Part shown: piece after piece, positions 1-64,000 of the stretch | How positions within the stretch are numbered: the stretch's first letter is position 1 | Layout: every line of letters begins with the position of its first letter | Origin: Candidatus Zixiibacteriota bacterium | GTDB taxonomy: Bacteria; Zixibacteria; MSB-5A5; JAABVY01 | Reading direction: 5' to 3' | NCBI GenBank assembly: GCA_011056555.1 | Contig: DSEQ01000009.1 | Span: forward strand, 16,281-80,280 | DNA length: 64,000 nucleotides | Notes under the pieces: model-generated | Told to the model about the DNA's origin: nothing | Databases searched by the model: none | The model's input: only the letters and a program-made list of their open reading frames with translations | Program-made: the position numbers and the translations under genes

Positions 1-1330
1 CAAAGAATGTCACGAAAACCATGCGGAATGTGTATACTGCTGTAATAAACGCTCCAACTATTCCGGCCAGCCACAAAATCGGGCTCCCGCTGTCGGATGT
101 CCAGGCGCGCCACAAGATTAAATCCTTGCTGTAGAATCCGGCGGTTATCAGTGGCACCGCGGCAAGGGCGCCGCTTCCGATTAAGAAGGTCCAGAATGTC
201 AACGGCAGTTGTTTGCGCATCCCGCCCATCTTGAACATATTGTGCTCATGATGCAGACACATGATTAATGCTCCCGCTCCAAGAAACAGGAGCGCCTTAA
301 AGAAAGCATGGGTCATGAAATGGAACATGGCTGCCGAATACGCCCCCACACCCAGAGCCAGGAACATGTAGCCGATCTGGCTGATGGTAGAGTAGGCCAG
401 TACACGCTTTATGTCATGCTGTTTCAAAGCGCTGAATCCGGCGATTAATAATGTCGCCGCACCCACAATTGCAACCGCGGCCTGTGCGATCGGCGCAAGA
501 TCGAAGATCACATGAGTACGGGCAATCAAATACACACCGGCGGTCACCATAGTCGCGGCGTGAATCAGGGCGCTGACCGGCGAGGGACCGGCCATAGCAT
601 CCGGAAGCCATACCTGTAACGGCAGCTGGGCCGATTTTCCAACTGCTCCGCCCAGAAGCAGGAGCGCAACTGCAAGTGCAATTCCGGAGCCTGTCCCCCA
701 CTGCATCGAGGCGCTGCTCATTACTTCCTGAATATCGAGGCTGCCCAGATTCCAGAATAGCAGGAACAAGCCGATTGCCATTGCAGTATCGCCCACACGT
801 GTCGTTATGAATGCTTTTCTTGCCGCCGCGCCGTTGTAGGAATCCTTGTACCAGAAACCGATCAAAAGATAACTGCACAGGCCCACACCTTCCCATCCAA
901 GATACAGCAGCACAAGGTTATTTGCCAGTACCAGGGTCAGCATCGAGCCGACAAACAGGTTCATATAGGCAAAGAAACGGCTGAAGCCCTCATCATCTTC
1001 CATGAACTCCCAGGAATAAAGATGAATCAAGAAGCCGACAATAGTTACTACCAGCATCATTAAAAGCGAGAGCGCGTCCAGATGAAACGCTATCTCGGGC
1101 TGGAAATTGCCGACGCCGATCCATGTCCATAGCCTTTGCAGGAATAAGTCCCCCTCAGGGGGTGATGATATAAACTGAATACCAATCAGTACAGATATAA
1201 CAGCCGATATGCCGACCGAGCCCACGCCCAGCAGTCCGGAAACTGACTTCGGCATGCGCTTACCGAATACGGCCAGAATGGCAAAGCTGAAATATGGAAT
1301 AGCCGGTACCAGCCACAATAGACTCAGCAT
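1..1330 (-). CDS. nuoL: NADH-quinone oxidoreductase subunit L; 5' part only (about 443 codons), 3' end lies beyond the window edge
   Basis: My own minus-strand translation from the ATG at 1330-1328 reads MLSLLWLVPAIPYFSFAILAVFGKRMPKS...LYLGWEGVGLCSYLLIGFWY...QLPLQVWLPDAMAGPSPVSALIHAATMVTAGVYL. These are the NuoL/ND5 antiporter-like signatures. The frame stays open to position 1 and the start abuts the nuoK stop at 1331. The ORF track misses it because it has no stop in the window. Confidence 0.9.
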   Translation of the reverse strand, partial: MLSLLWLVPAIPYFSFAILAVFGKRMPKSVSGLLGVGSVGISAVISVLIGIQFISSPPEGDLFLQRLWTWIGVGNFQPEIAFHLDALSLLMMLVVTIVGFLIHLYSWEFMEDDEGFSRFFAYMNLFVGSMLTLVLANNLVLLYLGWEGVGLCSYLLIGFWYKDSYNGAAARKAFITTRVGDTAMAIGLFLLFWNLGSLDIQEVMSSASMQWGTGSGIALAVALLLLGGAVGKSAQLPLQVWLPDAMAGPSPVSALIHAATMVTAGVYLIARTHVIFDLAPIAQAAVAIVGAATLLIAGFSALKQHDIKRVLAYSTISQIGYMFLALGVGAYSAAMFHFMTHAFFKALLFLGAGALIMCLHHEHNMFKMGGMRKQLPLTFWTFLIGSGALAAVPLITAGFYSKDLILWRAWTSDSGSPILWLAGIVGAFITAVYTFRMVFVTFF

Positions 1331-1639
1331 CTATCCCCTCATCCTGCTCACCTGATCGGAATCAAGCGTCTTGAATTTACGGTACATAAGTAACACCAGT
1401 GCCAGCCCAACCGCCACCTCAGCCGCAGCCATAGCCAGGATGAACATAAACATGATCTGGCCCTCGGCCTGCGCCCATCTTGCGCCGGCCACCACAAAGG
1501 CCAAACCGGCAGCATTGAGCATAACCTCAATCGAGAGCAGCATGAAGATAATATTCCTGCGCACCAGAAGGCCGATCAATCCCAGCATAAACAGTACGGC
1601 CGCCAAAAGCAGCCCGTGTTCCATAGGAATTGCAGTCAT
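1331..1639 (-). CDS. nuoK: NADH-quinone oxidoreductase subunit K
   Basis: 102-aa product with three TM helices ([40 protein letters not shown]...[13 protein letters not shown]), typical of NuoK/ND4L. It sits in nuo gene order. Confidence 0.95.
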
Positions 1640-1679
1640 AATTTCTTTGCCGCTCCTCTTTTTATGTCTACATCAAAAA

Positions 1680-2174
1680 TCAATCTTCGTCCCTGCGTCC
1701 CAGATGAAAAGCTCCCACGAGTCCGGCCAATAAAAGCATTCCCGCCAGCTCAAGCCCGACTAGGTATGAGCTGTACAGGCCGATTCCGACGGCCTTGGGC
1801 CCGACCATCTCAAAACCGGCGGCACGGTTGGAACCGCTTGCCAGCATATAAACCAGTTCAATTCCAAGAATAGCCGCCAGAATGGCAGGACCCACGTACA
1901 TTCTCGGATTGACCCAGCTGCTTTCCAGTTCCGCGGCCTTTTTGCCCATATTCAGCATCATCATCACGAACACAAACAGCACCATAATCGCCCCCGCATA
2001 GATGATTACTTCCAGGGCGCCGATAAAAGGCGCACCCAGGGTGAAAAAGATCACCGCGACAGAAAGTAACGATACAATCAGGTACAGCAATGCGTGAACA
2101 GCATTCATGCGCGTTATAACCATCACGGTCGACAAAACCGCCACTGCCGATGAGATGTAGAAAATTATTGCCAT
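1680..2174 (-). CDS. nuoJ: NADH-quinone oxidoreductase subunit J
   Basis: 164-aa hydrophobic protein (YLIVSLLSVAVIFFTLGAPFIGALEVIIYAGAIMVLFVFVMMML) matching the NuoJ/ND6 pattern. It lies between nuoI and nuoK. Confidence 0.9.
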   Translation of the reverse strand: MAIIFYISSAVAVLSTVMVITRMNAVHALLYLIVSLLSVAVIFFTLGAPFIGALEVIIYAGAIMVLFVFVMMMLNMGKKAAELESSWVNPRMYVGPAILAAILGIELVYMLASGSNRAAGFEMVGPKAVGIGLYSSYLVGLELAGMLLLAGLVGAFHLGRRDED

Positions 2175-2202
2175 AAGTTAAACCGCCATCTGCCTATCTT
2201 AC

Positions 2203-2718
2203 TCAAGGCAGCAACTTCTTGAAGTCAATCGGTTCATCCTCATTTTCCGCCTCGCCCTTGTCCTTATCTTTGATTTTAAGCCCGGCAACCTTGTAAAAGT
2301 GATAACCGGGATATTTTCCCTCACCTGAAATCAGTAAGTCCTCTTTTTCATAGACCAGATTGGGACGCTCTGGTTCTGACATCTCGAAATCCGGGGTCAA
2401 CTGGATCGCATAGGTCGGGCAGGCCTCCTCGCACAGTCCGCAATAAATGCACCTGGAAAAATTTATCCGGAAAAATTCGGGATAGCGCCGGCCATGTTCG
2501 TCCTCGGTCGCCTGCAGTGAGATACAATCCACCGGGCAGGCCGCCGAACACAGATAGCAGGCCACACATCTTTCATCGCCGTCAGGATCGCGCGATAGAA
2601 TAATTCGTCCACGATACCGCGGACGCAGCTTTACCTTTTCATCCGGGTACTGTACAGTCTCACGCTTACCAAACATGTGCAGGATAACTGTCCAGATTGT
2701 CTTTATAATACTTATCAT
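2203..2718 (-). CDS. nuoI: NADH-quinone oxidoreductase subunit I (2x[4Fe-4S] ferredoxin-type)
   Basis: Two CxxCxxCxxxCP motifs are present ([12 protein letters not shown] and [12 protein letters not shown]). Confidence 0.95.
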
Positions 2719-2727
2719 ATATTCTCC

Positions 2728-3690
2728 TCAATGCCCCTGTCTGACAGCAAGCAGAACCGCTCCTGTCACGACAAGATTCAGGATCGCCAACGGCAGCATG
2801 AGCTTCCAGCCCCACGACATAAGCTGATCGAAACGCGGACGGGGAAGCGAGGCCCGCAGCAATATGAAGAAACATATAAAGGCAAACAGCTTTATGAAAA
2901 ACCAGACTAGGGGCGGAAGAAACGGCCCATGCCATCCGCCCAGAAAAAATGTCGTGATGACTGCCGATATCAGTACAATGCCGATATATTCGCCCACAAA
3001 AAACATTCCGAACTTCATCCCCGAATACTCGGAATGAAATCCGGCCACAAGTTCGCTTTCCGCCTCGGGTATATCAAACGGCAGGCGATGCATCTCAGCC
3101 AGCCCCGCCACCGTGAAAACCACAAATCCAAAAAACTGCGGGACAATGTTCCACATGCCCGCCTGGGCATTTACAATCTCGCGCAGATTAAATGATCCCG
3201 CCATCGCTACAACTCCCAGAAGAGAAAGCCCCATGAATACCTCATAGCTGATCATCTGCGAGGCGGCCCTGAGCCCGCCCAGAAGGGAATATTTATTATT
3301 TGACGACCATCCGCCCAAAACAACGCTGTATGCTCCCAGTGACGACATCGCCAGAAAGAACAACACGCCGACATTGATATCCATCACTCCGATACCCGGC
3401 GCGATCGGAATCACAGCAAACGACATCAGGACTGTCAGCATGATTATTCCCGGAGCGATAAAGAAAACAAACTTATCGGCAAAGGGAGGTATCCAGTCCT
3501 CCTTGAAAAAAATCTTAATCATATCGGCTATCACCTGAAATATACCGAATGGTCCTACGCGGTTGGGGCCGTAACGGTCCTGCCACAGCGCCAGGAGACG
3601 GCGCTCGAGCCAGATTAATCCGGGCGCAAGCGTAAATACGCCCAGAAGTATGCCGATTGCTGTTAATGCTGACCAGTCTAAATTAATCAT
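2728..3690 (-). CDS. nuoH: NADH-quinone oxidoreductase subunit H
   Basis: 320-aa polytopic protein with [37 protein letters not shown] and [16 protein letters not shown], both NuoH/ND1 hallmarks. Confidence 0.95.
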
Positions 3691-3691
3691 A

Positions 3692-6388
3692 TCATTTCGC
3701 TATTTTGCCGAATGCGGGCAATTCAAAGTAGTTCATGCCGGGCAGGCCGACCGGAATACCCGCAATATTATCCGGAAGACTGTTCATAATTTTTACCGGC
3801 AGACTGATTTGACCATCCTTTATACTTACCTTGACTTTATCCCTTGAACTCACACCTGTCTTTTCAGCGCTCCTTTTGTTCAATGCCAGGTATGCATCCG
3901 GCACAAGCTCCGAAACGGCCTCGGCTTCATTGCTCAATTCCTCACTTCCGAAGATATGATATAACGGCACGAAATAGAACTCATCCTGACGAGGTTTGAA
4001 GGCATCAGGAATAGTCTTGAAGTATTCCGGCTTGGCATGATCTCCGGGCTCGATTAATCGAACACCCGGATCGCCGCCCTTCAGCTCACCCGCAACTTCC
4101 TGTTGATACCTGGCCACCGACTGCACCGAATTCCATCCCGGCGCCCAGAAGAAAGAAATCAGCGATGAGGGCCTCGGGCCGGCAAAACCTTCCATCGAAA
4201 ACGACAAAGGCGAATCGGGATCATCCGGCGGCTTTGGTTCATGCACACTTTTATCAGCATACATTGCAGTGCGGCCGCTGTATCTCATGGGTGCACGAGG
4301 AATTTTCTGCTCATTAATTCTGAAATTTGCCGAGGGCGCAATTTCAATCTTCGGATTAATTCCCTCAAGACTATTTAAAACGGCATCACTTATATCATCC
4401 AGTGCTTTCCATTTTTCAGCTTTTTTGTCATCCAGCTTTATCATGATATCACGAATCCATCGCCAGCTTTCCTGAAGAATCGGATCCGGGTTCAGTGCCT
4501 GGAAGAAACGCTGCACCCTTCCTTCATTATTTATCAACGTCCCATCACCCTCGGCAAATGCAGCCGCAGGCAAAATGGCAGAGGCCCCTTCACTGGTTCT
4601 ATTTTTCAAATAATCCACGACAATTAGATTTGCGCATTTTTCCAAAAATTTATCTACTTGTGTTTTATCAGCATGCCGATACAAATCACTCTCAAGAATA
4701 ATAACCGTATCGGCAGTACCATTTTCCACATCTTCAAAGGCCTTTTCGAGATCGTACCCGCCCAAAAAAGCAGTACCCATGCTGTTGCATTCAGGTAAGG
4801 TATAAACTATATCAGCCTTCCTGTCATCCCTACAAAGTGCCCGGGCAACATTGGCGGCGGCCTCGATCACAGCCTCGCTTCGCATGCTCATACCGGAGAT
4901 TAGCACCGGCTGTCTGGCGTTTTTCAGTGCCCCGGCAATTTCTTCGGCCATGGTCTTTATTTCATCGGGAAGACCCTCAACCGCAGGCGATGATTCATCC
5001 AGTGCATGCGCCACAGCGTAACCAAGACGCGCTATGTCGTCAGGGGCGGCACGATATGTTTTGGCCGCGAATTCGTCCAGTTTGGTCCAGGACGGCGTGG
5101 CCAGATAAAACGGCCCTTTCTCATCCTGCAGGTATTCGCGGATCGCAGCGTCGTTCCACCTGTCGATATGTATCTGCTGAATATCATCGATCGGCTTGTT
5201 CCGTATGGCCTGCTTGACCGCCAGATCCAGCATCGGCGCAGTATTTGTCAAATCCTCTCCCAGTACAAAAACAGCATCGGCCGTTTCGACATCATGAAGA
5301 GAGGCCGGCCGCGCAGGACCATTTCTCAAAATACTTAATATTTTTCGGGCAAGTTTATTCTCCCTGGCAGATAAACCGGAATAGAAATTGTGCTCGCCCA
5401 CCATGCTTTTCAAAGCGAAATTTGCTTCCAGGCTTGCGCGAGGTGATCCTATGCCAATTACTTTGCTCCTGTCCTTCAATAATTCAGAGGTTTTTGCGGC
5501 GGCAGAGTCTCGATCAAAATCTTCAACCTTACCCTCAAATATCGGTTTTCTAATCCTCTTGTTGCTATTGGTAAATTCGTAGCCGAATCTTCCGCGATCA
5601 CACATAAAGTAGCCGTTAACCCGTCGGTTATACCTGTTCAATATCCGCACCGCTTTGTTGTATCTTTCGCCCACCAGCGTATTGCATCCCAGGCTGCAGT
5701 GATGACATACAGACGGCGCGCTCTGCAAATCCCATTTGCGGGTGTAATGCTTTTTCAATGTTTTGTCCGTGAATACTCCTGTGGGACACACCTCTACCAA
5801 ATTACCGCTGAATTCGCTTTGCAGTATGCCCTCTTCACTTCGTCCAAAATAGACATAATCATGCGAGGCCATATCCTGCAAATCCTTGCCGCCCGCATAA
5901 TCCCGGTAAAACCTTACACAGCGATAACAGGCAATACAGCGGTTCATCTCGTGATTTATAAACGGCCCGAGATATTGGTTTCTGTGTGTACGTTTCTTGA
6001 AGCGGAACTTACGATAATTATGTCCGGTCATTACGGTCATATCCTGCAGGTGGCATTCGCCGCCCTCGTCGCAAACCGGGCAGTCATGCGGATGGTTCAC
6101 CATCAGCCATTCGATAATACTGGCCCGGAACTTGCGCGCAGCGGCGGCTTCAATCGAAATTCTCATCCCGTCCTGCACCGGCTGCATACAGGCCATAATC
6201 AGATTGCCCTCTTTATCATCCTCATCCCTGTACTGGATCACCGCACACTGCCGGCAGGCACCCACAGAACCAAGCGCCGGGTGCCAGCAGAAATAGGGCA
6301 AATTAAGGCCGAGCGATAGAACGGCCTGCAGAAGGTTCTGGCCCTTTTCGACCTCGTATGATTTATCATCTATGTAAATAGTAACCAT
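3692..6388 (-). CDS. nuoG: NADH-quinone oxidoreductase subunit G (long, molybdopterin-like C-terminal domain)
   Basis: The N-terminus has a 2Fe-2S ferredoxin fold ([45 protein letters not shown]). It is followed by [18 protein letters not shown] and [11 protein letters not shown] cluster motifs. The product is 898 aa. Confidence 0.95.
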
Positions 6389-6391
6389 ATC

Positions 6392-7669
6392 TTACTTTCT
6401 CCAGGGACACTGCTTATCCTTGATGTGTTTCTCGAAGTCATCTCGAAAGTATTTCAATGCGCTCTGCAATGGTTCCACCGCACCAGGCGCCAGCGCGCAG
6501 AATGTCCTGCCGGGGCCCAGGAAGTTGCAATGCAGCTCGAGCTGCTCCAGGTCCTCCATGCGTCCCTCGCCGTTTTCGATAGCCATCAGCATCTTATGCG
6601 TCCACGGGAGCCCATCACGGCAGGGCGTGCACCATCCGCAGGATTCCTGTGCGAAAAACTTTTCGAGGTTCACAAGCATCGCCACCGGACAGGTTTTATC
6701 ATCCAGAATGATCATCGTCCCGGTACCCATCCTGCTTCCAACCTTCATAATGGAACCAAAATCCATCGGTGTATCCAGATGCTCCTCCACCAGAAAATCT
6801 GTCGAGGCCCCGCCGGGGAGAAGGCCCTTGAATTTGTATCCATCCCGCATCCCGCCGGCATGCTCCTCCAGAATCTCCCGCACAGTCGTCCCCATCGGAA
6901 GCTCCCATGCTCCCGGCCTTTTCACCCTCCCGCTCACGCCGTAAATCTTGGTACCTCCGTCGCCGGTTTTGCTGAGCTTTTTGTACCAGTCGGCGCCATT
7001 GACAATAATGCCCGGCACATTGCAGAGCGTCTCAACATTCTGCACAATCGACGGCTTTCCCCAGAGCCCGCTGGTCTGGGGGAAGGGTGGCTTGGCGCGG
7101 GGAGTGGCACGTTTGCCCTCCAGCGCATTCAAAAGCCCTGTCTCCTCACCGCACATGTAGCGTCCGGCGGAAACATGAATATACATCTCCAGATCATAGC
7201 CGCTGCCGAGAATATTCTTACCGAGATATCCCGCCTCATATGCCTCTGCAATCGCTTTCCGCAGCAGTTCCTCCGACCGCTTGTAAGCCCAGCGCAAAAA
7301 GATATATGCGGCGCGGGCCTGAATTGCATATGACGAGATTATCATGCCCTCGATCAGGAGATGCGGATCGCCCTCCATCAAGATTCTATCCTTGAATGTG
7401 CCCGGCTCCATCTCGTCGGCATTGGCGATCAGATACTTTGTTCTGGGAGCCTCATCACCCATCGGCACAAAGCTCCACTTCATGCCGGTGCCGAAACCGG
7501 CTCCGCCTCTGCCTCGAAGGTTGGCGTCGGTAACCTCCTCCTGCACCTTCTGCGGGGACATCTCCCTCAATGCCTTTTTGAACCCTGCGTAACCTCCGGC
7601 CCTTTCATAGCCCCTGATATCAAGAGGTCCGCGCTCGGGATCAATATTTTTTGTCAGCGGTTTTTCCAT
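6392..7669 (-). CDS. nuoF: NADH-quinone oxidoreductase subunit F (NADH/FMN-binding)
   Basis: Motifs GRGGAGFGTGMKW, YICGEETGLLNALEG-like (YMCGEETGLLNALEG) and ESCGWCTPCRDG are all present. Confidence 0.95.
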   Translation of the reverse strand: MEKPLTKNIDPERGPLDIRGYERAGGYAGFKKALREMSPQKVQEEVTDANLRGRGGAGFGTGMKWSFVPMGDEAPRTKYLIANADEMEPGTFKDRILMEGDPHLLIEGMIISSYAIQARAAYIFLRWAYKRSEELLRKAIAEAYEAGYLGKNILGSGYDLEMYIHVSAGRYMCGEETGLLNALEGKRATPRAKPPFPQTSGLWGKPSIVQNVETLCNVPGIIVNGADWYKKLSKTGDGGTKIYGVSGRVKRPGAWELPMGTTVREILEEHAGGMRDGYKFKGLLPGGASTDFLVEEHLDTPMDFGSIMKVGSRMGTGTMIILDDKTCPVAMLVNLEKFFAQESCGWCTPCRDGLPWTHKMLMAIENGEGRMEDLEQLELHCNFLGPGRTFCALAPGAVEPLQSALKYFRDDFEKHIKDKQCPWRK

Positions 7670-7671
7670 TT

Positions 7672-8136
7672 TTATTTCAGCTTATCAATGATTTCATCAA
7701 TTCTTTCAGGGGTCAGATCCCCATATGTTTCCCTGTCGATTATCATGGCCGGGGCCCTCTCACATACCCCCAGGCACGGGATTGTCAGAAGAGTAAACTT
7801 GCCGTCTGCGGTGGTCTCGCCCAGGTCAATCCCCAGCTTTTTTTTCAGATGGTCCAGAACGGTATCATATCCCATAATCCAGCAGCTCACACTATCGCAA
7901 ATCAGGATTACATGCTCCCCCACCTCGCGCCTGAATATCAGGCTGTAGAATGTCGCCACGCTGTCGAGTGCATCCAGGGACATCTCAAGATATTCAGCCA
8001 GATCCTTGAGGCTATCGTCGGAAACCCATCTGCGATGACGCTGGATAATCTTGAGCGCCTCGATCACAACCGCCTGCCTGGTCGGGCTGTGAGAGAGCTC
8101 CTGGTCTATCTCCTTCTTTTCTTCTTCACTCAGCAT
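7672..8136 (-). CDS. nuoE: NADH-quinone oxidoreductase subunit E (2Fe-2S)
   Basis: 154-aa thioredoxin-like 2Fe-2S subunit with cysteine ligands in ILICDSVSCWIMG and IPCLGVCERAP. Confidence 0.95.
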   Translation of the reverse strand: MLSEEEKKEIDQELSHSPTRQAVVIEALKIIQRHRRWVSDDSLKDLAEYLEMSLDALDSVATFYSLIFRREVGEHVILICDSVSCWIMGYDTVLDHLKKKLGIDLGETTADGKFTLLTIPCLGVCERAPAMIIDRETYGDLTPERIDEIIDKLK

Positions 8137-8151
8137 TCATCCAATTCCTCA

Positions 8152-9912
8152 TCATCTGTCCACATCCGCCAGTACAAAATCGATACTTCCCAGGATCGAG
8201 AGCACATCCGCCACAGTCTCGCCCCTTGAAATATAGGGCACCATCTGGATATGCGGGAACGACGGCGCTCGTATTCTTGTGCGGTAAGAAATCGTATTCC
8301 CATCCGAGATCAAATAATAGCCGTTTACCCCTTTGGATGCCTCAACCGCCGCATGAGCCTCGCCCGGCGGAATAACCGGCCCCCAGCTGACGCCCAGAAA
8401 ATGCGTGATCAAAGTCTCGATATCGTGCATGGTTCTGTCTTTTCTCGGTGGAGTTGTCAGGGGATGGTCCGATTTATAATGGCCCTCGGGCATATTCTCC
8501 AGGCACTGCCGGATTATCCTCAAACTCTGGCGCATTTCCTCCACACGAACAAGCGCACGATCATAGCAATCTCCGTGGTCGGCAGTGGGAATATCAAACT
8601 CGAACTGGTCTATACCCGAGTATGGCCTCTTCTTGCGGTAGTCCCATTCGAGTCCTGTGGCACGCAGACCCGACCCGGTCACGCCCCATTCAATCGCCTC
8701 TTCGGTATTATATGCGCCGATACCGACGGTGCGGGCCTTGAAAATCCTGTTCTTCATGACCATGGTATCATACTCTTTAAGCCTCTTGGGCATATACTCC
8801 AGAAACTCTTTTAGCATTTCATCCCAGCCCTTTGGCAGGTCCGCCGCCGTACCGCCGATCCTGAACCAGCTTGGATGCATCCTTCCGCCCGTGACCGCCT
8901 CCACAATCTGGAAAATCCGTTCACGGTCATTGAACATGAAAAAGACCGGGGAAAGAGCCCCCAGATCCTGGGCAAAGGTTCCATACCACACAAGATGACT
9001 GGCAATACGAAACAGCTCGGTCATCATGATCCGGATCACCTGAGCTCGCTGCGGGACCTCGATTCCGGCCAGCTTCTCGACCGCCATCACATAGGGGAAA
9101 TTGTTCATCACTCCCCCCAGATAGTCAATGCGGTCGGTGTATGGTATATATGTATGCCATGACTGCCGCTCGCCCATCTTCTCCGCTCCGCGGTGATGAA
9201 ACCCGATGTCGGGAACGATATCGACAATCATCTCGCCATCGATCTGCAGTATCAGACGCAGGACGCCGTGGGTGCCCGGATGCTGGGGGCCGAGATTGAG
9301 GAACATAAATTCCGTGTCCTCGCTCTCGCGTTTCATACCCCATTCCTCGGGCTTGAACCGCATCGCCTCCTGTTCACGGTCCTGTTTTTCCTGAGGAAGC
9401 GAAAACTGGCCCATCTCTGTGGCTCGCGCGGGGTGCTCCTTGCGAAGGGGATGGCCCTCCCATGTCCAGGGCATCAGGATTCGGCGCAGGTTCGGATGAC
9501 CGTCGAATTTAATGCCGAACATATCATAAACTTCACGCTCGTACCAGTTGGCGTTGTGCCACATATGAGTAATCGTATCGATTGAAGGATATTTGCCGTC
9601 AAGGGCGGTTTTTATTCTGATATCTTCGTTGCGGTCAACCGAGAGCAGGTGGTACACTACCGTAAAAGCGCCATCCGGCTGGCCGTTGCGATTCTGGCGG
9701 GAACGCTCATCGATCGCAGTAAGATCATAAAGCATCCTGTAAGGCCTTTCCGCCTCATCTTTGAGATACTGCAGGACACTACGGACATCAGCCTTATCTA
9801 CCCAGAACGTGGGAATTCCGTCTTTGCTCCGCTGGGGGGCAATTCTGGCATCCCGAAAACGTTCAATCAGATCCAGCTCAATCTGCGGCTCTTTCATATT
9901 CTTTTGATTCAT
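8152..9912 (-). CDS. nuoCD: Fused NADH-quinone oxidoreductase subunit C/D
   Basis: The 586-aa product has a NuoC-like N-terminal half ([26 protein letters not shown]). Its C-terminal half is NuoD-like ([16 protein letters not shown]...RIGGTA...[13 protein letters not shown]...FVLADVDR). Confidence 0.95.
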
Positions 9913-9921
9913 AAAAGTCAG

Positions 9922-10563
9922 CTAAATTTGATCAGGCGTACGTAAATCCTTTATCTTTCTTCTCTCTTCGCGCTTTAGATCCCGCCGTGCCGGAAGCTTG
10001 CCTTTCTCGACTCCCTGCGGGCCGATCACCCAGCTCAGGGGGCGCTTTTCCCTGCCGACCGATTCACGCAGGAGCAGCAGCCCTTCCATGAAAGCCTCAG
10101 GTCTGGGCGGACATCCGGGGACATAGATATCCACAGGCATAAACTTGTCCACTCCCTGTACAACGCTGTAGATATCATACATCCCGCCGGAATTGGCGCA
10201 GGAACCCATAGAGATAACCCATCTCGGCTCCATCATCTGATCATACAAACGCCTCACTATGGGCGCCATCTTGATAAAGACCGTTCCGGCAACTATCATA
10301 ACATCCGCTTCACGAGGTGTGCCCCGGATAACCTCTGCTCCGAAACGGGCGATGTCGAACTTACTGGTGAGGCTGGTGGCCATCTCCACAAAACAGCAGG
10401 ACAGGCCGAATGAAAACGGCCACATGGAATTTTTGCGTCCCCATGCGATCAGGTCCTGAAGACGCGAGAGCACCAAGCTCTTTTGAATCGATTTCTGAAA
10501 AGAATCATCAGCCATTTCGTCCGGATGAATTCCGGAGTCCGATAATTTGTGTATCTTGTTCAT
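9922..10563 (-). CDS. nuoB: NADH-quinone oxidoreductase subunit B
   Basis: Motifs [15 protein letters not shown] and GCPPRPE (the N2 cluster ligands) are present. The protein ends in a basic C-terminal tail. Confidence 0.95.
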
Positions 10564-10565
10564 AT

Positions 10566-10979
10566 CTAAAAATCACCTCTTTGCCGATATTTTCCTGCAG
10601 ACTGGCCTATCCAGTCCAGCGCGCCCATGCGCCACTCATAAACAAGCCCTGCCACCAGTATGGCCAGAAATACAAGCAGTGCTGTATAACCCGGCCATCC
10701 CAGCTCCACCGCACCTACGGCCCAGGCGAAGATGAATACAACTTCCAGGTCGAAAATTACAAACAGCATTGCAACAAGATAGAATTTGGCTGAAAACCTT
10801 ATGCGTGCGGATTCGGTGGTCTTTATTCCCGATTCATAGGGCTCATTGGTCTCGTGATCAGTGTGACGCTGCCCCAGGATATAAGACAGCCCATACATGA
10901 CGGCTAATACAAACAGGACTCCCAGAGTGTATACCAGGAAAGGCAGGATGTTCAGAGTCTGATGCCAGAACGCATCCAA
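10566..10979 (-). CDS. nuoA: NADH-quinone oxidoreductase subunit A
   Basis: 137 aa with PYESGI and FDLEVVFIF motifs. The TTG start is preceded by AAGGAG 8 nt upstream on the minus strand. Confidence 0.9.
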
Positions 10980-11313
10980 GCTGCAAACTCCTTTTGTTTT
11001 GTGATCAAATTCACATGACTGAATGCGGAAACGAAATACTCAAAAAATCATCAGCATTTTAATGTGAATTTGCTCATGGCAACCGGAAGCTGCATTATTT
11101 TCAAGCCCTTTACTTTTATTGATGGCACCGGTATAAACTGGTGCTCCTCTTTGAATTCAAAAACAGAACCCGGTCTCAAAGTGTTCCAGATAATACCCGC
11201 TTTTAAAACTTACGTTGGCACTTGACAGCACGAATAAGTCGGTTCTATTATCTCTGATTATAAAACATCGGAGGCATTATTGCAAGTATAATGGGGGAAA
11301 AAAGATAGGATGT

Positions 11314-12060
11314 TTACCTTATTCTGTGACGCACCCACAGATTGGGCTCGGTATAAATACCGACGTTTTTCGCCTCATCAATTACAAGGGGCTGCATGCC
11401 CCCTTTTATGGTGTAATCACCGCTTTCGGGAAATTTCATGTCCGTCCATTCCTCCCATTCAGATAAAGTACCCGTAACGGTTATAGATTTGTCCATAATT
11501 TTAATTATCTCGCCACCCAGTCTCAAATGTATGCGGATCCAGGGATCGAATGTTTCTCCATTTTCGGCCTTTTTATCGATATATTCATCAAAGGGCATTG
11601 AAGGGTAGTTGCTCTTCAATGTGGGTCGGAGAGGAGCAAGCAGATTCCCCATACCATATTTTTTTCCAAGCCATATCATGGCCTTAATCATCCTGGCACT
11701 TAACTTCTCATTTCTGAAATCGGGGTGAATCATTATAGCCAGAGCTGAAATGCTGTCGGGTTTACTTTTGACTTGACGATCCCGGAATGCTCGATGCATA
11801 AGTGCATCGAGGCTCGAGGGAAGATCATCAGGCGAGCCATCCCACCTGAGGGGTACTGTATGCCCGGCGGCAATTACTCTATCGTCATCCAAAACAAAAG
11901 CGATCTGATATTGGGCGAATACATTGAATAATGAACTCCAGTAGCGCACATCCCCATGCAGCAAAAACTTCGGCCACGACAATTCACTGAGTTTGTCAAT
12001 CTCGTGCTTCAAATTGGGTTTTTGATCCAGAGTGATGATGTCAAATTCATGAACCGGCAT
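11314..12060 (-). CDS. Hypothetical protein, possibly a GNAT-like acyltransferase
   Basis: 248-aa ORF with coding-like composition. The segment ALAIMIHPDFRNEKLSARMIKAMIWLGKKYG weakly resembles the GNAT acetyl-CoA-binding segment. No stronger motif was seen. Confidence 0.4.
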   Translation of the reverse strand: MPVHEFDIITLDQKPNLKHEIDKLSELSWPKFLLHGDVRYWSSLFNVFAQYQIAFVLDDDRVIAAGHTVPLRWDGSPDDLPSSLDALMHRAFRDRQVKSKPDSISALAIMIHPDFRNEKLSARMIKAMIWLGKKYGMGNLLAPLRPTLKSNYPSMPFDEYIDKKAENGETFDPWIRIHLRLGGEIIKIMDKSITVTGTLSEWEEWTDMKFPESGDYTIKGGMQPLVIDEAKNVGIYTEPNLWVRHRIR

Positions 12061-12172
12061 CTGCAGCTCTACTTGGACTGAGCGAAAGAAATTTCACATA
12101 CTGTCAGTTCTCATCCCTTCTTCAAAGGGACGGGAACTAAACTTTTTAAGCCTCTATTATTCAGATCGTAAG

Positions 12173-13897
12173 TTACTTCGCGCCTTTTTGCTGAATCCTT
12201 GCCCAGGTATCCCGCAGACCGACAGAACGGTTAAAAACCGGATGATCAGGAGTCGAATCCTCGGAATCCGCAACGAAGTATCCCTGTCGCAAAAATTGGT
12301 AGTATTCCCCCGATTTTGCATCTTTCAATCCCGGCTCGACCTTGCAGCCAGTCAGTATTTCCAGCGAGTCCGGATTGATATTCTTCAAAAAGTCGCCGCC
12401 TTCGGTTGGATCCTCTTTGTCGAATAGACGGTCGAACAATCTGACTTCGGCATCAACAGCATGTTCGGCAGAAACCCAGTGCAACGTGCCCTTCACTCTT
12501 CTTCCATCGGGAGTGCTTCCTCCCCGGGATTCCGGATCATAACTGCAGCGCAATTCCGTAATCTCCCCCGCATCGTTCTTAACAGCCTCATTGCAGGTAA
12601 TGAAGTAGGCATGTTTCAGGCGCACCTCGCGTCCCGGCGCCAGGCGGAAAAACTTCCTGGGCGGATCCTCCAGAAAATCATCCCGCTCTATATATATTTC
12701 ACGCGTGAATACAATAGTCCTGGTTCCGGCGGATTCATCCTCAGGATTATTGACAGCCTCGAACTCCTCTACCTTATCCTCGGGGTAATTCTCGATTACA
12801 ACTTTCAGCGGCCGAAGCACCGCCATCATTCGGACTGCGCGTTTATTCAGGTCCTCGCGCAGGGTATGCTCCAGAAGCGCAATGTCGACCACGCTCTCGC
12901 GCTTGGCCACTCCGATTCTCTCGCAGAATTCACGGATTGACTCGGGCGAGTAGCCCCGGCGCCTGAGACCGGAAATTGTGGGCATGCGCGGATCATCCCA
13001 GCCGCTCACATATTTCTCCTGCACCAGCTGCAGAAGCTTCCGTTTGCTCATAATCGTATAATTCAAGTTCAGACGCGCAAATTCTATCTGACGGGGATGA
13101 TGTACCTCCAGCTGATCCAAAAACCAGTCGTAGAGCGGGCGATGATCTTCGAATTCGAGTGTGCAGATCGAGTGGGTTATGCCCTCGATCGAGTCCGACT
13201 GGCCATGCGCCCAGTCATAGCTGGGATACACGCACCATTTATCTCCCGTACGATGATGCGCGGCATGCTTGATACGGTACATAACCGGATCACGAAGATT
13301 AATATTGCCGGATGCCATATCGATTTTTGCCCGAAGAACCTTGGAACCATCCGGAAAATCGCCATTCTTCATCTTCTCAAATAATTTCAGATTTTCTTCA
13401 ATCGAACGATCCCGGAAGGGACTATTTTTTCCCGGCTCTGTCAGGGTACCGCGATATTCCCTGATTTCCTCGGCATTCAGATCATCAACATACGCCTTGC
13501 CCTCTTTGATAAGCTTGATGGCCCACTCATAGAGCTGCTCGAAGTAGTCCGAGGCATAAAAAAGGCGGTCCTCCCACTTTGCCCCCAGCCATTCAACATC
13601 CTTTATGATCGACTCCACATAGGAGGATTCCTCTTTCAACGGATTTGTATCATCGAACCTGAGATTGAATTTGCCGTTATAATCTTGCGCCAGGCCATAG
13701 TTCAGGCAAATCGACTTGGCATGCCCGATATGCAGCCAGCCGTTGGGCTCGGGCGGAAAACGGGTATGTACGCGGCTGTTATTTTTGCCCTGCTCCAGGT
13801 CCCTGTCGATAATCTCCCTTATGAAATTCGACGGCTTTCCCGGCTTCTCGTTATCATTCTTATTTATCTTATTGTCTTCCATAATATTAATATCCAC
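12173..13897 (-). CDS. glnS: Glutaminyl-tRNA synthetase
   Basis: Class I HIGH motif ([14 protein letters not shown]) and KMSKS variant (IMSKRKL), with GlnRS-type N- and C-terminal beta-barrel regions. The product is 574 aa. Confidence 0.95.
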
Positions 13898-14100
13898 CTT
13901 TGAGCATTCTCATATCATACAATTCGAACAATCCGGAAAATAATTAATGTCTTTTTTCGTTCAAAACAAAAATCTCTCCAGTCTTCCAATTTTGGAAAGC
14001 CTAAATATATAAAAAATCGGCCGCTCCACAACATAAATCAGCAAATCTCAAATCGTGGGCAGGATGACAAAAATTCTCTCGAAAAGCCCACAAAAAGGGC

Positions 14101-14128
14101 TTGACAAAATCGGCATTTAATATATAAT
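14101..14128 (+). promoter_or_regulatory. Near-consensus sigma70-type promoter for the TrpR-family gene and trpB
   Basis: TTGACA (14101-14106), a 16-nt spacer, then TATAAT (14123-14128). It lies 34 nt upstream of the ATG at 14162. Confidence 0.55.
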
Positions 14129-14147
14129 GTTTCTATAAATAGAAACA
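14128..14147. promoter_or_regulatory. Palindromic operator candidate (TGTTTCTAT-aa-ATAGAAACA)
   Basis: Two perfect 9-bp inverted arms around a 2-nt centre. The site starts at the last base of the -10 hexamer and covers the expected transcription start. Confidence 0.5.
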
Positions 14148-14161
14148 CTTGTAGATGAGCT

Positions 14162-14473
14162 ATGCGATCAGTCAACAAAGTAATCAAAATATTCAGCGAA
14201 ATTAATGATCCGACAGTCATGCGGAAACTCTTCAGCGAGATTTTTACTCCTGCTGAGATTCAGGATGTCGCTCTTCGATGGCGTCTGATGGAGATGCTCG
14301 ACCAGGGTATCCCCCAGCGTAAAATCGCTTCGGATCTCGGTATCAGCCTGTGCAAGATAACGCGCGGCTCAAAAATTCTCAAAAAGCGAAATTCTGTATC
14401 GAAGAGACTCTTGAATCAAACAACAGGAGGAAGAAATGCAGGTAAGAAAACGAATCGAAAACCAGCCGGATAA
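14162..14473 (+). CDS. Trp-repressor family (TrpR/YerC/YecD-like) DNA-binding protein
   Basis: 103 aa. The segment [46 protein letters not shown] matches the TrpR-family HTH, including the ITRGS motif. The 3' end overlaps the trpB start by 38 nt. Confidence 0.8.
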
Positions 14474-15656
14474 TAAAGGTTATTTTGGAGAATACGGCGG
14501 ACGATATGTCCCCGAAATACTTATTGAAATTCTGGATGAAATCACCACAGCATATCTTAACTTAAAGGACCAGAAAGGTTTCAAGGAAGAGCTCTCCTAT
14601 TTATACCGGCATTATGTCGGACGCCCCAGTCCGGTTTTCTATGCTCAAAATCTCTCAGCCAGACTGGGCGGCGCCAAAATCTATCTAAAGCGCGAAGATT
14701 TAAACCATACCGGCGCCCACAAAATCAACCACTGCCTGGGCGAGGCGCTGATTGCCAAAAAGATGGGCAAGAAGAAGATAATCGCCGAAACCGGAGCGGG
14801 ACAACATGGCGTCGCATTGGCAACCGCCGCAGCAATTGTCGGGCTGGAATGCGAAATCTATATGGGCGAGGTGGATATGGCCAAGGAGGCGCCCAATGTC
14901 ACCCGTATGCGTATTCTTGGCACCAATGTCGTGCCGGTCGGATTCGGCCTGAAGACGCTTAAAGAAGCTGTTGATGCCGCCTTTGAGGCTTATATGAAGG
15001 ATCCGGTCGACCAGTTCTATGCCATCGGCTCAGTAGTGGGCCCGCATCCATTTCCAATGATGGTGCGCGATTTCCAGCAGGTTGTGGGCGAGGAGGCTAT
15101 GGTTCAGTTCATGGAGCTGACCGGCAGGCTGCCCGATAATCTGGTGGCATGCGTGGGCGGCGGATCAAACGCCATTGGACTTTTCTCGGCCTTCCTCGAC
15201 GAGGACCGGGTCGAGATGTATGGCGTTGAACCAGCAGGGCTTAGCTTCAAGAAAGGTGAACACGCCGCGACCCTGACCCTGGGTTCTCCGGGGATGATTC
15301 ATGGCTTTAAATGCTATCTTCTGCAGGATGACCAGGGGCGTCCACTCCCGGTCTATTCAATTGCTTCCGGCCTCGATTACCCCGGAGTCGGCCCCCAGCA
15401 CAGCTACCTGAAAGACATCGGGCGGGTGCAGTATAAAACCATTAATGATAAAGAGGCGCTGGATGCCTTCTTTACGCTTTCGAGGGAAGAGGGGATCATT
15501 CCGGCTCTTGAAAGCGCGCATGCCGTTGCTTATGCCATCAAGATGGCTCCCGATCTGGATCAGGATAAGACCATCCTCGTGAACCTCTCCGGAAGAGGGG
15601 ACAAGGATATAGAATATGTGGTTGAAAAATATGGCAAGAAATATGGGATAGCATGA
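14436..15656 (+). CDS. trpB: Tryptophan synthase beta chain (no trpA adjacent)
   Basis: Motifs [39 protein letters not shown] (PLP lysine), GGGSNAIG and [15 protein letters not shown]. An AGGAGG Shine-Dalgarno sits just upstream of the ATG. Confidence 0.95.
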
Positions 15657-15688
15657 GGAATGTGAAGACTCAATACTTCTTTGATGCG

Positions 15689-15722
15689 ACCGGGCAGCGG
15701 TTTGATACGCTGTCCGGTTTTA
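15689..15722 (+). terminator. Rho-independent terminator after trpB
   Basis: Stem ACCGGGCAGC / GCTGTCCGGT (one G-U pair), a 10-nt loop, then TTTT. Confidence 0.6.
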
Positions 15723-15782
15723 ATTAGCGTGTGGATTGGGTCGGGGTTTCAATCTCTCTGTCTATAAATTCCGGCTTAAATT

Positions 15783-16730
15783 TTAGTCCGTGAACATCGA
15801 ACTGATGCTGTCGCGGTCATGGATGCGCTTTATGGCTTCCCCGAATAGAGGCGCCGCAGAGACAATCTCAATCTTGGGAGAAAATTCTTCCGGCTGATTT
15901 TCCACGGTGTCTGTAACAAGCAGCTTCTTGATAGGGCTGTCATCTATCTTGGCCATCGATCCCTCTCCAAAGACTCCATGAGTCACCATGGCATAAATCT
16001 CTGCCGCGCCCATCTCCTCCAGTTTGCGCGATACATCAACAAGCGTGCCGCCCGAAATCGTAAAATCGTCAACCACAATCGCAGTCTTACCTTCCACATC
16101 GCCGATAACTTCCAGAATCTCGGCCTTCTCATCATGTGCGGTGCGGCGTTTATCCCCGATGGCGACTGAGGCATCGAGCCGTGATGCATACCTGCGGGCC
16201 TGATTGGCAAAGCCGGTATCGGGAGAGACAACCACAATGTTCTTGAGCTTCAGTTCCATGATTCGGTCGCATAAAACAGGCAGGGCATAGAGATTATCCA
16301 CCGGAACACGGAAAAATCCCTGAATCTGCGGGGCATGAAGATCCATCGCCACAACGCGGTCTGCGCCGGCAGCCTCGATAGCATCGGCGCATACACGGGC
16401 GCGTATCGATACCCGCGGCTCATCTTTTTTGTCCCCCTTGGCATAGCTGAAATACGGCATTATTAGGGTCACAGAATCGGCGCTGGCACGGTTCAAGGCA
16501 TCGATCCAGAATAATAGTTCCATGAAGGCATCGTTGGAGGGAAAAACTGTGGACTGGACAAGGTACACACCACGGCCCCTCACATTTTCAAGTACCCTGA
16601 CAAAAGTATTGCCTTCAGAGAACTTGAATACCTCGCCCCGGGCAGGCTTGACCATCAGATAATCACATATTTTTTCGGTCAATTTGATACTGGCCGAGCC
16701 GGAAAATATCATCAAATCATCTTTATCCAT
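15783..16730 (-). CDS. prs: Ribose-phosphate pyrophosphokinase
   Basis: 315 aa with DLHAPQIQGFF and the PRPP-binding loop AIVVDDFTISGGTL. Confidence 0.95.
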   Translation of the reverse strand: MDKDDLMIFSGSASIKLTEKICDYLMVKPARGEVFKFSEGNTFVRVLENVRGRGVYLVQSTVFPSNDAFMELLFWIDALNRASADSVTLIMPYFSYAKGDKKDEPRVSIRARVCADAIEAAGADRVVAMDLHAPQIQGFFRVPVDNLYALPVLCDRIMELKLKNIVVVSPDTGFANQARRYASRLDASVAIGDKRRTAHDEKAEILEVIGDVEGKTAIVVDDFTISGGTLVDVSRKLEEMGAAEIYAMVTHGVFGEGSMAKIDDSPIKKLLVTDTVENQPEEFSPKIEIVSAAPLFGEAIKRIHDRDSISSMFTD

Positions 16731-16748
16731 AAATATTCTCCCCGCTTG

Positions 16749-17288
16749 TTATTTTCCAAATTCTATTTTGAAGACCCTTTCAGCTTCATGGTCTATCTCA
16801 TTACCAATCAATGAAATGGAATTTATGTTGAAATGCCATCTAAAATCACGAAACGCCAGCAGCTGCATGGCGCAGTTCAGGTTATCCCTGTCAACATCCG
16901 GGTAGGCGAGAGATATGTGCGGTATCCAGTGTGCAGACTCGAAATCCTCCACCATGTTCTTTGCGGCCGGCTGGATCGCATTCCAAATCCTTTCGTGCAG
17001 GCTGTTTATCTCACCTGTCCTGACCACAGGAATCTGGATAATTGGATTCTCGCCGGTAAACACGGCAATTCCGCCGGTGCGCACGCGAAACGGTGACGTG
17101 CCGGATGCCAGTTCTTCTATGATTTGAGCAGATTTATTGATATCATACTGCTCGGCAACATGCCATGAAAAATGCGGTATGGGGGCTGCTTTGATGCCGC
17201 TGAGACCGCACTCCCTCTCCAGTTCATCCCAGATATCCTCAACAATCTGGTAATATGGATCCGGCAGTTCTGATACTATGCCATACAT
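16749..17288 (-). CDS. 2H phosphoesterase superfamily protein (LigT / 2'-5' RNA ligase-like)
   Basis: Two HxS/T motifs are spaced as in 2H enzymes (PHFSW and PHISLAY). The product is 179 aa. Confidence 0.7.
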   Translation of the reverse strand: MYGIVSELPDPYYQIVEDIWDELERECGLSGIKAAPIPHFSWHVAEQYDINKSAQIIEELASGTSPFRVRTGGIAVFTGENPIIQIPVVRTGEINSLHERIWNAIQPAAKNMVEDFESAHWIPHISLAYPDVDRDNLNCAMQLLAFRDFRWHFNINSISLIGNEIDHEAERVFKIEFGK

Positions 17289-17391
17289 AATTCTTAATTA
17301 TAATCCTCATGAAATTAGATCTTTTGATCAATCAGAAAAAAAGTGCGGTAAAGTTTGCGGAAAGTCAACAATATTAAGCGGATTAGGGTTT

Positions 17392-17613
17392 CTATTTTAG
17401 TTTTGCGGCATAAACATGATACATCACAAAACGGATCAAGGCAAAAACCGGGACCATGATTAAAAGGAAATATGGAATCTGGTTTTGAATCAATTTCCAG
17501 ACAATCATGCCCAGCCAGACCAGTCCCACAATCATCAAGGTCGCCCGGTTGGCCAACAGCCAGCAGATACGCTGCCGTTCATCCATACTAAGAATATCCA
17601 TCTCCGATCTCAT
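17392..17613 (-). CDS. Small membrane protein (two TM helices), partner of the XRE regulator
   Basis: 73 aa with two hydrophobic helices. Its start abuts the stop of the upstream XRE gene with no intergenic gap. Confidence 0.5.
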   Translation of the reverse strand: MRSEMDILSMDERQRICWLLANRATLMIVGLVWLGMIVWKLIQNQIPYFLLIMVPVFALIRFVMYHVYAAKLK

Positions 17614-17826
17614 CTATTCAAACTCCTCGTTAAGTTGAAATAAATCATCCACTTTCATACCAAGAACTTTGGCGATTCTGAATGCCAGCACTGCGGAGGG
17701 GGCATATTTTCCCTTCTCAATCGAGATTATTGTCTGTCTCCTGACTCCAACCATTTGAGCCAGTTCCTCCTGCGTCAGGTTCAGACGCGCTCGATGCTGC
17801 TTGATATGATTCTTTAATCCAATCAT
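17614..17826 (-). CDS. XRE-family helix-turn-helix transcriptional regulator
   Basis: 70 aa. LTQEELAQMVGVRRQTIISIEKGKYAPSAVLAFRIAKVLG is a canonical Cro/CI-type HTH. Confidence 0.85.
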   Translation of the reverse strand: MIGLKNHIKQHRARLNLTQEELAQMVGVRRQTIISIEKGKYAPSAVLAFRIAKVLGMKVDDLFQLNEEFE

Positions 17827-17838
17827 AATTGTAATTAA

Positions 17839-17878
17839 TACATTACATAATGTAATGTATAGCTTACATTACGTCAAG
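17839..17878. promoter_or_regulatory. Operator and promoter region of the XRE gene
   Basis: A perfect palindrome with 10-bp arms (TACATTACAT-a-ATGTAATGTA, 17839-17859) plus a third half-site TTACATTAC (17864-17872). On the minus strand, a TTGACG -35 candidate (17872-17877) and a TACATT -10 candidate fall among these sites. Confidence 0.45.
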
Positions 17879-17959
17879 CAATTTTTACTTTTTTTTAAAA
17901 TATAAAGATTTTGTGTCTATTCTTTAGTTGTTGTCGGTCTTTTGACAGATGCAGCCCGA

Positions 17960-18445
17960 TCAGGCCCGCTCGTAAGCTTCCCTCAAAGTGCTCATTTCAA
18001 TCTTATTCATTTTAAGCAATGCCTCTGTTACCCTGTTCGATTTGGCAGCATCACCATCATCCAGCATATCATTCAAGCCAACCGGTACAACCTGCCAGGA
18101 GACCCCATATTTGTCTCTTAGCCAGCCGCACCGTTCTTCTTTTCCACCCTGGGAGAGTTTTCCCCACAATCCGTCAACTTCCTGCTGGGGTTTGCATTTT
18201 ATGAGAAATGATATAGCCGGAGAGAATGAGAAGTGCGGCCCGCCGTTCAAAGCAATGAATTCCTGTCCCTCGAGCGTGAATTCGATCGACATTACCGATC
18301 CCTCAGGTCTCCCCGAGGCCCCGGCAGACGATTTGTTGTAGTAGATAGTTTTTTCTATTTTGGAGTTCGCAAAAATAGAAGTGTAAAACTTCACCGCCTC
18401 TTCGGCATTATCATCAAACCACAAGAATGGAGTTATTTTCTGCAT
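17960..18445 (-). CDS. VOC-superfamily protein (PhnB / 3-demethylubiquinone methyltransferase-like domain)
   Basis: The N-terminal KITPFLWFDDNAEEAVKFYTSIF and C-terminal CGWLRDKYGVSWQV are typical of this family. Confidence 0.8.
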   Translation of the reverse strand: MQKITPFLWFDDNAEEAVKFYTSIFANSKIEKTIYYNKSSAGASGRPEGSVMSIEFTLEGQEFIALNGGPHFSFSPAISFLIKCKPQQEVDGLWGKLSQGGKEERCGWLRDKYGVSWQVVPVGLNDMLDDGDAAKSNRVTEALLKMNKIEMSTLREAYERA

Positions 18446-18458
18446 ATATTCCCGGCTC

Positions 18459-18974
18459 TCATTTTTCTGTCAAATTATTTTCCAGATACTCTTGAAGGCA
18501 GTCGAGGCTCGAATTCCAGCCTTCCATGACGCCCATGTCCTGGTGTTTCTTTTTATCTTCAGCCGTGCGATGCATGATTCGCACAGTCAACTCTGTCTTA
18601 CCTCTCAGGTCTTCAAAAAGCGTGGTTACTATAATACCATGCGGCAGATCTAAAGAGGCCGAGTTTTCAAAATCTTCCCCGAACTCATCGGTTGAGGTTA
18701 TCCTATCGGGTTTCACAATTTCTTTGAAGACTCCTTCAGATGGATACCTCTTGCCATCCTGACCGATCATCACATAACGCCATTTGCCGCCCTCTTTCAG
18801 ATCAAGCTCTTCCACCTCTGTCGAAAAGCCTTCAGGTCCCCACCACTCCTCAATATGCTCGGGATCAGTCCATGCTTTCCAGACCAGAGCACGCGGGGCA
18901 TCGAGTTCACGCGAAATGACAATCTCATGCGTGCCAGTGTTTGCCGCTCTATTATTCTTAATTTGTTTTTCCAT
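18459..18974 (-). CDS. SRPBCC-family protein (AHSA1 / Aha1-like)
   Basis: 171 aa. ISRELDAPRALVWKAWTDPEHIEEWWGPEGF matches the AHSA1-domain N-terminus. Confidence 0.8.
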   Translation of the reverse strand: MEKQIKNNRAANTGTHEIVISRELDAPRALVWKAWTDPEHIEEWWGPEGFSTEVEELDLKEGGKWRYVMIGQDGKRYPSEGVFKEIVKPDRITSTDEFGEDFENSASLDLPHGIIVTTLFEDLRGKTELTVRIMHRTAEDKKKHQDMGVMEGWNSSLDCLQEYLENNLTEK

Positions 18975-19014
18975 AATTATCCTCGCTTTCTATATAATCT
19001 TCTGACGATCACGG

Positions 19015-19464
19015 TCAGTTTCTTGATTCTGATATTTCTTTTACTTTATCGAGGGCCTTCTCCCACAAGGTCTTAAACTGGTCCAGGTATTCCTCGCCGA
19101 TATCCTGCTCAATAGAAAGCCGCGACTGGCCGTTAGTCTCGCTGATTCGATATGTTTCTGTGAAACCTATCCAGTTCTGAGCTTCTTCGTCTTCAAAGTC
19201 CTCCTTACCATCTTTGAGGATTCCCTGATGTTCGAAGGAAATGACCTCGGCCGGCCTGTGAACTGTTATCTTGCTGACCATACCATCACCCTCAGGAGTT
19301 TTGAACAGCGCTTTTCCGCCCTCCTTCCAATCCGATTCAGCATATGAACCCGGATGAAAGACGGAGGTCCATTCTCTGAAGGTCTCGTCCTGCAGAAGAA
19401 CATCCCAGACTCTTTCCTTGGGAGAATTTATATCGACAGACAATTTAAGGATCTGCTTTTTCAT
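19015..19464 (-). CDS. SRPBCC-family protein (AHSA1-like), second copy
   Basis: 149 aa. INSPKERVWDVLLQDETFREWTSVF follows the same pattern as the neighbouring gene. Confidence 0.75.
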   Translation of the reverse strand: MKKQILKLSVDINSPKERVWDVLLQDETFREWTSVFHPGSYAESDWKEGGKALFKTPEGDGMVSKITVHRPAEVISFEHQGILKDGKEDFEDEEAQNWIGFTETYRISETNGQSRLSIEQDIGEEYLDQFKTLWEKALDKVKEISESRN

Positions 19465-19647
19465 ATTTAACTCCTTTATTAATTATTCAAGAATAGGTAA
19501 TCACTTTCGGTACTGTCTCTATAACAGAAATGAGCGCTGTGCAGTTTTGGAAAAAATTGCGATTTAAAATAAATATAAATCCTGAGGCTTAATAAAGATT
19601 ACTTTGTAATGCAATCTTTATCAACAGGAGGGGTAATGAACGGAGCA

Positions 19648-20862
19648 TTAAGGTACCACTATGCGCGGGATTTCCTCGGGCAGGCGGACCAGAATTTCGT
19701 AATTCAGGAATTGAGCCAGATCGCTGAATGATCCGACTGTAATCTGCTGTTTTTTCTGGGATCCGATAATAACGACATCGTCGCCAATATTGACTTCCGG
19801 AAAATCGGTAACGTCGATCATCATCATATTCATATTGACAATACCCACCACCTGGGCACGCCGCCCGCGCACCAGAACATAGCCGCGGTTGCTCAACTGG
19901 CGTGCGAAACCGTGAAAATATCCGATCGGAACAGAGGCGATTTTCTGATTTCTGGCGGTCATATATGATGTCCCGTATCCGATAAATTCTCCCTTACCGA
20001 CCTCTTTGATATTCATGATTCGGCTTTTCCAGGTCATCACGCGCTTTAATGGATCGAGCTGCTTCTTGCTGCGGGGAGTGCCATTATGCATGAAGTAATG
20101 CATCTGTGTCTCTTTATTGGGCCAGAAACCATACTGTGCGATTCCAAACCGCACGAGGTCCATACGTGTGTCCGGATATCGCAGGGCGGCCGCGGAACAG
20201 GCGGTATGCCAGAGCTTTATTTTCAGGCCCTTTCTTGCCAGATCAAGCGCGGTTTCCTTGAATTTGTGTATCTGTTCCTGAACTCTCACATAATTACTGA
20301 TACTTTCGGCGCCGGCATAATGGGTGCAGATACCCTCGACCTTCAGATATTCGGCATTGGCTTTGATAATTCTGACGGCCCGATTGAGATCTCTTCCTGC
20401 CAACCCGGTACGGTACATACCGGTTTCGAGCTCGAGATGAATGAGGGCCGGCCGGCCGATCTTCCTGGCTGCTGTTAATGTCTTTTCCAGCCATTCCACC
20501 GTGAAAATATAGAATGACACCTCATTTTCAATCGCCCATTCAAGGGCGCTGGCACACAAATCGCCCATAATCATTATATGACTGTCCTCAGTCAGACTCT
20601 GATGTGCGATCAGGGCCTCATAGGCGCTGAAGACCGAGAAGTGCCGCACCCCGCATTGCTCAGCAAGCGGGACAAAGGTGCGGATATTATGCCCGTAGGC
20701 GTTCCCCTTGATTACCGATGAAAAAATGGTGCGGGGGCCGATTATTTTCTGAAGAAACTTGATATTTTTCTTCAGCGCCGATTGGCTCAGCTCGATGCGC
20801 GAGGTATGAAAGGAAATCTCGCGCCGCTTCTTTTCCGATATGGTCGATGAAATATAAGTCAT
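19648..20862 (-). CDS. alr: Alanine racemase family PLP enzyme
   Basis: PLP-lysine motif VIKGNAYGHN, then GIAQYGFWP, and IGYGTSY containing the second catalytic Tyr. The product is 404 aa. Confidence 0.8.
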   Translation of the reverse strand: MTYISSTISEKKRREISFHTSRIELSQSALKKNIKFLQKIIGPRTIFSSVIKGNAYGHNIRTFVPLAEQCGVRHFSVFSAYEALIAHQSLTEDSHIMIMGDLCASALEWAIENEVSFYIFTVEWLEKTLTAARKIGRPALIHLELETGMYRTGLAGRDLNRAVRIIKANAEYLKVEGICTHYAGAESISNYVRVQEQIHKFKETALDLARKGLKIKLWHTACSAAALRYPDTRMDLVRFGIAQYGFWPNKETQMHYFMHNGTPRSKKQLDPLKRVMTWKSRIMNIKEVGKGEFIGYGTSYMTARNQKIASVPIGYFHGFARQLSNRGYVLVRGRRAQVVGIVNMNMMMIDVTDFPEVNIGDDVVIIGSQKKQQITVGSFSDLAQFLNYEILVRLPEEIPRIVVP

Positions 20863-22001
20863 TTACTCAACAACCTCTTGATGATCATCTCAAATAATTG
20901 TACGCCGGTCAGAATCAAATCATCAGGAAAATCATACGTGGGATGGTGCAATGCCGGTTGATTTTCTCCGGCTCCAAGTCCGAAAAGCGCACCCTTATAT
21001 CTATCTGTAAAATTGCCGAAATCCTCGGACCATGGAAATGGTATGGGCTGTTCGAATTTATCTAAGCCAAGATCATCAGCGATTTCCACGATCAACCTGA
21101 CCATTTCATCGTCATTGACTGTCGAGGGGAAGATTTCATCCCACTGGATTTTTGTCTCCAGATTCCAGCTATTGCAGAGACCCTTGACCATGTCCTCACA
21201 TTTTGCTGAAATTCTCTCCATCACCTCGTCTGAATGCGACCTGAGAGTGGCCATCACATTTCCATATCCCGGCGATGTACCGAAGGCGCGTTCACCCACA
21301 CGGGCATGTATAACCGTTACTTGCGCCGCTTCATGCAGCGCTGAATGAAACTGCGAGATAGCGCTGAAACCATTGATAAGCTGGGCGACGGCCATGGTTG
21401 GACTTTTGCCCTTCTGCGGTTCGGCGGCATGAGAGGTCTCACCCATAAGCTCGACGATCAGACCTTTTGAGGCCGAGGCAAAGACTCCTTCTCGATAGAC
21501 CACCTGTCCCACGGGAAATCCGGGAAGGTTATGTAAGGCGAATACATAATCGGGAGTGATCCGTGAGAACTTGTCGTCATCCAAAACCCACTGAGCGCCC
21601 TTGCCCACCTCCTCGCCCGGCTGATACAAAAGCACGACCCGGCCCTGAGCGGGACGATTGGCATGAAGTCCCTGCGCCAGGCCGGATACGATTGTCATAT
21701 GACCGTCATGCCCGCATTTATGGGAAACTCCATCGCTCTGGGAGGCATGCCCGAGTTCGATTGACTCCGGAATCGGCAAGGCATCCAGATCGCAGCGGAT
21801 CAAAAGCGTGGGACCGTCGGACTCTCCATCATATATGGCTGCAAGGCCATAACCGCCGATACCCTCAACGAATTCATCGGGCTGATATTTGCGCAGGTAC
21901 TCCTCGATCAGGGCCGACGTTTTTTCTTCCTTGCCGGAAAGTTCTGCATTGCGATGCAATGTTTTCCGCAGTTCCAGCAATTCATCCAGTTTTATTTCCA
22001 T
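20859..22001 (-). CDS. M20-family amidohydrolase (M20D, aminoacylase/hippuricase-like)
   Basis: 380 aa with metal-ligand regions IRCDLDALP, SHKCGHDGH and GETSHAA. The stop overlaps the alr-like start by 4 nt. Confidence 0.85.
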   Translation of the reverse strand: MEIKLDELLELRKTLHRNAELSGKEEKTSALIEEYLRKYQPDEFVEGIGGYGLAAIYDGESDGPTLLIRCDLDALPIPESIELGHASQSDGVSHKCGHDGHMTIVSGLAQGLHANRPAQGRVVLLYQPGEEVGKGAQWVLDDDKFSRITPDYVFALHNLPGFPVGQVVYREGVFASASKGLIVELMGETSHAAEPQKGKSPTMAVAQLINGFSAISQFHSALHEAAQVTVIHARVGERAFGTSPGYGNVMATLRSHSDEVMERISAKCEDMVKGLCNSWNLETKIQWDEIFPSTVNDDEMVRLIVEIADDLGLDKFEQPIPFPWSEDFGNFTDRYKGALFGLGAGENQPALHHPTYDFPDDLILTGVQLFEMIIKRLLSK

Positions 22002-22390
22002 CTGCTCTCCTGCAGCGCTTCTGATTTCGAAATAACATATATATTATAGTATCGCACTATATTACAGTTCTTCGATATGTAATTGCGAAAATATGTTAAT
22101 TTCTACAAATGGCAAGCTCTTTACTGATTGCTGACTTTTTTGGATCACTGATTGATTTTTCAATCAATTCTTATTATATTTGATATATGTTACGAAAACC
22201 GGTATGACGAAATAATTATCTGGATACAAAAAAAGGGCTGTTTGGGCAATTAGGCCGTTTTTCCTCATGATCCTGCATCAGCCATCTGGCAATTGTTCAT
22301 ACTAATTGAATTATCGTTGTACAATTTATGCAGGGCAGCGGCTTTCTTCCGGATAATCAACCCTGTGTATCCATCAAAAAGGAGTATAAA

Positions 22391-23935
22391 ATGAATCCCC
22401 CAGATCATGAAATAACTGCAGAGACCGATATCGAGGTCGAAAAACTGGAGCCTCGTGAGGCATTGAAAGAAGTTATCATCTACAATCCGATGAAAAACCC
22501 GGAGAGGACCAACGCCACCATGGGCCGGGTAGCGGAGGTAATCGGTATAATCATTGAAGATGACGAGAAAGCGAAGTTTCTGGATGACAAATGCAAATCC
22601 AAAATCAAGGGACACGAACTCGACGAACCACTGACTGCTGATGAGGGCACGGCGATTGCCGATATACTCGCAACAGACCTCAATCGGGACCAGGTAAACC
22701 GCGCAGTCAGGCTTTTTTATGAATCGGAAATTTCCACCGAAGAGGTCGTGGCGATGCATAAGAACTACAAAATCCCTGTATCGCGCCTTGAAGACGATCT
22801 CCTGCCGGTGCGGGGAAAAGGCGCCCGGATTTGGGATTCAAAAGGCAAATCGTATATAGACCTCGACAGCAATTACAGCGCGACCAATCTTGGCAACGCC
22901 AATCCTGAAATTGCACGCGGACTTTATAATCAGGCCAATCTGCTGATCTCCCAGAAAGAGGATCGTATCCAGGTCGCCCGTACACGCTTCCTGCGCGAGA
23001 TCATTGGTATGATGCCGGGCGATCTCACTCATTTTTACTGGCAGAATTCGGGAGGAGAGGCGGTCGACAAATCGATCAAAATTGCCAAGGCATATACCGG
23101 ACATACCGGGGTAGTTGCCTTCGAGAATGGTTTCCATGGGCGTACTCATGGCGCGGTGGCGGTTACATATAACAAAATGTACAGAGAACCATTTGGACTC
23201 GATAAGGAATCATGGGTGCATTTCGCGCCCTTCGGGAATCTGGATGCTGTGGAAAAATTTCTATCCTCCGGCGATGCTAAATCAGTGATTCTGGAATTGA
23301 TCCAGGGCGAAGAAGCGGGGATCAATCCCGCCACACGGGAATTCGCTCACGGTTTGCGTGAACTTTGTGATAAGTATGATGCTCTTATGATTGCCGATGA
23401 AGTGCAGACCGGATTTGGACGTGTGGCCGAGGCCGACGATCAATGGTTTGCCAGCCATGTTTACGGCATCACGCCGGACATAATAACCATCGGCAAATCG
23501 TTCGGCGGCGGCTACCCGGTTACGGCAGTGGTTACCAAAAAGCATATCTCCGAGAAAATGCATCCGGGCATGGATGGTTCCACTTTTGGTGGTAATCCTA
23601 TGGCTATGGTGGCGGCCCTGATTGCCACACGCCAGATGAGAACCCTGGGTCTCCCCGGGCTGGCCGTCAAAAGATCGAAGGAATTTGCATCGGGGCTCAA
23701 AAATATAAAATCACCCATGTTAAAAGGATTTCGCACGGCGGGACTCATGATAGGTATCGATTTTGATTCCCGTGAGAACATGATAAAGGTACAGGAAGGC
23801 ATGAAGAAGTATGGTGCCCATTCATCCCTTTCCACCGGGCCGACCATGCGCTGGATGCCTCCCTTGGTTATCGAAAGCGATGAAGTGCAGGAAGTGCTGG
23901 GTGCTTTTCAGAAATCTTTGAATGATGCACAATAG
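22391..23935 (+). CDS. Class-III (ornithine/acetylornithine-type) aminotransferase with a ~120-aa N-terminal extension
   Basis: Core motifs RGKGARIWDSKGKSYIDL, FENGFHGRT, MIADEVQTGFGR and the PLP lysine in IGKSFGGG. I chose the ATG at 22391 because AAAAGGAG lies 6 nt upstream, although the track ORF opens at 22328. An internal ATG at 22754 would give a canonical-length enzyme. Confidence 0.85.
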   Translation: MNPPDHEITAETDIEVEKLEPREALKEVIIYNPMKNPERTNATMGRVAEVIGIIIEDDEKAKFLDDKCKSKIKGHELDEPLTADEGTAIADILATDLNRDQVNRAVRLFYESEISTEEVVAMHKNYKIPVSRLEDDLLPVRGKGARIWDSKGKSYIDLDSNYSATNLGNANPEIARGLYNQANLLISQKEDRIQVARTRFLREIIGMMPGDLTHFYWQNSGGEAVDKSIKIAKAYTGHTGVVAFENGFHGRTHGAVAVTYNKMYREPFGLDKESWVHFAPFGNLDAVEKFLSSGDAKSVILELIQGEEAGINPATREFAHGLRELCDKYDALMIADEVQTGFGRVAEADDQWFASHVYGITPDIITIGKSFGGGYPVTAVVTKKHISEKMHPGMDGSTFGGNPMAMVAALIATRQMRTLGLPGLAVKRSKEFASGLKNIKSPMLKGFRTAGLMIGIDFDSRENMIKVQEGMKKYGAHSSLSTGPTMRWMPPLVIESDEVQEVLGAFQKSLNDAQ

Positions 23936-23996
23936 GGAGCCGGCCGGGACCGAAGCAGGCAACCTCTGCGACCGAAACCAGATCTGAAAACAGTTG

Positions 23997-24024
23997 CGGC
24001 AGGTCCTCAGACCTGCCGTTTTTT
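23997..24024. terminator. Terminator between convergent aminotransferase and SSS transporter genes
   Basis: Perfect 9-bp stem CGGCAGGTC / GACCTGCCG, a 4-nt loop, then TTTTTT on the plus strand. The T-run overlaps the transporter stop codon. Confidence 0.65.
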
Positions 24025-25873
24025 ATTGCAATTTTGACCTCGTCTTAGATAACGCAGAGAAGGCGGTAAGAAGTGTAAAGGAAATAATCGATACGCCCAC
24101 CCCGAACACGGCCGGATCGAACTGATTCATGAATTCGTAGGTACGCTCGCTGAAAATCGCAAAATCGAATTTATCGTCGAGAACCATCATAAATCGATAC
24201 AGCAGGGTTATAACCGTAGCAGCCAGCATAGTAATAAATATATTGCGGGTCATTGTGCTGGAGCGTTTCTTGTAGATCGCACCCACTGATACTGGCAGAA
24301 TTATAGCCGGCGCCCAGACATGATATGTAAACAACAGCAGGCCGATAATATCAGACCACAGAACGGCAATCAGAATAGCAGTAACACCCAGCAGGGCAGT
24401 GCAGATTCGCGCCAGCCGTAATATTTTGCCGTCGCCCTTATCAGTCCAGCCCAGTTGATGTTCAAACAAGTCCTTCACAAAGATAGCGGTGGAGGAATTC
24501 AGCGCTGAGTCCGCCGACGACATCACCGCCATTAAAAGCGCGCCGATCATCAATCCCCCGATCACGGGATTATTCAGGGTCTGGACCACCATCGGAAGCG
24601 CCTGCTGTGGATCAATATCCGGATAATGCACCCGGGCATAAAGTGCAATGAAGAAGAGTACCACCGGAAAAGTGATTGCCAGGAAAAAACCTACACCGGC
24701 GATACCGATCCGCGTATTCCTGATATCTTTGCCAATACAATACCTTGTGGCGTAACCCGGGGCAAAGGTCTCTCCCAGGAAGAAGGCCAGAAATGTGGTA
24801 ATTAGAAACATCCAGCCCATGCCACCTTCAATCTTGAAGAAATTGGCGGAAATCTGCCTGTTGCGGGTTATCTCATCCGGATATGCATCCTGAATCAAGG
24901 ACAGGTTGAATTTGCGCAGCTCGCGATCTTTGAGATCAGCGCTCATAAACTCCAGCGTCTGGGGGCTCAGGTTGACATGCGCGAAGCGCGCCTTGCTGTA
25001 AAATTCTTTCTCAATCAAAAAATAATTGAAGATATCAACCAGTTCTTTCCGCAGTTCCGAAGAATCGCTCTCCGGCTCTCTTAGAATGTCCAATGACAGT
25101 TTTTCTGTCCCATTTATCCCCTCCCGTATATAGCGGGAGACAGAATCTGGAGAGTTCAAAATTGTCTCCGACAAACCTGCGGGATCGACAAAATCGGCGG
25201 TTCCGAATCTATTCGGCACAAATTTGCCGGTCTCGGAATTATAGGAATCCGAGATTGAGGGGATACAGAACAGCAGAGTGATTGCAAATCCCCCCAGAAG
25301 AACCATAAACTGAAATAAATCAGTATGAATAACCGCTAAAAGTCCGCCGGCCGTACTGTAAATCACCACCATTGCCCCGCCGATAATTATGGCCCAACGA
25401 AGGACGTTCTGCGAATCTGCAAATTCCGGCAGAATTGCTGACAGCACCGTGCCGAAAGCAGCCATTTGCGCCGCCACGATAAAGACTGAAAACAGAAGCG
25501 ATAGAATCAAGACCAGGAAGCGCGGCCTCTCGCCGTAACGATGACCGAAATATCCGGCCACAGTGTAAAGCTCGGCTTCGCGAAACTGCGGCGCCACAAC
25601 CAGTCCGGAGAAGATAAAATGAAAATATCCGCCGGTCGATACCAGGAGCCAGAGGATGCCAAATTCGTAAGTATGGCCGATATTGCCAATCGAATAACCC
25701 CCGCCTATTACAGTCGCACCCATGGTAGCGAAGAGCATGAACCAGCCGACATTACGTCCGGCCACAAGGAAATCATCGGAAGTACCAACTTTCCTTACTT
25801 TCAGAACACCCTTGGTAAAGATGAAGATCATGTAGGCGATTACAATGCCCCATAAGATAAGACGTTCACTCAT
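24023..25873 (-). CDS. Sodium:solute symporter (SSS) family transporter with a large hydrophilic insert
   Basis: 616-aa polytopic protein. DFLVAGRNVGWFMLFATMGATVIGGGYSIG is an SSS N-terminal signature. Residues ~207-350 are hydrophilic. Confidence 0.85.
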   Translation of the reverse strand: MSERLILWGIVIAYMIFIFTKGVLKVRKVGTSDDFLVAGRNVGWFMLFATMGATVIGGGYSIGNIGHTYEFGILWLLVSTGGYFHFIFSGLVVAPQFREAELYTVAGYFGHRYGERPRFLVLILSLLFSVFIVAAQMAAFGTVLSAILPEFADSQNVLRWAIIIGGAMVVIYSTAGGLLAVIHTDLFQFMVLLGGFAITLLFCIPSISDSYNSETGKFVPNRFGTADFVDPAGLSETILNSPDSVSRYIREGINGTEKLSLDILREPESDSSELRKELVDIFNYFLIEKEFYSKARFAHVNLSPQTLEFMSADLKDRELRKFNLSLIQDAYPDEITRNRQISANFFKIEGGMGWMFLITTFLAFFLGETFAPGYATRYCIGKDIRNTRIGIAGVGFFLAITFPVVLFFIALYARVHYPDIDPQQALPMVVQTLNNPVIGGLMIGALLMAVMSSADSALNSSTAIFVKDLFEHQLGWTDKGDGKILRLARICTALLGVTAILIAVLWSDIIGLLLFTYHVWAPAIILPVSVGAIYKKRSSTMTRNIFITMLAATVITLLYRFMMVLDDKFDFAIFSERTYEFMNQFDPAVFGVGVSIISFTLLTAFSALSKTRSKLQ

Positions 25874-25986
25874 TGGCTGATCCCTCCCTGAATATGGGCC
25901 AACAGAACTGCTGCGGTATGGTAAGAGGTCTTATGCAGATTTATCTTTAGTCTTGAATCCCAGTCTGAGAAGATGAAGTCTTCCTC

Positions 25987-27144
25987 CTATGATTCTATCT
26001 CATCCAGCACCGGCTCAATTTTCGATTTGCCTTTCTTGCCCAGCTTTTGCTCGAATACATCCAATGAGGGTACTATGGCTTTTTCCAGATAACGTCCGCT
26101 CATCAATCTCAGGAGCGCGGAATAATTGCACCTGAATTTGATCGTGTCGCCGACTTTCAAACCATCCGGATTATCACCCAGGTTCACCACTACTATATCA
26201 CTGGAGGCTCCGGCGATCCTGTGTTCGGGGTCGATCGGAGTCAAACCCCCGACATCAGTGTCGAGCTGGCCTACGCTGACCAGGGCGCGATACCCCCGCT
26301 GCCCCGGGGCTATTTCCTCATCGTCATCGGGCGAAAATGGTGTGGGTGTAGAAGTTCCTGTTTCGGCGGCGGTTGCCAGATTCTTCTCCTTCATTTCCGC
26401 AATCTCAGCCTCCAGCAGAACGACATCGTCACGAAGCTCGGGCAGTGTCCCGCCGTTAATCAGATCCGTGCCCAGAAATATTGCCTCTCCGATCCTGAAA
26501 TGGTTGATGGCCTTTGGAAGGGTCTTCTCGATTAAAAGAGGGAGCACCGCCGTCGATCCGCCCGAGATCATGGAAAGTTTGTGCTGGAACTTCAGCTCCA
26601 AGAGCTCGCGGTACAGTATCAGCTGCATGAATTGATCTATAGACGGCACCGCGCCCGCGAGACATCCCAGGTTGGCGCCGATCCCCAGAACCTCGATATT
26701 CGAAAGATGAAATACTTCTTGATAAAATTTAATCAACGAACCGGGAAGGATACCCTCACGAAGATCGCCCAGTTCGATCATTATTATGATCCTGTGGATT
26801 TTATCCTGCAACGCTGCTTCTCTATTGAGCTCGTTGATCACATCAATTTCGCTGTTCAGGCTGACATCCGACAGCGAAATGACATCATGTATCGAGGAGA
26901 GATCCGGTACGCGCAGGTACCATGTCTCGAAGTCGCCGACCGATTTGCGTATCGCTGCGAAATTCTCCAAGCGCGAGTCGCCTATGGAATTGACTCCCAG
27001 CATTTTCAGTGCCTTGACAGTTTCAATATGACCGCAGAGAACCTTGGTGACTACTGTCCAGCTTGCCCCATGCTTCTTCATCCAGCGATTAATTGTCGCC
27101 AGGTTATGCTGGAGTATGTCAAGATTTATGGTTACCCTGTTCAT
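25987..27144 (-). CDS. Alanine/ornithine racemase-family PLP enzyme (COG3457-type predicted amino-acid racemase)
   Basis: ASWTVVTKVLCGHIETVKALKMLGVNSIGDSRLEN matches the PLP-lysine region of the ornithine racemase/YhfX group. The protein has a TIM-barrel plus C-terminal beta-domain layout. The product is 385 aa. Confidence 0.75.
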   Translation of the reverse strand: MNRVTINLDILQHNLATINRWMKKHGASWTVVTKVLCGHIETVKALKMLGVNSIGDSRLENFAAIRKSVGDFETWYLRVPDLSSIHDVISLSDVSLNSEIDVINELNREAALQDKIHRIIIMIELGDLREGILPGSLIKFYQEVFHLSNIEVLGIGANLGCLAGAVPSIDQFMQLILYRELLELKFQHKLSMISGGSTAVLPLLIEKTLPKAINHFRIGEAIFLGTDLINGGTLPELRDDVVLLEAEIAEMKEKNLATAAETGTSTPTPFSPDDDEEIAPGQRGYRALVSVGQLDTDVGGLTPIDPEHRIAGASSDIVVVNLGDNPDGLKVGDTIKFRCNYSALLRLMSGRYLEKAIVPSLDVFEQKLGKKGKSKIEPVLDEIES

Positions 27145-27629
27145 TTGGTATACCTCATCTCGGCATATTTTGTGGTCATCCCCAGCCGTTCATAAAGCTT
27201 CTTGGCCGGATTGTCATATTCTACATGAAGTTTCACATCCCCCTCAGCCTTATCGAAGCTGTACTTGACAATCTCTCCGCCGATCCCCTTGCCGCGGGCA
27301 ACCGGATCGACCGCTATAAAGAGCAGGATATTGGGAGGAATATAACCGCCCATATCGGTATGCAGCATTACCAGGGCACCCACCGGCTGTTTTTCGATCT
27401 CACCAATCAGGATGAATCCGCCCTTGCCCTCGGCATCGGAAAATGCATAGTCGATCGCTCTTTTAATATCCTCAACCGTATCTTCGTAGGGCTTCAGGCT
27501 TTCATGCAGAAAGCGCGCCAGCTCATCAACGGTAATCCAGTCCGGCATCTCCTCCGGTTTATGCACTTCGTGTATCTTCAGGTTCTCTTTGCTGATCTTA
27601 TTCTTGTCAAGCTTACTTTCAGTTGCCAT
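27141..27629 (-). CDS. GNAT-family N-acetyltransferase
   Basis: 162 aa. IAVDPVARGKGIGGEIV is the Q/RxxGxG/A acetyl-CoA motif. The stop overlaps the racemase start by 4 nt. Confidence 0.8.
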   Translation of the reverse strand: MATESKLDKNKISKENLKIHEVHKPEEMPDWITVDELARFLHESLKPYEDTVEDIKRAIDYAFSDAEGKGGFILIGEIEKQPVGALVMLHTDMGGYIPPNILLFIAVDPVARGKGIGGEIVKYSFDKAEGDVKLHVEYDNPAKKLYERLGMTTKYAEMRYTK

Positions 27630-27631
27630 TC

Positions 27632-28210
27632 TTAATTCCCTTCTTTTGCTGATCCGTTTCCTTCATCCGGATCGTTTTGTTCGTCGATAACTGTTATTTC
27701 CGATGCCTCCAGTGGATGGCTGGATAAAAAGGGCGAGGCATCAAGCTTATCGGCACCCATCATAAGCGCTATCCTGTTGAGCGAATTCAGAATCTGGGTC
27801 TTCTCGCTCTCATCCAGATTACTGAATTCGGCCAGAAATTTTTCCTGCAGCAGGGGAGGAGCATTCTCCAGGATTTTTCGAGCGGATTCTGTACCCCGCA
27901 CAAATACCTGACGACGATCCCTCGATCCCCGCCGCCTTTCCACCAGACCCCTGCGCTCCAGACGGTCGATAATACCAGTCACCGTGGCGTTACTCAGGCT
28001 GGCGGTTTTGGCCAGTTCACCCAGAGAGGTCTCCCTGTTTTTCATAATTGATTGCAATAGAAGGAGTTGCGGTCCCGTAAGGCTGTAGTCCTGGACAAGC
28101 CGCCGAGAATGCAGATCAATTGCGCGCATAATACGTCTGAGCGCCACAATCACCTGATCCGAGTATTTTATTTCCGTATCAACCATCTTTTCTATACAAA
28201 TATTTTGCAC
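27632..28210 (-). CDS. MarR-family transcriptional regulator with an acidic C-terminal tail
   Basis: Winged-HTH region LGELAKTASLSNATVTGIIDRLERRGLVERRRGSRDRRQVFV. It lies 2 nt upstream of the GNAT gene. Confidence 0.85.
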   Translation of the reverse strand: MQNICIEKMVDTEIKYSDQVIVALRRIMRAIDLHSRRLVQDYSLTGPQLLLLQSIMKNRETSLGELAKTASLSNATVTGIIDRLERRGLVERRRGSRDRRQVFVRGTESARKILENAPPLLQEKFLAEFSNLDESEKTQILNSLNRIALMMGADKLDASPFLSSHPLEASEITVIDEQNDPDEGNGSAKEGN

Positions 28211-28330
28211 GCTAAATATCTACGAATTAATTAATAAGTCAAGATAATTTTTCATAGAAAATTAGCCCTTCATCAACTGTTCTTAATCTATAACATGATG
28301 TAAGCAAAGAAGTTCCGGGATGGCCCGGGC

Positions 28331-28819
28331 TTATTTCTGGCTGCTTTTGTAAACATCGGGTGTTTCTTGAGGATATTCCTGATCCCGTAATTCCGGCCGG
28401 CGAACCTTCCCTCCCAGATGCGCTGTCCAGAGCATCAGAGCGGCGCTCAATATTGCCACCAGCAGGGTAGCGATCACTGTCCAGGAGGGCATCTTCGAGC
28501 GGACTTTCCATACTGCAAGCGAAATCAGCGCCAGTGCGCCCATGATAAGCGAGACAATAAAGGCAAGCTCGGCTGCCTCCTCGTGTTCATGAGCCATCTC
28601 CTCAGACACCCCTGGCTGGTGTTCGATTTCCTCCTCTGCCGGTTCCCCCGTCAAATAAGTGGGAACTGCAAAAACTGCAAATATTAGAAGCATGGCCAGA
28701 GACGTTTTAATAAGCAGGGCCTTTTTGAAAACCAGACCTGTAATCAAAATTGCAAGCCCGATCAAAATACCAATTACAGGAACGTGATTCAATAAGATAT
28801 GAAGGTATGCCGAACTCAT
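28331..28819 (-). CDS. Hypothetical integral membrane protein (four predicted TM helices)
   Basis: 162 aa with four hydrophobic segments and an acidic, His-rich loop (EEEIEHQPGVSEEMAHEHEEAAE). I could not assign a family. Confidence 0.5.
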   Translation of the reverse strand: MSSAYLHILLNHVPVIGILIGLAILITGLVFKKALLIKTSLAMLLIFAVFAVPTYLTGEPAEEEIEHQPGVSEEMAHEHEEAAELAFIVSLIMGALALISLAVWKVRSKMPSWTVIATLLVAILSAALMLWTAHLGGKVRRPELRDQEYPQETPDVYKSSQK

Positions 28820-28849
28820 ATTACTCCCCTTTGTTCATTATTCCAGATT

Positions 28850-29614
28850 TTAATTTCTAAGATAAGAAGCCCCATTGATATCGACAATGCTTCCGGTCAT
28901 ATATTCCGGAGCATCCGAAGCAAGGTATTCAACCAGTCCGGCGATCTCATCCGGGCTTGCGGCGCGATTCAACGGGCTCTGGGCGCGCACTTCATCCCCC
29001 CCGGGACCCTCCAGAGTATCCTTAACCATATCCGTTTCGACATATCCGGGAGCAACTGTATATACGAATATCTTGAGGGGTGCCAACGCTTTGGCCAGGG
29101 ATTGGCTCATGGAATTCATACCTGCTTTGCTGGCGCCATAGGCAGGGGCATCCGGCTCGCCCCGAAATGCTCCACGTGAAGAAATATTGATGATCCTCCC
29201 TCCTGCATTCTTAATCATTTGCCGGGCAACAAAATAGGCAAGATCGGCGGGGCCGATAAGGTTGGTGTAAATTGTCTCTTTCCAGGCCTTCTGCCAGTCC
29301 TCGAAGCTGGTTTCCGCCGGGGGATGTTCGATAAAAACCCCGGCATTGTTCACCAGCACATCAACTCTTCCCATAGCCTGCATGACATTATTAACCATCG
29401 CCTGCAACGATTCTGAATCCGCCAGATCCGCCTGCGAGACCTGATGAGATTTACCCGGAAGTTCAGCCAGAGTTTTTTCGGCCCCGGCCTTGTTCTTATT
29501 ATAATGCACTATGACCCGATAGCCTTTCTCAGCAAATCTTTTCGCAACAGCCTTACCTATTCCCCGTGATGCTCCTGTTACCAATACAACTTTGCTTTCC
29601 AAATCGACGCCCAT
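28850..29614 (-). CDS. Short-chain dehydrogenase/reductase (FabG-like)
   Basis: TGASRGIG cofactor motif, NNAG, and the catalytic YGASKAG. Confidence 0.9.
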   Translation of the reverse strand: MGVDLESKVVLVTGASRGIGKAVAKRFAEKGYRVIVHYNKNKAGAEKTLAELPGKSHQVSQADLADSESLQAMVNNVMQAMGRVDVLVNNAGVFIEHPPAETSFEDWQKAWKETIYTNLIGPADLAYFVARQMIKNAGGRIINISSRGAFRGEPDAPAYGASKAGMNSMSQSLAKALAPLKIFVYTVAPGYVETDMVKDTLEGPGGDEVRAQSPLNRAASPDEIAGLVEYLASDAPEYMTGSIVDINGASYLRN

Positions 29615-29781
29615 ACTGTCTCCTCCCGATGGATTTACCAGACAAGCTCTTGATTGTGGCGCCCTCCATTCAGCCGCCAGTAATTTAAACCTGTCCTGAT
29701 ACTATGTCAAACCTTGAAATGCCAAAAATTTCGGCTTGTTCCCCCTGAGTCAGCACCACCAGCCTTGACAGAGAAGCGGGA

Positions 29782-31785
29782 CTATTTCTTGCCGGCCTTA
29801 ATCAGTTTCTGAAACCTGCTTATATGCTCCACATCTCCCAAGACATAGAGCGTATCTTCGGCTTCAATCCTGGATGGCCCATCCGGGCTGGTGATAACCC
29901 TGTCCCCCCTCTGAATGGCAATCACTGTAATCCCATGCTTCCTTCTGAGATCAGTCTCCATCAATGTTTTCCCGGCTAATTCGGCTTTTTTATCAACCCT
30001 GAGCGAGCAGACATCAATATCCGAAAGATGGCGCTTGAGGTCAGAGACACTGGAAGTCCTGCGTGAAAGCCCGCGGAACATCTGGTAACTGTCCGCCCTG
30101 ACCTCATCTATGAATTTATCGATCTCCTCGCGCGGCACCAGGTATTTCATCAGCACCTGAGTGAAAATCTCGACTGATGTCTCGAATTCCTCTGGTATCA
30201 CATTATCCGCTCCCAGGTCATATAACGGTTTCATTTCCTGCACAAAACGTGTCCTGACAATTATATGAACACGCGGGTTCATGCGCCGGGCCAGCGCGGT
30301 AATGCGCCGGGTAGCGCTGGGATCGGCAATCGTAATAACGAGAATGCGCGCCTTTTTAATGGCGGCCTGGTGCAGGGCGGCCTCGCCTGTGGCATCACCG
30401 TAAAATATCGGCTCACCCTTCTCCCGCTCCTGGTTGACTGTATCCGGATTCATTTCAATTACTCTGTAATCTATATTCGAGGCCCTGGCTGCACGGGCAA
30501 CATTGCGACCATTGATCCCAAAGCCGATTATTATAAGGTGATCATCCAGGGCTTCGGCAGAAACATGCTTATTTTCTCCCATTGCAATATATGATCCGCT
30601 TTTGTATTTCCTCAGGAAGGGCCAGTCCGACATCCTCTCCGCAAGGCCCGGGGCGGCAGACATGATGAAAGGCGTGACACCCATGGTTAGAATCGAAACC
30701 GCTATAAATCTCTGATATAGATCGCCGTCGATCAGGTTAAACTCCAGTCCGACCCTGGAAAGAATAAACGAAAATTCACCTACCTGGCCCAGGGAAAGTC
30801 CGGCAATTAAAGCCGCACGGCTGGACATCCCCAGAAGCAAAGCCACTCCTGCGGCCAATCCGCTTTTTACGAAAAGGACCAACACAGCACCGCCGGCAAT
30901 TAGAAACGGATTTTCCAGAAAGAACGATATATCCAGAAGCATGCCCACGGATACAAAGAAGAAACTTGTGAAGACCTCCTTGAAGGGCAGGATTCCCTCC
31001 AGCGCTCTATGGCTGTATTCGGATTCGGAGATTACCAGGCCCGCAAGAAATGCTCCCAGTCCCAGCGACAAGCCGGCCTGTGATGTCAGCCAGGCCACGG
31101 CCATTCCGATTACAACTATGCTCAATAGAAAGAGTTCGCGGCTCTGGGTACGGGTTATCTGGTATAATATTCCCGGCACCAGGTAGCGCGCGGTCAGAAC
31201 TACAAGTATAATAACCGCCAGGGCCTTGACAACAAGCATTAAGGGCGATGATCCGGTATGACCCTCAGCCCCGGCCAGGAGAGGGGTGAAAATCATCATC
31301 GGCACTATGATTATATCCTGGAAGATCAATATTGAAAGTACCACCCGTCCATGCGGACTGGCGATTTCGACCTTTTCCTGGAGCACACGCAGGACAATCG
31401 CGGTGCTGCTCAATGCTATCAGGCAGCCGATGAAAAAGGCCCGGGAGGGCTCCTGCCCGAGCTGTATGGCCACCAGGTAGGCAAGTGCTATTGTCAGCAA
31501 CACCTGCAATGTACCCCCCAGCATCACCAGGCGTTTCGAGCGCAGCAGGCTGCGGAATGAAAACTCGATTCCAATCGAAAACAGGAGCAGGATCACGCCA
31601 ATCTCCGCCAGAACCTCTACATCATGTATTGACCTGACGATGCCAAGCGCAGATGGCCCGATTAATAGCCCGGTTACCAGAAATCCAACGATCGAGGGTA
31701 TGCCCAGGCGATGACATATAAAGAGGACGACGACGGAACACCCAAAAATTACAACTATGTCCTGGAGAATCGGAATTTCACCCAC
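29782..31785 (-). CDS. CPA2-family monovalent cation:proton antiporter with RCK (TrkA-N/TrkA-C) domains (KefB/KefC-like)
   Basis: 667 aa. The N-terminus is a polytopic Na+/H+ exchanger domain. It is followed by IIIGFGINGRNVARA (a Rossmann GxGxxG) and a C-terminal TrkA-C-like segment. Confidence 0.9.
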   Translation of the reverse strand: MGEIPILQDIVVIFGCSVVVLFICHRLGIPSIVGFLVTGLLIGPSALGIVRSIHDVEVLAEIGVILLLFSIGIEFSFRSLLRSKRLVMLGGTLQVLLTIALAYLVAIQLGQEPSRAFFIGCLIALSSTAIVLRVLQEKVEIASPHGRVVLSILIFQDIIIVPMMIFTPLLAGAEGHTGSSPLMLVVKALAVIILVVLTARYLVPGILYQITRTQSRELFLLSIVVIGMAVAWLTSQAGLSLGLGAFLAGLVISESEYSHRALEGILPFKEVFTSFFFVSVGMLLDISFFLENPFLIAGGAVLVLFVKSGLAAGVALLLGMSSRAALIAGLSLGQVGEFSFILSRVGLEFNLIDGDLYQRFIAVSILTMGVTPFIMSAAPGLAERMSDWPFLRKYKSGSYIAMGENKHVSAEALDDHLIIIGFGINGRNVARAARASNIDYRVIEMNPDTVNQEREKGEPIFYGDATGEAALHQAAIKKARILVITIADPSATRRITALARRMNPRVHIIVRTRFVQEMKPLYDLGADNVIPEEFETSVEIFTQVLMKYLVPREEIDKFIDEVRADSYQMFRGLSRRTSSVSDLKRHLSDIDVCSLRVDKKAELAGKTLMETDLRRKHGITVIAIQRGDRVITSPDGPSRIEAEDTLYVLGDVEHISRFQKLIKAGKK

Positions 31786-32054
31786 TCAGGAGTTCCTTTC
31801 AAATACTTTCGCGCCATGTTTTCGGTGGAACAACCGAAACCGTTCACCCCAAGTTAATTAAGATCAGCTTTTGATTACAAGTAAAAAAGCTGTTTAATTT
31901 GGATTTCAGGTATACCCGGGACGACCTATGCCCTCGATGATCGTCTGTATCGGCAGGGAGGACGGCAAATTATTTACAACAAATGTATTGCCATATTTTC
32001 AACACTTATATAATTTGTTTAAGCCTTGATAAAAAACTATAATCCGGGGCCGAT

Positions 32055-33362
32055 ATGAATAGACCTGAATCATATCATGCTAATACCGTATGGGTTTTTA
32101 TTCTGACGCTCGTCGTTTTTACGGTTGTTTCCGTTCCGGCATTCTGTTACGAGATCGACACAACAAGAGTCCGCGAGAAGCCCGAAGAGAATATAACATT
32201 CGGGGAGGCGGTGCTGGCTGCGCCGTCATTCATCCTGAATCTCCCCTTCTGGGTGCTGAAAAATGTGTCCGATTTCACGGTAAACGAAATCGTCTATTCC
32301 AAACCCATTCAGGCGCTTTTTGCTTTGAAACTCAGGCCAATTTGGGGATTCTACCCCACAGGGGGCTATAATTCCAACGCCGGCGTTAAAGCTGGAATTG
32401 TCTATAGAGTAAAAGATCTTCTCTCGGAGGAGGAGGATTTTAAGGTCAAAGCCTCCTACTCCACCCACGACTACCAGACCTACAGCCTGAGATACAAGAT
32501 CATGCCTCAGAATTCCATATTCAATGAAGTGCATTTCAATTTTAGTTATAGACAGAAGCCCCGCGAAAGCTTTTATGGCATCGGTAACAGGACCTCAGAT
32601 GACAATGAGGTTGCCTTTAACCTCGAAAACGGATTCATGGGCTTCGGCTGGAACCATGAGATTTCCAGTCAGTTCTCAACCGGAGTTGACTTCTCCTACC
32701 GGATACTGAATATCTATGACGGGCAGGACCCATCATTGACCGGCTCTCTCGATTCTATCCAAGCAAAATTCGATCTCAGCGAGGATGAGCTGGCGAATGC
32801 ACGTGTTCTGACTGTGGGCATGAACCTGAAATATGATTGGCGCGACCACCCCGGGCAGACCACATCTGGAGGATACCACGCCCTTGAGCTGTCCTACAAC
32901 AGGGGCAGAGGACAACTTCAAGACCTTGAATATTTCCTGGCTTCGGTTAGTCTATATCAATTCATTCACATTTACAGGCAAAGAGTGCTGGTTCTTAATT
33001 TCCGCACGGAGACCATTGGCAAAACCGATGGATCGCCGGATTTGCCATTTTATCTGAGACCAGCACTGGGTGGTGAAGAGAGTCTGCATGGATATAAGGA
33101 GCATCGCTTCATAGATAATACAACCATGCTGGCGGCGGTAGAATACCGCTTTCCCCTCTTGCAGGGTGTGGACGGCTTATTGTTTTTTGAAGAGGGTAGA
33201 GTTTTTGATGATTTTTCTAAGGATTTCGATCTGAAAAACTGGCATTATTCTACCGGCATCGGTATCAGGTTGTGGGATCAGGAAGGCCTGAGATTAAACG
33301 GCTATGCTGCTTTCAGCAAAGAGAGTCCGCAATTTTACGTGCATTTGTCCGAAACACTCTAA
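32055..33362 (+). CDS. Omp85/bacterial surface antigen (D15) family outer-membrane barrel without recognisable POTRA domains
   Basis: 435 aa with an N-terminal signal-like helix. The C-terminal region LRPALGGEESLHGYKEHRFIDNTTMLAAVEYRFPL...STGIGIRL resembles the conserved Omp85 barrel end. Alternating beta-strand pattern throughout. Confidence 0.7.
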   Translation: MNRPESYHANTVWVFILTLVVFTVVSVPAFCYEIDTTRVREKPEENITFGEAVLAAPSFILNLPFWVLKNVSDFTVNEIVYSKPIQALFALKLRPIWGFYPTGGYNSNAGVKAGIVYRVKDLLSEEEDFKVKASYSTHDYQTYSLRYKIMPQNSIFNEVHFNFSYRQKPRESFYGIGNRTSDDNEVAFNLENGFMGFGWNHEISSQFSTGVDFSYRILNIYDGQDPSLTGSLDSIQAKFDLSEDELANARVLTVGMNLKYDWRDHPGQTTSGGYHALELSYNRGRGQLQDLEYFLASVSLYQFIHIYRQRVLVLNFRTETIGKTDGSPDLPFYLRPALGGEESLHGYKEHRFIDNTTMLAAVEYRFPLLQGVDGLLFFEEGRVFDDFSKDFDLKNWHYSTGIGIRLWDQEGLRLNGYAAFSKESPQFYVHLSETL

Positions 33363-33373
33363 GGATGCACATT

Positions 33374-35086
33374 ATGAAAAATTATATGAAAATATCTTTA
33401 TTGCTGCTGTCACTGATGCTTATGCTGGGTTGCAGCGGCTACAAACCAGTCTTGCAACCGGAGGGTCCCTACTGGGTTGACGACGATAAACAGGATATCC
33501 CGGAACCATCATCCAAGGACCCAAACTTAGCCTGGATGTCCATCAAGCGTTCCAGCTTCGACCAGATTGAAGACGGCCTCGATCTGGAACGGAATTTCAG
33601 GATTCTATCCGATGAGCGTGAAGAAGCGGCCAATATCAACAGTTTCGACGAGGTTCCCAACTGCACCTGGTTCACCAACCGTCATGGTTTCGCACGCATG
33701 ACTCCGGACGAGATCGCCGAAGGAGTCGATCTCACGCCGGGACCGGACACAAGCGGACCATGGCTTGTATTTCGTCCTAAGGTGCAGGGTACCACTCCCG
33801 GTTTCTGGATCGAGGATTCACGGGGAGATCAATATGTCATCAAATTCGACCCGAAGGGGTATCCTGAGATGGCTACGGCGGCGGCCGCCATGGCTTCCCG
33901 ATATTTCCATGCTTGCGGTTATAATGTGCCCCAGGAAACAATTGTATATTATCGTCCCGAAATCCTTCAGGTCAAAGAAGGGGTGAAGTTTGAAGACAAA
34001 GCTGGTGTGAAACGTGAATTCACTCAGCAGGACTTAGAGGATATTCTTAAACGAGTACATCACGAGCCGGACGGGAGAATTCGGTCACTGGCCTCGCTTT
34101 CTCTGGGAATTCATGGTAAAATCAAGGGCCCTTTCAGCTATAGCGGAAGACGGAGCGATGATCCCAATGACTGGTTCGATCACCAGGACAGGCGGGAATT
34201 GCGCGGGCTGTATGTCATCGGATCGTTCATAAATCATTATGACCTGAAGGACCAGAATTCCCTCGATATCTATGTGGAGGAAAACGGAAATAAATTTCTA
34301 AAGCATTTCCTGATCGATTTCGGTTCCACCTTCGGCTCTGACGGCCAGGGGCCAAAGCCGCCTATTAAGGGCTATGCCAATATGATCGATCTTCGTGACG
34401 CCTTCGTATCCCTGATAACTGTCGGCCTCAAGACATGGGACTGGCGGGGAGGTGGCGAGGTAATCTACCCATCCATCGGCTATTTCGAAGCGGATATCTT
34501 TCAGCCCGATAAGTTCGATCCGATCTACCCCAATCCCGCTTTTGAGGACAAAACCGACCGCGACTGCTACTGGGGAGCCAAAATCGTTATGGCATTCCGC
34601 GACAGTGATTTACGCGCCCTGATCGAAACCGGGCAGTATTCCAATCCCCAAGCCGAGGAATATCTGTTCGAAACCCTGAAAAAGCGCCGCGACAAGATTG
34701 GACGATTCTGGTTTTCAAAGGTCAATCCCCTGGATTATTTTGAAACGGAATATGCTGGCAGTGATCTCAGAATCAGGTTCGATGACCTGGGAATCAAATA
34801 CGAGCTCTGGCCCCAAGATGCGGTCTATGACTATGAAATCAGATACGGCAAGGAACTTATCCGCAAGGATCGGGTTAAAACTGGCGAAATAATTCTGACA
34901 CAGGATGATTTAAATCGCATGACCTCGGCATTTAAAGCCACGGATAAAAAAGAGGATTATATTTACAGGATGGATATCAGAACCACCAGAGGGAATGGTG
35001 ATCCGAGCAAGCCAACCCGATTGCATTTCTGGTATCATCATGATGAAAATAAATTCTCATTGGTGGGAGTCGAACATCTGGATTGA
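33374..35086 (+). CDS. Lipoprotein with a protein-kinase-like (PKL) fold signature
   Basis: Lipobox LMLGCSG (Cys codon at 33431). Kinase-like motifs are QYVIKF (Lys at 33842-33844), HYDLKDQN (34235-34258) and IDFG (DFG at 34316-34324). I chose the start at 33374 (AAGGA lies 8 nt upstream); 33365 and 33386 are alternatives. The track ORF start at 33272 overlaps the upstream gene. Confidence 0.6.
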   Translation: MKNYMKISLLLLSLMLMLGCSGYKPVLQPEGPYWVDDDKQDIPEPSSKDPNLAWMSIKRSSFDQIEDGLDLERNFRILSDEREEAANINSFDEVPNCTWFTNRHGFARMTPDEIAEGVDLTPGPDTSGPWLVFRPKVQGTTPGFWIEDSRGDQYVIKFDPKGYPEMATAAAAMASRYFHACGYNVPQETIVYYRPEILQVKEGVKFEDKAGVKREFTQQDLEDILKRVHHEPDGRIRSLASLSLGIHGKIKGPFSYSGRRSDDPNDWFDHQDRRELRGLYVIGSFINHYDLKDQNSLDIYVEENGNKFLKHFLIDFGSTFGSDGQGPKPPIKGYANMIDLRDAFVSLITVGLKTWDWRGGGEVIYPSIGYFEADIFQPDKFDPIYPNPAFEDKTDRDCYWGAKIVMAFRDSDLRALIETGQYSNPQAEEYLFETLKKRRDKIGRFWFSKVNPLDYFETEYAGSDLRIRFDDLGIKYELWPQDAVYDYEIRYGKELIRKDRVKTGEIILTQDDLNRMTSAFKATDKKEDYIYRMDIRTTRGNGDPSKPTRLHFWYHHDENKFSLVGVEHLD

Positions 35087-35089
35087 TTT

Positions 35090-36319
35090 GTGATCATGAA
35101 GGTAAGTATTTTTATACCCATATCAATTTTATGCCTGTTTCAGGCATTCACATCTCTCCATGCAGAATCCAATGATCCACATGCAATCAGTGGAAGTGAT
35201 TTTGATCATTTAATGAATATCCAGAATGTTGAATTACAGAATAAACTCGAGAATATATTTCCCGAGAGTGAAGGTTATCTGGTAAGCGGACCTCTGTGCG
35301 ACGATACGTTCGAGGACTCTGCGTATTTTTATTGCGGTGCGGTCAGGGTTATTTGCCCAAACCTTAAACTATATAAGCAAGGTATAGACATAGCCGCCGG
35401 CATGGACAGTCTCACTGCAATTACAGATTATCCGGATCCAAGCGGATCATACTATGCCTTTGAAAAATATTATACTTATCATAATGGTAACCTGGTCGAT
35501 ACGTTCAAGTTTGAAACCGCAAATTCCGTTCGGTACGAGCTTGCCTTAAATAAGGAGCTGATATTCAGCCCGCTTCGAAGTGATGTCATCCGCATGCCCG
35601 ATTCAGAACGTAAGGAAATGCATGATTATTTCCTTCAATATGACTCCGGGAATATTCCGGCAGAGCAGCTTTACATACATTACGTACCCTATATCATCGA
35701 GGGCTATCAGAATTACAAAGAGTTCCTTTTAAGTCATGCCGAGATCGATCTCGATTTCATAAGCGGCGTGACCGCCTTTGTACCCACTGAAGAAACTCTG
35801 CAATGGTTCAGGGAGAATGCTCCGCAGGAGGCATATCCCAATAAGGAAGCGTCCAAATTTGAGGAGGAAATTCATGAATTCTTCGAGCGCGGCGGTGATT
35901 TGCGCGTCATCCAGACTTTAACGAAAGAAGGCTTCGACACACTTCAAAGCGGGGAATATTTCTATGCTGTCAGCCCTGCATACAAAATTCGTTTTGGACG
36001 GGAGCTTTTGCGCGAGGAGGTCAAACGTATCGAAGAGGAAACGGGCAAGAAGGTCCCGCGCGCCAATCATGCCTTTTTATTCCCGGGCGAAGCGGTACTG
36101 ACCGCCGGGGCTTTCTGGATAGATACAGACAAGGAAAACAAGCTGGTCAAGGTCAATGCCCAGTCCGGCCATTATTTCTACAGCAATGTTTCCCCGACTA
36201 TCCGCGAGGATATCTCCGAACGTTCCGACCATTACCTGACCACGCTGGGTCATTTTTTCAAGGCCCTTGACAGCCTGCAAATTCCCTGCGATAAGATTCT
36301 CATAAGTAAACTCCAATGA
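35090..36319 (+). CDS. Hypothetical secreted protein (signal peptide, no recognisable domain), visibly AT-rich
   Basis: The N-terminal VSIFIPISILCLFQAFTSLHAESN looks like a signal peptide. The start is GTG at 35090 or ATG at 35096, 3-9 nt after the upstream stop. The ORF is long, with several Cys residues consistent with a periplasmic protein. Confidence 0.5.
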   Translation: MIMKVSIFIPISILCLFQAFTSLHAESNDPHAISGSDFDHLMNIQNVELQNKLENIFPESEGYLVSGPLCDDTFEDSAYFYCGAVRVICPNLKLYKQGIDIAAGMDSLTAITDYPDPSGSYYAFEKYYTYHNGNLVDTFKFETANSVRYELALNKELIFSPLRSDVIRMPDSERKEMHDYFLQYDSGNIPAEQLYIHYVPYIIEGYQNYKEFLLSHAEIDLDFISGVTAFVPTEETLQWFRENAPQEAYPNKEASKFEEEIHEFFERGGDLRVIQTLTKEGFDTLQSGEYFYAVSPAYKIRFGRELLREEVKRIEEETGKKVPRANHAFLFPGEAVLTAGAFWIDTDKENKLVKVNAQSGHYFYSNVSPTIREDISERSDHYLTTLGHFFKALDSLQIPCDKILISKLQ

Positions 36320-36340
36320 TGGCTTGAGCGGTAAGCGGAT

Positions 36341-37192
36341 ATGAAAAAAGTCGGCAGTTACAAGATATTATTGATTCTATCCATACTCTTTTTCTCCTTC
36401 CGGCCTTTACCGGCAGACGACCGTGAATATCTCTCCAGCACAGAGATCACTGGCATATCGGCCGGCTCGATTGCGCTGGGAGCCGCGGGGCTGTGGGCAC
36501 TCGATTTCGATAGCACCCGTCGTCCGGTAATTTCAGGCCCGGCGCCATGGGAAGAGTCGATTCAGCGTTTTCTGGGCGGGAGATACTATCCGGGCAAAAC
36601 CAACTGGCTGGACCACAGCTTCGGCTCTTCCATAACTCCCATTTTGATGGGCGGTTTGCTTCTGGGCGCCGATATCAGCTGGCCCCGGTATGATCGCGCC
36701 AAAGATGTCTGGCAGGATATGTTTTTGTACGGCGCGGGCCTTCTTGCAACCAAAGGCGTTACCGGGATCACCAAGGGTTTCTTCGCACGTCCGCGTCCCA
36801 TGGTCGCGCTTGAGCCTGAGCTTTACAACCGGAATAAAAATAATGATTACGCCCAGGATCGGGCTTCATTCTTCTCGGGTCATACCTCCAGCGCCTTTTT
36901 CTCCACCGCTTTTCTGAATATGCGCATCCGCCAGATCATGCGCCAGGAGATGACCTATAATGACTACAAGGACTGGCGCTGGCTGCCGCCGACAATCCTG
37001 TTCGGCTGGGCCTCCTACGTGGGCTACACCCGTATCGATGCTTATAAACACTATATAACCGATGTTGTTTTTGGAGCTCTGGCAGGATGGGTGATGGCGG
37101 AGCTGTTTTATCATTTCGGCGACAATATAGAAAAGCCCCGGGACTCATCATCAAGGGGCAAGGTTCTATTCAAAATAGGATTCAGCTTTTAG
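36341..37192 (+). CDS. PAP2-family (type 2 phosphatidic acid phosphatase-like) membrane phosphatase
   Basis: All three PAP2 motifs are present: KGFFARPRP (KxxxxxxRP), SGH (FFSGHTS) and RIDAYKHYITD (SRxxxxxHxxxD-like). Several TM helices. Confidence 0.8.
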   Translation: MKKVGSYKILLILSILFFSFRPLPADDREYLSSTEITGISAGSIALGAAGLWALDFDSTRRPVISGPAPWEESIQRFLGGRYYPGKTNWLDHSFGSSITPILMGGLLLGADISWPRYDRAKDVWQDMFLYGAGLLATKGVTGITKGFFARPRPMVALEPELYNRNKNNDYAQDRASFFSGHTSSAFFSTAFLNMRIRQIMRQEMTYNDYKDWRWLPPTILFGWASYVGYTRIDAYKHYITDVVFGALAGWVMAELFYHFGDNIEKPRDSSSRGKVLFKIGFSF

Positions 37193-37671
37193 ATAAATGT
37201 CTTCACGATCTCGGTCTGCAAACCCTGAAGCTCACCATAGGCCTTATTGATTTCCGCTATCTTCTCCTCCAGCTTTTTCATGAGCTTTTGTCTTTCGATG
37301 CCATTCCGAAGAACGATCAGGAGATCATCATTATCCCACGGTTTCTCAATATACTGGAACAGTCCGACGTCATTTATAGCCTTGATTGCATTTTCCTTGT
37401 CGGCATAACCGGTCAGAATAATACGAGGCACCTGGGGCCGCATCTCCTTGACCTTTGCCAGAAAGGATATCCCATCCATCTCCGGCATCAGATAATCGGA
37501 AATCACCACATCAATCTCATTCTTCTTGATATATTCCAGCGCGTCTTTCGCTGAGGTGAAGGTCTCGACAGTGTATTCCGTCTCGAGGCTCAAGAATGAA
37601 TTGAGGCTCGTCAGGACCATCTCTTCATCATCAACGATTACGACCGTGCTTTTCTCCTTATCATCAACCAT
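37189..37671 (-). CDS. Single-domain response regulator (REC) with a C-terminal coiled-coil
   Basis: VVIVDDEE...VVISDYLMPEMDG...ILTGYADKENAIKAIN contains the phospho-acceptor Asp context. The product is 160 aa. Confidence 0.85.
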   Translation of the reverse strand: MVDDKEKSTVVIVDDEEMVLTSLNSFLSLETEYTVETFTSAKDALEYIKKNEIDVVISDYLMPEMDGISFLAKVKEMRPQVPRIILTGYADKENAIKAINDVGLFQYIEKPWDNDDLLIVLRNGIERQKLMKKLEEKIAEINKAYGELQGLQTEIVKTFI

Positions 37672-37673
37672 CT

Positions 37674-38900
37674 CTATCTCCTGTCTGTGTTAATTTCGAT
37701 TCCGAACAGTGTAACATCATCACTATACACCCCGCCATTAAAATCACCCAGGGACTCCGCCAGGCCATTAATTATTTCCCCGCAGGCGGAGCTGCCTAAT
37801 TTCTTCAAGACTTCGGGCAGATTTTTGCTTTCAAAAAAGTCTCCATCCTTGTTGACCGCCTCGGTCAGTCCGTCAGTATATAATATCAAACTGTTGCCCG
37901 GGTCAAGCATTACTGCTTTATCCGGCCCCGGCTTATACATTTCCGGTCTTATAAAGCCCAGCATCATACCGTTAGACGCAACCAGTTCCGATTTGTTTTC
38001 CTGCTTGCGAATAAGATACGGATAAGTCAAGCCGCCGTTAGATATGGTGATCTCCCTTTTGCCCGGATCGATCCTGGCAACCAGTGCCGCCACATAGAGT
38101 TCCTCCGGGAGGCCCTTCTCCAGGATTTCGTTCATGCCGCTCAGGATTTGCGAGGGTTGATGGTTTCCTCCGGCAAATGATACGAAGGCGAATTTCAGAA
38201 GCGCGGTGCTCAGAGCCGCCTGTATGCCATGCCCGGTGGCATCCGCCACCAATACCGACCAGCAGCCGTCCTGCATCGGTATGATATCATAAAAATCACC
38301 GCCAATCTCTATCGCCGGCTTATAGTAAGTTTCAAATTTCACGCCGTCAATTTGGGGAAGTTTACGCGGCAGCAATGCCTGCTGGAGCTTGCGGGCAAGC
38401 TTCAGCTCACGTGCAATCATATTGTTGTGTTCAAAGAGCTCATCACGATGTCTCAGGACTTCATCCAGCTCCTTGATCTTCATGTGCAGATGCTCTCTCA
38501 GGCTCTTGGATTCAATAGCATTTTTGAGAACCAGCTTAAGCTGTTCATTGTCCCATGGTTTTTCCAGGTACTGGAACAGGCTTACCTCGTTGATGGCCTT
38601 GATGGCATTTTCCTTGTCGGCATAACCGGTAAGAAGAATCCGGGGCAGGTCGGGATACATTTCCCGCACTGCACTCAAAAACTGCAGACCGTTCATATCC
38701 GGCATCAGGAAATCGGATATAACCACATCCACCGGCTTCTGCTTCAGCCGCTCCAGAGCCTCATGCGGTGACTGGTAGCCGATCACATTGTATTCGGTCT
38801 CCAGTTCCAGAAAAGATCCCAGGCTCTGCACCACAATCTCATCGTCATCGACCAGCATTATGGTTTTTGACGATCTCTCATCCATATTACTATCGCTCAT
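37674..38900 (-). CDS. Response regulator fused to a PP2C/SpoIIE-type phosphatase (RsbU-like)
   Basis: The N-terminal REC domain is paralogous to the downstream gene. The C-terminal part has GGDFYDIIP...LVADATGHGIQAAL...LYTDGLTEA, which are SpoIIE/PP2C motifs. Confidence 0.9.
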   Translation of the reverse strand: MSDSNMDERSSKTIMLVDDDEIVVQSLGSFLELETEYNVIGYQSPHEALERLKQKPVDVVISDFLMPDMNGLQFLSAVREMYPDLPRILLTGYADKENAIKAINEVSLFQYLEKPWDNEQLKLVLKNAIESKSLREHLHMKIKELDEVLRHRDELFEHNNMIARELKLARKLQQALLPRKLPQIDGVKFETYYKPAIEIGGDFYDIIPMQDGCWSVLVADATGHGIQAALSTALLKFAFVSFAGGNHQPSQILSGMNEILEKGLPEELYVAALVARIDPGKREITISNGGLTYPYLIRKQENKSELVASNGMMLGFIRPEMYKPGPDKAVMLDPGNSLILYTDGLTEAVNKDGDFFESKNLPEVLKKLGSSACGEIINGLAESLGDFNGGVYSDDVTLFGIEINTDRR

Positions 38901-40480
38901 CGTCCTCGAATTGGAATTATGATTCTGAAGGTTGTACCCTGATTCACTCTGGATTCGACCTCGATTCGGCCCTTATGGTCCTCAGTTATCTGGTGAACGA
39001 TCGAAAGCCCCAGGCCGGTTCCGACCCCGGCGCCTTTGGTTGTATATCCCGGATCAAATACCCGTTCCAGTTTATCCTCGGGAATTCCGCGGCCGGTATC
39101 GGAAAATTCAATAACAGCATCGCCGCCCTGGCGGCGTGTTCTGATAATAATCTTACCTTTATCCTCGATAGCCTGGCTGGCATTGACCAGTATATTCATA
39201 AAGACCTGGTTAAGCTGGTTGGGATAGCAGCTTATCTTCGGCAAATCCCCATAATCCTTTTCAACTTCCACCCGATCCTTGAGCTGGTGATGCACCAGTG
39301 TCAACGTATTTTCTATGCCGTCATGGATATTTACAGTATCCATTTCCGCCTGGTCGAGGCGGGCGAATTTGCGCAGGCTGCTGACAATATTGATTATTCG
39401 GGAAGAGGCTGTTTTATTGATCCGGGTGAGATCTTCCATATTTTCCAACAGCTTACCGAGCTGCTTGCTTTCACGAAATTCGGTCGGCGCAGCAGAATCG
39501 GAGACCATGGCCTTCAGCTTCTCGATAGAGCGGATGAAAAGATCGTTGTTGCTGTTGAGTGCTCCCAATGGCGTATTGATTTCGTGGGCTACGCCCGCCA
39601 CCAGATTACCGAGGGCAGCCATTTTTTCCGCCTGCACCAGCTGCGTCTGTTTCTGTCGCAGCTCCCTTGTCCGTTCCTCCACCTTCTGCTCGAGCTCCTC
39701 GTTAGCTTTTTTCAGCTCCTGCTCAAGCCGGTATCGGGTCGTAACGTCCTGCACAATATTCAGTTCGCGCCAGTTATGTTTAATATCCCGAAAATAGCCG
39801 GTGGTGAACTGGTAAACTCTGTTGTTGGGAAATATCCTCTCCTCCACATAGACGCCGTCCTCGCTCAGGATCTGCTCGCTTTCCACCCGCTGATCGTCAA
39901 TAGACTGCTCCCAACCGCATGGGCAGCCCTCATCCCGGGCCCGGTCAAAAATCTCTTTCAGCTTTTTATTCTCAAATTCAACTTTCGGTTCGCCATTTAT
40001 ATTCTTACGTACCCCCAGACCGACCGGCATTAGATCAAGAATATATTCATAATATTCGCGCAGGCGTCTATTCTCCCTCTGCAAAAGAACGCGACTTGTT
40101 ATGTCACGGCAAATACGCTGAATGATCTTCTTGTCCCCGTAATTTATGACTCCTGCGGAAATTTCTATATCCAGGAGGGTCTTATCTTTTCGCAGAAAAT
40201 GCAGTTCGCCGGTATAGCCCTTACCGCTTTCCACCACCTGGTTAAAAAGCCGCCTGGATTCCTCCCACTCAGATTCGGGATGGAGTTCCCAGACTTTCTT
40301 ACCCACTAACTCGTCAACGCTGAAGCCGGTCAGCTTCTCGGCCCTGAGATTCGCCTCCAGTATGGTGCCGTCAGCCGGTTCGATCGAAAAGATGGCGTCG
40401 CTGGCCATCTCGATCATCTTGCGGTATTTCTCTTCCGACTCCCGCAGGCTTTTTAAATCGGAGTTATCTGCCTTAACCAT
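38897..40480 (-). CDS. PAS-domain sensor histidine kinase
   Basis: Two PAS-like segments, the HisKA H-box AGVAHEINTPLGAL, and an HATPase_c domain with an N box (NILVNASQA) and G boxes (DTGRGI, GTGLGLS). Confidence 0.9.
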   Translation of the reverse strand: MVKADNSDLKSLRESEEKYRKMIEMASDAIFSIEPADGTILEANLRAEKLTGFSVDELVGKKVWELHPESEWEESRRLFNQVVESGKGYTGELHFLRKDKTLLDIEISAGVINYGDKKIIQRICRDITSRVLLQRENRRLREYYEYILDLMPVGLGVRKNINGEPKVEFENKKLKEIFDRARDEGCPCGWEQSIDDQRVESEQILSEDGVYVEERIFPNNRVYQFTTGYFRDIKHNWRELNIVQDVTTRYRLEQELKKANEELEQKVEERTRELRQKQTQLVQAEKMAALGNLVAGVAHEINTPLGALNSNNDLFIRSIEKLKAMVSDSAAPTEFRESKQLGKLLENMEDLTRINKTASSRIINIVSSLRKFARLDQAEMDTVNIHDGIENTLTLVHHQLKDRVEVEKDYGDLPKISCYPNQLNQVFMNILVNASQAIEDKGKIIIRTRRQGGDAVIEFSDTGRGIPEDKLERVFDPGYTTKGAGVGTGLGLSIVHQITEDHKGRIEVESRVNQGTTFRIIIPIRGR

Positions 40481-40508
40481 ATTTTCATATCCGGTCCCGG
40501 CGCCGATG

Positions 40509-40937
40509 TCAGGCTACTCGTTCGACCAAATTCCTGAGCCTCTTTACCACAGTCTTGATTACGCCCTGCGCAATCTGCACATGGTCGGCCAGCAGATCGA
40601 TGAAATCCTCGCGGTCGACACGAAGCAGACGGCAGTCTGCGGCCGCGGTTGCGGTTACCACTCTCGGCTCCTCATCAAAAAGAGCCCAGGTACCAAAGGC
40701 ATCGTCTTTTTCTGCAGTGGAAATTTCCTGGTCGCCTCTGTGCAGCTTCACCTTGCCCTCCAGCACAAGGTAGAGCGCATCCGAGGGATCATGTTCCTTG
40801 TAGATCACGTCCCCCTTGATATATTCCACTTCCTCTGCTATCGAGGCCAGAGAGGCCAGCTGCTCGGTGGGCACTTCCGAGAAAACATCGATATTCTGCA
40901 AAAGAATTACTTTTTCAACAATAGAAAGCATACTCAA
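40509..40937 (-). CDS. Stand-alone cyclic-nucleotide-binding (CAP/cNMP) domain protein
   Basis: 142 aa. GDVIYKEHDPSDALYLVLEGKVKL...FGTWALFDEEPRVVTATAAADCRLL follows the cNMP beta-roll and phosphate-binding-cassette pattern. Confidence 0.8.
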   Translation of the reverse strand: MSMLSIVEKVILLQNIDVFSEVPTEQLASLASIAEEVEYIKGDVIYKEHDPSDALYLVLEGKVKLHRGDQEISTAEKDDAFGTWALFDEEPRVVTATAAADCRLLRVDREDFIDLLADHVQIAQGVIKTVVKRLRNLVERVA

Positions 40938-40986
40938 TACTCTTTATTTAAACAACGTCATTTCCACATCAAAGTTCTTACAGGCA

Positions 40987-43758
40987 CTATGTTTCAAACC
41001 GCTTAACCACTCTTTCCGCAGTCTCCTTTACCAATGGGTCGGGATCATTTTGAGCGTCGTGGATTAGCTTCCTCATATTCTCGGAAGCATTAGCGGTAAC
41101 ATTATAGATCGCACAACACCTGAGCCAATTATCGTGACCCTTGATAAGGCGCTCCAGGGCTTCCTCCCGGGTACGGGTCTTGACACGGAAAAACTCCTCG
41201 CCTTTGCGAAGCACTGTTTCGACCGGAACATCATCGAGTATCGGGAGAATATATTTCTTTACGTCGCGACTCAGGAGATTATCGAGAAACTCGATAGCAT
41301 TGGCCTGAAGCACCTTTTTGCCGCTCACGAACCCCTGATAGGCATAAAATATGTCTGTGGGAGGATAGACCAGACCCAGGAGCCGGAATATCCGTTCGAG
41401 GTTGTACTGCTGTTTTTCTTCCAGCGCCTTTTTCAGGAGTTTGGAACCCGGTGATTCATCGAATTGCCTGTGGGAATATAGGATCTGGTAAATTTCATAA
41501 TAATCCTTGATTTCATTCAGAAGGACCTGTTCCACCTTCCCATGGTCAAAGCTGAGCTCCGAATAGACGCTTCGCAGGCTGTTCAGGGCTTTGACCACAT
41601 GATATTTCAGGGAGGGTTCCACCTTATCCAGGTTGTCGGTCAAAACATCAACTGTCTCCTGCTCAGGAATCAGCTTCATCACCCTTGGTATATTTTTGCG
41701 AATATTGTAATCGACTGCGCGGTCGTGCAGGTAATCGCTGAGGGTCCCCAGCACGCCTGTTCCGAAATCGGCCAGCGCTTTGCGAACATTTGCGCGCAAA
41801 TCCCTGTCGGTCAATCTCTCGATCAGCCAGGGTATATATTTGCGCCGTTTCAAACGGCCGATGCATTCTATCGCATTTTTCACCACCTCGATCGACTTAT
41901 CATTAAGCAGAATCTCTATGTAGCCGCTGAATTCCGGTTTGTTCACCACGCCCAGAATCCGGGCGACCTGAATACGGCTCAATTCCGCCTCCTCAGATAT
42001 ATCGCGCATGGCCGCCTTTATGAGTTCCTCATCGACCAGCTCCCTTTCCTCCGGACGGCCATAATCGGTAAGATATGCCAGAGCTGCATTGACTATGCGA
42101 GGGTCATCGCTGCGCAGGTATTCCCGCAGTTTTTCCAGAGTATCTCCCTCGGTTCGGGAGCATATGAAGTGCACGGCCTCCGAACGGACCTCAATGTCCT
42201 CATCAGTCAGCATCTTCTCTACTATCTCCATATGCGAGCGGTCGCCATGCTCGAGAAGCACCTTCAGCGCATCGAGCCTGATGTCGGCCGACTCATGCCT
42301 CAAATGAGGAACTACTTTTTCCACCCTCTCAACATTCTTCACCGAACGCAGCATCTCCAGCGCATATCCAATCTGCCGATCATTGGGGCTGTCCAGCGAA
42401 TTTATCAGCGCATTGATGGTGGAGCGGTCATCGATCTGAACGGTGAGCCTGGAATAGTCGATCTCGCGCTTTTCAATGGCTCTGCGGAATGAATTCAGAT
42501 ATTCCTTCCGCATGAAGACAGTCAGGGTTAACCAGATAAGCAGTAATCCAATCACGATCAGACTGATTTCCTTTACCGTCAGATGAAAGACGAGGGTGCA
42601 GAGAAGCAGAAGGGCGCCGGCAAATCCGCGGAACCACCTGTCCACGAACATATCGATAAATATTTTTGTGCGCTTTTTTACCTCCAGCGGTATGGGCAAA
42701 AACAGCAATTCCCTGCCGGTCTTGTCCATAGAATATTTTATACTGCCATCCACTCCCCTCAGCATTATACCGGCAATCAAGCCGGGGAAGAGAAACATCG
42801 CCGCTGAGCCAAGCAATAATCCCGTCGGCAGAAACATAATGATACCGCCCACCCCCAAAAAGCGAATTAGCCTGTATGTAAAAAACAATTGCAGTATTAG
42901 TGAAGCCATGCTGAGCCAGCTGTAGAACTGTCCGAAGAATGATGTCAGATCAGCTTTTTCCGGATAAGCAGCTTTGGATACGGTTTTGAACTGCCAATCC
43001 ACAAATGAAGCCACCATCATGGTTATAGCTATAATACCCACAAGCAATAACAGGTGGCGTGACCTGAAAATCGTCTTTGTAATCTGCCCCAGCTTTTCCC
43101 CGGGGGGCTCGCGATGGCGAGCGGAACGCTGAAGTTCCTTCTCCGAAACAGTCTTCTTCTTCCAGATTACGGCTACCAGTAAAGCTACAATTACGAGCGG
43201 TACCATACAGATAAATAAGAGGTTTTCCGTGCCTACATCCAGGGCCTTGACGAGGAAACTGGTGACCTGTCCACCGGTGAAGGCGCCGATAATCCCCCCC
43301 AGTCCGAGTAATGTGAAGACTCGTTTGGCCTGTGCAGAATTATACACGGCATTGGCCAGAAGCCAGAATTGGGAGGTCGTAAGCACGCCATAGATGCTCA
43401 CCCATGTATAAAATAGATAATAAACCCAGGCGCTGGAGATCTGGACCAGCCAGCGCAGAATAAAAAGATTCACTATAATAATGGCAAGAGTGAAAATAAT
43501 CAGTCGATTCAGCTTCAACGAACGGCTGGCCCTGGAATAAAGTGTAACAACAGGAGCGGTCACCAGGGCGGTGATAATGAAAACAAGCGGGAGCATCTCC
43601 GAACTGACCCTCACCAGAAACAGCGAATCCCTGGCGGGTTTAAGCAGGTAATAGCTCAAAAGGATCAGGTAATAACTGGACAGCATCAGCAGGGTCAGTG
43701 CGATTTCACCCTTCCTGATGTCAAATATCGATTTGAGAAAACTCTTCATCGAATTCAT
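40987..43758 (-). CDS. TLC/AAA-family (ATP:ADP antiporter-like, MFS-type) membrane domain fused to a C-terminal HEAT-repeat domain
   Basis: 923 aa. The N-terminal LLSYYLLKPARDSLFL resembles the TLC-family start and is followed by ~11-12 TM segments. The C-terminal ~480 aa carry repeated HEAT-like units (ADIRLDALKVLLEHGD, DEDIEVRSEAVHFI, DPRIVNAALAYL, DPLVKETAERV). Confidence 0.7.
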   Translation of the reverse strand: MNSMKSFLKSIFDIRKGEIALTLLMLSSYYLILLSYYLLKPARDSLFLVRVSSEMLPLVFIITALVTAPVVTLYSRASRSLKLNRLIIFTLAIIIVNLFILRWLVQISSAWVYYLFYTWVSIYGVLTTSQFWLLANAVYNSAQAKRVFTLLGLGGIIGAFTGGQVTSFLVKALDVGTENLLFICMVPLVIVALLVAVIWKKKTVSEKELQRSARHREPPGEKLGQITKTIFRSRHLLLLVGIIAITMMVASFVDWQFKTVSKAAYPEKADLTSFFGQFYSWLSMASLILQLFFTYRLIRFLGVGGIIMFLPTGLLLGSAAMFLFPGLIAGIMLRGVDGSIKYSMDKTGRELLFLPIPLEVKKRTKIFIDMFVDRWFRGFAGALLLLCTLVFHLTVKEISLIVIGLLLIWLTLTVFMRKEYLNSFRRAIEKREIDYSRLTVQIDDRSTINALINSLDSPNDRQIGYALEMLRSVKNVERVEKVVPHLRHESADIRLDALKVLLEHGDRSHMEIVEKMLTDEDIEVRSEAVHFICSRTEGDTLEKLREYLRSDDPRIVNAALAYLTDYGRPEERELVDEELIKAAMRDISEEAELSRIQVARILGVVNKPEFSGYIEILLNDKSIEVVKNAIECIGRLKRRKYIPWLIERLTDRDLRANVRKALADFGTGVLGTLSDYLHDRAVDYNIRKNIPRVMKLIPEQETVDVLTDNLDKVEPSLKYHVVKALNSLRSVYSELSFDHGKVEQVLLNEIKDYYEIYQILYSHRQFDESPGSKLLKKALEEKQQYNLERIFRLLGLVYPPTDIFYAYQGFVSGKKVLQANAIEFLDNLLSRDVKKYILPILDDVPVETVLRKGEEFFRVKTRTREEALERLIKGHDNWLRCCAIYNVTANASENMRKLIHDAQNDPDPLVKETAERVVKRFET

Positions 43759-44596
43759 GCCCTCGGCTCTGTACGTAAGATATTAACTAAGCTATATCAG
43801 ATCTATAATCAAGCAATTTATCCGGGTCTGCCGACAATGTCACGGCATATTTTGCCCTTCACCCCTTTTGGAATCAGCATAAGTACTGCCCTCGTGTGGT
43901 TTTCCACTTCAACGCCTAAAGTGGTAAAACACGGATCAAGAGTTTTGTCGATGATGTCTGTCGGTCTCCCGCCGCCGGGACCCGATATTTCCACAAATAT
44001 ACAGTCTTTGTTCAAAAATGTCCTAATTTAAATTTTACCAATTCCACTGTGTAATGCAGACAGGGATGCTTTTTGATTTCTTCATTTGATATTAAATCCC
44101 GCAATTTTCTATGGCCCGATTTGGAATAATATAAAGCATTACTCAGTAACATCTCAATCTCTTTTTTCAAGGGCAGGCAATATTTTAGACTGGATGCGCC
44201 CTCAGAAATCGCGCTGATGGATTCCTTTTAATGAATTCGAAATGAAGTTGAGACCCCAGACAGAAGATACATAACTGCAAGTCTCCCAACAGAATTATCT
44301 ACAGTACCGGAAACGTATTTTTCGGAAAATAATATGGAGACCCTCTGAATCGGGGCGGGATATATGTTCGGATGATATTCGGATTCTATTCCTGCTTCGC
44401 TCGTAAAGATGTTTCAGGTGGGATCAGGGTTTGCTTTTAATGAAATTCTAATGATGGCCTAACATCATTTGGACAAAACAGACGTTATTACTTCAAGTTT
44501 TGACAGATAACATGGTCAAGGGAATAATGGTTTTGATAATTTTTAAAGCTGATATCTGGTAGGCATTCATATCAGATTTATTTTTATGGAGGTTGT

Positions 44597-47527
44597 ATGA
44601 AACAACAGGTAATGAGGTATTGTGCAACATGCGCCGGTACACGACTGCCTTTACTGCTGATAATAGTGTTCGCGGTTCTCTGCCTGACTCAAACAGACCC
44701 GTTATATGCTGCACAGAAGGCCGGCAAGATAAGCGGCAAGATTCTAGATGCTGAAACCGGCGAGCCCCTGCCGGGAGCGGTGGTTCAGATCAAACTTGAA
44801 AGCAGTACAATTGGCGCACAGACGGATTTTGACGGAAATTATCTCATTCGAGAGGTTCCCGTCGGTATTCACGCCCTGGAGATTTTCCTGGCCGGATACC
44901 GAAACACCGTTGTACGAGAGGTCCGGGTAAATTCTGAGGAGGTGACCAATGTGCCCCTGGCACTTCATGCCGAGGCATATGAAGACGAGGAACAGGTTGT
45001 GGAGGCCCGGGTCCTGCCGAATAACGAGGCTGTCCTGCTAATGGAACGCCAGAAGGCGCCCGAGATCGGGAATGCTATCTCGGCTGAGGCAATGTCCAAT
45101 TCCGGCGCCTCGGATGCCGGTGAAGCAATTGCCAAGATCGCCGGAGGTACGATGCAGGGCGGAAAATATGCCAACCTGCGCGGCCTGGAAGAAAGGTATA
45201 TTTCCACCCATCTGAATGGGACCGAACTGGCCAGCGCCGATCCGGATAAAAAGGCTTTTCACATGGACCTGATTCCGACCAATCTCCTGGATAATGTTCA
45301 GGTCATCAAGTCATTCACTCCGGACAGACCCGGTAATTTCTCCGGCGGAATTATAGATATCGGTACCAAGACTTATCCCGAGCAGCTTTCACTTAAGTTC
45401 TCGGTTTCCAGCACCTATAGCTCGGGGGCTTCGTACAATGACAATTTCCTGACCTACCGGGGCGGCAACGATGACTGGCTCGGTTTTGATGACGGTACCA
45501 GGGATGTACCCGATCCTGTCTCCGGCACCGAGCTTCCGCTTTATTCGTATACTATTAATAGTCCCGAAACTGCCCATTCTCTGAGTGAATTGACGAGGTC
45601 ATTCAACAGTGTCATGTCCCCGATTTCCAAAGCTCCGCCGTTAAACAGCGACTACTCCTTCTCGCTCGGCAATCAGACCACCCTTTTCGGGAAGCGGTTA
45701 GGCTACCAGGGCAGTTTCAATTACGGGAGAAAGTACAATTATTATGATGGCGGGCGCCTGGCCTATTATTTCGTATCAGGAGACCCATCCGTTATAGAGG
45801 GCTTGACAAATGACTGGAGAATGTCGGATGCCAGGGGCTCGGAAGAGGTTCTCTGGGGAGGATTGTTTGCAACCTCATATCATATCCATCCCAACCATGA
45901 GTTCGGCGCCGATTACGTTCACACCCAGAGCGGTGAGAACATGGCGCGCTACATTTCAGGGCACTTCTACGACGGCAACCTCTCACCCGAGGCAACCTAT
46001 GAAACACGAGTTTTAAGGTATACCGAGCGTACTCTGAATTCCCTGCAATTCCACGGCAAACACTATCTTCCCGGCCTCTTCAGATCCAATCTCGACTGGA
46101 ATTACTCCTACTCCCGGAACGAGCAGGATGAGCCGGATATGCGCTTCTTCTCGAACCATTTCTATGTCGACGAGGAGAGCGGCGATACCAGCTATTATAT
46201 AGCCCCCAACCTTTACACGCTGCCCCAGAGATATTACCGGGAGCTTGATGAAAATAGCAGCAGCTTCGATATCAACTGGAGTATCCCATTTAAGCAGTGG
46301 AACGGTCAGTCCAGCAAATTCAAATTCGGCGGGCTGTTCTCACAGAAAAACCGGGATTTCCTTGAAAGAGTCTACAATTTCAAAAACCCTGCAAATAAAT
46401 ATGAGTACAACGGCGACCCATCGGAATTCTTCAGCCCTGAAAACCTGGGAATCATCGACAGTACCTTCAATCCCTACAGCCAGACCTGGAGATACGACTG
46501 GACACTTTATGTCTACGACAACTCCGACCCGCGTGCCAATTATACCGGTGATGAAAGTATCAGCGCTTTCTATGGCTTGCTCGACATACCCCTTTCAACC
46601 AGATTGCGTGTGATAGCCGGCGCCAGGTTCGAAACTACTGGAATTGAGGTGGCTCCAGTCGATACCAGTTATGAAAGCGGCTCAATCGATACCGATGATC
46701 TCCTGCCATCCGTTAACCTGACCTATGCGCTCAATAAAAAGATGAACCTTCGTGCCGCCTACGGGCGCACACTGGCGCGCCCCACCTTCCGTGAAATGGC
46801 GCCCTACCCGTCATGGGATTTCGCCAATGAATTCTATTTCATTGGCAATCCCGAACTGATGAGAACGCTGATAGACAATTTTGATGTCCGCTGGGAGTAT
46901 TTCATAAGGCCCGGCGAGCTTCTTGCTCTCAGCTTATTCTATAAGGACTTCCAGAATCCAATCGAACGGGCTATCAAACATGAGAACGGCGAAATCCAGT
47001 ACCAGAATGTCGATCAGGCGACCGTCTATGGAATAGAATTCGAGATAAGAAAGAACCTGGATGTCTTAACCGGATGGCTCCGAAATTTTACGATAACATC
47101 GAACCTGACCTTGATCAATTCGCAGGTCGATATACCGGAAACAGAGCTGGACATCATCAGATCCTATGATCCCGATGCAGATGATACCAGGCCTCTTCAG
47201 GGCCAGTCGCCCTACATCCTGAATATCGACCTTACTTATGACAACCATAGAACCGGTACTATGGCCAATCTCTCATTCAATGTCTTCGGCGAGAGGCTTT
47301 ACGAAGTCAGCCAGGGAGCTACTCCTGATGTTTATGAGCAATCCCGGCCGGACCTGAAACTCATCCTGAAGCAGGGACTCTTTGGCGGAATCGATTTAAG
47401 GTTGAAATTCAGCAATATCCTCAATCCATCATATAAGAACGTCCATCATTTCCGCGGCGATGATTACATCAGAATGGAACATAAAGAGGGCCGCAGATTC
47501 TCGATCGGATTGAGTTATAGCATATAG
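44597..47527 (+). CDS. TonB-dependent receptor with an N-terminal carboxypeptidase-regulatory-like domain
   Basis: Signal peptide, then GKILDAETGEPLPGAVVQI...TDFDGNYLIREVPVG (CarboxypepD_reg), a plug region (YANLRGLEERYISTHLNG) and a long beta-barrel ending RRFSIGLSYSI. Confidence 0.9.
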   Translation: MKQQVMRYCATCAGTRLPLLLIIVFAVLCLTQTDPLYAAQKAGKISGKILDAETGEPLPGAVVQIKLESSTIGAQTDFDGNYLIREVPVGIHALEIFLAGYRNTVVREVRVNSEEVTNVPLALHAEAYEDEEQVVEARVLPNNEAVLLMERQKAPEIGNAISAEAMSNSGASDAGEAIAKIAGGTMQGGKYANLRGLEERYISTHLNGTELASADPDKKAFHMDLIPTNLLDNVQVIKSFTPDRPGNFSGGIIDIGTKTYPEQLSLKFSVSSTYSSGASYNDNFLTYRGGNDDWLGFDDGTRDVPDPVSGTELPLYSYTINSPETAHSLSELTRSFNSVMSPISKAPPLNSDYSFSLGNQTTLFGKRLGYQGSFNYGRKYNYYDGGRLAYYFVSGDPSVIEGLTNDWRMSDARGSEEVLWGGLFATSYHIHPNHEFGADYVHTQSGENMARYISGHFYDGNLSPEATYETRVLRYTERTLNSLQFHGKHYLPGLFRSNLDWNYSYSRNEQDEPDMRFFSNHFYVDEESGDTSYYIAPNLYTLPQRYYRELDENSSSFDINWSIPFKQWNGQSSKFKFGGLFSQKNRDFLERVYNFKNPANKYEYNGDPSEFFSPENLGIIDSTFNPYSQTWRYDWTLYVYDNSDPRANYTGDESISAFYGLLDIPLSTRLRVIAGARFETTGIEVAPVDTSYESGSIDTDDLLPSVNLTYALNKKMNLRAAYGRTLARPTFREMAPYPSWDFANEFYFIGNPELMRTLIDNFDVRWEYFIRPGELLALSLFYKDFQNPIERAIKHENGEIQYQNVDQATVYGIEFEIRKNLDVLTGWLRNFTITSNLTLINSQVDIPETELDIIRSYDPDADDTRPLQGQSPYILNIDLTYDNHRTGTMANLSFNVFGERLYEVSQGATPDVYEQSRPDLKLILKQGLFGGIDLRLKFSNILNPSYKNVHHFRGDDYIRMEHKEGRRFSIGLSYSI

Positions 47528-47574
47528 TGAATAATTACTGATACACTAATTTTATAAATATTATAGGAGGAAAC

Positions 47575-48990
47575 GTGAAAAAGTACCTGTCAGTAACATT
47601 GAAACCCATATTTGCACTTGTGGCAATCCTGACCCTGGCGGTCTTTACCGGATGCAGTGACGATGACAACAATAGTTCGGTCGGTCCTGATGACGGCGAT
47701 GAATCTTTCGCCTTTTTATTCGATGATATGATCCAGGCCGGTGACAGCATGAACCTTTCTGCCGATAGCAACTGGCTCGTGAGCGGCTTCGTGTTTGTCG
47801 AGGAAGGCGCCGCATTGTCGATAGAACCGGGCGCGGTCATACGATTTAGGCCGGGTACCGGAGTCAATGCCAGCGCTTTGATAATTGCCCGGGGCGGAAG
47901 GATCTGGGCCAACGGCACGCAGGATAATCCCATCATCTTTACAGCGGAAGTTGACGATGTCAATGATCCCAGCGACCTGGGCCTCTTCGACAACGGTCTC
48001 TGGGGCGGTTTGATCATCCTTGGAAGCGCAACCGTGAATACCCCTACAGGTCTCAGCCAGATCGAAGGCATCCCTTCGGACGAAATTCGCGGCGAATACG
48101 GCGGAAATGACGACAACGACAATTCCGGGTCGCTCCGCTATGTCTCTATCCGTCACGGCGGATCGGAAATCGGGGCTGCCAACGAGATCAACGGTTTGAC
48201 CCTGGGCGGAGTCGGCAGACAGACTGTAATTGAATATGTCGAAATCTACTCCAATTTTGATGATGGTGTGGAATTCTTCGGCGGTGTACCCAGCACCAGG
48301 AACATCGCGGTCGCCTTCTGCGGCGATGACGCTTTTGATTATGATGAAGGGTTCCGCGGCAATGGCCAGTTCTGGTTTGCGGTGCAACATGAAAAAGTCG
48401 GCAACAGGTGCGGCGAGCATGACGGCGCCACAGGCGATGAGCAGGGTACACCCTTTGCTCATCCTATCATCTCCAACGCCACCTACATCGGCTCCGGAAA
48501 CCGCTCCGCCAACAGCGACAACGATTACGCAATCATCATGCGTGATAACGCAGGCGGTGAATATCACAACAGCATCTTCTACGGTTTCCAGGGCTCCGGC
48601 TTGCATGTCGAGGACAAGACCGGCGAAGCGATCGAACACAGCCGTGCCCGGCTTGAGGCCGGCGATATCGTCTTCAATAACAATATCTGGTACAGCTTTG
48701 GCGCAGGCAACACAATGAACGATGTTTTCCAGCAGGAGTTCGTCAGAACCGTTATGGCTCAGCAGGGCTGGACCAACGAAATGGTCGATCCGTTAATCAA
48801 CTCAGTGGCCAGGCTTAATACCGGCGCATTGAATCCGGTGCCCAGTGCATCCGGACCTGCCGCCAATGCGGCTGATCAGCCCGCAGGCGCTTTCTTCCAG
48901 AATGTCAGCTACAAAGGCGCATTTCAGCCCGGTTCTGCAAACTGGCTTAAGGGATGGACGGCCCTGGATCATTACGGGTTCCTGCAATAA
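47575..48990 (+). CDS. Lipoprotein of unknown function, partner of the TonB-dependent receptor
   Basis: Lipobox LAVFTGCSDDD. The Gly/Asp-rich repetitive segments (GGLIILGSATVN, GLTLGGVGRQTVIEYVEIY, DDGVEFFGG, DDAFDYDEG) suggest a beta-helix-like fold. It starts 48 nt after the receptor gene. Confidence 0.6.
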   Translation: MKKYLSVTLKPIFALVAILTLAVFTGCSDDDNNSSVGPDDGDESFAFLFDDMIQAGDSMNLSADSNWLVSGFVFVEEGAALSIEPGAVIRFRPGTGVNASALIIARGGRIWANGTQDNPIIFTAEVDDVNDPSDLGLFDNGLWGGLIILGSATVNTPTGLSQIEGIPSDEIRGEYGGNDDNDNSGSLRYVSIRHGGSEIGAANEINGLTLGGVGRQTVIEYVEIYSNFDDGVEFFGGVPSTRNIAVAFCGDDAFDYDEGFRGNGQFWFAVQHEKVGNRCGEHDGATGDEQGTPFAHPIISNATYIGSGNRSANSDNDYAIIMRDNAGGEYHNSIFYGFQGSGLHVEDKTGEAIEHSRARLEAGDIVFNNNIWYSFGAGNTMNDVFQQEFVRTVMAQQGWTNEMVDPLINSVARLNTGALNPVPSASGPAANAADQPAGAFFQNVSYKGAFQPGSANWLKGWTALDHYGFLQ

Positions 48991-49017
48991 CAGGAGTGAT
49001 GCCACTTAGATGTTTCT

Positions 49018-49050
49018 ATATGGGACCCTTATCAGGTCCCATATTTTTAA
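49018..49050 (+). terminator. Rho-independent terminator after the lipoprotein gene
   Basis: Perfect 10-bp stem ATATGGGACC / GGTCCCATAT, a 7-nt loop, then TTTTAATTTT. Confidence 0.7.
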
Positions 49051-49173
49051 TTTTATTTAACATGGAATAAAGTTTGGCGGAACAATTCTATTGCTTTTGA
49101 TATTTTACATTTCTAATATTTGGTTGACGTAAGAGAAACCCATAAACTCCATAATCTTTTAAAGGAGGTACTG

Positions 49174-49704
49174 ATGCTCAAGAAGCTAACAATTATCGCT
49201 ATCGCACTGATTCTGGTTATTCCGGTAATCGGGAATGCCAAGGATCTCACAGGACGGTTCAGTCTGGGTTATTTTGATTCCGATGCCCCGGTTGGATTCC
49301 GTTACTGGGTGAATGATAAAATCGGCCTCGACCTCGGCCTGGGATTTGAATCGGTCGACCTGGGTGAAGAGAACGGGACCTCATTCTGGGTTGAAGCGGG
49401 AGTCCCCTATGTTGTCTACCCGACTGACAGGGCCAATTTCTTCATCCGTCCCGGTGTTGTCTTTGCAAGTCTCGACAACCGCGTTTACGGTTCGGGTCCC
49501 CTGGATGAGAAGTGGACAGTATTCACAATATTATTGACCCCGGGAGCTGAGGTCTTTTTCGGTGACCATTTTTCGCTGCAGGCGGCGCATGGCTTTGCAT
49601 TAAGAATCACCTCTCCTCCGGATGAGATTAGCGATGAATCTTCAACCGATTTCAGCTCGATTGCCGCAAGCGTCACGACTATCGGCTTCCATTTCTATTT
49701 TTAG
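49174..49704 (+). CDS. Small outer-membrane beta-barrel protein
   Basis: The start at 49174 follows AAAGGAGG. Signal peptide KKLTIIAIALILVIPVIGNA, alternating beta-strand pattern, and a C-terminal IGFHFYF ending in aromatic Phe. Confidence 0.6.
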   Translation: MLKKLTIIAIALILVIPVIGNAKDLTGRFSLGYFDSDAPVGFRYWVNDKIGLDLGLGFESVDLGEENGTSFWVEAGVPYVVYPTDRANFFIRPGVVFASLDNRVYGSGPLDEKWTVFTILLTPGAEVFFGDHFSLQAAHGFALRITSPPDEISDESSTDFSSIAASVTTIGFHFYF

Positions 49705-49738
49705 AAATTAGCTGTCGATCATAATCTTTTGATTAAAG

Positions 49739-49768
49739 GGTATGGGCATTGTCCCATACCTTTTTTTT
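49739..49768 (+). terminator. Rho-independent terminator after the OM barrel gene
   Basis: Stem GGTATGGG / CCCATACC, a 6-nt loop, then an eight-T run. Confidence 0.7.
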
Positions 49769-49859
49769 CGTTGCTGCTTGAAATCTCATCTTGCTGCATT
49801 ATCTTATCCATTTAGGAACAAAATGAACTGTGCATGGATTTAAAGGAGGCTGAAATCAT

Positions 49860-50216
49860 ATGAAGAATATAGAAATCAAAGATGACAAGTGGATTAATGC
49901 CGAAGGCTACAAGAAGCAGATACTGGCTTCCAGCGAGGATTTCGATTCCGAGGGTGTACTGGCACAGGTGGTGGTAATCGGTCCGGGATCTGTGGTCAGA
50001 CCGCACTATCATAAAAGCACCTATGAATATTATTATGTCATGCAGGGTGATGTCGCCTTCACCATAAACGGCGAGATTCGGAGATTAAAGGCTGGCGAGA
50101 TGATGATGACGGAGCCTAATGATATCCACAAAGTCGAAAACGATTCTGATGAGGATTTCATGGTTCTGGTCTTCAAGAGCAATTATGTAAAGAATGATAC
50201 TTACTGGGCGGAGTGA
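49860..50216 (+). CDS. Cupin-domain protein
   Basis: 118 aa with the cupin motifs GSVVRPHYHKSTYEYYYVMQG and GEMMMTEPNDIHKVEN. Confidence 0.8.
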   Translation: MKNIEIKDDKWINAEGYKKQILASSEDFDSEGVLAQVVVIGPGSVVRPHYHKSTYEYYYVMQGDVAFTINGEIRRLKAGEMMMTEPNDIHKVENDSDEDFMVLVFKSNYVKNDTYWAE

Positions 50217-50240
50217 ATTAGTTTATCTTCTCTAATATGT

Positions 50241-51059
50241 TTATTCATCCAGTTCGAAAACAACTTTATAGGCAATCCAAACACCAATTGGTTCACCCTC
50301 TAACATTGCCGGTTTATATTTTCTTTCAATAGCGGCCTCCAAGGCAGCTTCCTCGAATCCAATATCAGTGCCGGAGTCCTTTTTAATCTCAGCACATTTT
50401 ACTGTGCCATGCTTGTCAACATAGGCCCTGATCCAGACAGTACCTTCAATTCCTTCTTTCTTTGCCTCATCAGGAAATTCCGGCTCCGGCCCGGACAGCA
50501 GAATTGGATCAACATCGATTATCTCAAAGCTATCGGGCTCAGGGCAATCCGTGTCAGCATCTGCCTTCGTACCGGTTTTGACGACATTTTCATCCCCAAA
50601 TATGACTTTATAGGCAACCCATACTGCCACCGGCTGGCCGTCTTTTATAGCAGGACGGTACTTTCTTTGCCAGGCAGCTCGTATAGCCGCCTCCTCAAAA
50701 CCGACATCCTTTCCGGATTCTCTGGCAACAAACACATCGCGAACAGATCCGTCTTTGTCAACAAGCAACTTGATCCAGACGTCACCGCCAATACCCTCTT
50801 TCAAAGCTCCTTCGGGATAAACCGGTTCAGGCGCATCTATTAGTATTGGCTTTTCATCAATGCTGGCGCTTACCTCCAGCTCGGAAACGGGCTCAGAGAT
50901 ATTTGCACTGTCGATTACTATAATACGGTCCCGGGCATGATTGAACTTCTGCGAATACATGCTTTCCGATTCTATTACATTTTCATGTGAACTTTGTCCC
51001 GTTAACGGAAAAGCAATCGCTGCGATGCCGAGTACACTGCTTGCCATCACTTGCAACAC
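50241..51059 (-). CDS. Secreted protein with two tandem TonB C-terminal (TonB_C) domains
   Basis: Two ~95-aa repeats carry EPVYPEGALKEGIGGDVWIKLLVDKDGSV...YRPAIKDGQPVAVWVAYKVIF and EPEFPDEAKKEGIEGTVWIRAYVDKHGTV...YKPAMLEGEPIGVWIAYKVVF. GTG start. Confidence 0.75.
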   Translation of the reverse strand: MLQVMASSVLGIAAIAFPLTGQSSHENVIESESMYSQKFNHARDRIIVIDSANISEPVSELEVSASIDEKPILIDAPEPVYPEGALKEGIGGDVWIKLLVDKDGSVRDVFVARESGKDVGFEEAAIRAAWQRKYRPAIKDGQPVAVWVAYKVIFGDENVVKTGTKADADTDCPEPDSFEIIDVDPILLSGPEPEFPDEAKKEGIEGTVWIRAYVDKHGTVKCAEIKKDSGTDIGFEEAALEAAIERKYKPAMLEGEPIGVWIAYKVVFELDE

Positions 51060-51149
51060 TTTATAGATATTTACCTCCTTATTTTGTGGACTCGACCTTT
51101 TTGACGAATACTATTGTGATATGTCAAATTTTTTTTGAAAGCTAAAATC

Positions 51150-51179
51150 AAAAAAAACGGCCCGCTTTAAAGCGAGCCG
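51150..51179 (-). terminator. Rho-independent terminator after the esterase-TPR gene
   Basis: The minus strand reads CGGCTCGC-TTTAAA-GCGGGCCG followed by TTTTTTTT. It lies 23 nt downstream of the stop at 51202. Confidence 0.6.
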
Positions 51180-51201
51180 CTTAAAATCGAATCAAGCCAT
51201 T

Positions 51202-52404
51202 TTACTGCAGGCCCAATTTGTCCTGCATATTTTCCAGATGCTGCTTATAGATTGGAAGATTCGGATCAGCTATAATTTCACCCTTTTCCACCGCCAGAGC
51301 ATAATTCTCGCGCGCCAGTTCAAATTCGCCCATGGCCTCATATCCCTCTCCCAGGCTGTCATAAACATTGGCTGAATTAGGGTATTTCTTAACATTCAGT
51401 TTGAAGATCTTGATAGCCTTATCGAAATTCTCCTGTCCCAGCGCAGTATAACCCATCATATTCAGGACTGCCTCGGGTACATCGATCTCATAACCAAACC
51501 TATTGCTGAGCTTGAGAAAATGCTCATGCACCGCTGCCACAGTGCTGTCCAGAAGGCCCGGAGGGAGTTCCCAGCCGTCATATAAATCCTCTAGGGCTTT
51601 ATATATGGTCAAATGCGGAGTGGAGCCGTGATCCTCATCCCCCATAAAGTCGTAGTGCCAAACCAGACCCTCGGGCGCCTCGCTTTCCAGCAGCAATGTG
51701 AAACGTTCCGCCGATTCCGTCATCAGCTGTCCCTCATTACCCATACTGATATAAAGGAATTTCCGAAGATCGGGACTTTGCTTGAAAAATGGCCGCGCCT
51801 TACGGGCCAGATAGTTATCATCCCACCAGAATGTCGGACTGATAGCAACATAGGCATCAAACATCTCCGGTCTGCTCAAAAGAGCATTGACCGTAAAGAG
51901 CCCGCCGAATGAATGCCCTACAAGGATTCTGTAGTCTTTCGTCCGATAATGCTTGTTCACATATGGAATCAACTCTTTTTCAAAAAATTCCAGAAAATTT
52001 TCGGCCCCTCCTGCGGTTTCAAACCTGCTGCCTCGATTGGAGATATCTCTGGTGGGGGAAAAGTCGCGCGTGCGATCTGTATTGACCAGCGCTACCACAA
52101 TCATGTTGGATATCCTGCCCTCCCGCGTCAGAAAATCTACAATCCCTGTTACGTGATGAAAATGATAGGTACCGTCAAGCAGATACATCACCGGGTACTT
52201 TGTTTCGCTCTGCTCATATCCGGTGGGTGTATAGACCAGAATTATGCGCTCTTCATTAAGAATCTCGGACTGGAGTTTATTCAACTGCCCGAGATAGATT
52301 TTGTCACCCTCCGCCTGTGCAAATGCGGGCCTGGACGCCGGATAAAAGGCCAGCACAAGAAATAGTGATGCCACAGTTATTAATAACTTTGATTTGGTTC
52401 TCAT
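51202..52404 (-). CDS. Alpha/beta hydrolase (putative-esterase family, siderophore-esterase-like) with a C-terminal TPR region
   Basis: YPVMYLLDG and the nucleophile elbow VGHSFGG, plus a signal peptide. The C-terminal GYTALGQENFDKAIKIFKLNVKKYPNSANVYDSLGEGYEAMGEFELA is TPR-like. I chose the start at 52404 (AAGGAG lies 9 nt upstream). Confidence 0.8.
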   Translation of the reverse strand: MRTKSKLLITVASLFLVLAFYPASRPAFAQAEGDKIYLGQLNKLQSEILNEERIILVYTPTGYEQSETKYPVMYLLDGTYHFHHVTGIVDFLTREGRISNMIVVALVNTDRTRDFSPTRDISNRGSRFETAGGAENFLEFFEKELIPYVNKHYRTKDYRILVGHSFGGLFTVNALLSRPEMFDAYVAISPTFWWDDNYLARKARPFFKQSPDLRKFLYISMGNEGQLMTESAERFTLLLESEAPEGLVWHYDFMGDEDHGSTPHLTIYKALEDLYDGWELPPGLLDSTVAAVHEHFLKLSNRFGYEIDVPEAVLNMMGYTALGQENFDKAIKIFKLNVKKYPNSANVYDSLGEGYEAMGEFELARENYALAVEKGEIIADPNLPIYKQHLENMQDKLGLQ

Positions 52405-52659
52405 AACGCTCTGCTCCTTAATTATGGAATAAAAGCGCGGTAAACCCACGCCTCGCTTCTATATATGTATTTTTAACGCCAATGTTTCATTGGCTTTCGA
52501 GAATGGTCATTATGTGGACATTTTTCCAGGGCAGGCCCGGTTGCAAGCGCTTGTTTAGCTGGCGGGAAAGAGCAGGTTGGAAGAGCCAGTACGTCCGGGG
52601 AGATGGAAGCCTCCCCTTATTTATGAGGGAGACTTCCAAATTTTCTATGAACTCGTGAA

Positions 52660-53553
52660 TTAAATATCAAACATACCTTCATACGCATCCGTGTGCGCCG
52701 GGCTGACCCGCAGGTGATATGGTTTCGCCCAGGCCTTCATTTCAGCCTCGGCATAGGGAGCAACCTCTTCGGCATAAACATAATTCAAATCATTCAAAGC
52801 CTCCAGGAAGAAATATGTCCAGGCACCATGCTCAAAAGCGTAGACATCATAGGAATCTGAATTGGTCGAGGCTGTGGCCATGAAAGTTCCGGCCTGGCAA
52901 TCTAGATGAAAGTCTCCAATAACACAGGCGTCAAGCGTCACCAGCTTCTTCGTGCATGCGGCGGAATTAATATACTGCATTACAAAGCCATGCGTCATAT
53001 AATACATGTCAGTTGAAATTATGCATGAGCCATAGCCGGGGTACTTGGTACCATGACCCGAATAGCAGAATGCGATCTCATCCCCGGCGGCGGCCTGGGC
53101 CTCAAGCCATTGCAGACCGGCCTGGATATTGTCGGCCGTGGCGCTTTGATCGAGATCCATTTGAACGGTGAAACCCTGGCCCTGCAGGTAGCTCTTCATC
53201 GCCTGAGCATCATCATCGCAGAAATTCAAATCATTAACCGTCCCGTCATAATCAGATATTCCCACAATATAGGCATACTTATGGGCTGGATTGGGATTCG
53301 GGTCCTGGCTTCCGGTATCCGGGGGCGGTTTGGGCGGCTTCTTTTCCAATGCGTCGACAAACTGTTGAGAAGGCGCAATCAGATAAGACTGAATCACCTC
53401 CGCCGGTCTTATGTCGACGAATTCCGGACGAGGGGTCAGGACAATCGCTGCTTTCTGGCTGTCCGGATTGCTGTCGACAGGAGACTCACTGCAGGACAGT
53501 GCCAGACAAAGCAAAATCCCTGTGGCAATCAAAAGGATTGCTGGTTTCCTCAT
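52660..53553 (-). CDS. Caspase-fold (peptidase C14/C13-like) lipoprotein
   Basis: Lipobox LALSCSESP. YAYIVGISDY, the catalytic-His context FCYSGHG and the catalytic-Cys context LVTLDACVIG are arranged as in the caspase His-Cys dyad. Confidence 0.7.
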   Translation of the reverse strand: MRKPAILLIATGILLCLALSCSESPVDSNPDSQKAAIVLTPRPEFVDIRPAEVIQSYLIAPSQQFVDALEKKPPKPPPDTGSQDPNPNPAHKYAYIVGISDYDGTVNDLNFCDDDAQAMKSYLQGQGFTVQMDLDQSATADNIQAGLQWLEAQAAAGDEIAFCYSGHGTKYPGYGSCIISTDMYYMTHGFVMQYINSAACTKKLVTLDACVIGDFHLDCQAGTFMATASTNSDSYDVYAFEHGAWTYFFLEALNDLNYVYAEEVAPYAEAEMKAWAKPYHLRVSPAHTDAYEGMFDI

Positions 53554-53699
53554 TTCTCCTCCTGTTTATTTAAGATTTGGGCTTTAGATAGCATATATAT
53601 ATACTGTATCATCTATTTTGTACCAAAATAAAAATTAATGGTCCTGTCTCTTTTATGAATCCAGGAACAAAAACCTGAAATTCAGATTCTAAAAATTAA

Positions 53700-54179
53700 A
53701 TGGGTTCAAATAATGAAAAAATATTGCGTGACTATCTAGCCCGGATGCTGAACTGGCAGGATGCTCATGTTAACCTGGAAAAGGCTGTGGAAAATTTTCC
53801 GCCTGACCTGATGGGAAAAAAGCCGGAAGGTGCGGCGCATTCGGCCTGGCAGTTACTGGAACATATGCGCCTGGCCCAATGGGATATCCTGGATTTCATC
53901 AAAAATCCAGATTACGAGGAGCTGAATTGGCCGGATGATTACTGGCCTAAAGACCCTGCTCCTCCTGATGATTCCGCCTGGGACAAAAGCATCGAATCAT
54001 TCAACGCTGATCTCAAGGAACTCCAGGACATGGCCAGAGACAGCTCGGTCGATCTCTACAGCAAGATTCCGCATGGCAGCGGTCAGACCATACTGCGGGA
54101 GTTATTGCTGGTGGCCGATCATAATACTTATCACCTGGGTCAAATAGTGCAGCTGCGCAAAATGCTGGGCGCCTGGTAA
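53700..54179 (+). CDS. DinB-family protein
   Basis: 159 aa. AWQLLEHMRLAQWDIL and ADHNTYHLGQIVQLRKMLG contain the DinB four-helix His triad pattern. Confidence 0.8.
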   Translation: MGSNNEKILRDYLARMLNWQDAHVNLEKAVENFPPDLMGKKPEGAAHSAWQLLEHMRLAQWDILDFIKNPDYEELNWPDDYWPKDPAPPDDSAWDKSIESFNADLKELQDMARDSSVDLYSKIPHGSGQTILRELLLVADHNTYHLGQIVQLRKMLGAW

Positions 54180-54296
54180 GAGATTTCTCTGCTTTAGTCC
54201 AGAAGACCAATCTATTTTAAATGCCCGGCGGACCTCCTTATCCACCGGGCATTTTTTCCCGTGCACGAGCCACCAAAGAATACCCCAGCGACAGCC

Positions 54297-54599
54297 CTAT
54301 GTCGGCTGAGGTTCATATTTGACTTCCTTGCCCATCTCTGAAAATGAGAAGTTGTGGAAGACATTATGACCGTTGTAGTCCAGCACCCGCAGATCATCAA
54401 CCTGCTTGACATCATTCATGACAGTTTCGAAAGTGGAGGCGTATTTCTCTTTGACGCGTTCGAGTGGAATTTCGCAGGCGATAAAGCGTTTAATTCCTTT
54501 GGCGCTCAAAGTCTCCACGAATTTAGGATCGGTAAATGACTCATAGGAAGTCAAAATCAGAATTGGGCCTGTGCCGGTAAAAATAATTGCGGCTTTCAT
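54297..54599 (-). CDS. Small conserved-looking cytosolic protein of unknown function
   Basis: 100 aa from the ATG at 54599, with GGAGG 7 nt upstream. It has an alpha/beta-like alternation (MKAAIIFTGTGPILILTSYE...). I could not assign a family. Confidence 0.45.
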   Translation of the reverse strand: MKAAIIFTGTGPILILTSYESFTDPKFVETLSAKGIKRFIACEIPLERVKEKYASTFETVMNDVKQVDDLRVLDYNGHNVFHNFSFSEMGKEVKYEPQPT

Positions 54600-54817
54600 C
54601 TGACGGCCTCCATTATTAAGGTTTTTATCAAAGCCGGAGTCCAATCAAGATGTAATAAATTCTCTGATGCTGTATCAGGTGGGTTTGTCTCTCACCTGTA
54701 ATTTATCTGGAATCCGCCATCCTGGCAAGCATTTTTCACTGATCTTGTGATAATCACATAAAAGGCATCCTTTGTCAGTTTAAATACCGGGGATTGAATC
54801 CGGCCTTCCCTTCGGGC

Positions 54818-54848
54818 AAAAAAAATCCCGCACTCGGCGGGATTTTTT
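54818..54848 (-). terminator. Bidirectional-looking rho-independent terminator
   Basis: Stem ATCCCGC / GCGGGAT, a 5-nt loop, an A-run on one side and a T-run on the other. It lies 17 nt downstream of the minus-strand stop at 54865. Confidence 0.65.
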
Positions 54849-54864
54849 CAAGCGTAAAATCGAA

Positions 54865-55506
54865 TTATTTCTTCTTGTTCTTACCCTGACTCTTATTATT
54901 CCTGGCAGGTTCCTGATCTTCGGCATACTTTTCGGTCTTGGACTTGTTCTTTTTGTTCTTCACCTGTGTATTGATTTGAACAAAATTGTGTCCATTGGCG
55001 CGCATCTTGATAACCTCCTCCGGTGCATAGCCATAATGCTCGGAGATAAAGCGCAGGTTGACAAAATTAACGATATCGGCATCGGACAACACTATTTCCC
55101 CCCATTGGCTCTTCTTCTTGTTCTTGTAATGCCCGTAAGCCTTGCCGTAGGGCGGCACAGGCTTGCCCTCCACAGGCACATAGTAAACGCCCGCATTGAG
55201 CCCGAAATGTGCCGTTATCTGCCACCAGGATTTCCCTTCAAGCCGCAGCTGGACAATCAACCCCGGGGAAACTTCCGCTTTTCTCGCCAAAAAGAACACC
55301 ACCGGCATCTCCTCTTCGGGAATCTTGCTGCGTCTGACAACGATTAGTTCTTTCTCAGGCGCTCTATAATGTTCCCCTATTGCCAGATAGAAGCTCTTCA
55401 AACCGTCGTCCCCGATCGAAAGACCGATATCCATATCTGCCGAGCAATCGGCTGAGGGCCAGAACAAACATAGACAAATCACTGCCGGAATTATTAAAGC
55501 TCGCAT
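54865..55506 (-). CDS. Hypothetical secreted protein with a lysine-rich C-terminal tail
   Basis: The start at 55506 follows GGAGGA. Signal-like MRALIIPAVICLCLFWPSADC, and the C-terminus is NKKNKSKTEKYAEDQEPARNNKSQGKNKKK. No recognisable domain. Confidence 0.5.
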   Translation of the reverse strand: MRALIIPAVICLCLFWPSADCSADMDIGLSIGDDGLKSFYLAIGEHYRAPEKELIVVRRSKIPEEEMPVVFFLARKAEVSPGLIVQLRLEGKSWWQITAHFGLNAGVYYVPVEGKPVPPYGKAYGHYKNKKKSQWGEIVLSDADIVNFVNLRFISEHYGYAPEEVIKMRANGHNFVQINTQVKNKKNKSKTEKYAEDQEPARNNKSQGKNKKK

Positions 55507-55666
55507 ATTTTCCTCCACAATTGCGGTGATACTGCACAATAAAACCGGGTTCTGGAAACCCGTGACACCTACCTTTATATTGTCGGAGGGATTATATCCG
55601 ATTCTTAAGAAAATTAATTTATATTCCCGAGCCCGAAGCCAAACCTGTTGTAATTCAAGCGGATAA

Positions 55667-55697
55667 ATAAAAAACCCGGCGTGAATGAAGGCCGGGC
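55667..55697 (-). terminator. Candidate terminator after the class-V aminotransferase gene
   Basis: The minus strand reads CCCGGC, a 10-nt loop, GCCGGG, then TTTTTT. Confidence 0.5.
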
Positions 55698-55720
55698 TTG
55701 ATTTTTTGAAAGTCGAGATT

Positions 55721-56920
55721 TCAGCTTGCGGATGATACCGATTTTTTCATCTGACGGGCGCGCTGGGCGATCTCATCAACAGCATTTATAGCCGCATCGA
55801 TATCCTCTCCGGTATTGAACGGCCCGATTGCAAACCGTACCCCGCCGTGAATCTTGTCGATTCCGAGCTGCTTATGAACCAACGGAGCGCAGTGTAATCC
55901 GGTGCGGGTGGCGATGCTGAAATCCACATCCAGCATGATACCCACATTTCCTGCCTCCATATCCTTGACATTGATTGTCATGGTCGCCAGATGATTTTCC
56001 ATACTGCCACAGCAGTAAACCTCGACGCCGTCGATCTTCTTGAAACCGTCGGCCAGCTTTTGAGCAAGTTTCATCTCATGCTTATAGATAACATCAACGC
56101 CGCCCTGCTCCCTGATCCAGTCCTGTCCGGCCCAGAGCGAGGCGATCCCAACCATATTGGGGGTGCCGAATTCCATCCGGTAGGGATACTCCTCCAGATG
56201 GTAGGGATAAGCCGAGCGTACCCCGGTGCCGCCGCTTCTGGTCTGCTTGATTTCGACATGCTTGCGCACACATAGACCGCCAATTCCGGTCGAGCCCATC
56301 ATTCCTTTATGGCCGGTAAAGGCCAGCACATCGACATTCATCTCTTTCATGTTAATAGGCACCACTCCGGCGGTCTGGGAGACATCGATCGCAAAGAGCA
56401 CATCCATCTCTTTGCAGACGGCGCCTATTTCGGCCACCGGCTGGATTGTACCGATGACATTGGAGCCGTGATTTACTATAACGAGCTTTGTATTTGGCTT
56501 AATGGCTGCTTTGATGGCATCCGGTTCAACAAAACCGTCTTTGTTAAAGGGCACATAAGTAGCTTCCACACCATGATCGCGCACCAGATGATTGATCGGT
56601 CGGATGACCGAGTTGTGTTCCAGGTTGGTGGTAACTACATGATCCCCCTCGGACAATAGCCCCTGGATGATCAGGTTCAGGGCATCGGTGGCGTTATAGG
56701 AATAGCACAGCCGTTCGGGAGCGTCCTCATCTCCGCCAAAGAATTTGGTGAGCGTCTTGCGAAGATCCTCAACTATATTGCCGGCTTCTATGGCCTTATC
56801 GAAACCGCTTCGTCCCGGATTGACCCCGCATCCGCGGTAGAATTCTATCATGAAGTCGTAGACTTTATCCGGTTTGGGCCATGATGTGGCCGCGTTGTCG
56901 AGATATATCAGTTTTTCCAC
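55721..56920 (-). CDS. Class-V aminotransferase-fold PLP enzyme (cysteine desulfurase / selenocysteine lyase family)
   Basis: IYLDNAATSWPKP at the N-terminus, the PLP lysine in FTGHKGMMGSTGIGGL, and the active-site Cys in TRTGLHCAP. Confidence 0.85.
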   Translation of the reverse strand: MEKLIYLDNAATSWPKPDKVYDFMIEFYRGCGVNPGRSGFDKAIEAGNIVEDLRKTLTKFFGGDEDAPERLCYSYNATDALNLIIQGLLSEGDHVVTTNLEHNSVIRPINHLVRDHGVEATYVPFNKDGFVEPDAIKAAIKPNTKLVIVNHGSNVIGTIQPVAEIGAVCKEMDVLFAIDVSQTAGVVPINMKEMNVDVLAFTGHKGMMGSTGIGGLCVRKHVEIKQTRSGGTGVRSAYPYHLEEYPYRMEFGTPNMVGIASLWAGQDWIREQGGVDVIYKHEMKLAQKLADGFKKIDGVEVYCCGSMENHLATMTINVKDMEAGNVGIMLDVDFSIATRTGLHCAPLVHKQLGIDKIHGGVRFAIGPFNTGEDIDAAINAVDEIAQRARQMKKSVSSAS

Positions 56921-57407
56921 ATGTGACTCCTGTATAAAATAAAATATTTTTGCAAAATTAAGGGAAGATTCAGTTTTGGCAGGCTTCTACAGCCCATCGA
57001 AGATTTCCTCTCTTCCGCGTCCCCGGGAGAGCGCGAAAATAGCCCGTCTTTAAGGTCATAAGATAATCATACGCACCATATCTGTCAACCTGTTGTGAAA
57101 TTTACATCAGAATTTGTGGGGAGTATATATTTAATCAGGAGTGTTTTGGTCTTTTGTAGTAAATAAGAAATTTTGTAGCCCACATTTGGGATTTATGGGG
57201 TGCCCCATCCCCGCAAGGGGTGGGTTTGCACGTGCCGGCAGAAACCCTTTCCTGCCGGAGATATACATGATTAGATGGCTTAGCAGGTCAAACCCTTCCG
57301 GGACTTGAACAGCCGTCGGGTATTGGTTGCCGACGCGACATAAGAGATTCTTCGCCCGTCAAAGGCCGGGTCCTTGACTTCGCTCTGAATGACTCTGGCA
57401 AACATAC

Positions 57408-57438
57408 AAAAAAACCCCGCCTTGACATAAAGACGGGG
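57408..57438 (-). terminator. Rho-independent terminator after the OM barrel gene
   Basis: The minus strand reads CCCCGTCTT-tatgtc-AAGGCGGGG (one G-U pair) followed by TTTTTTT. It lies 25 nt downstream of the stop at 57463. Confidence 0.6.
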
Positions 57439-57462
57439 CGAGCAAAGTGAGTTGAATTACCC

Positions 57463-58206
57463 TTAGAAATGCACAGCCACTCCCAGACGTATATTCGCTG
57501 CATCCAGGTGAAGCCCATCCTCAAAGGTGTCGAAATCGGTGTCGTAGAAACCGTAGTAGTCGTAGTACTCCAGGTCGAGAAAATACCAGCGGTTCTCAAG
57601 AATCATCGCGTATTCGGCCAGGATGCTCAAGGATCTATTTAAAAAAACCTCCATTCCAACCGAGCCCTCGACTCCAAAGCCGAGCTGTCCGCTCTCGTCA
57701 ACCCTGACATCATAAACCCAGTCGTATGGATAGTCGTAATAAATTATAGCAAGGTCCGGATCGGTTTCCCGGTAACTCAGACGCGGACCTGCACCGAAAT
57801 AAAATCTCAGACGGTCATCGATACGGGGATAAAACAAATATTGAAGTGAAATACTCCCTCCCGAGATGTCAAAAAAGTCGATATCCCTGAAAACAAACGA
57901 GTAACCGTCATGGAAGAATACCCTGTCCTCATAAAGGTTGTCATCATCCTCGAAAAACCCGATATTTAAACGCATTGCACCCTCACGCGAGACCTGCTTT
58001 GTGAGTGAAAGCATGCCGCCGCGGAAATCATCATTATCAAAACTGCGGTCCAGATGAAGCTGCAGGGACCATGTATTGAACCGCTCCATAGGCGGCTGGC
58101 CTTTCGGCACACGTCTGATGCGGGCCTCTGCCTGCGATGGAAAGAGCAGCGCGCCCAGCGCAAAGACGATCAACATAAACAGTATTGCTTTTGTCCAGTC
58201 TGACAT
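57463..58206 (-). CDS. Hypothetical outer-membrane beta-barrel protein
   Basis: Signal peptide ILFMLIVFALGALLFPSQAEA, alternating Tyr/Phe/Asp-rich strands, and a C-terminal IRLGVAVHF ending in aromatic Phe. Confidence 0.55.
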   Translation of the reverse strand: MSDWTKAILFMLIVFALGALLFPSQAEARIRRVPKGQPPMERFNTWSLQLHLDRSFDNDDFRGGMLSLTKQVSREGAMRLNIGFFEDDDNLYEDRVFFHDGYSFVFRDIDFFDISGGSISLQYLFYPRIDDRLRFYFGAGPRLSYRETDPDLAIIYYDYPYDWVYDVRVDESGQLGFGVEGSVGMEVFLNRSLSILAEYAMILENRWYFLDLEYYDYYGFYDTDFDTFEDGLHLDAANIRLGVAVHF

Positions 58207-58299
58207 TTTATCTAACCTCCGAATTTATTCTTTCATTCTGGAGAATATTAAAACAAGTGCCGTGCCAGAAATTATAACTGATTATTTTCTAATATGTTA

Positions 58300-58475
58300 G
58301 GCACGCACAATGGATTCCTGCGTATTGGCCCCCGCACAAAAATAGTGCAAGAGATTTTGGGGCATGCACAAGGATTGGCAGAACCCAGGATTTGTGCGTT
58401 GTGCACGTCCCCGTGCACAATGTCATTCTCAACGATTTGTCACGGCGCACGGGGACGTACGCCGTGCACGAATGT
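58300..58475. repeat. Dense cluster of (C)GTGCACAA / CGCACAA motifs in both orientations, with a 12-bp perfect inverted repeat
   Basis: Plus-strand copies occur at 58304, 58333, 58364, 58412 and 58463. Minus-strand copies occur at 58391-58398, 58399-58407 and 58437-58445. The inverted repeat is ACGTCCCCGTGC (58405-58416) / GCACGGGGACGT (58447-58458), separated by 30 nt. Confidence 0.6.
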
Positions 58476-58649
58476 GGGTGAAAATCATAAAAAGAAACCC
58501 ACCGCTAAAGCGGATAGGGCACCCAAGCATTAGAAAAGATACTATTGGAGCGTTTAATATATTGCTATTCAAGTAATGAGATCAATTTATATTTGCTTGC
58601 AAAAAAACGATTTGCGACTATTCTATATAATTAGATGAAAGGAGAAGCG

Positions 58650-59087
58650 ATGGATGTAATTAATCTATTTGCCAAGCTTAATTTAGAAAAAATTGACTTT
58701 GATGGCAGTATAACAGCAACAACACCGGATCAATTCATTGCGCAATTTAAGAAAGTGTGTTCATGTCAGGCATCAAAACACAACCAGTCTATTGTATATG
58801 TATGGCATACAGAGAAAGCAATATCTCGTTTAAGGGGAAAAAGTACAATTGTTTACATTGGTAAAACCGATGCTACATTTTACACAAGACATTATCGCTA
58901 TGCCGAGACGGAGGCTTCAGGTAATAACTGGAAAAGATATAGCTATATCATTAATCAATATGGGGCAATAGGATTTTGTTGTGCGAGAATTCCTTCGCCA
59001 AATACTCCTCTGGAAATAGAAAACAGGTTGCTTCAAAAATATTTCGAGGAACATCTGGAACTACCCCCCATAAACAAAAGCCTATAA
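58650..59087 (+). CDS. Small AT-rich ORF, possibly a GIY-YIG-superfamily nuclease-like protein
   Basis: 145 aa from the ATG at 58650, with AAAGGAG 5 nt upstream. IVYVW...(spacer)...IVYIGKT, a downstream Arg (YTRHYRY) and LEIENRLLQKYFEEHLELPPIN loosely match the GIY, YIG, R, E and N order. The spacer between the GIY and YIG elements is longer than canonical. Confidence 0.4.
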   Translation: MDVINLFAKLNLEKIDFDGSITATTPDQFIAQFKKVCSCQASKHNQSIVYVWHTEKAISRLRGKSTIVYIGKTDATFYTRHYRYAETEASGNNWKRYSYIINQYGAIGFCCARIPSPNTPLEIENRLLQKYFEEHLELPPINKSL

Positions 59088-59131
59088 AAAATATGCCTGC
59101 TTATCTCTGGGCACCCCAAAAATTCAAACAT

Positions 59132-59207
59132 TGGGTGGCACGCCCAAATTCATTTGGGCGTGGTCTTCTAATGTACCTGCCCAAACAAAGTTTGAGCAGG
59201 CCACCCA
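59132..59207. other. Compound hairpin element (two strong hairpins closed by an 8-bp outer stem)
   Basis: Outer arms TGGGTGGC (59132-59139) / GCCACCCA (59200-59207). Hairpin 1 is CACGCCCAAA-ttca-TTTGGGCGTG (59139-59162, perfect 10 bp). Hairpin 2 is CCTGCCCAAAC-aaa-GTTTGAGCAGG (59176-59200, one mismatch). Confidence 0.45.
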
Positions 59208-59269
59208 TTGAATTGAGATAAAAAATCACAAGCTAAAGCTTGGGACACCGGGGCGAATCTGTTCACAAG

Positions 59270-59297
59270 AAAAAAAGCATGATCACAGGGATCATGC
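59270..59297 (-). terminator. Rho-independent terminator after the GatE-like gene
   Basis: The minus strand reads GCATGATC-cctgt-GATCATGC (perfect 8 bp) followed by TTTTTTT. It lies 29 nt downstream of the stop at 59326. Confidence 0.7.
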
Positions 59298-59325
59298 CCT
59301 ACAATTAATTCAAATGGGAGTTTTA

Positions 59326-61263
59326 TTACGATGTCGCCGGATGTTTGGCTTTGACTTGCTCTTTGACCATATCCTTGAGCTTTTCCGGGGGGAACTTGCC
59401 GCGGGTTTCTGATTTGACCTGACCAATAATATACTCTATCAGCTTTTCTTCGGATTTGAATCTGTCGCCATCAAGCTCTGCGGCTTTGCTTTCTATTAGA
59501 GAGCTTACATCACTCTCAGTCATCGGTATTAAATTCAATTCATCGAAAAGCCTCTCCAGCGGAATATTCGTGCCATTTGATGAAAGATAATCGAGAGCTA
59601 CATAGACCGCTTCGTTTGGCAATTCACGTTGTCCGGTTTGCTCCAGAATGTAGGCCAGGAGATCATCGGAAATAAATATCAGGTCCCTGCCCTGGCGTTT
59701 CAGATTTTTCAGATAGCCCTCGAAAAGATATGCCAGGAAAACCGGGTCAGTGAGATTGCGCTTCAATAACCGGTCGTACATAAGTGCAAATTTTGAACGT
59801 CCCAGGGAATAGACCAGTTCATCGGACAGCCCCAGTTCCATCCAGCGTTCATCGCGGCTGTAGGCCGGGTCCGGAAGAACCGCCCTGAGCTTATCCAGAC
59901 GATCTTTGGTGATTGCCACCGGCGAGGAATCGGTGTCGGGATACATACGGTCCGGGCCGGGAAGTATCCGTTCGAAATCCGTAATGCCCTCGCCAATATG
60001 CTGACGGGTTTCATTGGGCACGCCCTCGGTCGCCTCCACAGCACGGATCTTCACTTCCGACAGCGCCATGTTGACATCAGCTTCAGTGCCCCAGGTTATA
60101 ATAATCGCATCGGTATGACGCATATGGAAGACCTTTTTAATCTCGTCGCAGATTTCATCCGGCAGTTCGGCACAACTGATATCGTCGGAATGGATGATGT
60201 TCGGATATTTATCGATGCAGGCGATTACCTTAATTCGTCCGGAGATCTCATCGGCAAAGGTCTTATTCGGCTGGGTCTTGTAATTGAGTATGCCCGCAAA
60301 GCGTTCCAGCATGATACCGCCAACCTTGCCGCCATTGTTTATGACCTCGGATATCACCGGATGCGCTATCTTCTTGAAAATCTCGGTCAGGTCCTTCTTC
60401 TCGCTGTGAATTGTACTGGGGGATATTCCGCGTTTGCGCAGTTCTGATTTTATCTCCAGAAGCGATTTTTGCCTTAAACCCTCGACCTCGGTCAGGCGCT
60501 TGATATATCCGGTTTTATCAATGCCCTTGAGCTCCACCCGAGTGCCGCCGTCGATGGAAACATTGACATCCTGACGGGTTACTCCAATCCCGCGCCGTAC
60601 CCGTCCCGATGAGCGCAGCACGCGTCCGATAACCTCATCGACTTCCATCGCCTCGGTCGGAGTTTGCATATCCGGATAGGTCACAATCTCGACCAAAGGA
60701 GTTGAAAGACGATCTGTCCTGAACCTGATCTGATGTCCAATATCGTGCACCTCGCGGCAGGCATCCTCCTCAAGAGCGACTTGAATAATCCTGATTTTGC
60801 GGTCCTTGTATGGTATCCACCCTTCCACACCGACAATGGCGGTGCGCTGGAAGCCTGTGGGGATCGAGCCATCCAGATACTGCTTTCTGGTAATATGAAG
60901 TTCATCCACAATATGGCAGTTGAAGAGCATGGAAATCTGGAGGGCGATATCGAGAGCCTCCTGGTTGATCGGAAAAGGCGGGGTATCATCCATCTCATAG
61001 GTGCAGACATTATCCCGGAAGAGCTCGTAAACCACCTCTTTTTTGGTCTTGAATTCCATCAAGGCGGTGCCGTCATACTCTCCCAGTTCGGAAAGTGTGG
61101 GGCGCATATGTCTTACGATTAAACCGTCGGGAGGACCGTCAACATAACCGACCGGGCAGCGGCAGAACAGCTTTTTGGCGGTATCGAGCTGTTGATGAAC
61201 CTCCAGCCCACACTTGAAGCCAAGCTCTTTGAATCTGCTGTCGTCTAAATTATCCCAGTTCAT
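59326..61263 (-). CDS. gatE: GatE-like protein (archaeal-type Glu-tRNA(Gln) amidotransferase subunit E architecture)
   Basis: 645 aa. GatB/E cradle motifs are GLEVHQQLDTAKKLFCRCP, LEEDACRE and RQDVNVSIDGGTRVELKG. A long insertion domain follows the cradle; GatB lacks one. Then come GVPNETRQ...LPGPDRMYPDTD and a YqeY-like tail (IIGQVKSETRGKFPPEKLKDMV). Confidence 0.8.
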   Translation of the reverse strand: MNWDNLDDSRFKELGFKCGLEVHQQLDTAKKLFCRCPVGYVDGPPDGLIVRHMRPTLSELGEYDGTALMEFKTKKEVVYELFRDNVCTYEMDDTPPFPINQEALDIALQISMLFNCHIVDELHITRKQYLDGSIPTGFQRTAIVGVEGWIPYKDRKIRIIQVALEEDACREVHDIGHQIRFRTDRLSTPLVEIVTYPDMQTPTEAMEVDEVIGRVLRSSGRVRRGIGVTRQDVNVSIDGGTRVELKGIDKTGYIKRLTEVEGLRQKSLLEIKSELRKRGISPSTIHSEKKDLTEIFKKIAHPVISEVINNGGKVGGIMLERFAGILNYKTQPNKTFADEISGRIKVIACIDKYPNIIHSDDISCAELPDEICDEIKKVFHMRHTDAIIITWGTEADVNMALSEVKIRAVEATEGVPNETRQHIGEGITDFERILPGPDRMYPDTDSSPVAITKDRLDKLRAVLPDPAYSRDERWMELGLSDELVYSLGRSKFALMYDRLLKRNLTDPVFLAYLFEGYLKNLKRQGRDLIFISDDLLAYILEQTGQRELPNEAVYVALDYLSSNGTNIPLERLFDELNLIPMTESDVSSLIESKAAELDGDRFKSEEKLIEYIIGQVKSETRGKFPPEKLKDMVKEQVKAKHPATS

Positions 61264-61382
61264 AACTTGTGAAATATATCACTTTAATCTCTCAATATAC
61301 CAAATCTACAGGCCTTGGCAACCGATTTCGTGTTTTTTTTTGATGTTTGACAACACGACCGAAAATGTTATCTTTTGCCCTT

Positions 61383-63095
61383 ATGAAAAGGAAGTTCCGT
61401 ATAGCGCTGGCCCAGATCAACTCCACGGTGGGAGCGCTGGATCAAAACCTGGATAAAATCATTTCTTACGCCAGAAGGGCCGAGGAGCATGGCTGCGATA
61501 TAGTGGCCTATCCGGAGCTGGCCCTGACCGGCTATCCCCCTGAGGACCTGCTCCTGAAGAAGGCCTTCAATCTTGATGTTTCCAGGACTCTTAAGAAGCT
61601 GATTAAGGAAAAGATAAGGCCGATCATGGTGTTCGGTTATCCTGATTTCGACGGCGGGAAGTATAATTCTGCAGCGGTAATCTATAATAATAAGCTGGTC
61701 GCCTCGGTCAATAAATTCATGCTGCCCAATTACGGCGTCTTTGATGAAAAGCGCTATTTCACCCCCGGAAACGGAACATATATATTCGATCTCGGCTTCA
61801 TGCGTTTCGGTGTAAATATCTGTGAGGATATCTGGGTCACTCCCGGCACCACGGAGATTCTGACCTTGCATGGCGCCAATCTGGTTATCAATATCTCCGC
61901 CTCTCCCTACACTATTCGCAAGGAAAAATACCGCGAAACCATGATACAGCGGATAGTAAAGCGATGTCATATGTTTCTGGCCTTCTGCAATATGGTTGGC
62001 GGTCAGGATGAACTGGTTTTTGACGGCTATTCGATGATATTCAATCCCGAAGGGGAGATGCTGGCCTCTGCGAAGACATTCGAGGAGGATATGATCTTCG
62101 CCGAAATCGACCCTCTGGAGTCCGAGGCCAAACGGTTCACGATTACGGTTCCCCGGCAGATACCTCCGGTGGAAATTAAAAGACTGGGCGATTTCAAAAA
62201 CCGCAAAAGAACTAAAGCAATCAAATCAGTTATAAATCCCCCACCGTCCCGGGAGGAGGAAATATACAAGGCTCTGATTCTGGGAACAACTGATTATATC
62301 CAGAAGAATGGTTTTTCCGAAGTCGTTGTAGGGCTTTCCGGCGGGATAGATTCGGCCGTGACCGCTGTCCTGGCCTACGACTGCGTAGGACCGGAGCGAA
62401 TGCACTTAGTCTTTATGCCCTCGGAGTATACTCAGGATCAATCGACCAAAGACGCTAAAAAGCTGGCCCAGAATTTGGGAATACCTCTCCAGACATTTCC
62501 GATTGACAGCACATTTCAATGCTACAAGGAGATGCTCAAGGGGAGTTTCAAGGGTCTTAAGGAGGATATTACCGAGGAAAACCTTCAGGCGCGAATCCGC
62601 GGCAATATCCTGATGGCGCTTTCGAATAAATTCAAATGGCTGGTGCTTACGACCGGAAACAAATCCGAGGTTTCAGTCGGATACTCCACACTGTATGGCG
62701 ACACTGCCGGCGGTTTTGCAGTCATAAAGGATTTATATAAAACCGAGGTTTTCAAGCTGGCGCGCTACTATAATCGTAAGGAGAAGCGAACGGTGATACC
62801 TCGTTCGGTAATAGAGAAGCCGCCCTCGGCAGAACTGCGCCACAACCAGAAAGACACCGACAGCCTTCCTCCCTATGAAGTGCTCGATCCGATTCTGAAA
62901 CTATACATAGAGCAGGACAGGGGCCAAAAGGAGATCATAGATCGCGGGTATGACGAGGAACTTGTAAACCGTATCATAAGGATGGTTGATCTGGCAGAAT
63001 ACAAACGCCGCCAGTCCCCGCCCGGCGTCAAGATTACCCCCAAGGCCTTTGGCCGCGATCGCAGAATGCCTATCACACAGCGGTATTTCAGATAA
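61383..63095 (+). CDS. nadE: Glutamine-dependent NAD+ synthetase (CN-hydrolase glutaminase domain plus NAD synthetase domain)
   Basis: The N-terminal nitrilase-like domain has RIALAQIN, YPELALTGY and NICEDIW with the catalytic Cys. The C-terminal domain has the PP-loop VGLSGGIDSA and ELR...QKD. I chose the start at 61383; 61347 and 61365 are possible. Confidence 0.9.
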   Translation: MKRKFRIALAQINSTVGALDQNLDKIISYARRAEEHGCDIVAYPELALTGYPPEDLLLKKAFNLDVSRTLKKLIKEKIRPIMVFGYPDFDGGKYNSAAVIYNNKLVASVNKFMLPNYGVFDEKRYFTPGNGTYIFDLGFMRFGVNICEDIWVTPGTTEILTLHGANLVINISASPYTIRKEKYRETMIQRIVKRCHMFLAFCNMVGGQDELVFDGYSMIFNPEGEMLASAKTFEEDMIFAEIDPLESEAKRFTITVPRQIPPVEIKRLGDFKNRKRTKAIKSVINPPPSREEEIYKALILGTTDYIQKNGFSEVVVGLSGGIDSAVTAVLAYDCVGPERMHLVFMPSEYTQDQSTKDAKKLAQNLGIPLQTFPIDSTFQCYKEMLKGSFKGLKEDITEENLQARIRGNILMALSNKFKWLVLTTGNKSEVSVGYSTLYGDTAGGFAVIKDLYKTEVFKLARYYNRKEKRTVIPRSVIEKPPSAELRHNQKDTDSLPPYEVLDPILKLYIEQDRGQKEIIDRGYDEELVNRIIRMVDLAEYKRRQSPPGVKITPKAFGRDRRMPITQRYFR

Positions 63096-63213
63096 ATCAA
63101 TTATCTGCTGCTGAGTGGAAGAAAAATAATGGCGTCTCAATTTTAAATGAAACTATAAGACCAAACCTATGCCTCACACAAAATGAGCTTATTGATAAAC
63201 CCTGATGGTGTAT

Positions 63214-63324
63214 CGTTGGGTCTGATTCTTTCGCAGACGGAATTGTGACCCAACGCAAATGCTTGCTATATAATAAGGCGCAGGGTCACACCCCCCGATT
63301 CCTCCGGGGGCCAAGACCCTGCGC
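63214..63324. other. Two GC-rich nested hairpins in the nadE-DUF1028 intergenic region
   Basis: Hairpin A is CGTTGGGTC (63214-63222) / GACCCAACG (63247-63255). Hairpin B has a perfect 10-bp outer stem GCGCAGGGTC (63278-63287) / GACCCTGCGC (63315-63324) enclosing a 6-bp CCCCCG/CGGGGG inner stem. Neither is followed by a T-run. Confidence 0.4.
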
Positions 63325-63460
63325 GGAGAAAAGTACCCTCCTCAACACGCCCTGAAACAGTGGGGCACCCGGCATTAACAAAATTTATCTCTTGCCTTCA
63401 ACAAACCATTGATCTTAATTAAAAGCATCATCAATATCATCAATCACACTGGAGGAGAAT

Positions 63461-64000
63461 ATGACGAAATATATTACAGCATTAGCCTTGTTGATGACTC
63501 TCTCAGCCGCGGCTGAATCTGAAGACACAAACAGGCCTTCACCATTTTATCCGGTCACTACATATTCAATAGTATGTTATGATTCCGCCACAGGGCAGTT
63601 CGGAGCGGCGGTGCAGTCGCACTGGTTCAAGGTTGCCGATGTTATCTGGGCCGAGCCCGAGGTTGGTGTAGTGGCGACCCAATCACTGGCCGATTTCTCT
63701 TATGGCCTCCTCGGGCTCGAGATGATGGAAGCAGGCAAGACCGCACAGCAGGCGCTGGAGGGTCTTAAATCCTCCGATCCAAACTCGGATGTGAGACAGG
63801 TGGCGATGATTGATAACAAGGGAAACATCGCTACTCATACAGGAGAAAACTGTATTGCCATGGCGGGTCATCGCGTCGGCCCGAACTATTCTGTGCAGGC
63901 CAACCTGATGGAGAAGGCTACTGTCTGGGATGCTATGGCGCAGGCATTCGAGAAAACCGAGGGCGAACTGGCGGACCGTATGATGGCTGCATTGGAGGCG
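63461..64000 (+). CDS. DUF1028-family (Ntn-hydrolase-like) protein with a signal peptide; 3' end beyond the window
   Basis: My own translation from the ATG at 63461 (GGAGGAG lies 5 nt upstream) reads MTKYITALALLMTLSAAAE...TYSIVCYDSATGQFGAAVQSHWFKV...GVVATQSLADFSYG...RQVAMIDNKGNIATHTGENCIAMAGHRVGPNYSVQANL. This matches the DUF1028 pattern, and the frame is open to the window end. Confidence 0.8.
   Translation, partial: MTKYITALALLMTLSAAAESEDTNRPSPFYPVTTYSIVCYDSATGQFGAAVQSHWFKVADVIWAEPEVGVVATQSLADFSYGLLGLEMMEAGKTAQQALEGLKSSDPNSDVRQVAMIDNKGNIATHTGENCIAMAGHRVGPNYSVQANLMEKATVWDAMAQAFEKTEGELADRMMAALEA

Follow-up and report, generated by a model that had tools for sequence, protein, structure and literature searches.

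The operon described here couples a membrane carrier related to nucleotide transporters with proteins of phosphorelay signalling, which raises the question of whether the carrier feeds the signalling proteins or is controlled by them. It lies within a window of 64,000 nucleotides, the whole stretch of DNA that was analysed, from Candidatus Zixiibacteriota. An earlier note on this DNA had favoured the first answer, with the carrier as a transceptor or scaffold that links a nucleotide-type signal to a phosphatase output.

Organization of the operon

The five minus-strand ORFs run in one direction from 37189 to 43758 and are separated by gaps of 49, 28, -4 and 2 nt, exactly as first listed. In order, they encode a TLC/NTT-HEAT protein (NTT-HEAT), a cNMP-binding protein (cNBD), a PAS histidine kinase, a REC-PP2C protein and REC160; the negative gap is a 4-nt overlap between the REC-PP2C and kinase genes.

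40987..43758, minus strand: NTT-HEAT protein gene, 923-aa ORF (TLC 76.2 bits, HEAT_2 83.6 bits)
40509..40937, minus strand: stand-alone cNMP-binding-domain protein, 140-142 aa (Pfam cNMP_binding 70.6 bits)
38897..40480, minus strand: soluble PAS(-PAS-like)-HisKA-HATPase histidine kinase, 527 aa (Pfam PAS_9, HisKA, HATPase_c)
37674..38900, minus strand: REC-PP2C (SpoIIE-type) response-regulator phosphatase, 408 aa (Response_reg 89.6 bits, SpoIIE 143 bits)
37189..37671, minus strand: REC160, single-domain response regulator, 160 aa (Response_reg 99.4 bits)
43759..44596, no strand: intergenic region of 838 nt that separates the operon from the TonB-dependent receptor gene
44597-47527, plus strand: TonB-dependent receptor gene, divergent from the operon

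Pfam searches returned TLC, HEAT_2, cNMP_binding, HisKA/HATPase_c, Response_reg with SpoIIE, and Response_reg, which bears out the domain make-up read from the translations. Public gene calls place the NTT-HEAT start at Met4 (43749), giving 920 aa, and a GAGG motif lies ~11 nt 5' of this ATG; translation probably begins at 43749 and yields the 920-aa product, to which a public protein of the same length (P0001) is 100% identical. The cNBD ORF encodes 142 aa from a TTG, while gene callers choose the ATG at 40931 (140 aa). Neither a consensus terminator nor an excess of promoter matches was found inside the five-gene cluster, which is compatible with one operon, and the same gene set is also present on an independent public contig. 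The 838-nt intergenic region presumably contains the operon promoter; it gave zero Rfam matches, even at E<=1, and its promoter-like matches were no more numerous than expected by chance. The TonB-dependent receptor gene is kept at this site only in the close relatives L002-L004.

The NTT-HEAT protein

The first gene product combines two domains.

42463..43758, minus strand: 12-TM NTT/TLC carrier domain, residues 1-432 of NTT-HEAT
40993..42426, minus strand: HEAT/ARM-like alpha-solenoid, residues 445-922 (HEAT_2, HEAT)

Pfam TLC (76.2 bits against a cut-off of 21, residues 101-420) and Foldseek agree that the N-terminal domain is truly related to NTT proteins and does not belong to an unrelated MFS family. 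In an AlphaFold model (mean pLDDT 83.5), residues 16-432 form 12 TM helices and residues 445-922 an alpha-solenoid, and the best Foldseek matches of the model are AtNTT1 and C. pneumoniae NTT1 (target-normalised TM-score 0.72-0.75); the carrier domain also has sequence matches to 9j3n and 9j3j. NTT-HEAT has the 12-TM fold in common with the ATP/ADP translocators AtNTT1 and Chlamydia pneumoniae NTT1/Npt1 (PDB 9j3j/l/m, 9j3n/o), together with motifs in TM1, TM4-5, TM7 and the TM10-11 loop, but identity is only 17-19%, and NTT-HEAT adds a 480-residue cytoplasmic solenoid.

The retained NTT motifs are LKPARD, QAKR, FK, KYS..K..E..F.P and K..K..ID, and their basic residues are mostly kept (K40/R43, K145/R146, K258, K361/K365, R377). 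Strong constraint on the carrier core and these basic residues fit an anionic substrate. AtNTT1 requires four charged TM residues, two of which are substituted in NTT-HEAT (K155 by Phe60 and E245 by Ser121, both invariant), while E385 and K527 correspond to D254 and R377; the TIGR00769 score is 56 bits, well below the cut-off of 387. Because two of the four residues for ATP/ADP exchange are replaced, the substrate is uncertain; NTT-HEAT is unlikely to be a canonical ATP/ADP exchanger, and the general statement that TLC carriers exchange nucleotides is not simply transferable to it. As a free-living bacterium with complex I, the host is not an energy parasite.

In the C-terminal domain, HEAT_2 matches four stretches (83.6 bits, Pfam), and the fold resembles PR65/PP2A-A, importin-alpha and alphaRep. 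A patch at about residues 781-840 equals the TM core in the conservation profile. From the 12-TM NTT topology, we infer that the HEAT domain faces the cytoplasm. Since it follows TM12, and since the kinase, REC-PP2C, REC160 and cNBD all have neither signal peptides nor TM segments, these partners and the solenoid would share the cytoplasmic side.

This architecture is identical to that of a monophyletic, widely conserved NTT-HEAT / NTT-HEAT-cNBD family found in free-living bacteria, in which PF03219 is fused C-terminally to PF13646/PF02985 HEAT repeats, the cNBD gene lies a few nucleotides downstream of NTT-HEAT or is fused to it, and function was given as unknown (Major, Embley & Williams, 2017, Genome Biol Evol 9:480; PMC5381601). 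The fusion is thus already known, and so is the cNBD beside it or joined to it. That sampling covered cultured taxa (cyanobacteria, Chlamydiae, Deltaproteobacteria, oomycetes), whereas the lineages considered here are uncultured (Zixibacteria, Latescibacteria and others). Histidine kinases, response regulators and PP2C go unmentioned there ("response regulator" has 0 occurrences), as do Omp85-like, lipoprotein and phosphoesterase neighbours (PMC5381601). The searched literature contained no functional characterisation of the fusion, in agreement with the earlier note, and no conserved link between NTT-HEAT and a phosphorelay; for the NTT-HEAT/cNBD pair such a link seems to be unreported.

Signalling partners across phyla

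The association with cNMP-binding and two-component genes recurs across a survey of 35 non-redundant NTT-HEAT loci from several phyla (MAG labels Zixibacteria, Latescibacteria, Ignavibacteria/Ignavibacteriales, Krumholzibacteria, 'Aminicenantes' and Calditrichia), and gene order is conserved in many relatives. Of 32 evaluable loci, 31 have the cNBD beside NTT-HEAT or fused to it; REC160 is encoded with NTT-HEAT in 26 of 29 loci, a histidine kinase in 24 of 35, and REC-PP2C in just 8 of ~29. Two-component genes are abundant in these genomes, and Gemmatimonadales-type fused carriers occur with no two-component genes, as might be expected if the signalling genes were ordinary neighbours co-transcribed by chance. 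However, an orthologous REC160 follows NTT-HEAT and cNBD in those 26 loci across phyla, and the association survives gene-order rearrangements and cNBD fusion, so that the survey effectively refutes chance and leaves this explanation extremely improbable. At L039, the four signalling genes form a transcription unit apart from, and convergent with, the carrier gene, an arrangement that runs against the carrier as output.

REC160 is the most conserved member of the module, with a median identity of 74% compared with 55% for TLC and 39% for HEAT. Orthologues of 160 aa are 75-95% identical across phyla; for those beside NTT-HEAT, identity between loci is 61-90%, whereas the carriers reach only 37-60%. 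The protein carries a C-terminal helix of ~35 aa and must act on a protein, since it has no output domain; among its neighbours, only NTT-HEAT and cNBD are constant. Reverse look-up of two orthologues from other phyla placed both directly behind NTT-HEAT and cNBD, and NTT-HEAT is missing within 9 kb of another, an orphan. Because of this orphan, and because its 74% identity exceeds that of HEAT, REC160 may have another, more constrained partner.

The cNBD protein has a variant phosphate-binding cassette, FGTWALFDEEPRVVTATA, in which GT replaces GE. Its ligand may not be cAMP or cGMP, because the canonical Glu is missing. Five natural NTT-HEAT-cNBD fusions (L023, L026, L027, L031, L032) retain kinase, REC-PP2C and REC neighbours, and constitute Rosetta-stone evidence which suggests that cNBD acts at the HEAT end of the carrier.

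Phosphotransfer and PP2C catalytic motifs are intact in the operon proteins: the kinase H-box AHEINTPL and its N/G boxes are kept across orthologues, and REC-PP2C holds the DD/D/T/K residues and the DxxGHG, DG and DD motifs. The kinase, first described as double-PAS, has one PAS domain by Pfam (17-128). The second did not hold up: region 139-262 terminates in a PAS-like DVTTR motif, but its profile-profile comparison with PAS1 was insignificant (probability 0.8%). No hydrophobic segment was found in the kinase.

In UhpC-UhpB, BceAB-BceS and DctA-DcuS, a transporter and a histidine kinase sense together. By analogy, NTT-HEAT could bind or move a nucleotide-type solute as the input and steer the kinase via its HEAT tail, with cNBD modulating, and the kinase would then phosphorylate REC160 and REC-PP2C as output. 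The parallel lies in the genetic coupling of a transporter-like protein to a kinase, and it is closest in lineages (L023-L027, L031, L032) with minimal kinases of 285-323 aa that have no sensor and therefore require an outside sensing partner; their genes lie immediately 5' of the carrier gene with 0-4 nt overlap. Such translationally coupled, sensor-less kinases of the Krumholzibacteria type follow the logic of these systems; they fit a carrier that informs the kinase and run counter to the carrier as output. HEAT solenoids are classic protein-docking scaffolds, and replacement of two ATP/ADP-exchange residues is possible in transporter-derived sensors. On the other hand, the window kinase is soluble with its own PAS, most Zixibacteria and Latescibacteria kinases likewise have their own sensors (PAS, 7TMR-DISM, SBP, HAMP-GAF), some loci have two kinases, and L002, L003 and L012 have no kinase gene next to those for carrier, cNBD and REC160. 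Moreover, conservation of the TM core is at the level expected of an active carrier, signalling would end in a REC-only protein and a PP2C that is frequently missing, with no target gene close by, and, unlike the known systems, the cluster contains an NTT-family carrier and no DNA-binding response regulator. Kinase inputs differ between loci (PAS, 7TMR-DISM, SBP_bac_3-PAS-GAF, HAMP-PAS-GAF or none) while REC160, cNBD and NTT-HEAT are constant, a pattern that favours the carrier as regulated target over sensor. The direction proposed in the earlier note is therefore not the better supported; the sensor-less kinases of some lineages keep it alive, as a rather doubtful alternative.

REC-PP2C regulators fed by a histidine kinase include B. 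cereus RsbY, Pseudomonas RssB/HsbR and SiaA. The window protein resembles them in its REC and SpoIIE-type PP2C domains with intact metal-binding motifs (NCBIfam similarity), but scores far under equivalog cut-offs (111 bits versus 700 for RssB). This resemblance would suit a membrane-anchored scaffold, in which the NTT part is an anchor or degenerate carrier, HEAT gathers kinase, REC160, REC-PP2C and cNBD, and the output is PP2C action on a distant STAS/anti-sigma target. PR65-like solenoids serve as phosphatase scaffolds in eukaryotes, and REC-PP2C lies 8 kb off at L007, so targets can be unlinked. Against this, the STAS antagonist and anti-sigma kinase of the known systems are absent: Pfam detected no STAS or anti-sigma gene in the window, as had been remarked before, or in ~38 related loci. 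The TM core ranks second in conservation among the parts of the protein and keeps its NTT motifs, unlike a mere anchor. REC-PP2C is an accessory, lineage-specific branch, because most loci have none and it is missing from the closest relatives, L002 and L003 (80% identity); this weakens its proposed role as the output and makes the scaffold improbable.

Envelope neighbours and a proposed regulated carrier

A second gene set converges on the operon.

32055..37192, plus strand: convergent neighbour set, evolutionarily linked, kept beside NTT-HEAT in 13 loci
32055-33362, plus strand: Omp85-like OMP (NCBIfam Omp85_fam E 1e-21)
33374-35086, plus strand: 570-aa lipoprotein with lipobox and signal peptide, no family assigned
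35090-36319, plus strand: secreted 409-aa protein with signal peptide
36341-37192, plus strand: PAP2 phosphatase (PAP2 76 bits)

The set hints at an envelope or organophosphate role. NTT-HEAT, the Omp85-like protein, the lipoprotein and periplasm-facing phosphoesterases could form a module, tuned by the signalling genes, that would either import nucleotides or organophosphate from outside the cell or supply the lipoprotein with ATP or another nucleotide exported to the periplasm. Although the arrangement differs across the 13 loci and between phyla, the Omp85-like and lipoprotein genes adjoin NTT-HEAT in 10, of which five have them upstream and co-directional (L007, L010, L020, L035 and the P0090 locus); L020 retains them without cNBD and REC. 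In L007 and L010, the carrier gene shares 4 nt with a gene for a Metallophos phosphoesterase, and L033 has another such gene nearby; PAP2 occurs in the window and 7 loci, some lineages have a porin-O/P-like gene with PBP_like_2, or PhoU with a Na/Pi cotransporter, and plastid NTT co-transports Pi (title of PDB 9j3m). The lipoprotein has invariant K...E...HxDxKxxN...DFG-like motifs, but a kinase fold finds no support in Pfam or PDB, with zero matches, hhalign probability <=4% and a single-sequence model of pLDDT 37. Further, the neighbour set is missing at about two thirds of loci, the phosphate-related matches are of mixed kinds and some of them weak (Porin_O_P E 0.001), and PAP2 is equally readable as a lipid phosphatase. 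Such a module is unlikely.

In GlnK-AmtB and the PII-like SbtB-SbtA, small signal proteins plug or gate a co-encoded transporter, and SbtB-SbtA binds cAMP/AMP. The operon likewise encodes small cytoplasmic ligand-binding or covalently modified proteins beside a transporter, proposed to respond to nucleotides or modification by binding on its cytoplasmic face, but with cNBD and REC instead of PII and a fused HEAT solenoid as the proposed docking site. Our tentatively preferred reading, possible but short of probable, is a signal-controlled inner-membrane carrier with HEAT-docked cNBD and REC160 regulators. NTT-HEAT, as a 12-TM carrier of the NTT type, would transport an anionic solute that contains phosphate, either a nucleotide or an organophosphate related to one and perhaps Pi as well, and its cytoplasmic solenoid would be a docking platform for these two dedicated regulators. 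The cNBD protein would sense a cytoplasmic (cyclic) nucleotide, and REC160 would be phosphorylated by whatever histidine kinase each lineage recruited; for the soluble PAS kinase of the window, the likely cue is cytoplasmic redox, energy or a ligand. REC-PP2C, as a REC160 paralogue on the same kinase, would add a lineage-specific second output toward some phosphoprotein. Binding of cNBD and REC160 would then alter the activity of the carrier.

The NTT-HEAT carrier and its operon

The carrier gene heads an operon of five co-directional minus-strand genes, and the gaps of 49, 28, -4 and 2 nt that the earlier note had read between them are reproduced in the six-frame ORF list.

Genes of the operon in the window (six-frame ORF list)
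40987-43758, minus strand: NTT-HEAT gene (carrier), 923 aa
40509-40937, minus strand: cNBD gene (stand-alone cNMP-binding-domain protein), 142 aa, TTG start
38897-40480, minus strand: histidine kinase gene, 527 aa
37674-38900, minus strand: REC-PP2C gene (SpoIIE-type phosphatase with receiver), 408 aa
37189-37671, minus strand: REC160 gene (REC-only response regulator), 160 aa

Public calls on L001, a contig identical to the window, start NTT-HEAT at Met4 (43749; 920 aa), with GAGG upstream at a suitable spacing, and the cNBD protein at an ATG two codons inside the ORF (140 aa). The domain calls of the earlier note were all recovered with Pfam, save that the second PAS of its "double-PAS" kinase was left unconfirmed: the kinase carries PAS/PAS_9, HisKA and HATPase_c, REC-PP2C carries Response_reg and SpoIIE (143 bits), and REC160 consists of Response_reg alone. 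A PAS-like DVTTR motif lies at the end of kinase residues 139-262, but the region is not a significant PAS match: in hhalign, residues 136-268 aligned to PAS1 with a probability of 0.8%, so a second PAS is not supported. A CPC motif in this PAS-like second region (C186/C188; GCPCGW, residues 184-190) was set aside as well, being not conserved in six aligned orthologues.

The operon is flanked on one side by a divergent TonB-dependent receptor gene across an 838-nt spacer and on the other by the PAP2 gene, which runs convergently and overlaps REC160 at the stop codons. No riboswitch or leader RNA was detected upstream of the operon, as Rfam gave no match at the gathering threshold over the whole window or at E<=1 over 43700-44650, and a promoter and terminator scan of 36900-44700 returned counts within shuffle expectation. 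The receptor was excluded from the module because its position is kept only in the closest relatives, L002-L004.

Other features of the window
43759-44596: spacer, unusually long (838 nt), with a 65-aa ORF called on L001 and no promoter excess
44597-49704, plus strand: TonB-dependent receptor with CarboxypepD_reg, 471-aa lipoprotein (Beta_helix_4) and 194-aa beta-barrel-like protein; a block shared only with the closest relatives (L002, L003)
50241-51059: TonB gene
2-10979, minus strand: complex I (nuo) operon; NuoC and NuoD are fused (586 aa), and NuoG is long (898 aa) and has molybdopterin domains

The complex I operon shows that the window comes from a respiring, free-living organism and not from an energy parasite; GlnRS and PRPP synthetase are also encoded, as on an ordinary chromosome.

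NTT-HEAT fusions form a monophyletic, "very broadly conserved" family that occurs in free-living bacteria and reaches cyanobacteria, pathogenic Chlamydiae and oomycetes; a cNBD gene is often found "at a distance of several nucleotides" downstream or is fused, and the function of the family was unknown to the authors who described it (Major, Embley and Williams, 2017; PMC5381601). The window protein likewise has an NTT domain with C-terminal HEAT repeats (PF13646/PF02985), with the cNBD (PF00027) gene 49-55 nt downstream, and this architecture points to membership in that family. The fusion and its cNBD partner are not new, because Major et al. (2017; PMC5381601) described them; they constitute an already known, uncharacterized family. 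The earlier note knew of no functional characterization, and later mentions of NTT-HEAT in the literature assign it no function. The term "response regulator" occurs 0 times in Major et al. (2017; PMC5381601), and the literature searched yielded no paper connecting two-component genes with the family. The conserved link to a dedicated REC protein and interchangeable kinases, together with a second neighbor set, appears to be undescribed. The breadth of the family was evident in a HMMER scan, in which 2,987 representatives of 50%-identity clusters matched full-length NTT-HEAT at E<=1e-30, including MAGs labeled Deltaproteobacteria, Marinimicrobia and Flavobacteriales; nearly all of the best-scoring 150 of the 2,987 are ~900-1100 aa long.

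The TLC/NTT assignment of the carrier domain (TC 2.A.12) is sound. TLC (PF03219) matched residues 101-420 at 76.2 bits (cut-off 21), and HEAT_2 scored 83.6 bits. MFS_1 reached 24 bits, below its Pfam cut-off, and the objection that the N-terminal domain belongs to an unrelated MFS family, which the earlier note had allowed for, therefore fails. An AlphaFold model built on an alignment of 41 homologues (mean pLDDT 83.5) contains 12 TM helices (residues 16-432) followed by an alpha-solenoid (445-922). The top three Foldseek matches in the PDB are solved ATP/ADP translocators, namely AtNTT1 (9j3m, 9j3l) and Chlamydia pneumoniae NTT1 (9j3n), with TM-scores normalized to target of 0.72-0.75, and the remaining MFS carriers among the matches listed (VMAT2, SPNS2, SLC45A4, NorA) scored 0.61-0.69. 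The solenoid matched PR65/PP2A-A, importin-alpha and alphaRep, in Foldseek and also at the sequence level.

Membership in the NTT fold class does not extend to the equivalog level, as TIGR00769 (ATP/ADP exchanger) scored 56.1 bits where 387.2 are required. Mutagenesis by Trentmann and colleagues in 2000 reportedly showed that four charged TM residues of AtNTT1 matter: K155, E245, E385 and K527. Chain 9j3j has K, E, E and K at these positions minus 84, and the HMMER alignment, anchored by the conserved flanks P57, FY116-117/G124, FK257-258 and ID368-369, places them at F60, S121, D254 and R377 of the window protein, respectively. S121 and R377 do not vary among the 41 homologues, and F60 and D254 hardly do. 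On this alignment, two of the charged residues appear to be conservatively kept and two lost. NTT-HEAT is predicted not to be a canonical ATP/ADP exchanger, because TIGR00769 falls far under its cut-off and two of the four charged residues are lost. Other basic NTT motifs are mostly kept (LKPARD, QAKR, FK, K..K..ID), and the TM core is strongly conserved; these features would suit a working carrier whose solute is anionic and need not be ATP/ADP. With exchange residues only half conserved, the database label "ATP/ADP translocase" calls for caution.

A conserved module of carrier, cNBD protein and response regulator

The gene neighborhood was surveyed in 35 non-redundant loci from relatives whose carrier domains are 37-85% identical (15 loci from GTDB genomes, 10 from metagenomes and 10 from exact-protein look-ups), and was scored by phmmer with the window domains against six-frame ORFs of each locus.

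Partners of the NTT-HEAT gene in the survey
cNBD: 31/32 evaluable loci; directly downstream in 23, fused in 7 and, in one, 3.9 kb away on the opposite strand; missing only in L020
REC160: 26/29 loci with sufficient flank; the exceptions are L020 and two Gemmatimonadales-type loci (L028, L030)
Histidine kinase in cluster: 24/35 loci
REC-PP2C: 8 loci; one further copy 8 kb off

The constant core comprises the carrier, the cNBD protein and REC160, with kinases that are near-constant and interchangeable, and REC-PP2C as an accessory. The gene order, whose conservation in no relative at all would have counted against the reading of the earlier note, is conserved in many; chance adjacency of the signaling genes is ruled out by the survey, and the operon association is real and non-random. 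In L002 and L003, the closest loci (80% identical), the carrier, cNBD and REC genes are present with no kinase or PP2C gene in between. Krumholzibacteria-type loci (L023, L026, L031; ~40% identical) have a minimal kinase gene followed by an NTT-HEAT-cNBD fusion, REC-PP2C and REC, and in L039 the cNBD, PAS kinase, REC-PP2C and REC genes form a separate unit that is convergent with the carrier gene.

REC160 is the most conserved member of the module, with a median identity over loci of 74%, compared to 64% for cNBD, 55% for TLC, 52% for the kinase core, 45% for PP2C and 39% for HEAT. Its orthologues, 160 aa long and found in >120 clusters that include MAGs labeled Aminicenantes and Calditrichia, share 75-95% identity between phyla, well above the 37-60% of the accompanying carrier. 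Reverse look-ups of three orthologues placed two directly behind NTT-HEAT and cNBD genes in other phyla; the third is an orphan (L037/L038), with no NTT-HEAT within 9 kb. Because REC160 outconserves the carrier and one orthologue is an orphan, an additional, highly constrained partner of REC160 is suggested. REC160 and the receiver of REC-PP2C are paralogous (E 2e-50) and both possess a linker helix; the phospho-acceptor motifs of both receivers are intact, and VDDD/VDDE, SDF/SDY, LTGY and KPW are conserved in orthologues.

Every two-component-linked locus encodes a cNBD protein with the phosphate-binding cassette FG(T/S)WALFD..PRV.TAT, which in the window spans residues 80-99 (FGTWALFDEEPRVVTATA; gene at 40509-40937, minus strand). 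The cassette Gly is kept and the Arg is present in nearly all loci, while the canonical Glu is replaced by an invariant Thr/Ser in the two-component-linked loci. Epac also lacks the cassette Glu, yet it binds cAMP. In the Gemmatimonadales-type fusions L028 and L030, which occur without kinase and REC, the cassette Arg is lost too.

Possible directions of control between carrier and signaling proteins

The window kinase has the H-box AHEINTPL and the HATPase N/G-box motifs NILVNASQA, DTGRGI and GTGLGL, all conserved in orthologues, and its membership in the operon suggests that it may transfer phosphate to REC160 and REC-PP2C. Kinase inputs differ by locus and include soluble PAS, 7TMR-DISM, SBP_bac_3-PAS-GAF-PAS and HAMP-PAS-GAF-GAF arrangements, as well as kinases of 285-323 aa with no sensor. 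Two-component evolution tends to vary inputs and hold outputs constant, which would place the carrier on the output side. We therefore tentatively favor a reading, quite possible though short of probable, in which the carrier is the regulated target, because REC160 lacks an output domain and has only the carrier and cNBD as constant neighbors. The HEAT solenoid, which is probably cytoplasmic, would serve as a docking platform to which the cNBD protein, charged with a cyclic or related nucleotide, and REC160~P would both bind, and their docking would modulate transport. The PAS kinase would provide the cytoplasmic cue in the window organism, and REC-PP2C a second output specific to the lineage. 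Of this picture, the architecture, the fold, the intact motifs, the tight operon, the co-occurrence and the fusion are observed, and the topology of the tail, the docking, the direction of control and the class of substrate are inferred. Such a scheme would resemble GlnK-AmtB and SbtB-SbtA in its working principle, with proteins that are unrelated to cNBD, REC160 and NTT-HEAT.

Control could also run in the opposite direction, with the carrier acting as a transceptor that senses and feeds the kinase, as the earlier note proposed. The sensor-less kinases, whose genes show translational coupling to that of the carrier and which must receive their input from outside, would suit this arrangement, but they are found only in the fused-cNBD lineages; in the window, the kinase carries its own PAS input and lacks a TM segment, and a transceptor is rather unlikely. 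A third reading assigns the protein the role of a scaffold that feeds a distant partner switch through REC-PP2C, whose PP2C metal motifs are intact. The SpoIIE/PP2C domain of partner switching is present, and a co-encoded STAS protein and Ser kinase were not found: low-sensitivity phmmer searches with RsbV, SpoIIAA and RsbW as approximate queries detected no STAS or anti-sigma gene in the window or related loci, and STAS antagonist and HATPase_c_2 Ser kinase are absent from the Pfam gene lists of the window-identical contig and related loci, in agreement with the earlier note for the window. Two observations make the scaffold role very unlikely: few loci have REC-PP2C, and neither the window nor any locus was seen to encode these targets.

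Envelope neighbors and implications for the family

A second set of genes, coding for envelope and secreted proteins and a phosphatase, adjoins the NTT-HEAT module at least in part in 13 loci.

Envelope and phosphate-related genes beside NTT-HEAT
32055-37192, plus strand: Omp85-family OMP, 570-aa lipoprotein, secreted 409-aa protein and PAP2, convergent with the operon
33374-35086, plus strand: the 570-aa lipoprotein, lipobox LGC
L007 8712-10007 and L010 8727-10007: Metallophos (calcineurin-like) gene, ~430 aa, directly upstream of NTT-HEAT
L033 964-2268: Metallophos gene, two genes upstream of NTT-HEAT

The Omp85 assignment is supported by NCBIfam (E 1e-21), and PAP2 has the canonical KxxxxxxRP / SGH / RxxxxxHxxxD motifs; the secreted 409-aa protein had no family match. 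The set is convergent with the carrier in Zixibacteria, and upstream and co-directional in Latescibacteria, Calditrichia and other lineages, with Omp85-like and lipoprotein genes upstream on the carrier strand in L007, L010, L020, L035 and the P0090 locus. L020 retains both genes despite its missing cNBD and REC. In L020 (5481-6860) and L035 (3982-5556), which represent two distant lineages, a TLC/MFS paralogue of 459-524 aa without HEAT lies between the lipoprotein gene and NTT-HEAT. The Metallophos phosphoesterase gene of Latescibacteria and the carrier gene share 4 nt (L010; the ORF-list starts overlap in L007 too), PhoU and a Na/Pi cotransporter are encoded nearby in L033, and the REC gene of L027 and L031 is followed by genes for a porin-O/P-like protein (~430 aa), a PBP_like_2 protein (~140 aa) and a HAMP kinase.

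The lipoprotein has invariant residues K157, E165, D290-x-K-x-x-N295 and D315-F-G, and its motifs follow a kinase-like order (YxIKFDP, PE, NHxDxKxxN, LIDFGS). Profile searches of the window protein returned no Pfam, NCBIfam or PDB family, and the best Pfam match among its homologues was HipA_2 (E 0.06, a single member). A single-sequence AlphaFold model reached pLDDT 37, too low for use, and in hhalign comparisons with PKA, HipA and an authentic ePK, no more than the HxDxKxxN...DFG stretch could be aligned (probability 4%). The kinase resemblance may be taken as a motif-level lead.

These neighbors are a hint as to the substrate of the carrier. The Omp85/lipoprotein/PAP2 set beside NTT-HEAT and the phosphate-related neighbors in some lineages raise the prospect of an envelope or organophosphate role, which we consider unlikely. 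Its boldest form, an outward-directed carrier, is a long shot: the carrier would supply periplasmic ATP or another nucleotide to the kinase-like lipoprotein, alongside the Omp85-like protein and periplasm-facing phosphoesterases, and would be gated by the cNMP receptor and REC on the HEAT solenoid. If true, phosphorylation would take place outside the cytoplasm, in a system with a cytoplasmically gated nucleotide supply.

Should the carrier instead prove to be the regulated target, gated by REC160 and the cNBD protein, it would exemplify direct control of an MFS-type nucleotide carrier by a two-component output; we know of no earlier two-component system with such an output. The constant partners, REC160 and a cNMP-type receptor, are direct test objects for binding and gating; together with the half-conserved exchange residues and the envelope gene set, they make the question of function tractable for NTT-HEAT, a family that shows how widespread the role of "energy-parasite" transporters is in free-living bacteria.

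Follow-up and report, generated by a model that had tools for sequence, protein, structure and literature searches.

Known GIY-YIG homing enzymes carry a C-terminal DNA-binding domain for the recognition of long targets, and the chromosomal integrons of Vibrio carry cassettes encoding GIY-YIG or other small nucleases. PD-T4-3 (PDB 9u75), a 5hmC-specific restriction enzyme active against phages, is an example of a GIY-YIG nuclease encoded by a single gene. A GIY-YIG or small-nuclease cassette is exemplified by orf6 of the class 4-like integron of Aeromonas (PMC10609294). Endonuclease II of phage T4 (EndoII, DenA) is a small, tetrameric and promiscuous nicking enzyme, the activity of which is blocked by cytosine modification (PMC2764454; PMC1564403).

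The gene described here lies in a 64-kb stretch of DNA, the whole of which was analysed (the window), on an AT-rich insert located between a gene for an outer membrane protein (OMP) and a gatE-like gene, on other strands, as the sequence-only reading had placed it. Compared with integron cassettes, the insert is likewise cassette-sized, contains one ORF and occupies a variable spot, and homologues of its gene are present in attC-bounded single-ORF cassettes (the Vibrio copy having 35% identity), but no attC, array or integrase was seen at it, and it has a 123-nt leader and an 8-10-bp duplication; to our knowledge, recombination by integron integrases does not duplicate 8-10 bp of the target. 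Unlike the Seg family and I-TevI, the window protein lacks a C-terminal DNA-binding module, its family is found in diverse contexts and a target duplication is present, and we know of no homing event that creates an 8-10-bp duplication. The insert is also unlike insertion sequences, MITEs and transposons in having neither terminal inverted repeats nor a transposase, although the 8-10-bp duplication is present. EndoII has the nearest fold but only 14% sequence identity, with an hhalign probability of 15.8%, and it is the product of a phage host-shutoff gene, whereas the family described here is chromosomal or cassette-borne in bacteria. Being a single-gene GIY-YIG nuclease, the window protein is comparable to PD-T4-3, which is a defence factor and serves as a model of the way in which cells may tolerate a nuclease that lacks a partner.

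The reading that we favour, with a probability of about 0.6, is that a foreign 582-bp segment encoding a GIY-YIG nuclease was inserted into a hairpin element with duplication of 8-10 bp, and that the nuclease is cargo acting alone, either in defence or selfishly. The features of the locus are given in Table 1.

Table 1. Features of the insert and of the surrounding host sequence (window positions)
Feature	Position	Strand	Remarks
Left half of host element, AAACCCACC-GCTAAAGC-GGATAGGGCACCCAA	58495-58526	+	nhmmer; matches L005; 80% to 57198-57227
Left motif copy, 10 bp, GGGCACCCAA	58517-58526	+	two blastn alignments overlap on the single L005 copy, 13353-13344
Insert	58527-59108	+	582 bp; AT-rich; single gene
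Insert leader	58527-58649	+	123 nt, GC 0.293; absent from L005 (sequence, composition)
GIY-YIG nuclease gene	58650-59087	+	ATG 58650, TAA 59087; 145 aa, stand-alone
Insert trailer	59088-59108	+	21 nt after the stop; no hairpin or attC; absent from L005
Right motif copy, GGGCACCCCAA, one extra C	59109-59119	+	sequence and L005 alignment
Right half of host element	59109-59135	+	nhmmer; 78% to 57179-57205; 91% to L005
Host double-hairpin (three-way-junction) repeat-like structure	59129-59210	+	directly 3' of the insert, not part of it
Degenerate further element copy	59219-59251	+	terminator-like on the minus strand (59242-59229), downstream of the gatE-like gene
Intact paralogous element, about 49 nt	57179-57227	-	uninterrupted arrangement; absent from L015

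Regarding its affiliation, the nuclease ORF is a real gene of a wide family that is without annotation in Pfam, NCBIfam, PADLOC and PHROGs. The window protein had no match in Pfam, NCBIfam or PADLOC and only noise in PHROGs, sequence searches of the PDB gave nothing meaningful, an exact-pattern metagenome scan with CACGCCCAAATTCATTTGGGCGTG gave no match, and a word-indexed search of 5.8 billion proteins returned only the window protein itself. With phmmer, 135 matches at E<1e-3 were obtained among 1.84 billion cluster representatives, 64 at E<1e-10, giving a family of at least 135 clusters at 50% identity, the members of which are mostly 130-170 aa long, the nearest homologue being 53% identical. 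One candidate member, P0018 (2201 aa, 17 matched stretches), was rejected as a false positive consisting of a translated tandem repeat. Two proteins, P0049 (247 aa) and P0043 (204 aa), have an additional N-terminal region of 60-115 residues before the nuclease domain.

An alignment of 69 family sequences has the motifs IVYxW ... IPRLxGxSxIxYIGxT ... R ... E ... HLExPPxN, with a spacing between GIY and YIG that exceeds the classic 10-11 residues. Residues Y50, R80 and E124 are invariant in these sequences and R60, S65, Y69, I70, G71, Y131, H135, E137, P139, P140 and N142 are at least 90% conserved; all of them are kept in the window protein, which thus contains the GIY-YIG catalytic set Tyr/Tyr/Arg/Glu/Asn, including Y50, Y69, R80, E124 and N142. 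The loose GIY...YIG...R...E...N pattern remarked upon at the outset is therefore a conserved property of the family, with Y50, R80 and E124 invariant and Y69, I70, G71 and N142 among the residues conserved at 90% or above. In the comparison with Pfam, proposed in the same reading, PF01541 had no match above the gathering threshold for the window protein, but weak matches to it were detected in 13 of the 69 relatives (best E 7e-4).

Structure prediction by AlphaFold gave a pLDDT of 40 for the single sequence, and a pLDDT of 98 and a pTM of 0.91 when the family alignment was supplied. The predicted fold has the alpha/beta arrangement of GIY-YIG domains, a three-stranded sheet containing the GIY and YIG strands with helices on its flanks, and the structural nearest neighbour of the window protein is T4 EndoII (PDB 2wsh); Foldseek searches of the PDB and BFVD gave marginal GIY-YIG matches only. 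In the hhalign alignment, IVYVW.../VYIGKT...R of the window protein falls on VIYAI.../VYIGKT...R of EndoII, the probability of 15.8% applying to the GIY-YIG-R segment only. The 145-aa protein comprises the catalytic fold and an N-terminal extension, ends at the conserved Asn motif and is without a separate DNA-binding domain. On its predicted structure and motifs, the window protein is a divergent stand-alone GIY-YIG nuclease with a fold nearest to that of EndoII, an assignment made because of the family motifs, the AlphaFold model, the weak PF01541 matches and the hhalign alignment taken together.

Regarding composition, the AT-richness originally noticed in the ORF and its leader relative to the flanks is pronounced. 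The nuclease ORF has a GC content of 0.361 and a GC3 of 0.295, the leader is lower still (Table 1), and the four adjoining genes have GC contents of 0.488-0.522 and GC3 values of 0.565-0.615. Calculation of the compositional deviation, which had been recommended as a check, placed the insert as a whole (GC 0.345) below every 582-bp stretch of the 64-kb window, for which stretches taken at 10-bp steps have a mean of 0.487, a standard deviation of 0.039 and a minimum of 0.347. The nuclease ORF has a ribosome-binding site, GGAG at 58641-58644, 5 nt before its ATG. Promoter prediction gave no strong sigma-70-type site on the plus strand of the leader; the host belongs to an uncultured lineage, labelled Zixibacteria or Ignavibacteria, and may use other signals. 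The nuclease gene is the only gene of the insert, with no transposase or recombinase and no second ORF of at least 40 aa except those overlapping the gene in another frame or strand, and no inverted repeats were found at the ends of the insert.

The one further low-GC stretch of the window, 43760-44596, was considered as a second cassette and rejected, being a non-coding divergent intergenic region. Its 840 bp, with a GC content of about 0.38-0.42, are unusually long for a promoter region, and it is flanked by genes for a 923-aa membrane/HEAT-repeat-like protein and a 976-aa outer-membrane-receptor-like protein.

Every contig carrying the identical protein represents the same genome context. 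A 741-bp public contig (L004), which had appeared as a second context, is an artefact that ends in Illumina Nextera adapter sequence, with adapter stretches at 1-54 and 666-741 (AGATGTGTATAAGAGACAG / CTGTCTCTTATACACATCT). A search with the GatE-like neighbour retrieved contigs from two related MAGs, in which this protein is 90% and 89% identical. By blastn, window positions 58391-58526 align with 13476-13344 of the related contig L005 (82%) and positions 59109-59208 with 13353-13252 (91%); the flanks are contiguous in L005, with a single GGGCACCCAA where both alignments overlap, and the hairpin element is intact. L005 is the empty site because the flanks are joined there with one copy of GGGCACCCAA, which is what the sequence-only reading had predicted for a relative lacking the insert. 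The filled site differs from the empty one by the 582-bp insert and a 10-bp duplication, the right copy of which has one extra C. This comparison relies on one genome, L005, a fairly distant relative with flanks 82-91% identical.

Closer relatives, L015 and L016, were found via the OMP gene (99% protein and 94.7% DNA identity); their homology to the window stops at 58464 and resumes only within the 3' end of the gatE-like gene, at 59357, and they lack the nuclease gene. In L015, L016 and L006 a gene for a GT87-like membrane protein replaces the whole stretch, and L005 has an additional ORF of 344 aa adjoining the second copy of the element, which we take to be metallophosphoesterase-like from sequence motifs read by eye. 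The spacer between the OMP and gatE-like genes (58465-59356) thus has three alternative contents in related genomes, the GIY-YIG cassette, the 344-aa ORF and the GT87-like gene. Because the GT87-like gene is present in L015, L016 and L006 and the extra ORF in L005, this spacer is a hotspot of gain and loss with at least three alternative contents. One of its breakpoints is at 58464, and the other falls within the final 10 or so codons of the gatE-like gene.

The gatE-like gene itself (59326-61263, minus strand) encodes a 645-aa protein of the GatB/GatE family with a weak GAD-domain match in the middle of the protein. This protein has the length and layout of archaeal GatE, yet the genome encoding it is bacterial and contains TonB and OMP genes. 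MAGs labelled Ignavibacteria and Zixibacteria encode versions of it that are 89-90% identical.

The two motif copies, GGGCACCCAAG at 58517-58527 and GGGCACCCCAAA at 59109-59120, form an imperfect direct repeat around the insert. This repeat is not due to chance, because the window contains six occurrences of GGGCACCC where 1.72 would be expected, and none of 100 shuffles reached six. The repeat reported earlier is thus present, but it is better described as the core of a split hairpin element than as a free-standing motif: the duplicated motif forms the centre of a GC-rich hairpin element of about 49 nt, one half of which is held by each flank. The layout of the element is AAACCCACC-hairpin-AT(R)GGGCACCC-(A/T-rich)-TGGG, and the uninterrupted element reads AAACCCACCGCTAAAGCGGATAGGGCACCCAAAAATTCAAACATTGGG. 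Its hairpin is CCCC-TTGC-GGGG in the intact copy and CCGC-TAAA-GCGG at the split site, a compensated change.

Read on the minus strand, the left half has the form of a terminator-like hairpin with a T run behind it (58515-58497), and in this orientation the hairpin elements resemble intrinsic terminators downstream of the gatE-like gene. The degenerate further copy has its L005 counterpart at 13161-13137 (nhmmer). The double-hairpin structure beside the insert contains the inverted repeats I4 and I10 and has a folding energy of -24.6 kcal/mol (z -5.4); for its counterpart in L005, z is -5.6. No known RNA family was detected by Rfam in 56900-59400 or at the L005 site. The idea that the hairpin element is a dispersed genome-wide repeat was unsupported, nhmmer matches in the 64 kb being confined to the surroundings of the OMP gene. 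In the region 57158-57247, L015 has about 40 nt of unrelated sequence in place of about 90 nt including the intact element, and therefore the small hairpin element also varies between strains.

In other genomes, the family behaves generally as a one-gene mobile unit, including attC-flanked integron cassettes. A tblastn search of plasmid records gave one match, in Vibrio parahaemolyticus pVPTW011 (L014; 35% identity, E 2e-14), where the homologue (WP_025787263.1) is located between two attC repeats. The co-oriented array around it contains 23 attC-like copies within 16 kb, as well as genes for GNAT acetyltransferases and DUF3265 proteins; this locus is a classic integron cassette array. A metagenome scan revealed 15 further family loci, among them the marine contigs L026 and L029, with Vibrio-type attC on both sides of the gene, and L027, with one attC upstream. 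The suspicion of a small inserted cassette is matched by these homologues, which are single-gene integron cassettes flanked by attC in the V. parahaemolyticus plasmid record and in marine contigs, and the search of metagenomes for other contexts, suggested at the same time, found the family gene in integron arrays, in hairpin-separated arrays and in islands.

The hairpin-separated arrays comprise three loci. In L019 (1727-4843), four small co-oriented ORFs, of which the family gene is the last, lie between mnmE and a gene taken to be mnmG from its translated N-terminus; the units are spaced by a 65-nt REPIN-like double hairpin (GTAG...CTAC) present in three full copies and a half copy abutting mnmG, and the region looks like a cassette array without canonical attC. 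In L022, the family gene likewise follows mnmE and is preceded by a small-ORF pair, with hairpin repeats between the units; judging from the translated sequences, we take the pair to resemble a DUF4258/DUF2283 toxin-antitoxin pair. In L024, the family gene is part of a run of eleven co-oriented small genes, encoding an ABC transporter, an FMN reductase, methyltransferases, a SnoaL-like protein and others, and these are spaced by TCAGGAGCC...GCTCCTGA hairpins. L022 and L024 have in common a 52-nt hairpin element, 88.7% identical, about 50 nt upstream of the start of the family gene, the genes being 79% identical. The hairpin together with a CTATTCATTTGTCGGGTGCGCAG motif is found at 5895-5960 of L022 and 5898-5950 of L024, and similar hairpins are present between most genes of the L024 array.

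The island neighbours of other members include Mrr_cat, HNH, a DnaB_C/WYL island, a cysteine desulfurase with DUF4007, a DDE transposase and a SIR2 fragment. Two loci, L007 and L012, have 82% DNA identity confined to the ORF, and the GC content of the family gene is below that of its own locus in all five loci of one set and in 12 of the 15 of another. No recurring neighbour gene or constant partner was found across the loci examined, and no family member was detected by tblastn in 50,697 phage records or in the IMG/VR contigs. Directly downstream of the Halobacteriovoraceae homologue, L007 5488-5684 repeats about 200 bp from the 3' ends of a glyoxalase and a methyltransferase gene; these repeated ends match 8052-8530, 2.5 kb further on, and bracket the segment with Mrr_cat and HNH, an arrangement suggestive of an integration that duplicated its target.

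Thus, the deviant GC content, the empty site in L005 and the cassette homologues support the initial proposal of a horizontally acquired single-gene cassette. According to the favoured reading, the variable spacer between the OMP and gatE-like genes contained a small GC-rich hairpin element, the middle of which would have been entered by a foreign 582-bp segment with duplication of 8-10 bp, GGGCACCC(C)AA. The segment would have brought one nuclease gene and a leader providing the ribosome-binding site. Since the insert encodes no recombinase, the segment may have been placed by a trans-acting recombination machinery or by illegitimate recombination at the hairpin, and this is the explanation of the insertion that remains by default. 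Transposition is disfavoured because terminal repeats and a transposase are lacking.

A free-standing homing endonuclease gene, the enzyme cutting the uninterrupted hairpin element and break repair copying the gene in, so that it drives its own spread, would agree with the precise presence/absence polymorphism, with a gene that interrupts a defined sequence and has its own ribosome-binding site and low GC, and with the existence of GIY-YIG enzymes among the free-standing homing endonucleases of T4, of the Seg type (PMC1564403). This is nevertheless unlikely because the protein, with 145 aa accounting for the catalytic fold and the N-terminal extension, has no C-terminal DNA-binding domain, its homologues are found in many unrelated contexts and not at one conserved target, and an 8-10-bp duplication is not expected; moreover, an intact element survives in the same genome at 57179-57227. 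Less probable again is that a former integron cassette was put by an integron integrase at a secondary non-attC site and then fixed. Family members are indeed attC cassettes in Vibrio and marine contigs, and the insert is a single ORF of cassette size (582 bp), but this capture is disfavoured because there is no attC and no G|TT junction: no attC-like structure is present at the 3' end of the insert, in the 21 nt after the stop, no G|TT crossover motif was found at either insert junction, no RYYYAAC...GTTRRRY pair was seen by eye, and no attC was detected in 56001-61500 with a home-made detector that is about 45% sensitive, recovering 10 of 23 Vibrio control sites. The locus, with the OMP and gatE-like genes as neighbours, likewise has no attI, intI or array at the insert, integrase recombination would not duplicate 10 bp, and the attC-flanked homologues have short leaders, in contrast to the 123 nt found here.

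The empty site can also be read in the opposite direction, with the gene ancestral and L005 having lost it by recombination between short direct repeats. The 10-bp direct repeat would be a plausible substrate for slippage, and the empty site is known from a single genome that is not a close relative. Insertion is much more likely than deletion in L005, because the composition is extreme, the most deviant in the 64 kb, and because each flank is one half of an element found whole both in L005 and at 57179-57227, the paralogue, so that an insertion explains the repeat most simply. In addition, L015 and L016, which are closer relatives, are without the gene, and the family is patchy, with a nearest homologue only 53% identical, which leaves the deletion a very small chance. 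An equally slim one is given to the nuclease as the toxin of an addiction (toxin-antitoxin-like) module, with an RNA or a tiny peptide within the insert as the antidote. Nuclease toxins are frequent cargo in integron arrays, the L022 homologue adjoins the pair that, by reading of its translations, resembles DUF4258/DUF2283, and the leader of the insert is long; however, the insert has no second ORF of at least 40 aa other than overlapping ones, a conserved partner is missing from every context examined, homologues occur as single-ORF cassettes between attC sites, and no known RNA family matches.

Regarding function, the inserted cassette most likely encodes a nuclease that stands alone and is either of the defence type or selfish. 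The protein would work alone as a DNA nickase or endonuclease of modest sequence specificity, and by analogy with EndoII it is probably oligomeric. It would be kept as cassette cargo either by harming incoming DNA, in a defence-type role that is possibly dependent on base modification, or by persisting selfishly; the former is modelled on the single-gene enzyme PD-T4-3 and on the modification-sensitive EndoII. No methyltransferase is located next to the nuclease gene, which has no PADLOC match, and no explanation for self-protection was seen in the sequence; a promiscuous nuclease without an immunity partner should be toxic. Being without a linked partner, the gene is a compact one-gene candidate for a nuclease that is selfish or serves in defence.

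The very small bacterial GIY-YIG nucleases described here form a widespread family, which is without annotation in the profile libraries tried and has T4 EndoII as its nearest solved relative. The family itself is new; the GIY-YIG superfamily and carriage in integron cassettes in some hosts were known. Its gene travels as a one-gene unit, an integron cassette in Vibrio-like hosts and a clean 582-bp insertion here. Unusual are its closeness to a phage host-shutoff nuclease and its insertion into a hairpin repeat without recognisable recombination signals.

The insertion into a hairpin repeat and the mnmE-adjacent hairpin arrays of other uncultured bacteria hint that such repeats are favoured landing sites for small genes. 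A far-reaching extension, to which we assign a low probability, is a hairpin-based cassette mobility without canonical attC, in which short GC-rich REP/REPIN-like elements would be the sites of recombination or insertion, small genes would accumulate between them and the nuclease would perhaps insert itself; candidate examples are the window site and the suggestive arrays of L019 (mnmE-mnmG), L022 and L024. If this were true, the staggered cut of an EndoII-like nuclease at the foot of the hairpin would give the 8-10-bp duplication, and the gene would be a nuclease-only self-inserting gene.

A further feature of the locus is located upstream of the OMP gene, where the region 58300-58480 is rich in GTGCAC and a motif of the (C)GTGCACAA type is directly repeated about five times. 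It contains a 36-nt imperfect inverted repeat (58390-58425 / 58438-58473). The region has no Rfam match and is kept in L005 (82%) and in L015 (about 95%); it may function as an operator array or as a structured RNA.

Follow-up and report, generated by a model that had tools for sequence, protein, structure and literature searches.

GatE, a subunit of a probable GatDE amidotransferase, encoded with GlnRS on a Zixibacteria chromosome

GatDE, which turns tRNA-bound glutamate into glutamine, is described in textbooks and in reviews up to 2022 as occurring only in archaea and has been called an 'archaeal signature protein'. Two scenarios have been built on this archaea-only distribution; one is co-evolution of GatDE with archaeal tRNA-Gln, which would explain why GlnRS never entered archaea, and the other is a LUCA subpopulation model. 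In GatE from M. thermautotrophicus, His15, Glu157 and Glu184 are essential and coordinate Mg2+ (PMC2330236), and a GXXAXGX motif in the tail of GatE has been implicated in tRNA discrimination by canonical GatDE (PMC2811023). Deinococcus, Thermus and Bdellovibrio have GlnRS and GatCAB in one genome, and GatCAB serves for Asn-tRNA(Asn) there (PMC4206432). No report of bacterial GatDE was found in the literature that we searched, in which 'GatE' is confounded with the English word 'gate'. Here, we describe a gatE gene on a Zixibacteria contig that also carries glnS. 'The window' denotes the whole 64-kb stretch of this contig that was analysed. The archaea-only statement of the reviews is contradicted by GatDE in a GlnRS-containing bacterium. 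The genes already bear correct names from the NCBI pipeline, and the enzyme is no new one; bacterial GatDE is missing from the literature rather than from annotation.

The gatE product, its domains and its subfamily

The gatE ORF (59326..61263, minus strand) is intact, starts with ATG and encodes the 645-aa Glu-tRNA(Gln) amidotransferase subunit E, a tRNA-dependent kinase/amidotransferase. The product is 100% identical to HEQ98366.1 / HDS01838.1, named 'GatE [candidate division Zixibacteria bacterium]', and the source of HEQ98366.1 is a candidate division Zixibacteria MAG. Both GatE equivalogs of NCBIfam were matched above their cut-offs; NF003107, with a cut-off of 456, scored 534.1 bits and aligned residues 9-639 with positions 4-626 of its 630, and TIGR00134 scored 460.9 bits (cut-off 319.55) over the full length of the protein. 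In contrast, the best GatB model, NF004012, gave 157.3 bits (cut-off 338), and TIGR00133 (GatB) gave 138.9 bits (cut-off 314.8). A PDB search aligned the protein continuously, from approximately residue 7 to 637, with GatE from P. abyssi (1zq1_C, E = 6.9e-98) and from M. thermautotrophicus (2d6f_C, E = 2.1e-96), whereas the best GatB (5.9e-30) was aligned at residues 85-275 only. By these comparisons the protein is GatE and not GatB, and its homology to solved GatE structures is unambiguous.

The N-terminal part of the GatE cradle (approximately residues 1-290) is encoded at 60394..61263 (minus strand). Pfam GatB_N (169 bits) was matched at residues 17-455, corresponding to profile positions 2-275 of 277, and this spread indicates that approximately 160 aa are inserted within the cradle. 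The core of an AspRS-like (GAD) insertion domain lies at residues 304-401 (60061..60354, minus strand), where Pfam GAD gave a weak match of 19.2 bits, below its cut-off of 23.4, and the alignments to both GatE structures are unbroken throughout the insertion region (residues 290-450). Judging from the alignments, this domain, which is absent from GatB, is present in window GatE. The YqeY-like tail domain is at residues 508-636 (59356..59742, minus strand), where Pfam GatB_Yqey (PF02637) scored 32.5 bits (cut-off 27). The Mg2+ ligands are intact; His23 (in GLEVHQQ), the first Glu of ALEEDACRE and the Glu of PLVEI align with His15, Glu157 and Glu184 of M. thermautotrophicus GatE, respectively. 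RQDVNVS and NETRQ...FERILPGPDRMYPDTD were both found. In motif comparison, the tail GXXAXGX motif was not found in window GatE, where EEKLIEY takes the place of the GMGAMGL/P of P. abyssi and M. thermautotrophicus GatE, and it is missing in the whole window subfamily, true Thermoplasmatota included. All motifs of window GatE are kept in relatives that are 71-90% identical to it, and this conservation shows gatE to be, by all appearances, under purifying selection.

An earlier note on this DNA had read from the letters alone a GatE rather than a GatB layout, with the GatB/E cradle, a large insertion, an ETR...LPGP segment and a YqeY-like tail. All of these were recovered by Pfam, PDB and motif comparison, and the Pfam and HMM searches proposed there matched GatB_N and GatB_Yqey, with GAD below threshold. 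A long GatB variant, named there as a reading that would overturn this, does not fit GatB scores so far below the cut-offs or the presence of the GatE-specific insertion.

Window GatE shares 51-52% identity with GatE of Thermoplasmatota and 35-36% with that of P. abyssi and M. thermautotrophicus, and GatD is 71-78% identical across the archaea-bacteria boundary. An NJ tree and diagnostic motifs split the window subfamily from canonical GatE. As judged from these, the subfamily is distinct and is common to Thermoplasmatota and several bacterial candidate phyla. The label of one 5.16-Mb contig, 'Thermoplasmata archaeon' (L009), was at first held suspect, but the proteins of contigs that bear TBP and Trm56 share 75% identity with its GatE and 87% with its GatD, which makes an archaeal affiliation plausible.

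The gatE locus and the partner gatD

The contig that carries gatE is bacterial. Its genes include those for a TonB-dependent receptor, fused NuoCD, NuoG, GlnRS and a two-component system, and a syntenic relative (L010) carries LptE. gatE has a GC content of 0.504, a GC3 of 0.587 and a codon-usage correlation of r = 0.89, as high as any gene of the window. The same nadE-gatE arrangement is present in at least five independent assemblies. This recurrence, together with the native codon usage, shows that gatE is native and is neither a chimera nor a recent insert.

gatE looks monocistronic, with promoter-like and terminator-like signals of its own. The 83 nt that separate the divergent genes gatE and nadE contain a sigma-70-like promoter candidate (61294..61321, minus strand; 10 of 12 hexamer matches and a TG extension), which ends 30 nt ahead of gatE on its upstream side and is a consensus match only, of a kind that does not exceed shuffled expectation in the region. 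A signal scan found an intrinsic-terminator-like hairpin (11 bp) with a T-run 26 nt past the gatE stop (59274..59300, minus strand); terminator-like sites in the region number 9, against 2.7 expected. On this side follows an AT-rich 150-aa ORF (58635-59087, GC 0.364), convergent with gatE. On the other side is the divergent nadE (61347..63095, plus strand), encoding glutamine-dependent NAD+ synthetase (NF010588, 729 bits) with CN_hydrolase and NAD_synthase domains.

A complete bacterial glnS lies 45 kb from gatE (12173..13897, minus strand), and its TIGR00440 score of 758 bits exceeds the cut-off of 426. glnS is context for the finding and no physical part of GatDE. The best-scoring model of window GlnRS is the Deinococcus-type NF011291 (899 bits), covered at positions 11-561 of 769 only, so that the enzyme has no YqeY tail. 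The HIGH and MSKR motifs are at residues 56 and 283, respectively, and glnS looks functional. Exact look-up of this GlnRS from its GTG start returned no record, probably reflecting another start-codon call or an NCBI-only source. Rfam and tRNA scans of the 64-kb window were empty, with no tRNA genes. The terminator and AT-rich ORF on one side of gatE, the divergent nadE on the other and the full-length glnS had all been described in the earlier note, as had the lack of an asparaginase-like gatD beside gatE, and each was confirmed; its concern that the contig might prove archaeal is answered by the bacterial gene content.

Two GatD probes searched by tblastn at E values of up to 1 found no GatD- or asparaginase-like sequence in the 64-kb window. 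No gatD is present from -59 kb (window) to +10 kb (relative L003) of gatE, nor beside gatE in the window or its closest relatives (L001, L003-L007, L010). Among the best 120 of 8000 matches to a GatD probe from L009, none was traceable to the window organism; a probe from the Zixibacterium L011 found a Zixibacterial GatD that matches it. This GatD, HEQ97769.1, carries the same organism label as GatE HEQ98366.1 and is 597 accession numbers apart from it. Its one-residue variant (P0288) is in run SRR5214154 (L015), which also contains exactly the window gatE (L004). The 470-kb JGI contig of P0288 and the window correlate in tetranucleotide composition with r = 0.96; the window's own thirds give 0.958-0.962 and other GatDE-bearing loci 0.62-0.86. 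The Zixibacterial GatD is intact, aligns over its full length with GatD crystal structures (4e-122) and has the catalytic motifs GTGGTIAS, HGTD and RKMH. Exact look-up of the GatD sequence P0259 returned no record, again probably reflecting another start-codon call or an NCBI-only source. Accession proximity, co-occurrence in one sample and composition make it very probable that gatD is encoded in the same genome as window gatE, and thus gatE is probably no orphan.

In the true archaea L018/L019, gatD and gatE are adjacent and divergent, amid TBP and Trm56. In L009 glnA lies between the two genes, and in the Zixibacterium L011 gatD is 6 kb from gatE. The two genes share a contig in all four other lineages with enough sequence (L009, L011, L018/L019, and gatD and gatE contigs of matching length, 149,800 and 75,426). 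Their adjacency was seen only in archaeal loci, and the window pair is unlinked; unlinking of gatD and gatE is normal in bacteria.

Proposed function and alternative readings

We consider it likely that gatE encodes the GatE of a complete and functional GatDE of ancient archaeal origin, long resident in the Zixibacteria chromosome alongside GlnRS, with gatD unlinked. By analogy with the archaeal enzyme, GatE would bind Glu-tRNA(Gln) via the cradle, the AspRS-like insertion and the YqeY-like tail and phosphorylate the gamma-carboxyl group with ATP at the His/Glu/Glu Mg2+ site. GatD would free ammonia from Gln or Asn, and this ammonia would travel through an intramolecular tunnel to GatE, which would amidate the intermediate. 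The gatD/gatE pair probably descends from an ancient archaea-to-bacteria transfer of the Thermoplasmatota-type subfamily, which is now in several bacterial candidate phyla. Beside GlnRS, GatDE would most likely clear or use Glu-tRNA(Gln) made by a non-discriminating GluRS, which would give the cell a second way to Gln-tRNA(Gln), in parallel or as a back-up.

Gene context in relatives links GatDE to Gln-tRNA metabolism. In the complete Zixibacteria genome L008, gltX is directly followed by tRNA-Gln, 1.6 kb from gatE, and glnA is near gatE or gatD in L008 and L009. Neither a second GatB/E paralog nor GlnRS was found in any locus retrieved from relatives. The tRNA-Gln(CUG) beside gltX in L008, the single tRNA-Gln observed among Zixibacteria with GatDE, is of the bacterial type, with U1-A72 and G73. 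Since it has U1-A72 and not A1-U72, its recognition would have to differ from that by characterised archaeal GatDE. Points against the GatDE reading itself are this difference, the absence of the tail GXXAXGX motif and a complete GlnRS, given which an indirect route to Gln-tRNA looks unnecessary.

The bacterial GatDE might instead have been retargeted to Asp-tRNA(Asn) amidation for tRNA-dependent asparagine synthesis, or have relaxed or dual tRNA specificity. We regard this as unlikely. With GlnRS there, Gln-tRNA is independent of GatDE, and bacteria with GlnRS and an amidotransferase use the latter for Asn (PMC4206432); however, the motif loss is shared by GatE of true Thermoplasmatota, and archaea, having no GlnRS, need GatDE for Gln-tRNA(Gln). 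The insertion domain of GatE, which is kept here, clashes in a model with class II AspRS (PMC2330236), and gene context ties GatDE to gltX, tRNA-Gln and glnA rather than to aspS or tRNA-Asn.

An enzyme that works without GatD, on free ammonia or on ammonia from a different glutaminase (for instance, the N-terminal CN-hydrolase domain of NadE), is more improbable still. It would fit the lack of gatD over 59 kb to one side of gatE (window) and over 10 kb to the other (L003), and the divergent nadE-gatE pair, which is kept down to 75% GatE identity. However, the pair is confined to the window's clade (window, L003-L006, L010), and nadE is missing beside gatE in every other lineage examined (L008, L009, L011, L018); on this synteny, nadE was rejected as a functional partner. 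A Zixibacterial GatD exists whose accession series, sample and nucleotide signature all match, and this GatD and the shared contigs of the four other lineages, with L011 among them, overturn the orphan reading that the missing linked gatD had suggested. Thus, of the two possibilities raised in the earlier note, an acquired gatE with gatD elsewhere is supported by the bacterial contig, the Thermoplasmatota-shared subfamily and the matching gatD, whereas an enzyme that dispenses with GatD, either recruited to act on another substrate or supplied with ammonia by NadE, has no support. The note had also held that gatD elsewhere together with no functional GlnRS would make this an ordinary GatDE; gatD elsewhere is probable, but glnS looks functional.

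Archaeal contamination, a chimeric assembly, a mis-binned contig or a merely long GatB might be suspected from the archaea-only description of GatDE and from the mixed MAG labels in the match lists (Ignavibacteria, Bacteroidetes, Clostridiales, Phycisphaerae), but is effectively refuted by one contiguous sequence bearing gatE and unmistakably bacterial genes, by its repeated independent assembly and native codon usage, and by the failed GatB models and the GatE-specific insertion.

A complete GatDE beside GlnRS remains the reading that we prefer, and on it the enzyme would be a regular GatDE in a host where none was expected. A native, selected gatE on a bacterial chromosome with glnS means that GatDE and GlnRS are not mutually exclusive, and would imply that GatDE is able to work beside bacterial-type tRNA-Gln, or at the least to be maintained there. 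The subfamily can be regarded as a natural experiment on how tRNA identity is learned anew by an amidotransferase (from A1-U72 to U1-A72, the tail motif being lost). A wider and tentative proposal is that GatDE is no archaeal signature; the subfamily may have moved between Thermoplasmatota-like archaea and the ancestor(s) of Zixibacteria, Eisenbacteria, Edwardsbacteria, Aminicenantes, CSSED10-310 and others, adapted there to U1-A72 tRNA-Gln via a remodelled tail and cradle, and been selected despite GlnRS. If this is true, there would be two parallel routes to Gln-tRNA(Gln), or a re-purposed GatDE, for example in Asn-tRNA(Asn) formation or tRNA-dependent nitrogen handling.

Comparison with known systems

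In Deinococcus, Thermus and Bdellovibrio, as in the window organism, GlnRS coexists with an amidotransferase, and window GlnRS scores best on a Deinococcus-type model. Where those bacteria have GatCAB, the window organism has a probable GatDE, an enzyme whose characterised members are specific for Glu-tRNA(Gln), and window GlnRS does not have the YqeY extension. Like window GatE, GatB of GatCAB is found in a bacterial host and has a paralogous cradle catalytic domain and a YqeY-type tail, and the kinase/amidotransferase chemistry of the two should be the same. However, GatB is approximately 480 aa long, has no insertion domain and pairs with amidase-family GatA and with GatC; its tail bears a Lys-rich motif, and it reads U1-A72 through a 3-10 turn.

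Archaeal GatDE (2D6F, 1ZQ1) is closer. Its GatE consists of the same four parts, which are the cradle, AspRS-like insertion, helical region and YqeY-like tail, aligns over the full length (E ~1e-97) and keeps the His/Glu/Glu Mg2+ ligands and RQD, and for window GatE too there is a probable cognate GatD with asparaginase catalytic motifs. The differences are that canonical (Y/F)xRPLP, EEDAAR and LDRLG are replaced by FERILP, EEDACR and TDRLS in the window, that the tail GXXAXGX motif is present only in the canonical enzyme, with identity of only 35-36%, and that the window host is a bacterium with GlnRS and an unlinked gatD. The tRNA-Gln substrate of archaeal GatDE has a first base pair A1-U72, which the enzyme recognises, and a characteristic D-loop, whereas the likely substrate here has U1-A72, as seen in the relative L008. 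The Thermoplasmatota-type GatDE (Thermoplasmatales archaeon ex4572_165, L018/L019) belongs to the same subfamily and shares all diagnostic motifs with the window, its GatE and GatD being 51-52% and 71-73% identical, respectively, to the window-type proteins. There, gatD and gatE are adjacent and divergent among archaeal genes in archaea without GlnRS, whereas window gatE stands alone, monocistronic, on a bacterial chromosome.

GatE and its probable partner GatD

The gatE gene lies at 59326–61263 on the minus strand and encodes a protein of 645 aa from an ATG start. In Pfam searches, the GatB/GatE catalytic domain extended over residues 17–455 through only 275 profile positions, indicating an insertion of approximately 160 residues inside the cradle. 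A weak match to the AspRS-type GAD domain was found within this insertion, and a YqeY-type tail was found at residues 508–636. The protein passed both curated GatE equivalogs over its full length (NF003107, 534 bits against a cut-off of 456; TIGR00134, 461 against 320), and all six GatB models were far under their cut-offs. In PDB, P. abyssi GatE (1zq1_C, 6.9e-98) and M. thermautotrophicus GatE (2d6f_C, 2.1e-96) were aligned to approximately residues 7–637, and GatB chains matched over the cradle only (residues 85–275). Mutation of His15, Glu157 or Glu184 of M. thermautotrophicus GatE abolishes both kinase and transamidase activity (PMC2330236), and the counterparts of these residues are found in GLEVHQQ, LEEDA and PLVEI of the aligned protein. 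On sequence criteria it is a GatE family member throughout, the tail motif being the one exception. Thus, the GatE layout described in an earlier note (cradle, inserted domain and YqeY-like tail) is upheld by Pfam, where the cradle matched as GatB_N, as well as by the equivalogs and PDB alignments. A long GatB was rejected because of the low GatB scores and the insertion.

The earlier note also claimed that no gatD lies beside gatE, and two GatD probes indeed gave no match in the 64-kb window at E up to 1. In the closest relatives (L001, L003–L007 and L010), gatD was likewise absent up to 10 kb away from gatE. Linkage of the two genes varies among lineages; they are adjacent and divergent in true archaeal contigs that carry TBP and Trm56 (L018 and L019, Thermoplasmatales), ordered gatD-glnA-gatE in L009 (CP070751.1), and 6 kb apart on opposite strands in L011, a Zixibacteria MAG contig. 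In two more cases, GatD and GatE matches were on contigs of equal size (149,800 and 75,426 bp). A search with L011 GatD identified HEQ97769.1, 'MAG TPA: GatD [candidate division Zixibacteria bacterium]', which is 597 numbers away from window GatE, HEQ98366.1. Accession numbers are consecutive inside one submitted assembly, and we therefore infer that both proteins are from one MAG. A GatD variant differing from HEQ97769.1 in one non-catalytic residue is in SRA run SRR5214154, as is the exact window gatE, and the two are found in neighbouring-numbered JGI samples, Ga0209205 and Ga0209206. The tetranucleotide frequencies of the 21 kb around this variant (on a 470-kb contig) correlated with those of the window at 0.96, compared with 0.958–0.962 for the window's own thirds and 0.62–0.86 for the GatDE-bearing loci L008–L011. 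Sample co-occurrence and tetranucleotide signature are thus two independent lines that agree with the presence of GatD and GatE in one MAG. The variant is full length, with GatD_N and both asparaginase domains, and keeps GTGGTIAS, HGTD and RKMH; its alignments to GatD in 1zq1 and 2d6f reached approximately 1e-121. The window organism very probably encodes GatD, and an orphan GatE is very unlikely. This Zixibacterial GatD, matching by accession series, sample and signature, supports the proposal of a horizontally acquired gatE with gatD elsewhere.

tRNA substrate and ammonia donor

In the reviewed mechanism of GatDE, tRNA-bound Glu is phosphorylated and then amidated by GatD-derived ammonia (PMC2330236). 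By homology, window GatE would phosphorylate tRNA-bound Glu at its gamma-carboxyl, which would then be amidated with ammonia tunnelled out of GatD; this chemistry is proposed because the active site is conserved and GatD is present. Glu-tRNA(Gln) would most likely be the substrate. Archaea lack GlnRS, and thus Thermoplasmatota members of the same GatE subfamily must make Gln-tRNA(Gln) by GatDE, which supports this substrate. Neighbouring genes also support it. In L008, the closed Zixibacteria genome CP070742.1, gatE is 1.6 kb from a bacterial-type gltX, and a tRNA-Gln(CUG) gene lies 107 nt after gltX and 3 kb downstream of gatE (intervals noted, 13485–15114 on the plus strand and 6810–6884 on the minus strand); glnA is near gatE in L008 and beside gatD/gatE in L009. 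A nearby tRNA-Glu(CUC) in L008 has a G1.U72 wobble.

As noted earlier, a full-length glnS is on the contig of gatE (12173–13897, minus strand); TIGR00440 gave 758 bits against a cut-off of 426, and HIGH and MSKR motifs are present. The best model of this GlnRS was 'GlnRS/YqeY fusion' NF011291 (899 bits), covered only at positions 11–561 of 769, indicating a GlnRS of the Deinococcus type that lacks the YqeY tail. The 248-aa ORF downstream of glnS (11314–12060) had no Pfam match and does not represent a detached YqeY domain. We prefer to explain the coexistence of GatDE and GlnRS by a GluRS that would still mischarge tRNA-Gln in this lineage, so that the amidotransferase would be useful as a parallel route or safeguard. 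Retargeting of GatDE to Asp-tRNA(Asn) would fit the loss of the tail discrimination motif and has a precedent in Deinococcus, Thermus and Bdellovibrio, for which PMC4206432 describes GlnRS and an amidotransferase together. However, gltX, tRNA-Gln and glnA are the genes near gatE/gatD, and window GatE retains the insertion domain, for which a clash with AspRS was modelled (PMC2330236), making this retargeting unlikely.

With Glu-tRNA(Gln) as the substrate, tRNA recognition would differ from that in M. thermautotrophicus, whose GatDE reads the A1-U72 pair of tRNA-Gln (PMC2330236). L008 tRNA-Gln is of the bacterial type (U1-A72, G2-C71, G3-C70 and G73), so a bacterial GatDE acting on it would not read A1-U72 in that way. 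This tRNA has a lowish Rfam score (42.7 bits) and a non-standard acceptor stem, with two mismatches at the bottom, 6-67 (G.A) and 7-66 (A.C). Such a difference in recognition may underlie the altered motifs of the tail and cradle; these motifs are common to Thermoplasmatota and therefore are not specifically bacterial adaptations.

The neighbours of gatE, a terminator, an AT-rich ORF and a divergent nadE, are all as previously described. Signal searches found a hairpin with a T-run 26 nt past the gatE stop codon. The 83-nt region between gatE and nadE contains a promoter-like site, and NadE is of the glutamine-dependent type by profile match. It was suggested that GatE had been recruited for another ammonia donor. 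Action of GatE independently of GatD, or with NadE as the donor, is highly improbable, because nadE adjacency is confined to the clade of the window and a cognate GatD exists; the suggestion is thus unsupported. In L010 (a long-read assembly with 75% GatE identity to the window), nadE appears as two ORFs (215 and 179 aa; 8165–9348, minus strand), probably through a frameshift error and not a true division of the gene. The AT-rich ORF of 150 aa (58635–59087, plus strand), which converges on gatE, is strongly atypical in composition (GC 0.364, GC3 0.298; codon-usage r 0.35 against 0.80–0.89 in its neighbours) and has no match in Pfam or NCBIfam; all assemblies of this organism nevertheless keep it in this place. 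Either a small insertion of foreign DNA or a spurious gene call may account for it.

Bacterial host

The window encodes a Nuo operon (fused NuoCD, NuoG, NuoF, NuoE, NuoH, NuoI and NuoJ), a TonB-dependent receptor with Plug and CarboxypepD_reg domains, PRPP synthase, alanine racemase, a KefB/C-type antiporter, and a PAS histidine kinase with response regulators, all of which are bacterial and of Gram-negative type. Window GatE is 100% identical to HDS01838.1 and HEQ98366.1, both named 'GatE [candidate division Zixibacteria bacterium]', and is present on contigs as large as 927,514 bp. Independent assemblies from ENA, Logan and JGI all show the order nadE-gatE-orf-orf-cysteine desulfurase, and gatE is as native as any gene tested (GC 0.504, GC3 0.587, codon usage r = 0.89 to pooled window genes). 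These independent assemblies and native composition rule out contamination, chimerism and recent insertion; the contig, for which an archaeal origin had been considered, is bacterial. That the finding is an artefact or a long GatB is hardly conceivable.

Other genes in the window were also observed. A 923-aa protein (40987–43758, minus strand) combines a TLC-type ATP/ADP (NTP/NDP exchange) transporter (PF03219, residues 101–420) with C-terminal HEAT repeats, a fusion unusual in a free-living bacterium. A run of three large ORFs (435, 604 and 409 aa; 32055–36319, plus strand) and a 471-aa ORF directly after the TonB-dependent receptor (47575–48990, plus strand) had no Pfam match at E ≤ 1e-4.

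GatE subfamily and its origin

An exhaustive search yielded 3437 hits at E ≤ 1e-3, which were clustered at 50% identity. A midpoint-rooted NJ tree, a phylogeny such as the earlier note had called for, places window GatE in a subfamily clade with all 120 nearest homologs and approximately 45 of the 150 best clusters. Common motifs mark out the clade: FER(I/V)LP after ETR, EED(A/S)CR around Glu157, (T/A)DRL(S/G) before Glu184 and no conserved motif in the tail, whereas canonical archaeal GatE has (Y/F)xRP(L/M)P, EEDAAR, LDRLG and GxxAxGP-LMG, respectively. MAG labels in the subfamily, which are fallible, include Zixibacteria, Eisenbacteria, Edwardsbacteria, Aminicenantes, CSSED10-310, Deltaproteobacteria, Bacteroidetes, Ignavibacteria, Phycisphaerae and Clostridiales; bacterial context was directly seen in the window, L008 (T9SS-type Por_Secre_tail and bacterial GluRS), L010 (LptE) and L011 (LpoB). 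Thermoplasmatota archaea, some verified by gene context, are also members, and one Heimdallarchaeota sequence is borderline. GatDE is universal in archaea (PMC2330236), Thermoplasmatota members are real, and the bacterial lineages are as distant from each other as each is from archaeal members. One or a few ancient archaea-to-bacteria transfers would therefore be the simplest history, with the direction inferred.

A single 943-aa polypeptide, one of the cluster representatives, matches GatE along residues 10–583 (37% identical to the window protein) and full-length GatD along residues 491–943 (55% identical to the GatD variant). A natural fusion of GatE and GatD is one explanation, and an artefact of gene calling or assembly is the other. 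L009 (3717581–3739518) comes from a single-contig genome that bears the label 'Thermoplasmata archaeon' and, at 5.16 Mb, is very large for this class. GatE and GatD of L009 share 75% and 87% identity with the proteins of archaeal-marker contigs (L018), and the 22 kb covered contain no decisive domain marker.

We found no paper describing GatDE in bacteria among open-access papers and preprints. GatE and GatD of bacterial MAGs are already so named by the NCBI pipeline, indicating a known enzyme in an unexpected host rather than a new system. The observation of a bacterial gatE is confirmed; it contradicts a repeated textbook statement on GatDE and opens to testing the argument that GlnRS and GatDE are mutually exclusive. 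As an enzyme, this GatDE is conventional, and annotation of it already exists. GatD is far more conserved than GatE, with 71–78% identity across the archaea-bacteria boundary. Window GatE is 51–56% identical to fellow subfamily members and 35–36% identical to the two crystallised GatEs, those of P. abyssi and M. thermautotrophicus.
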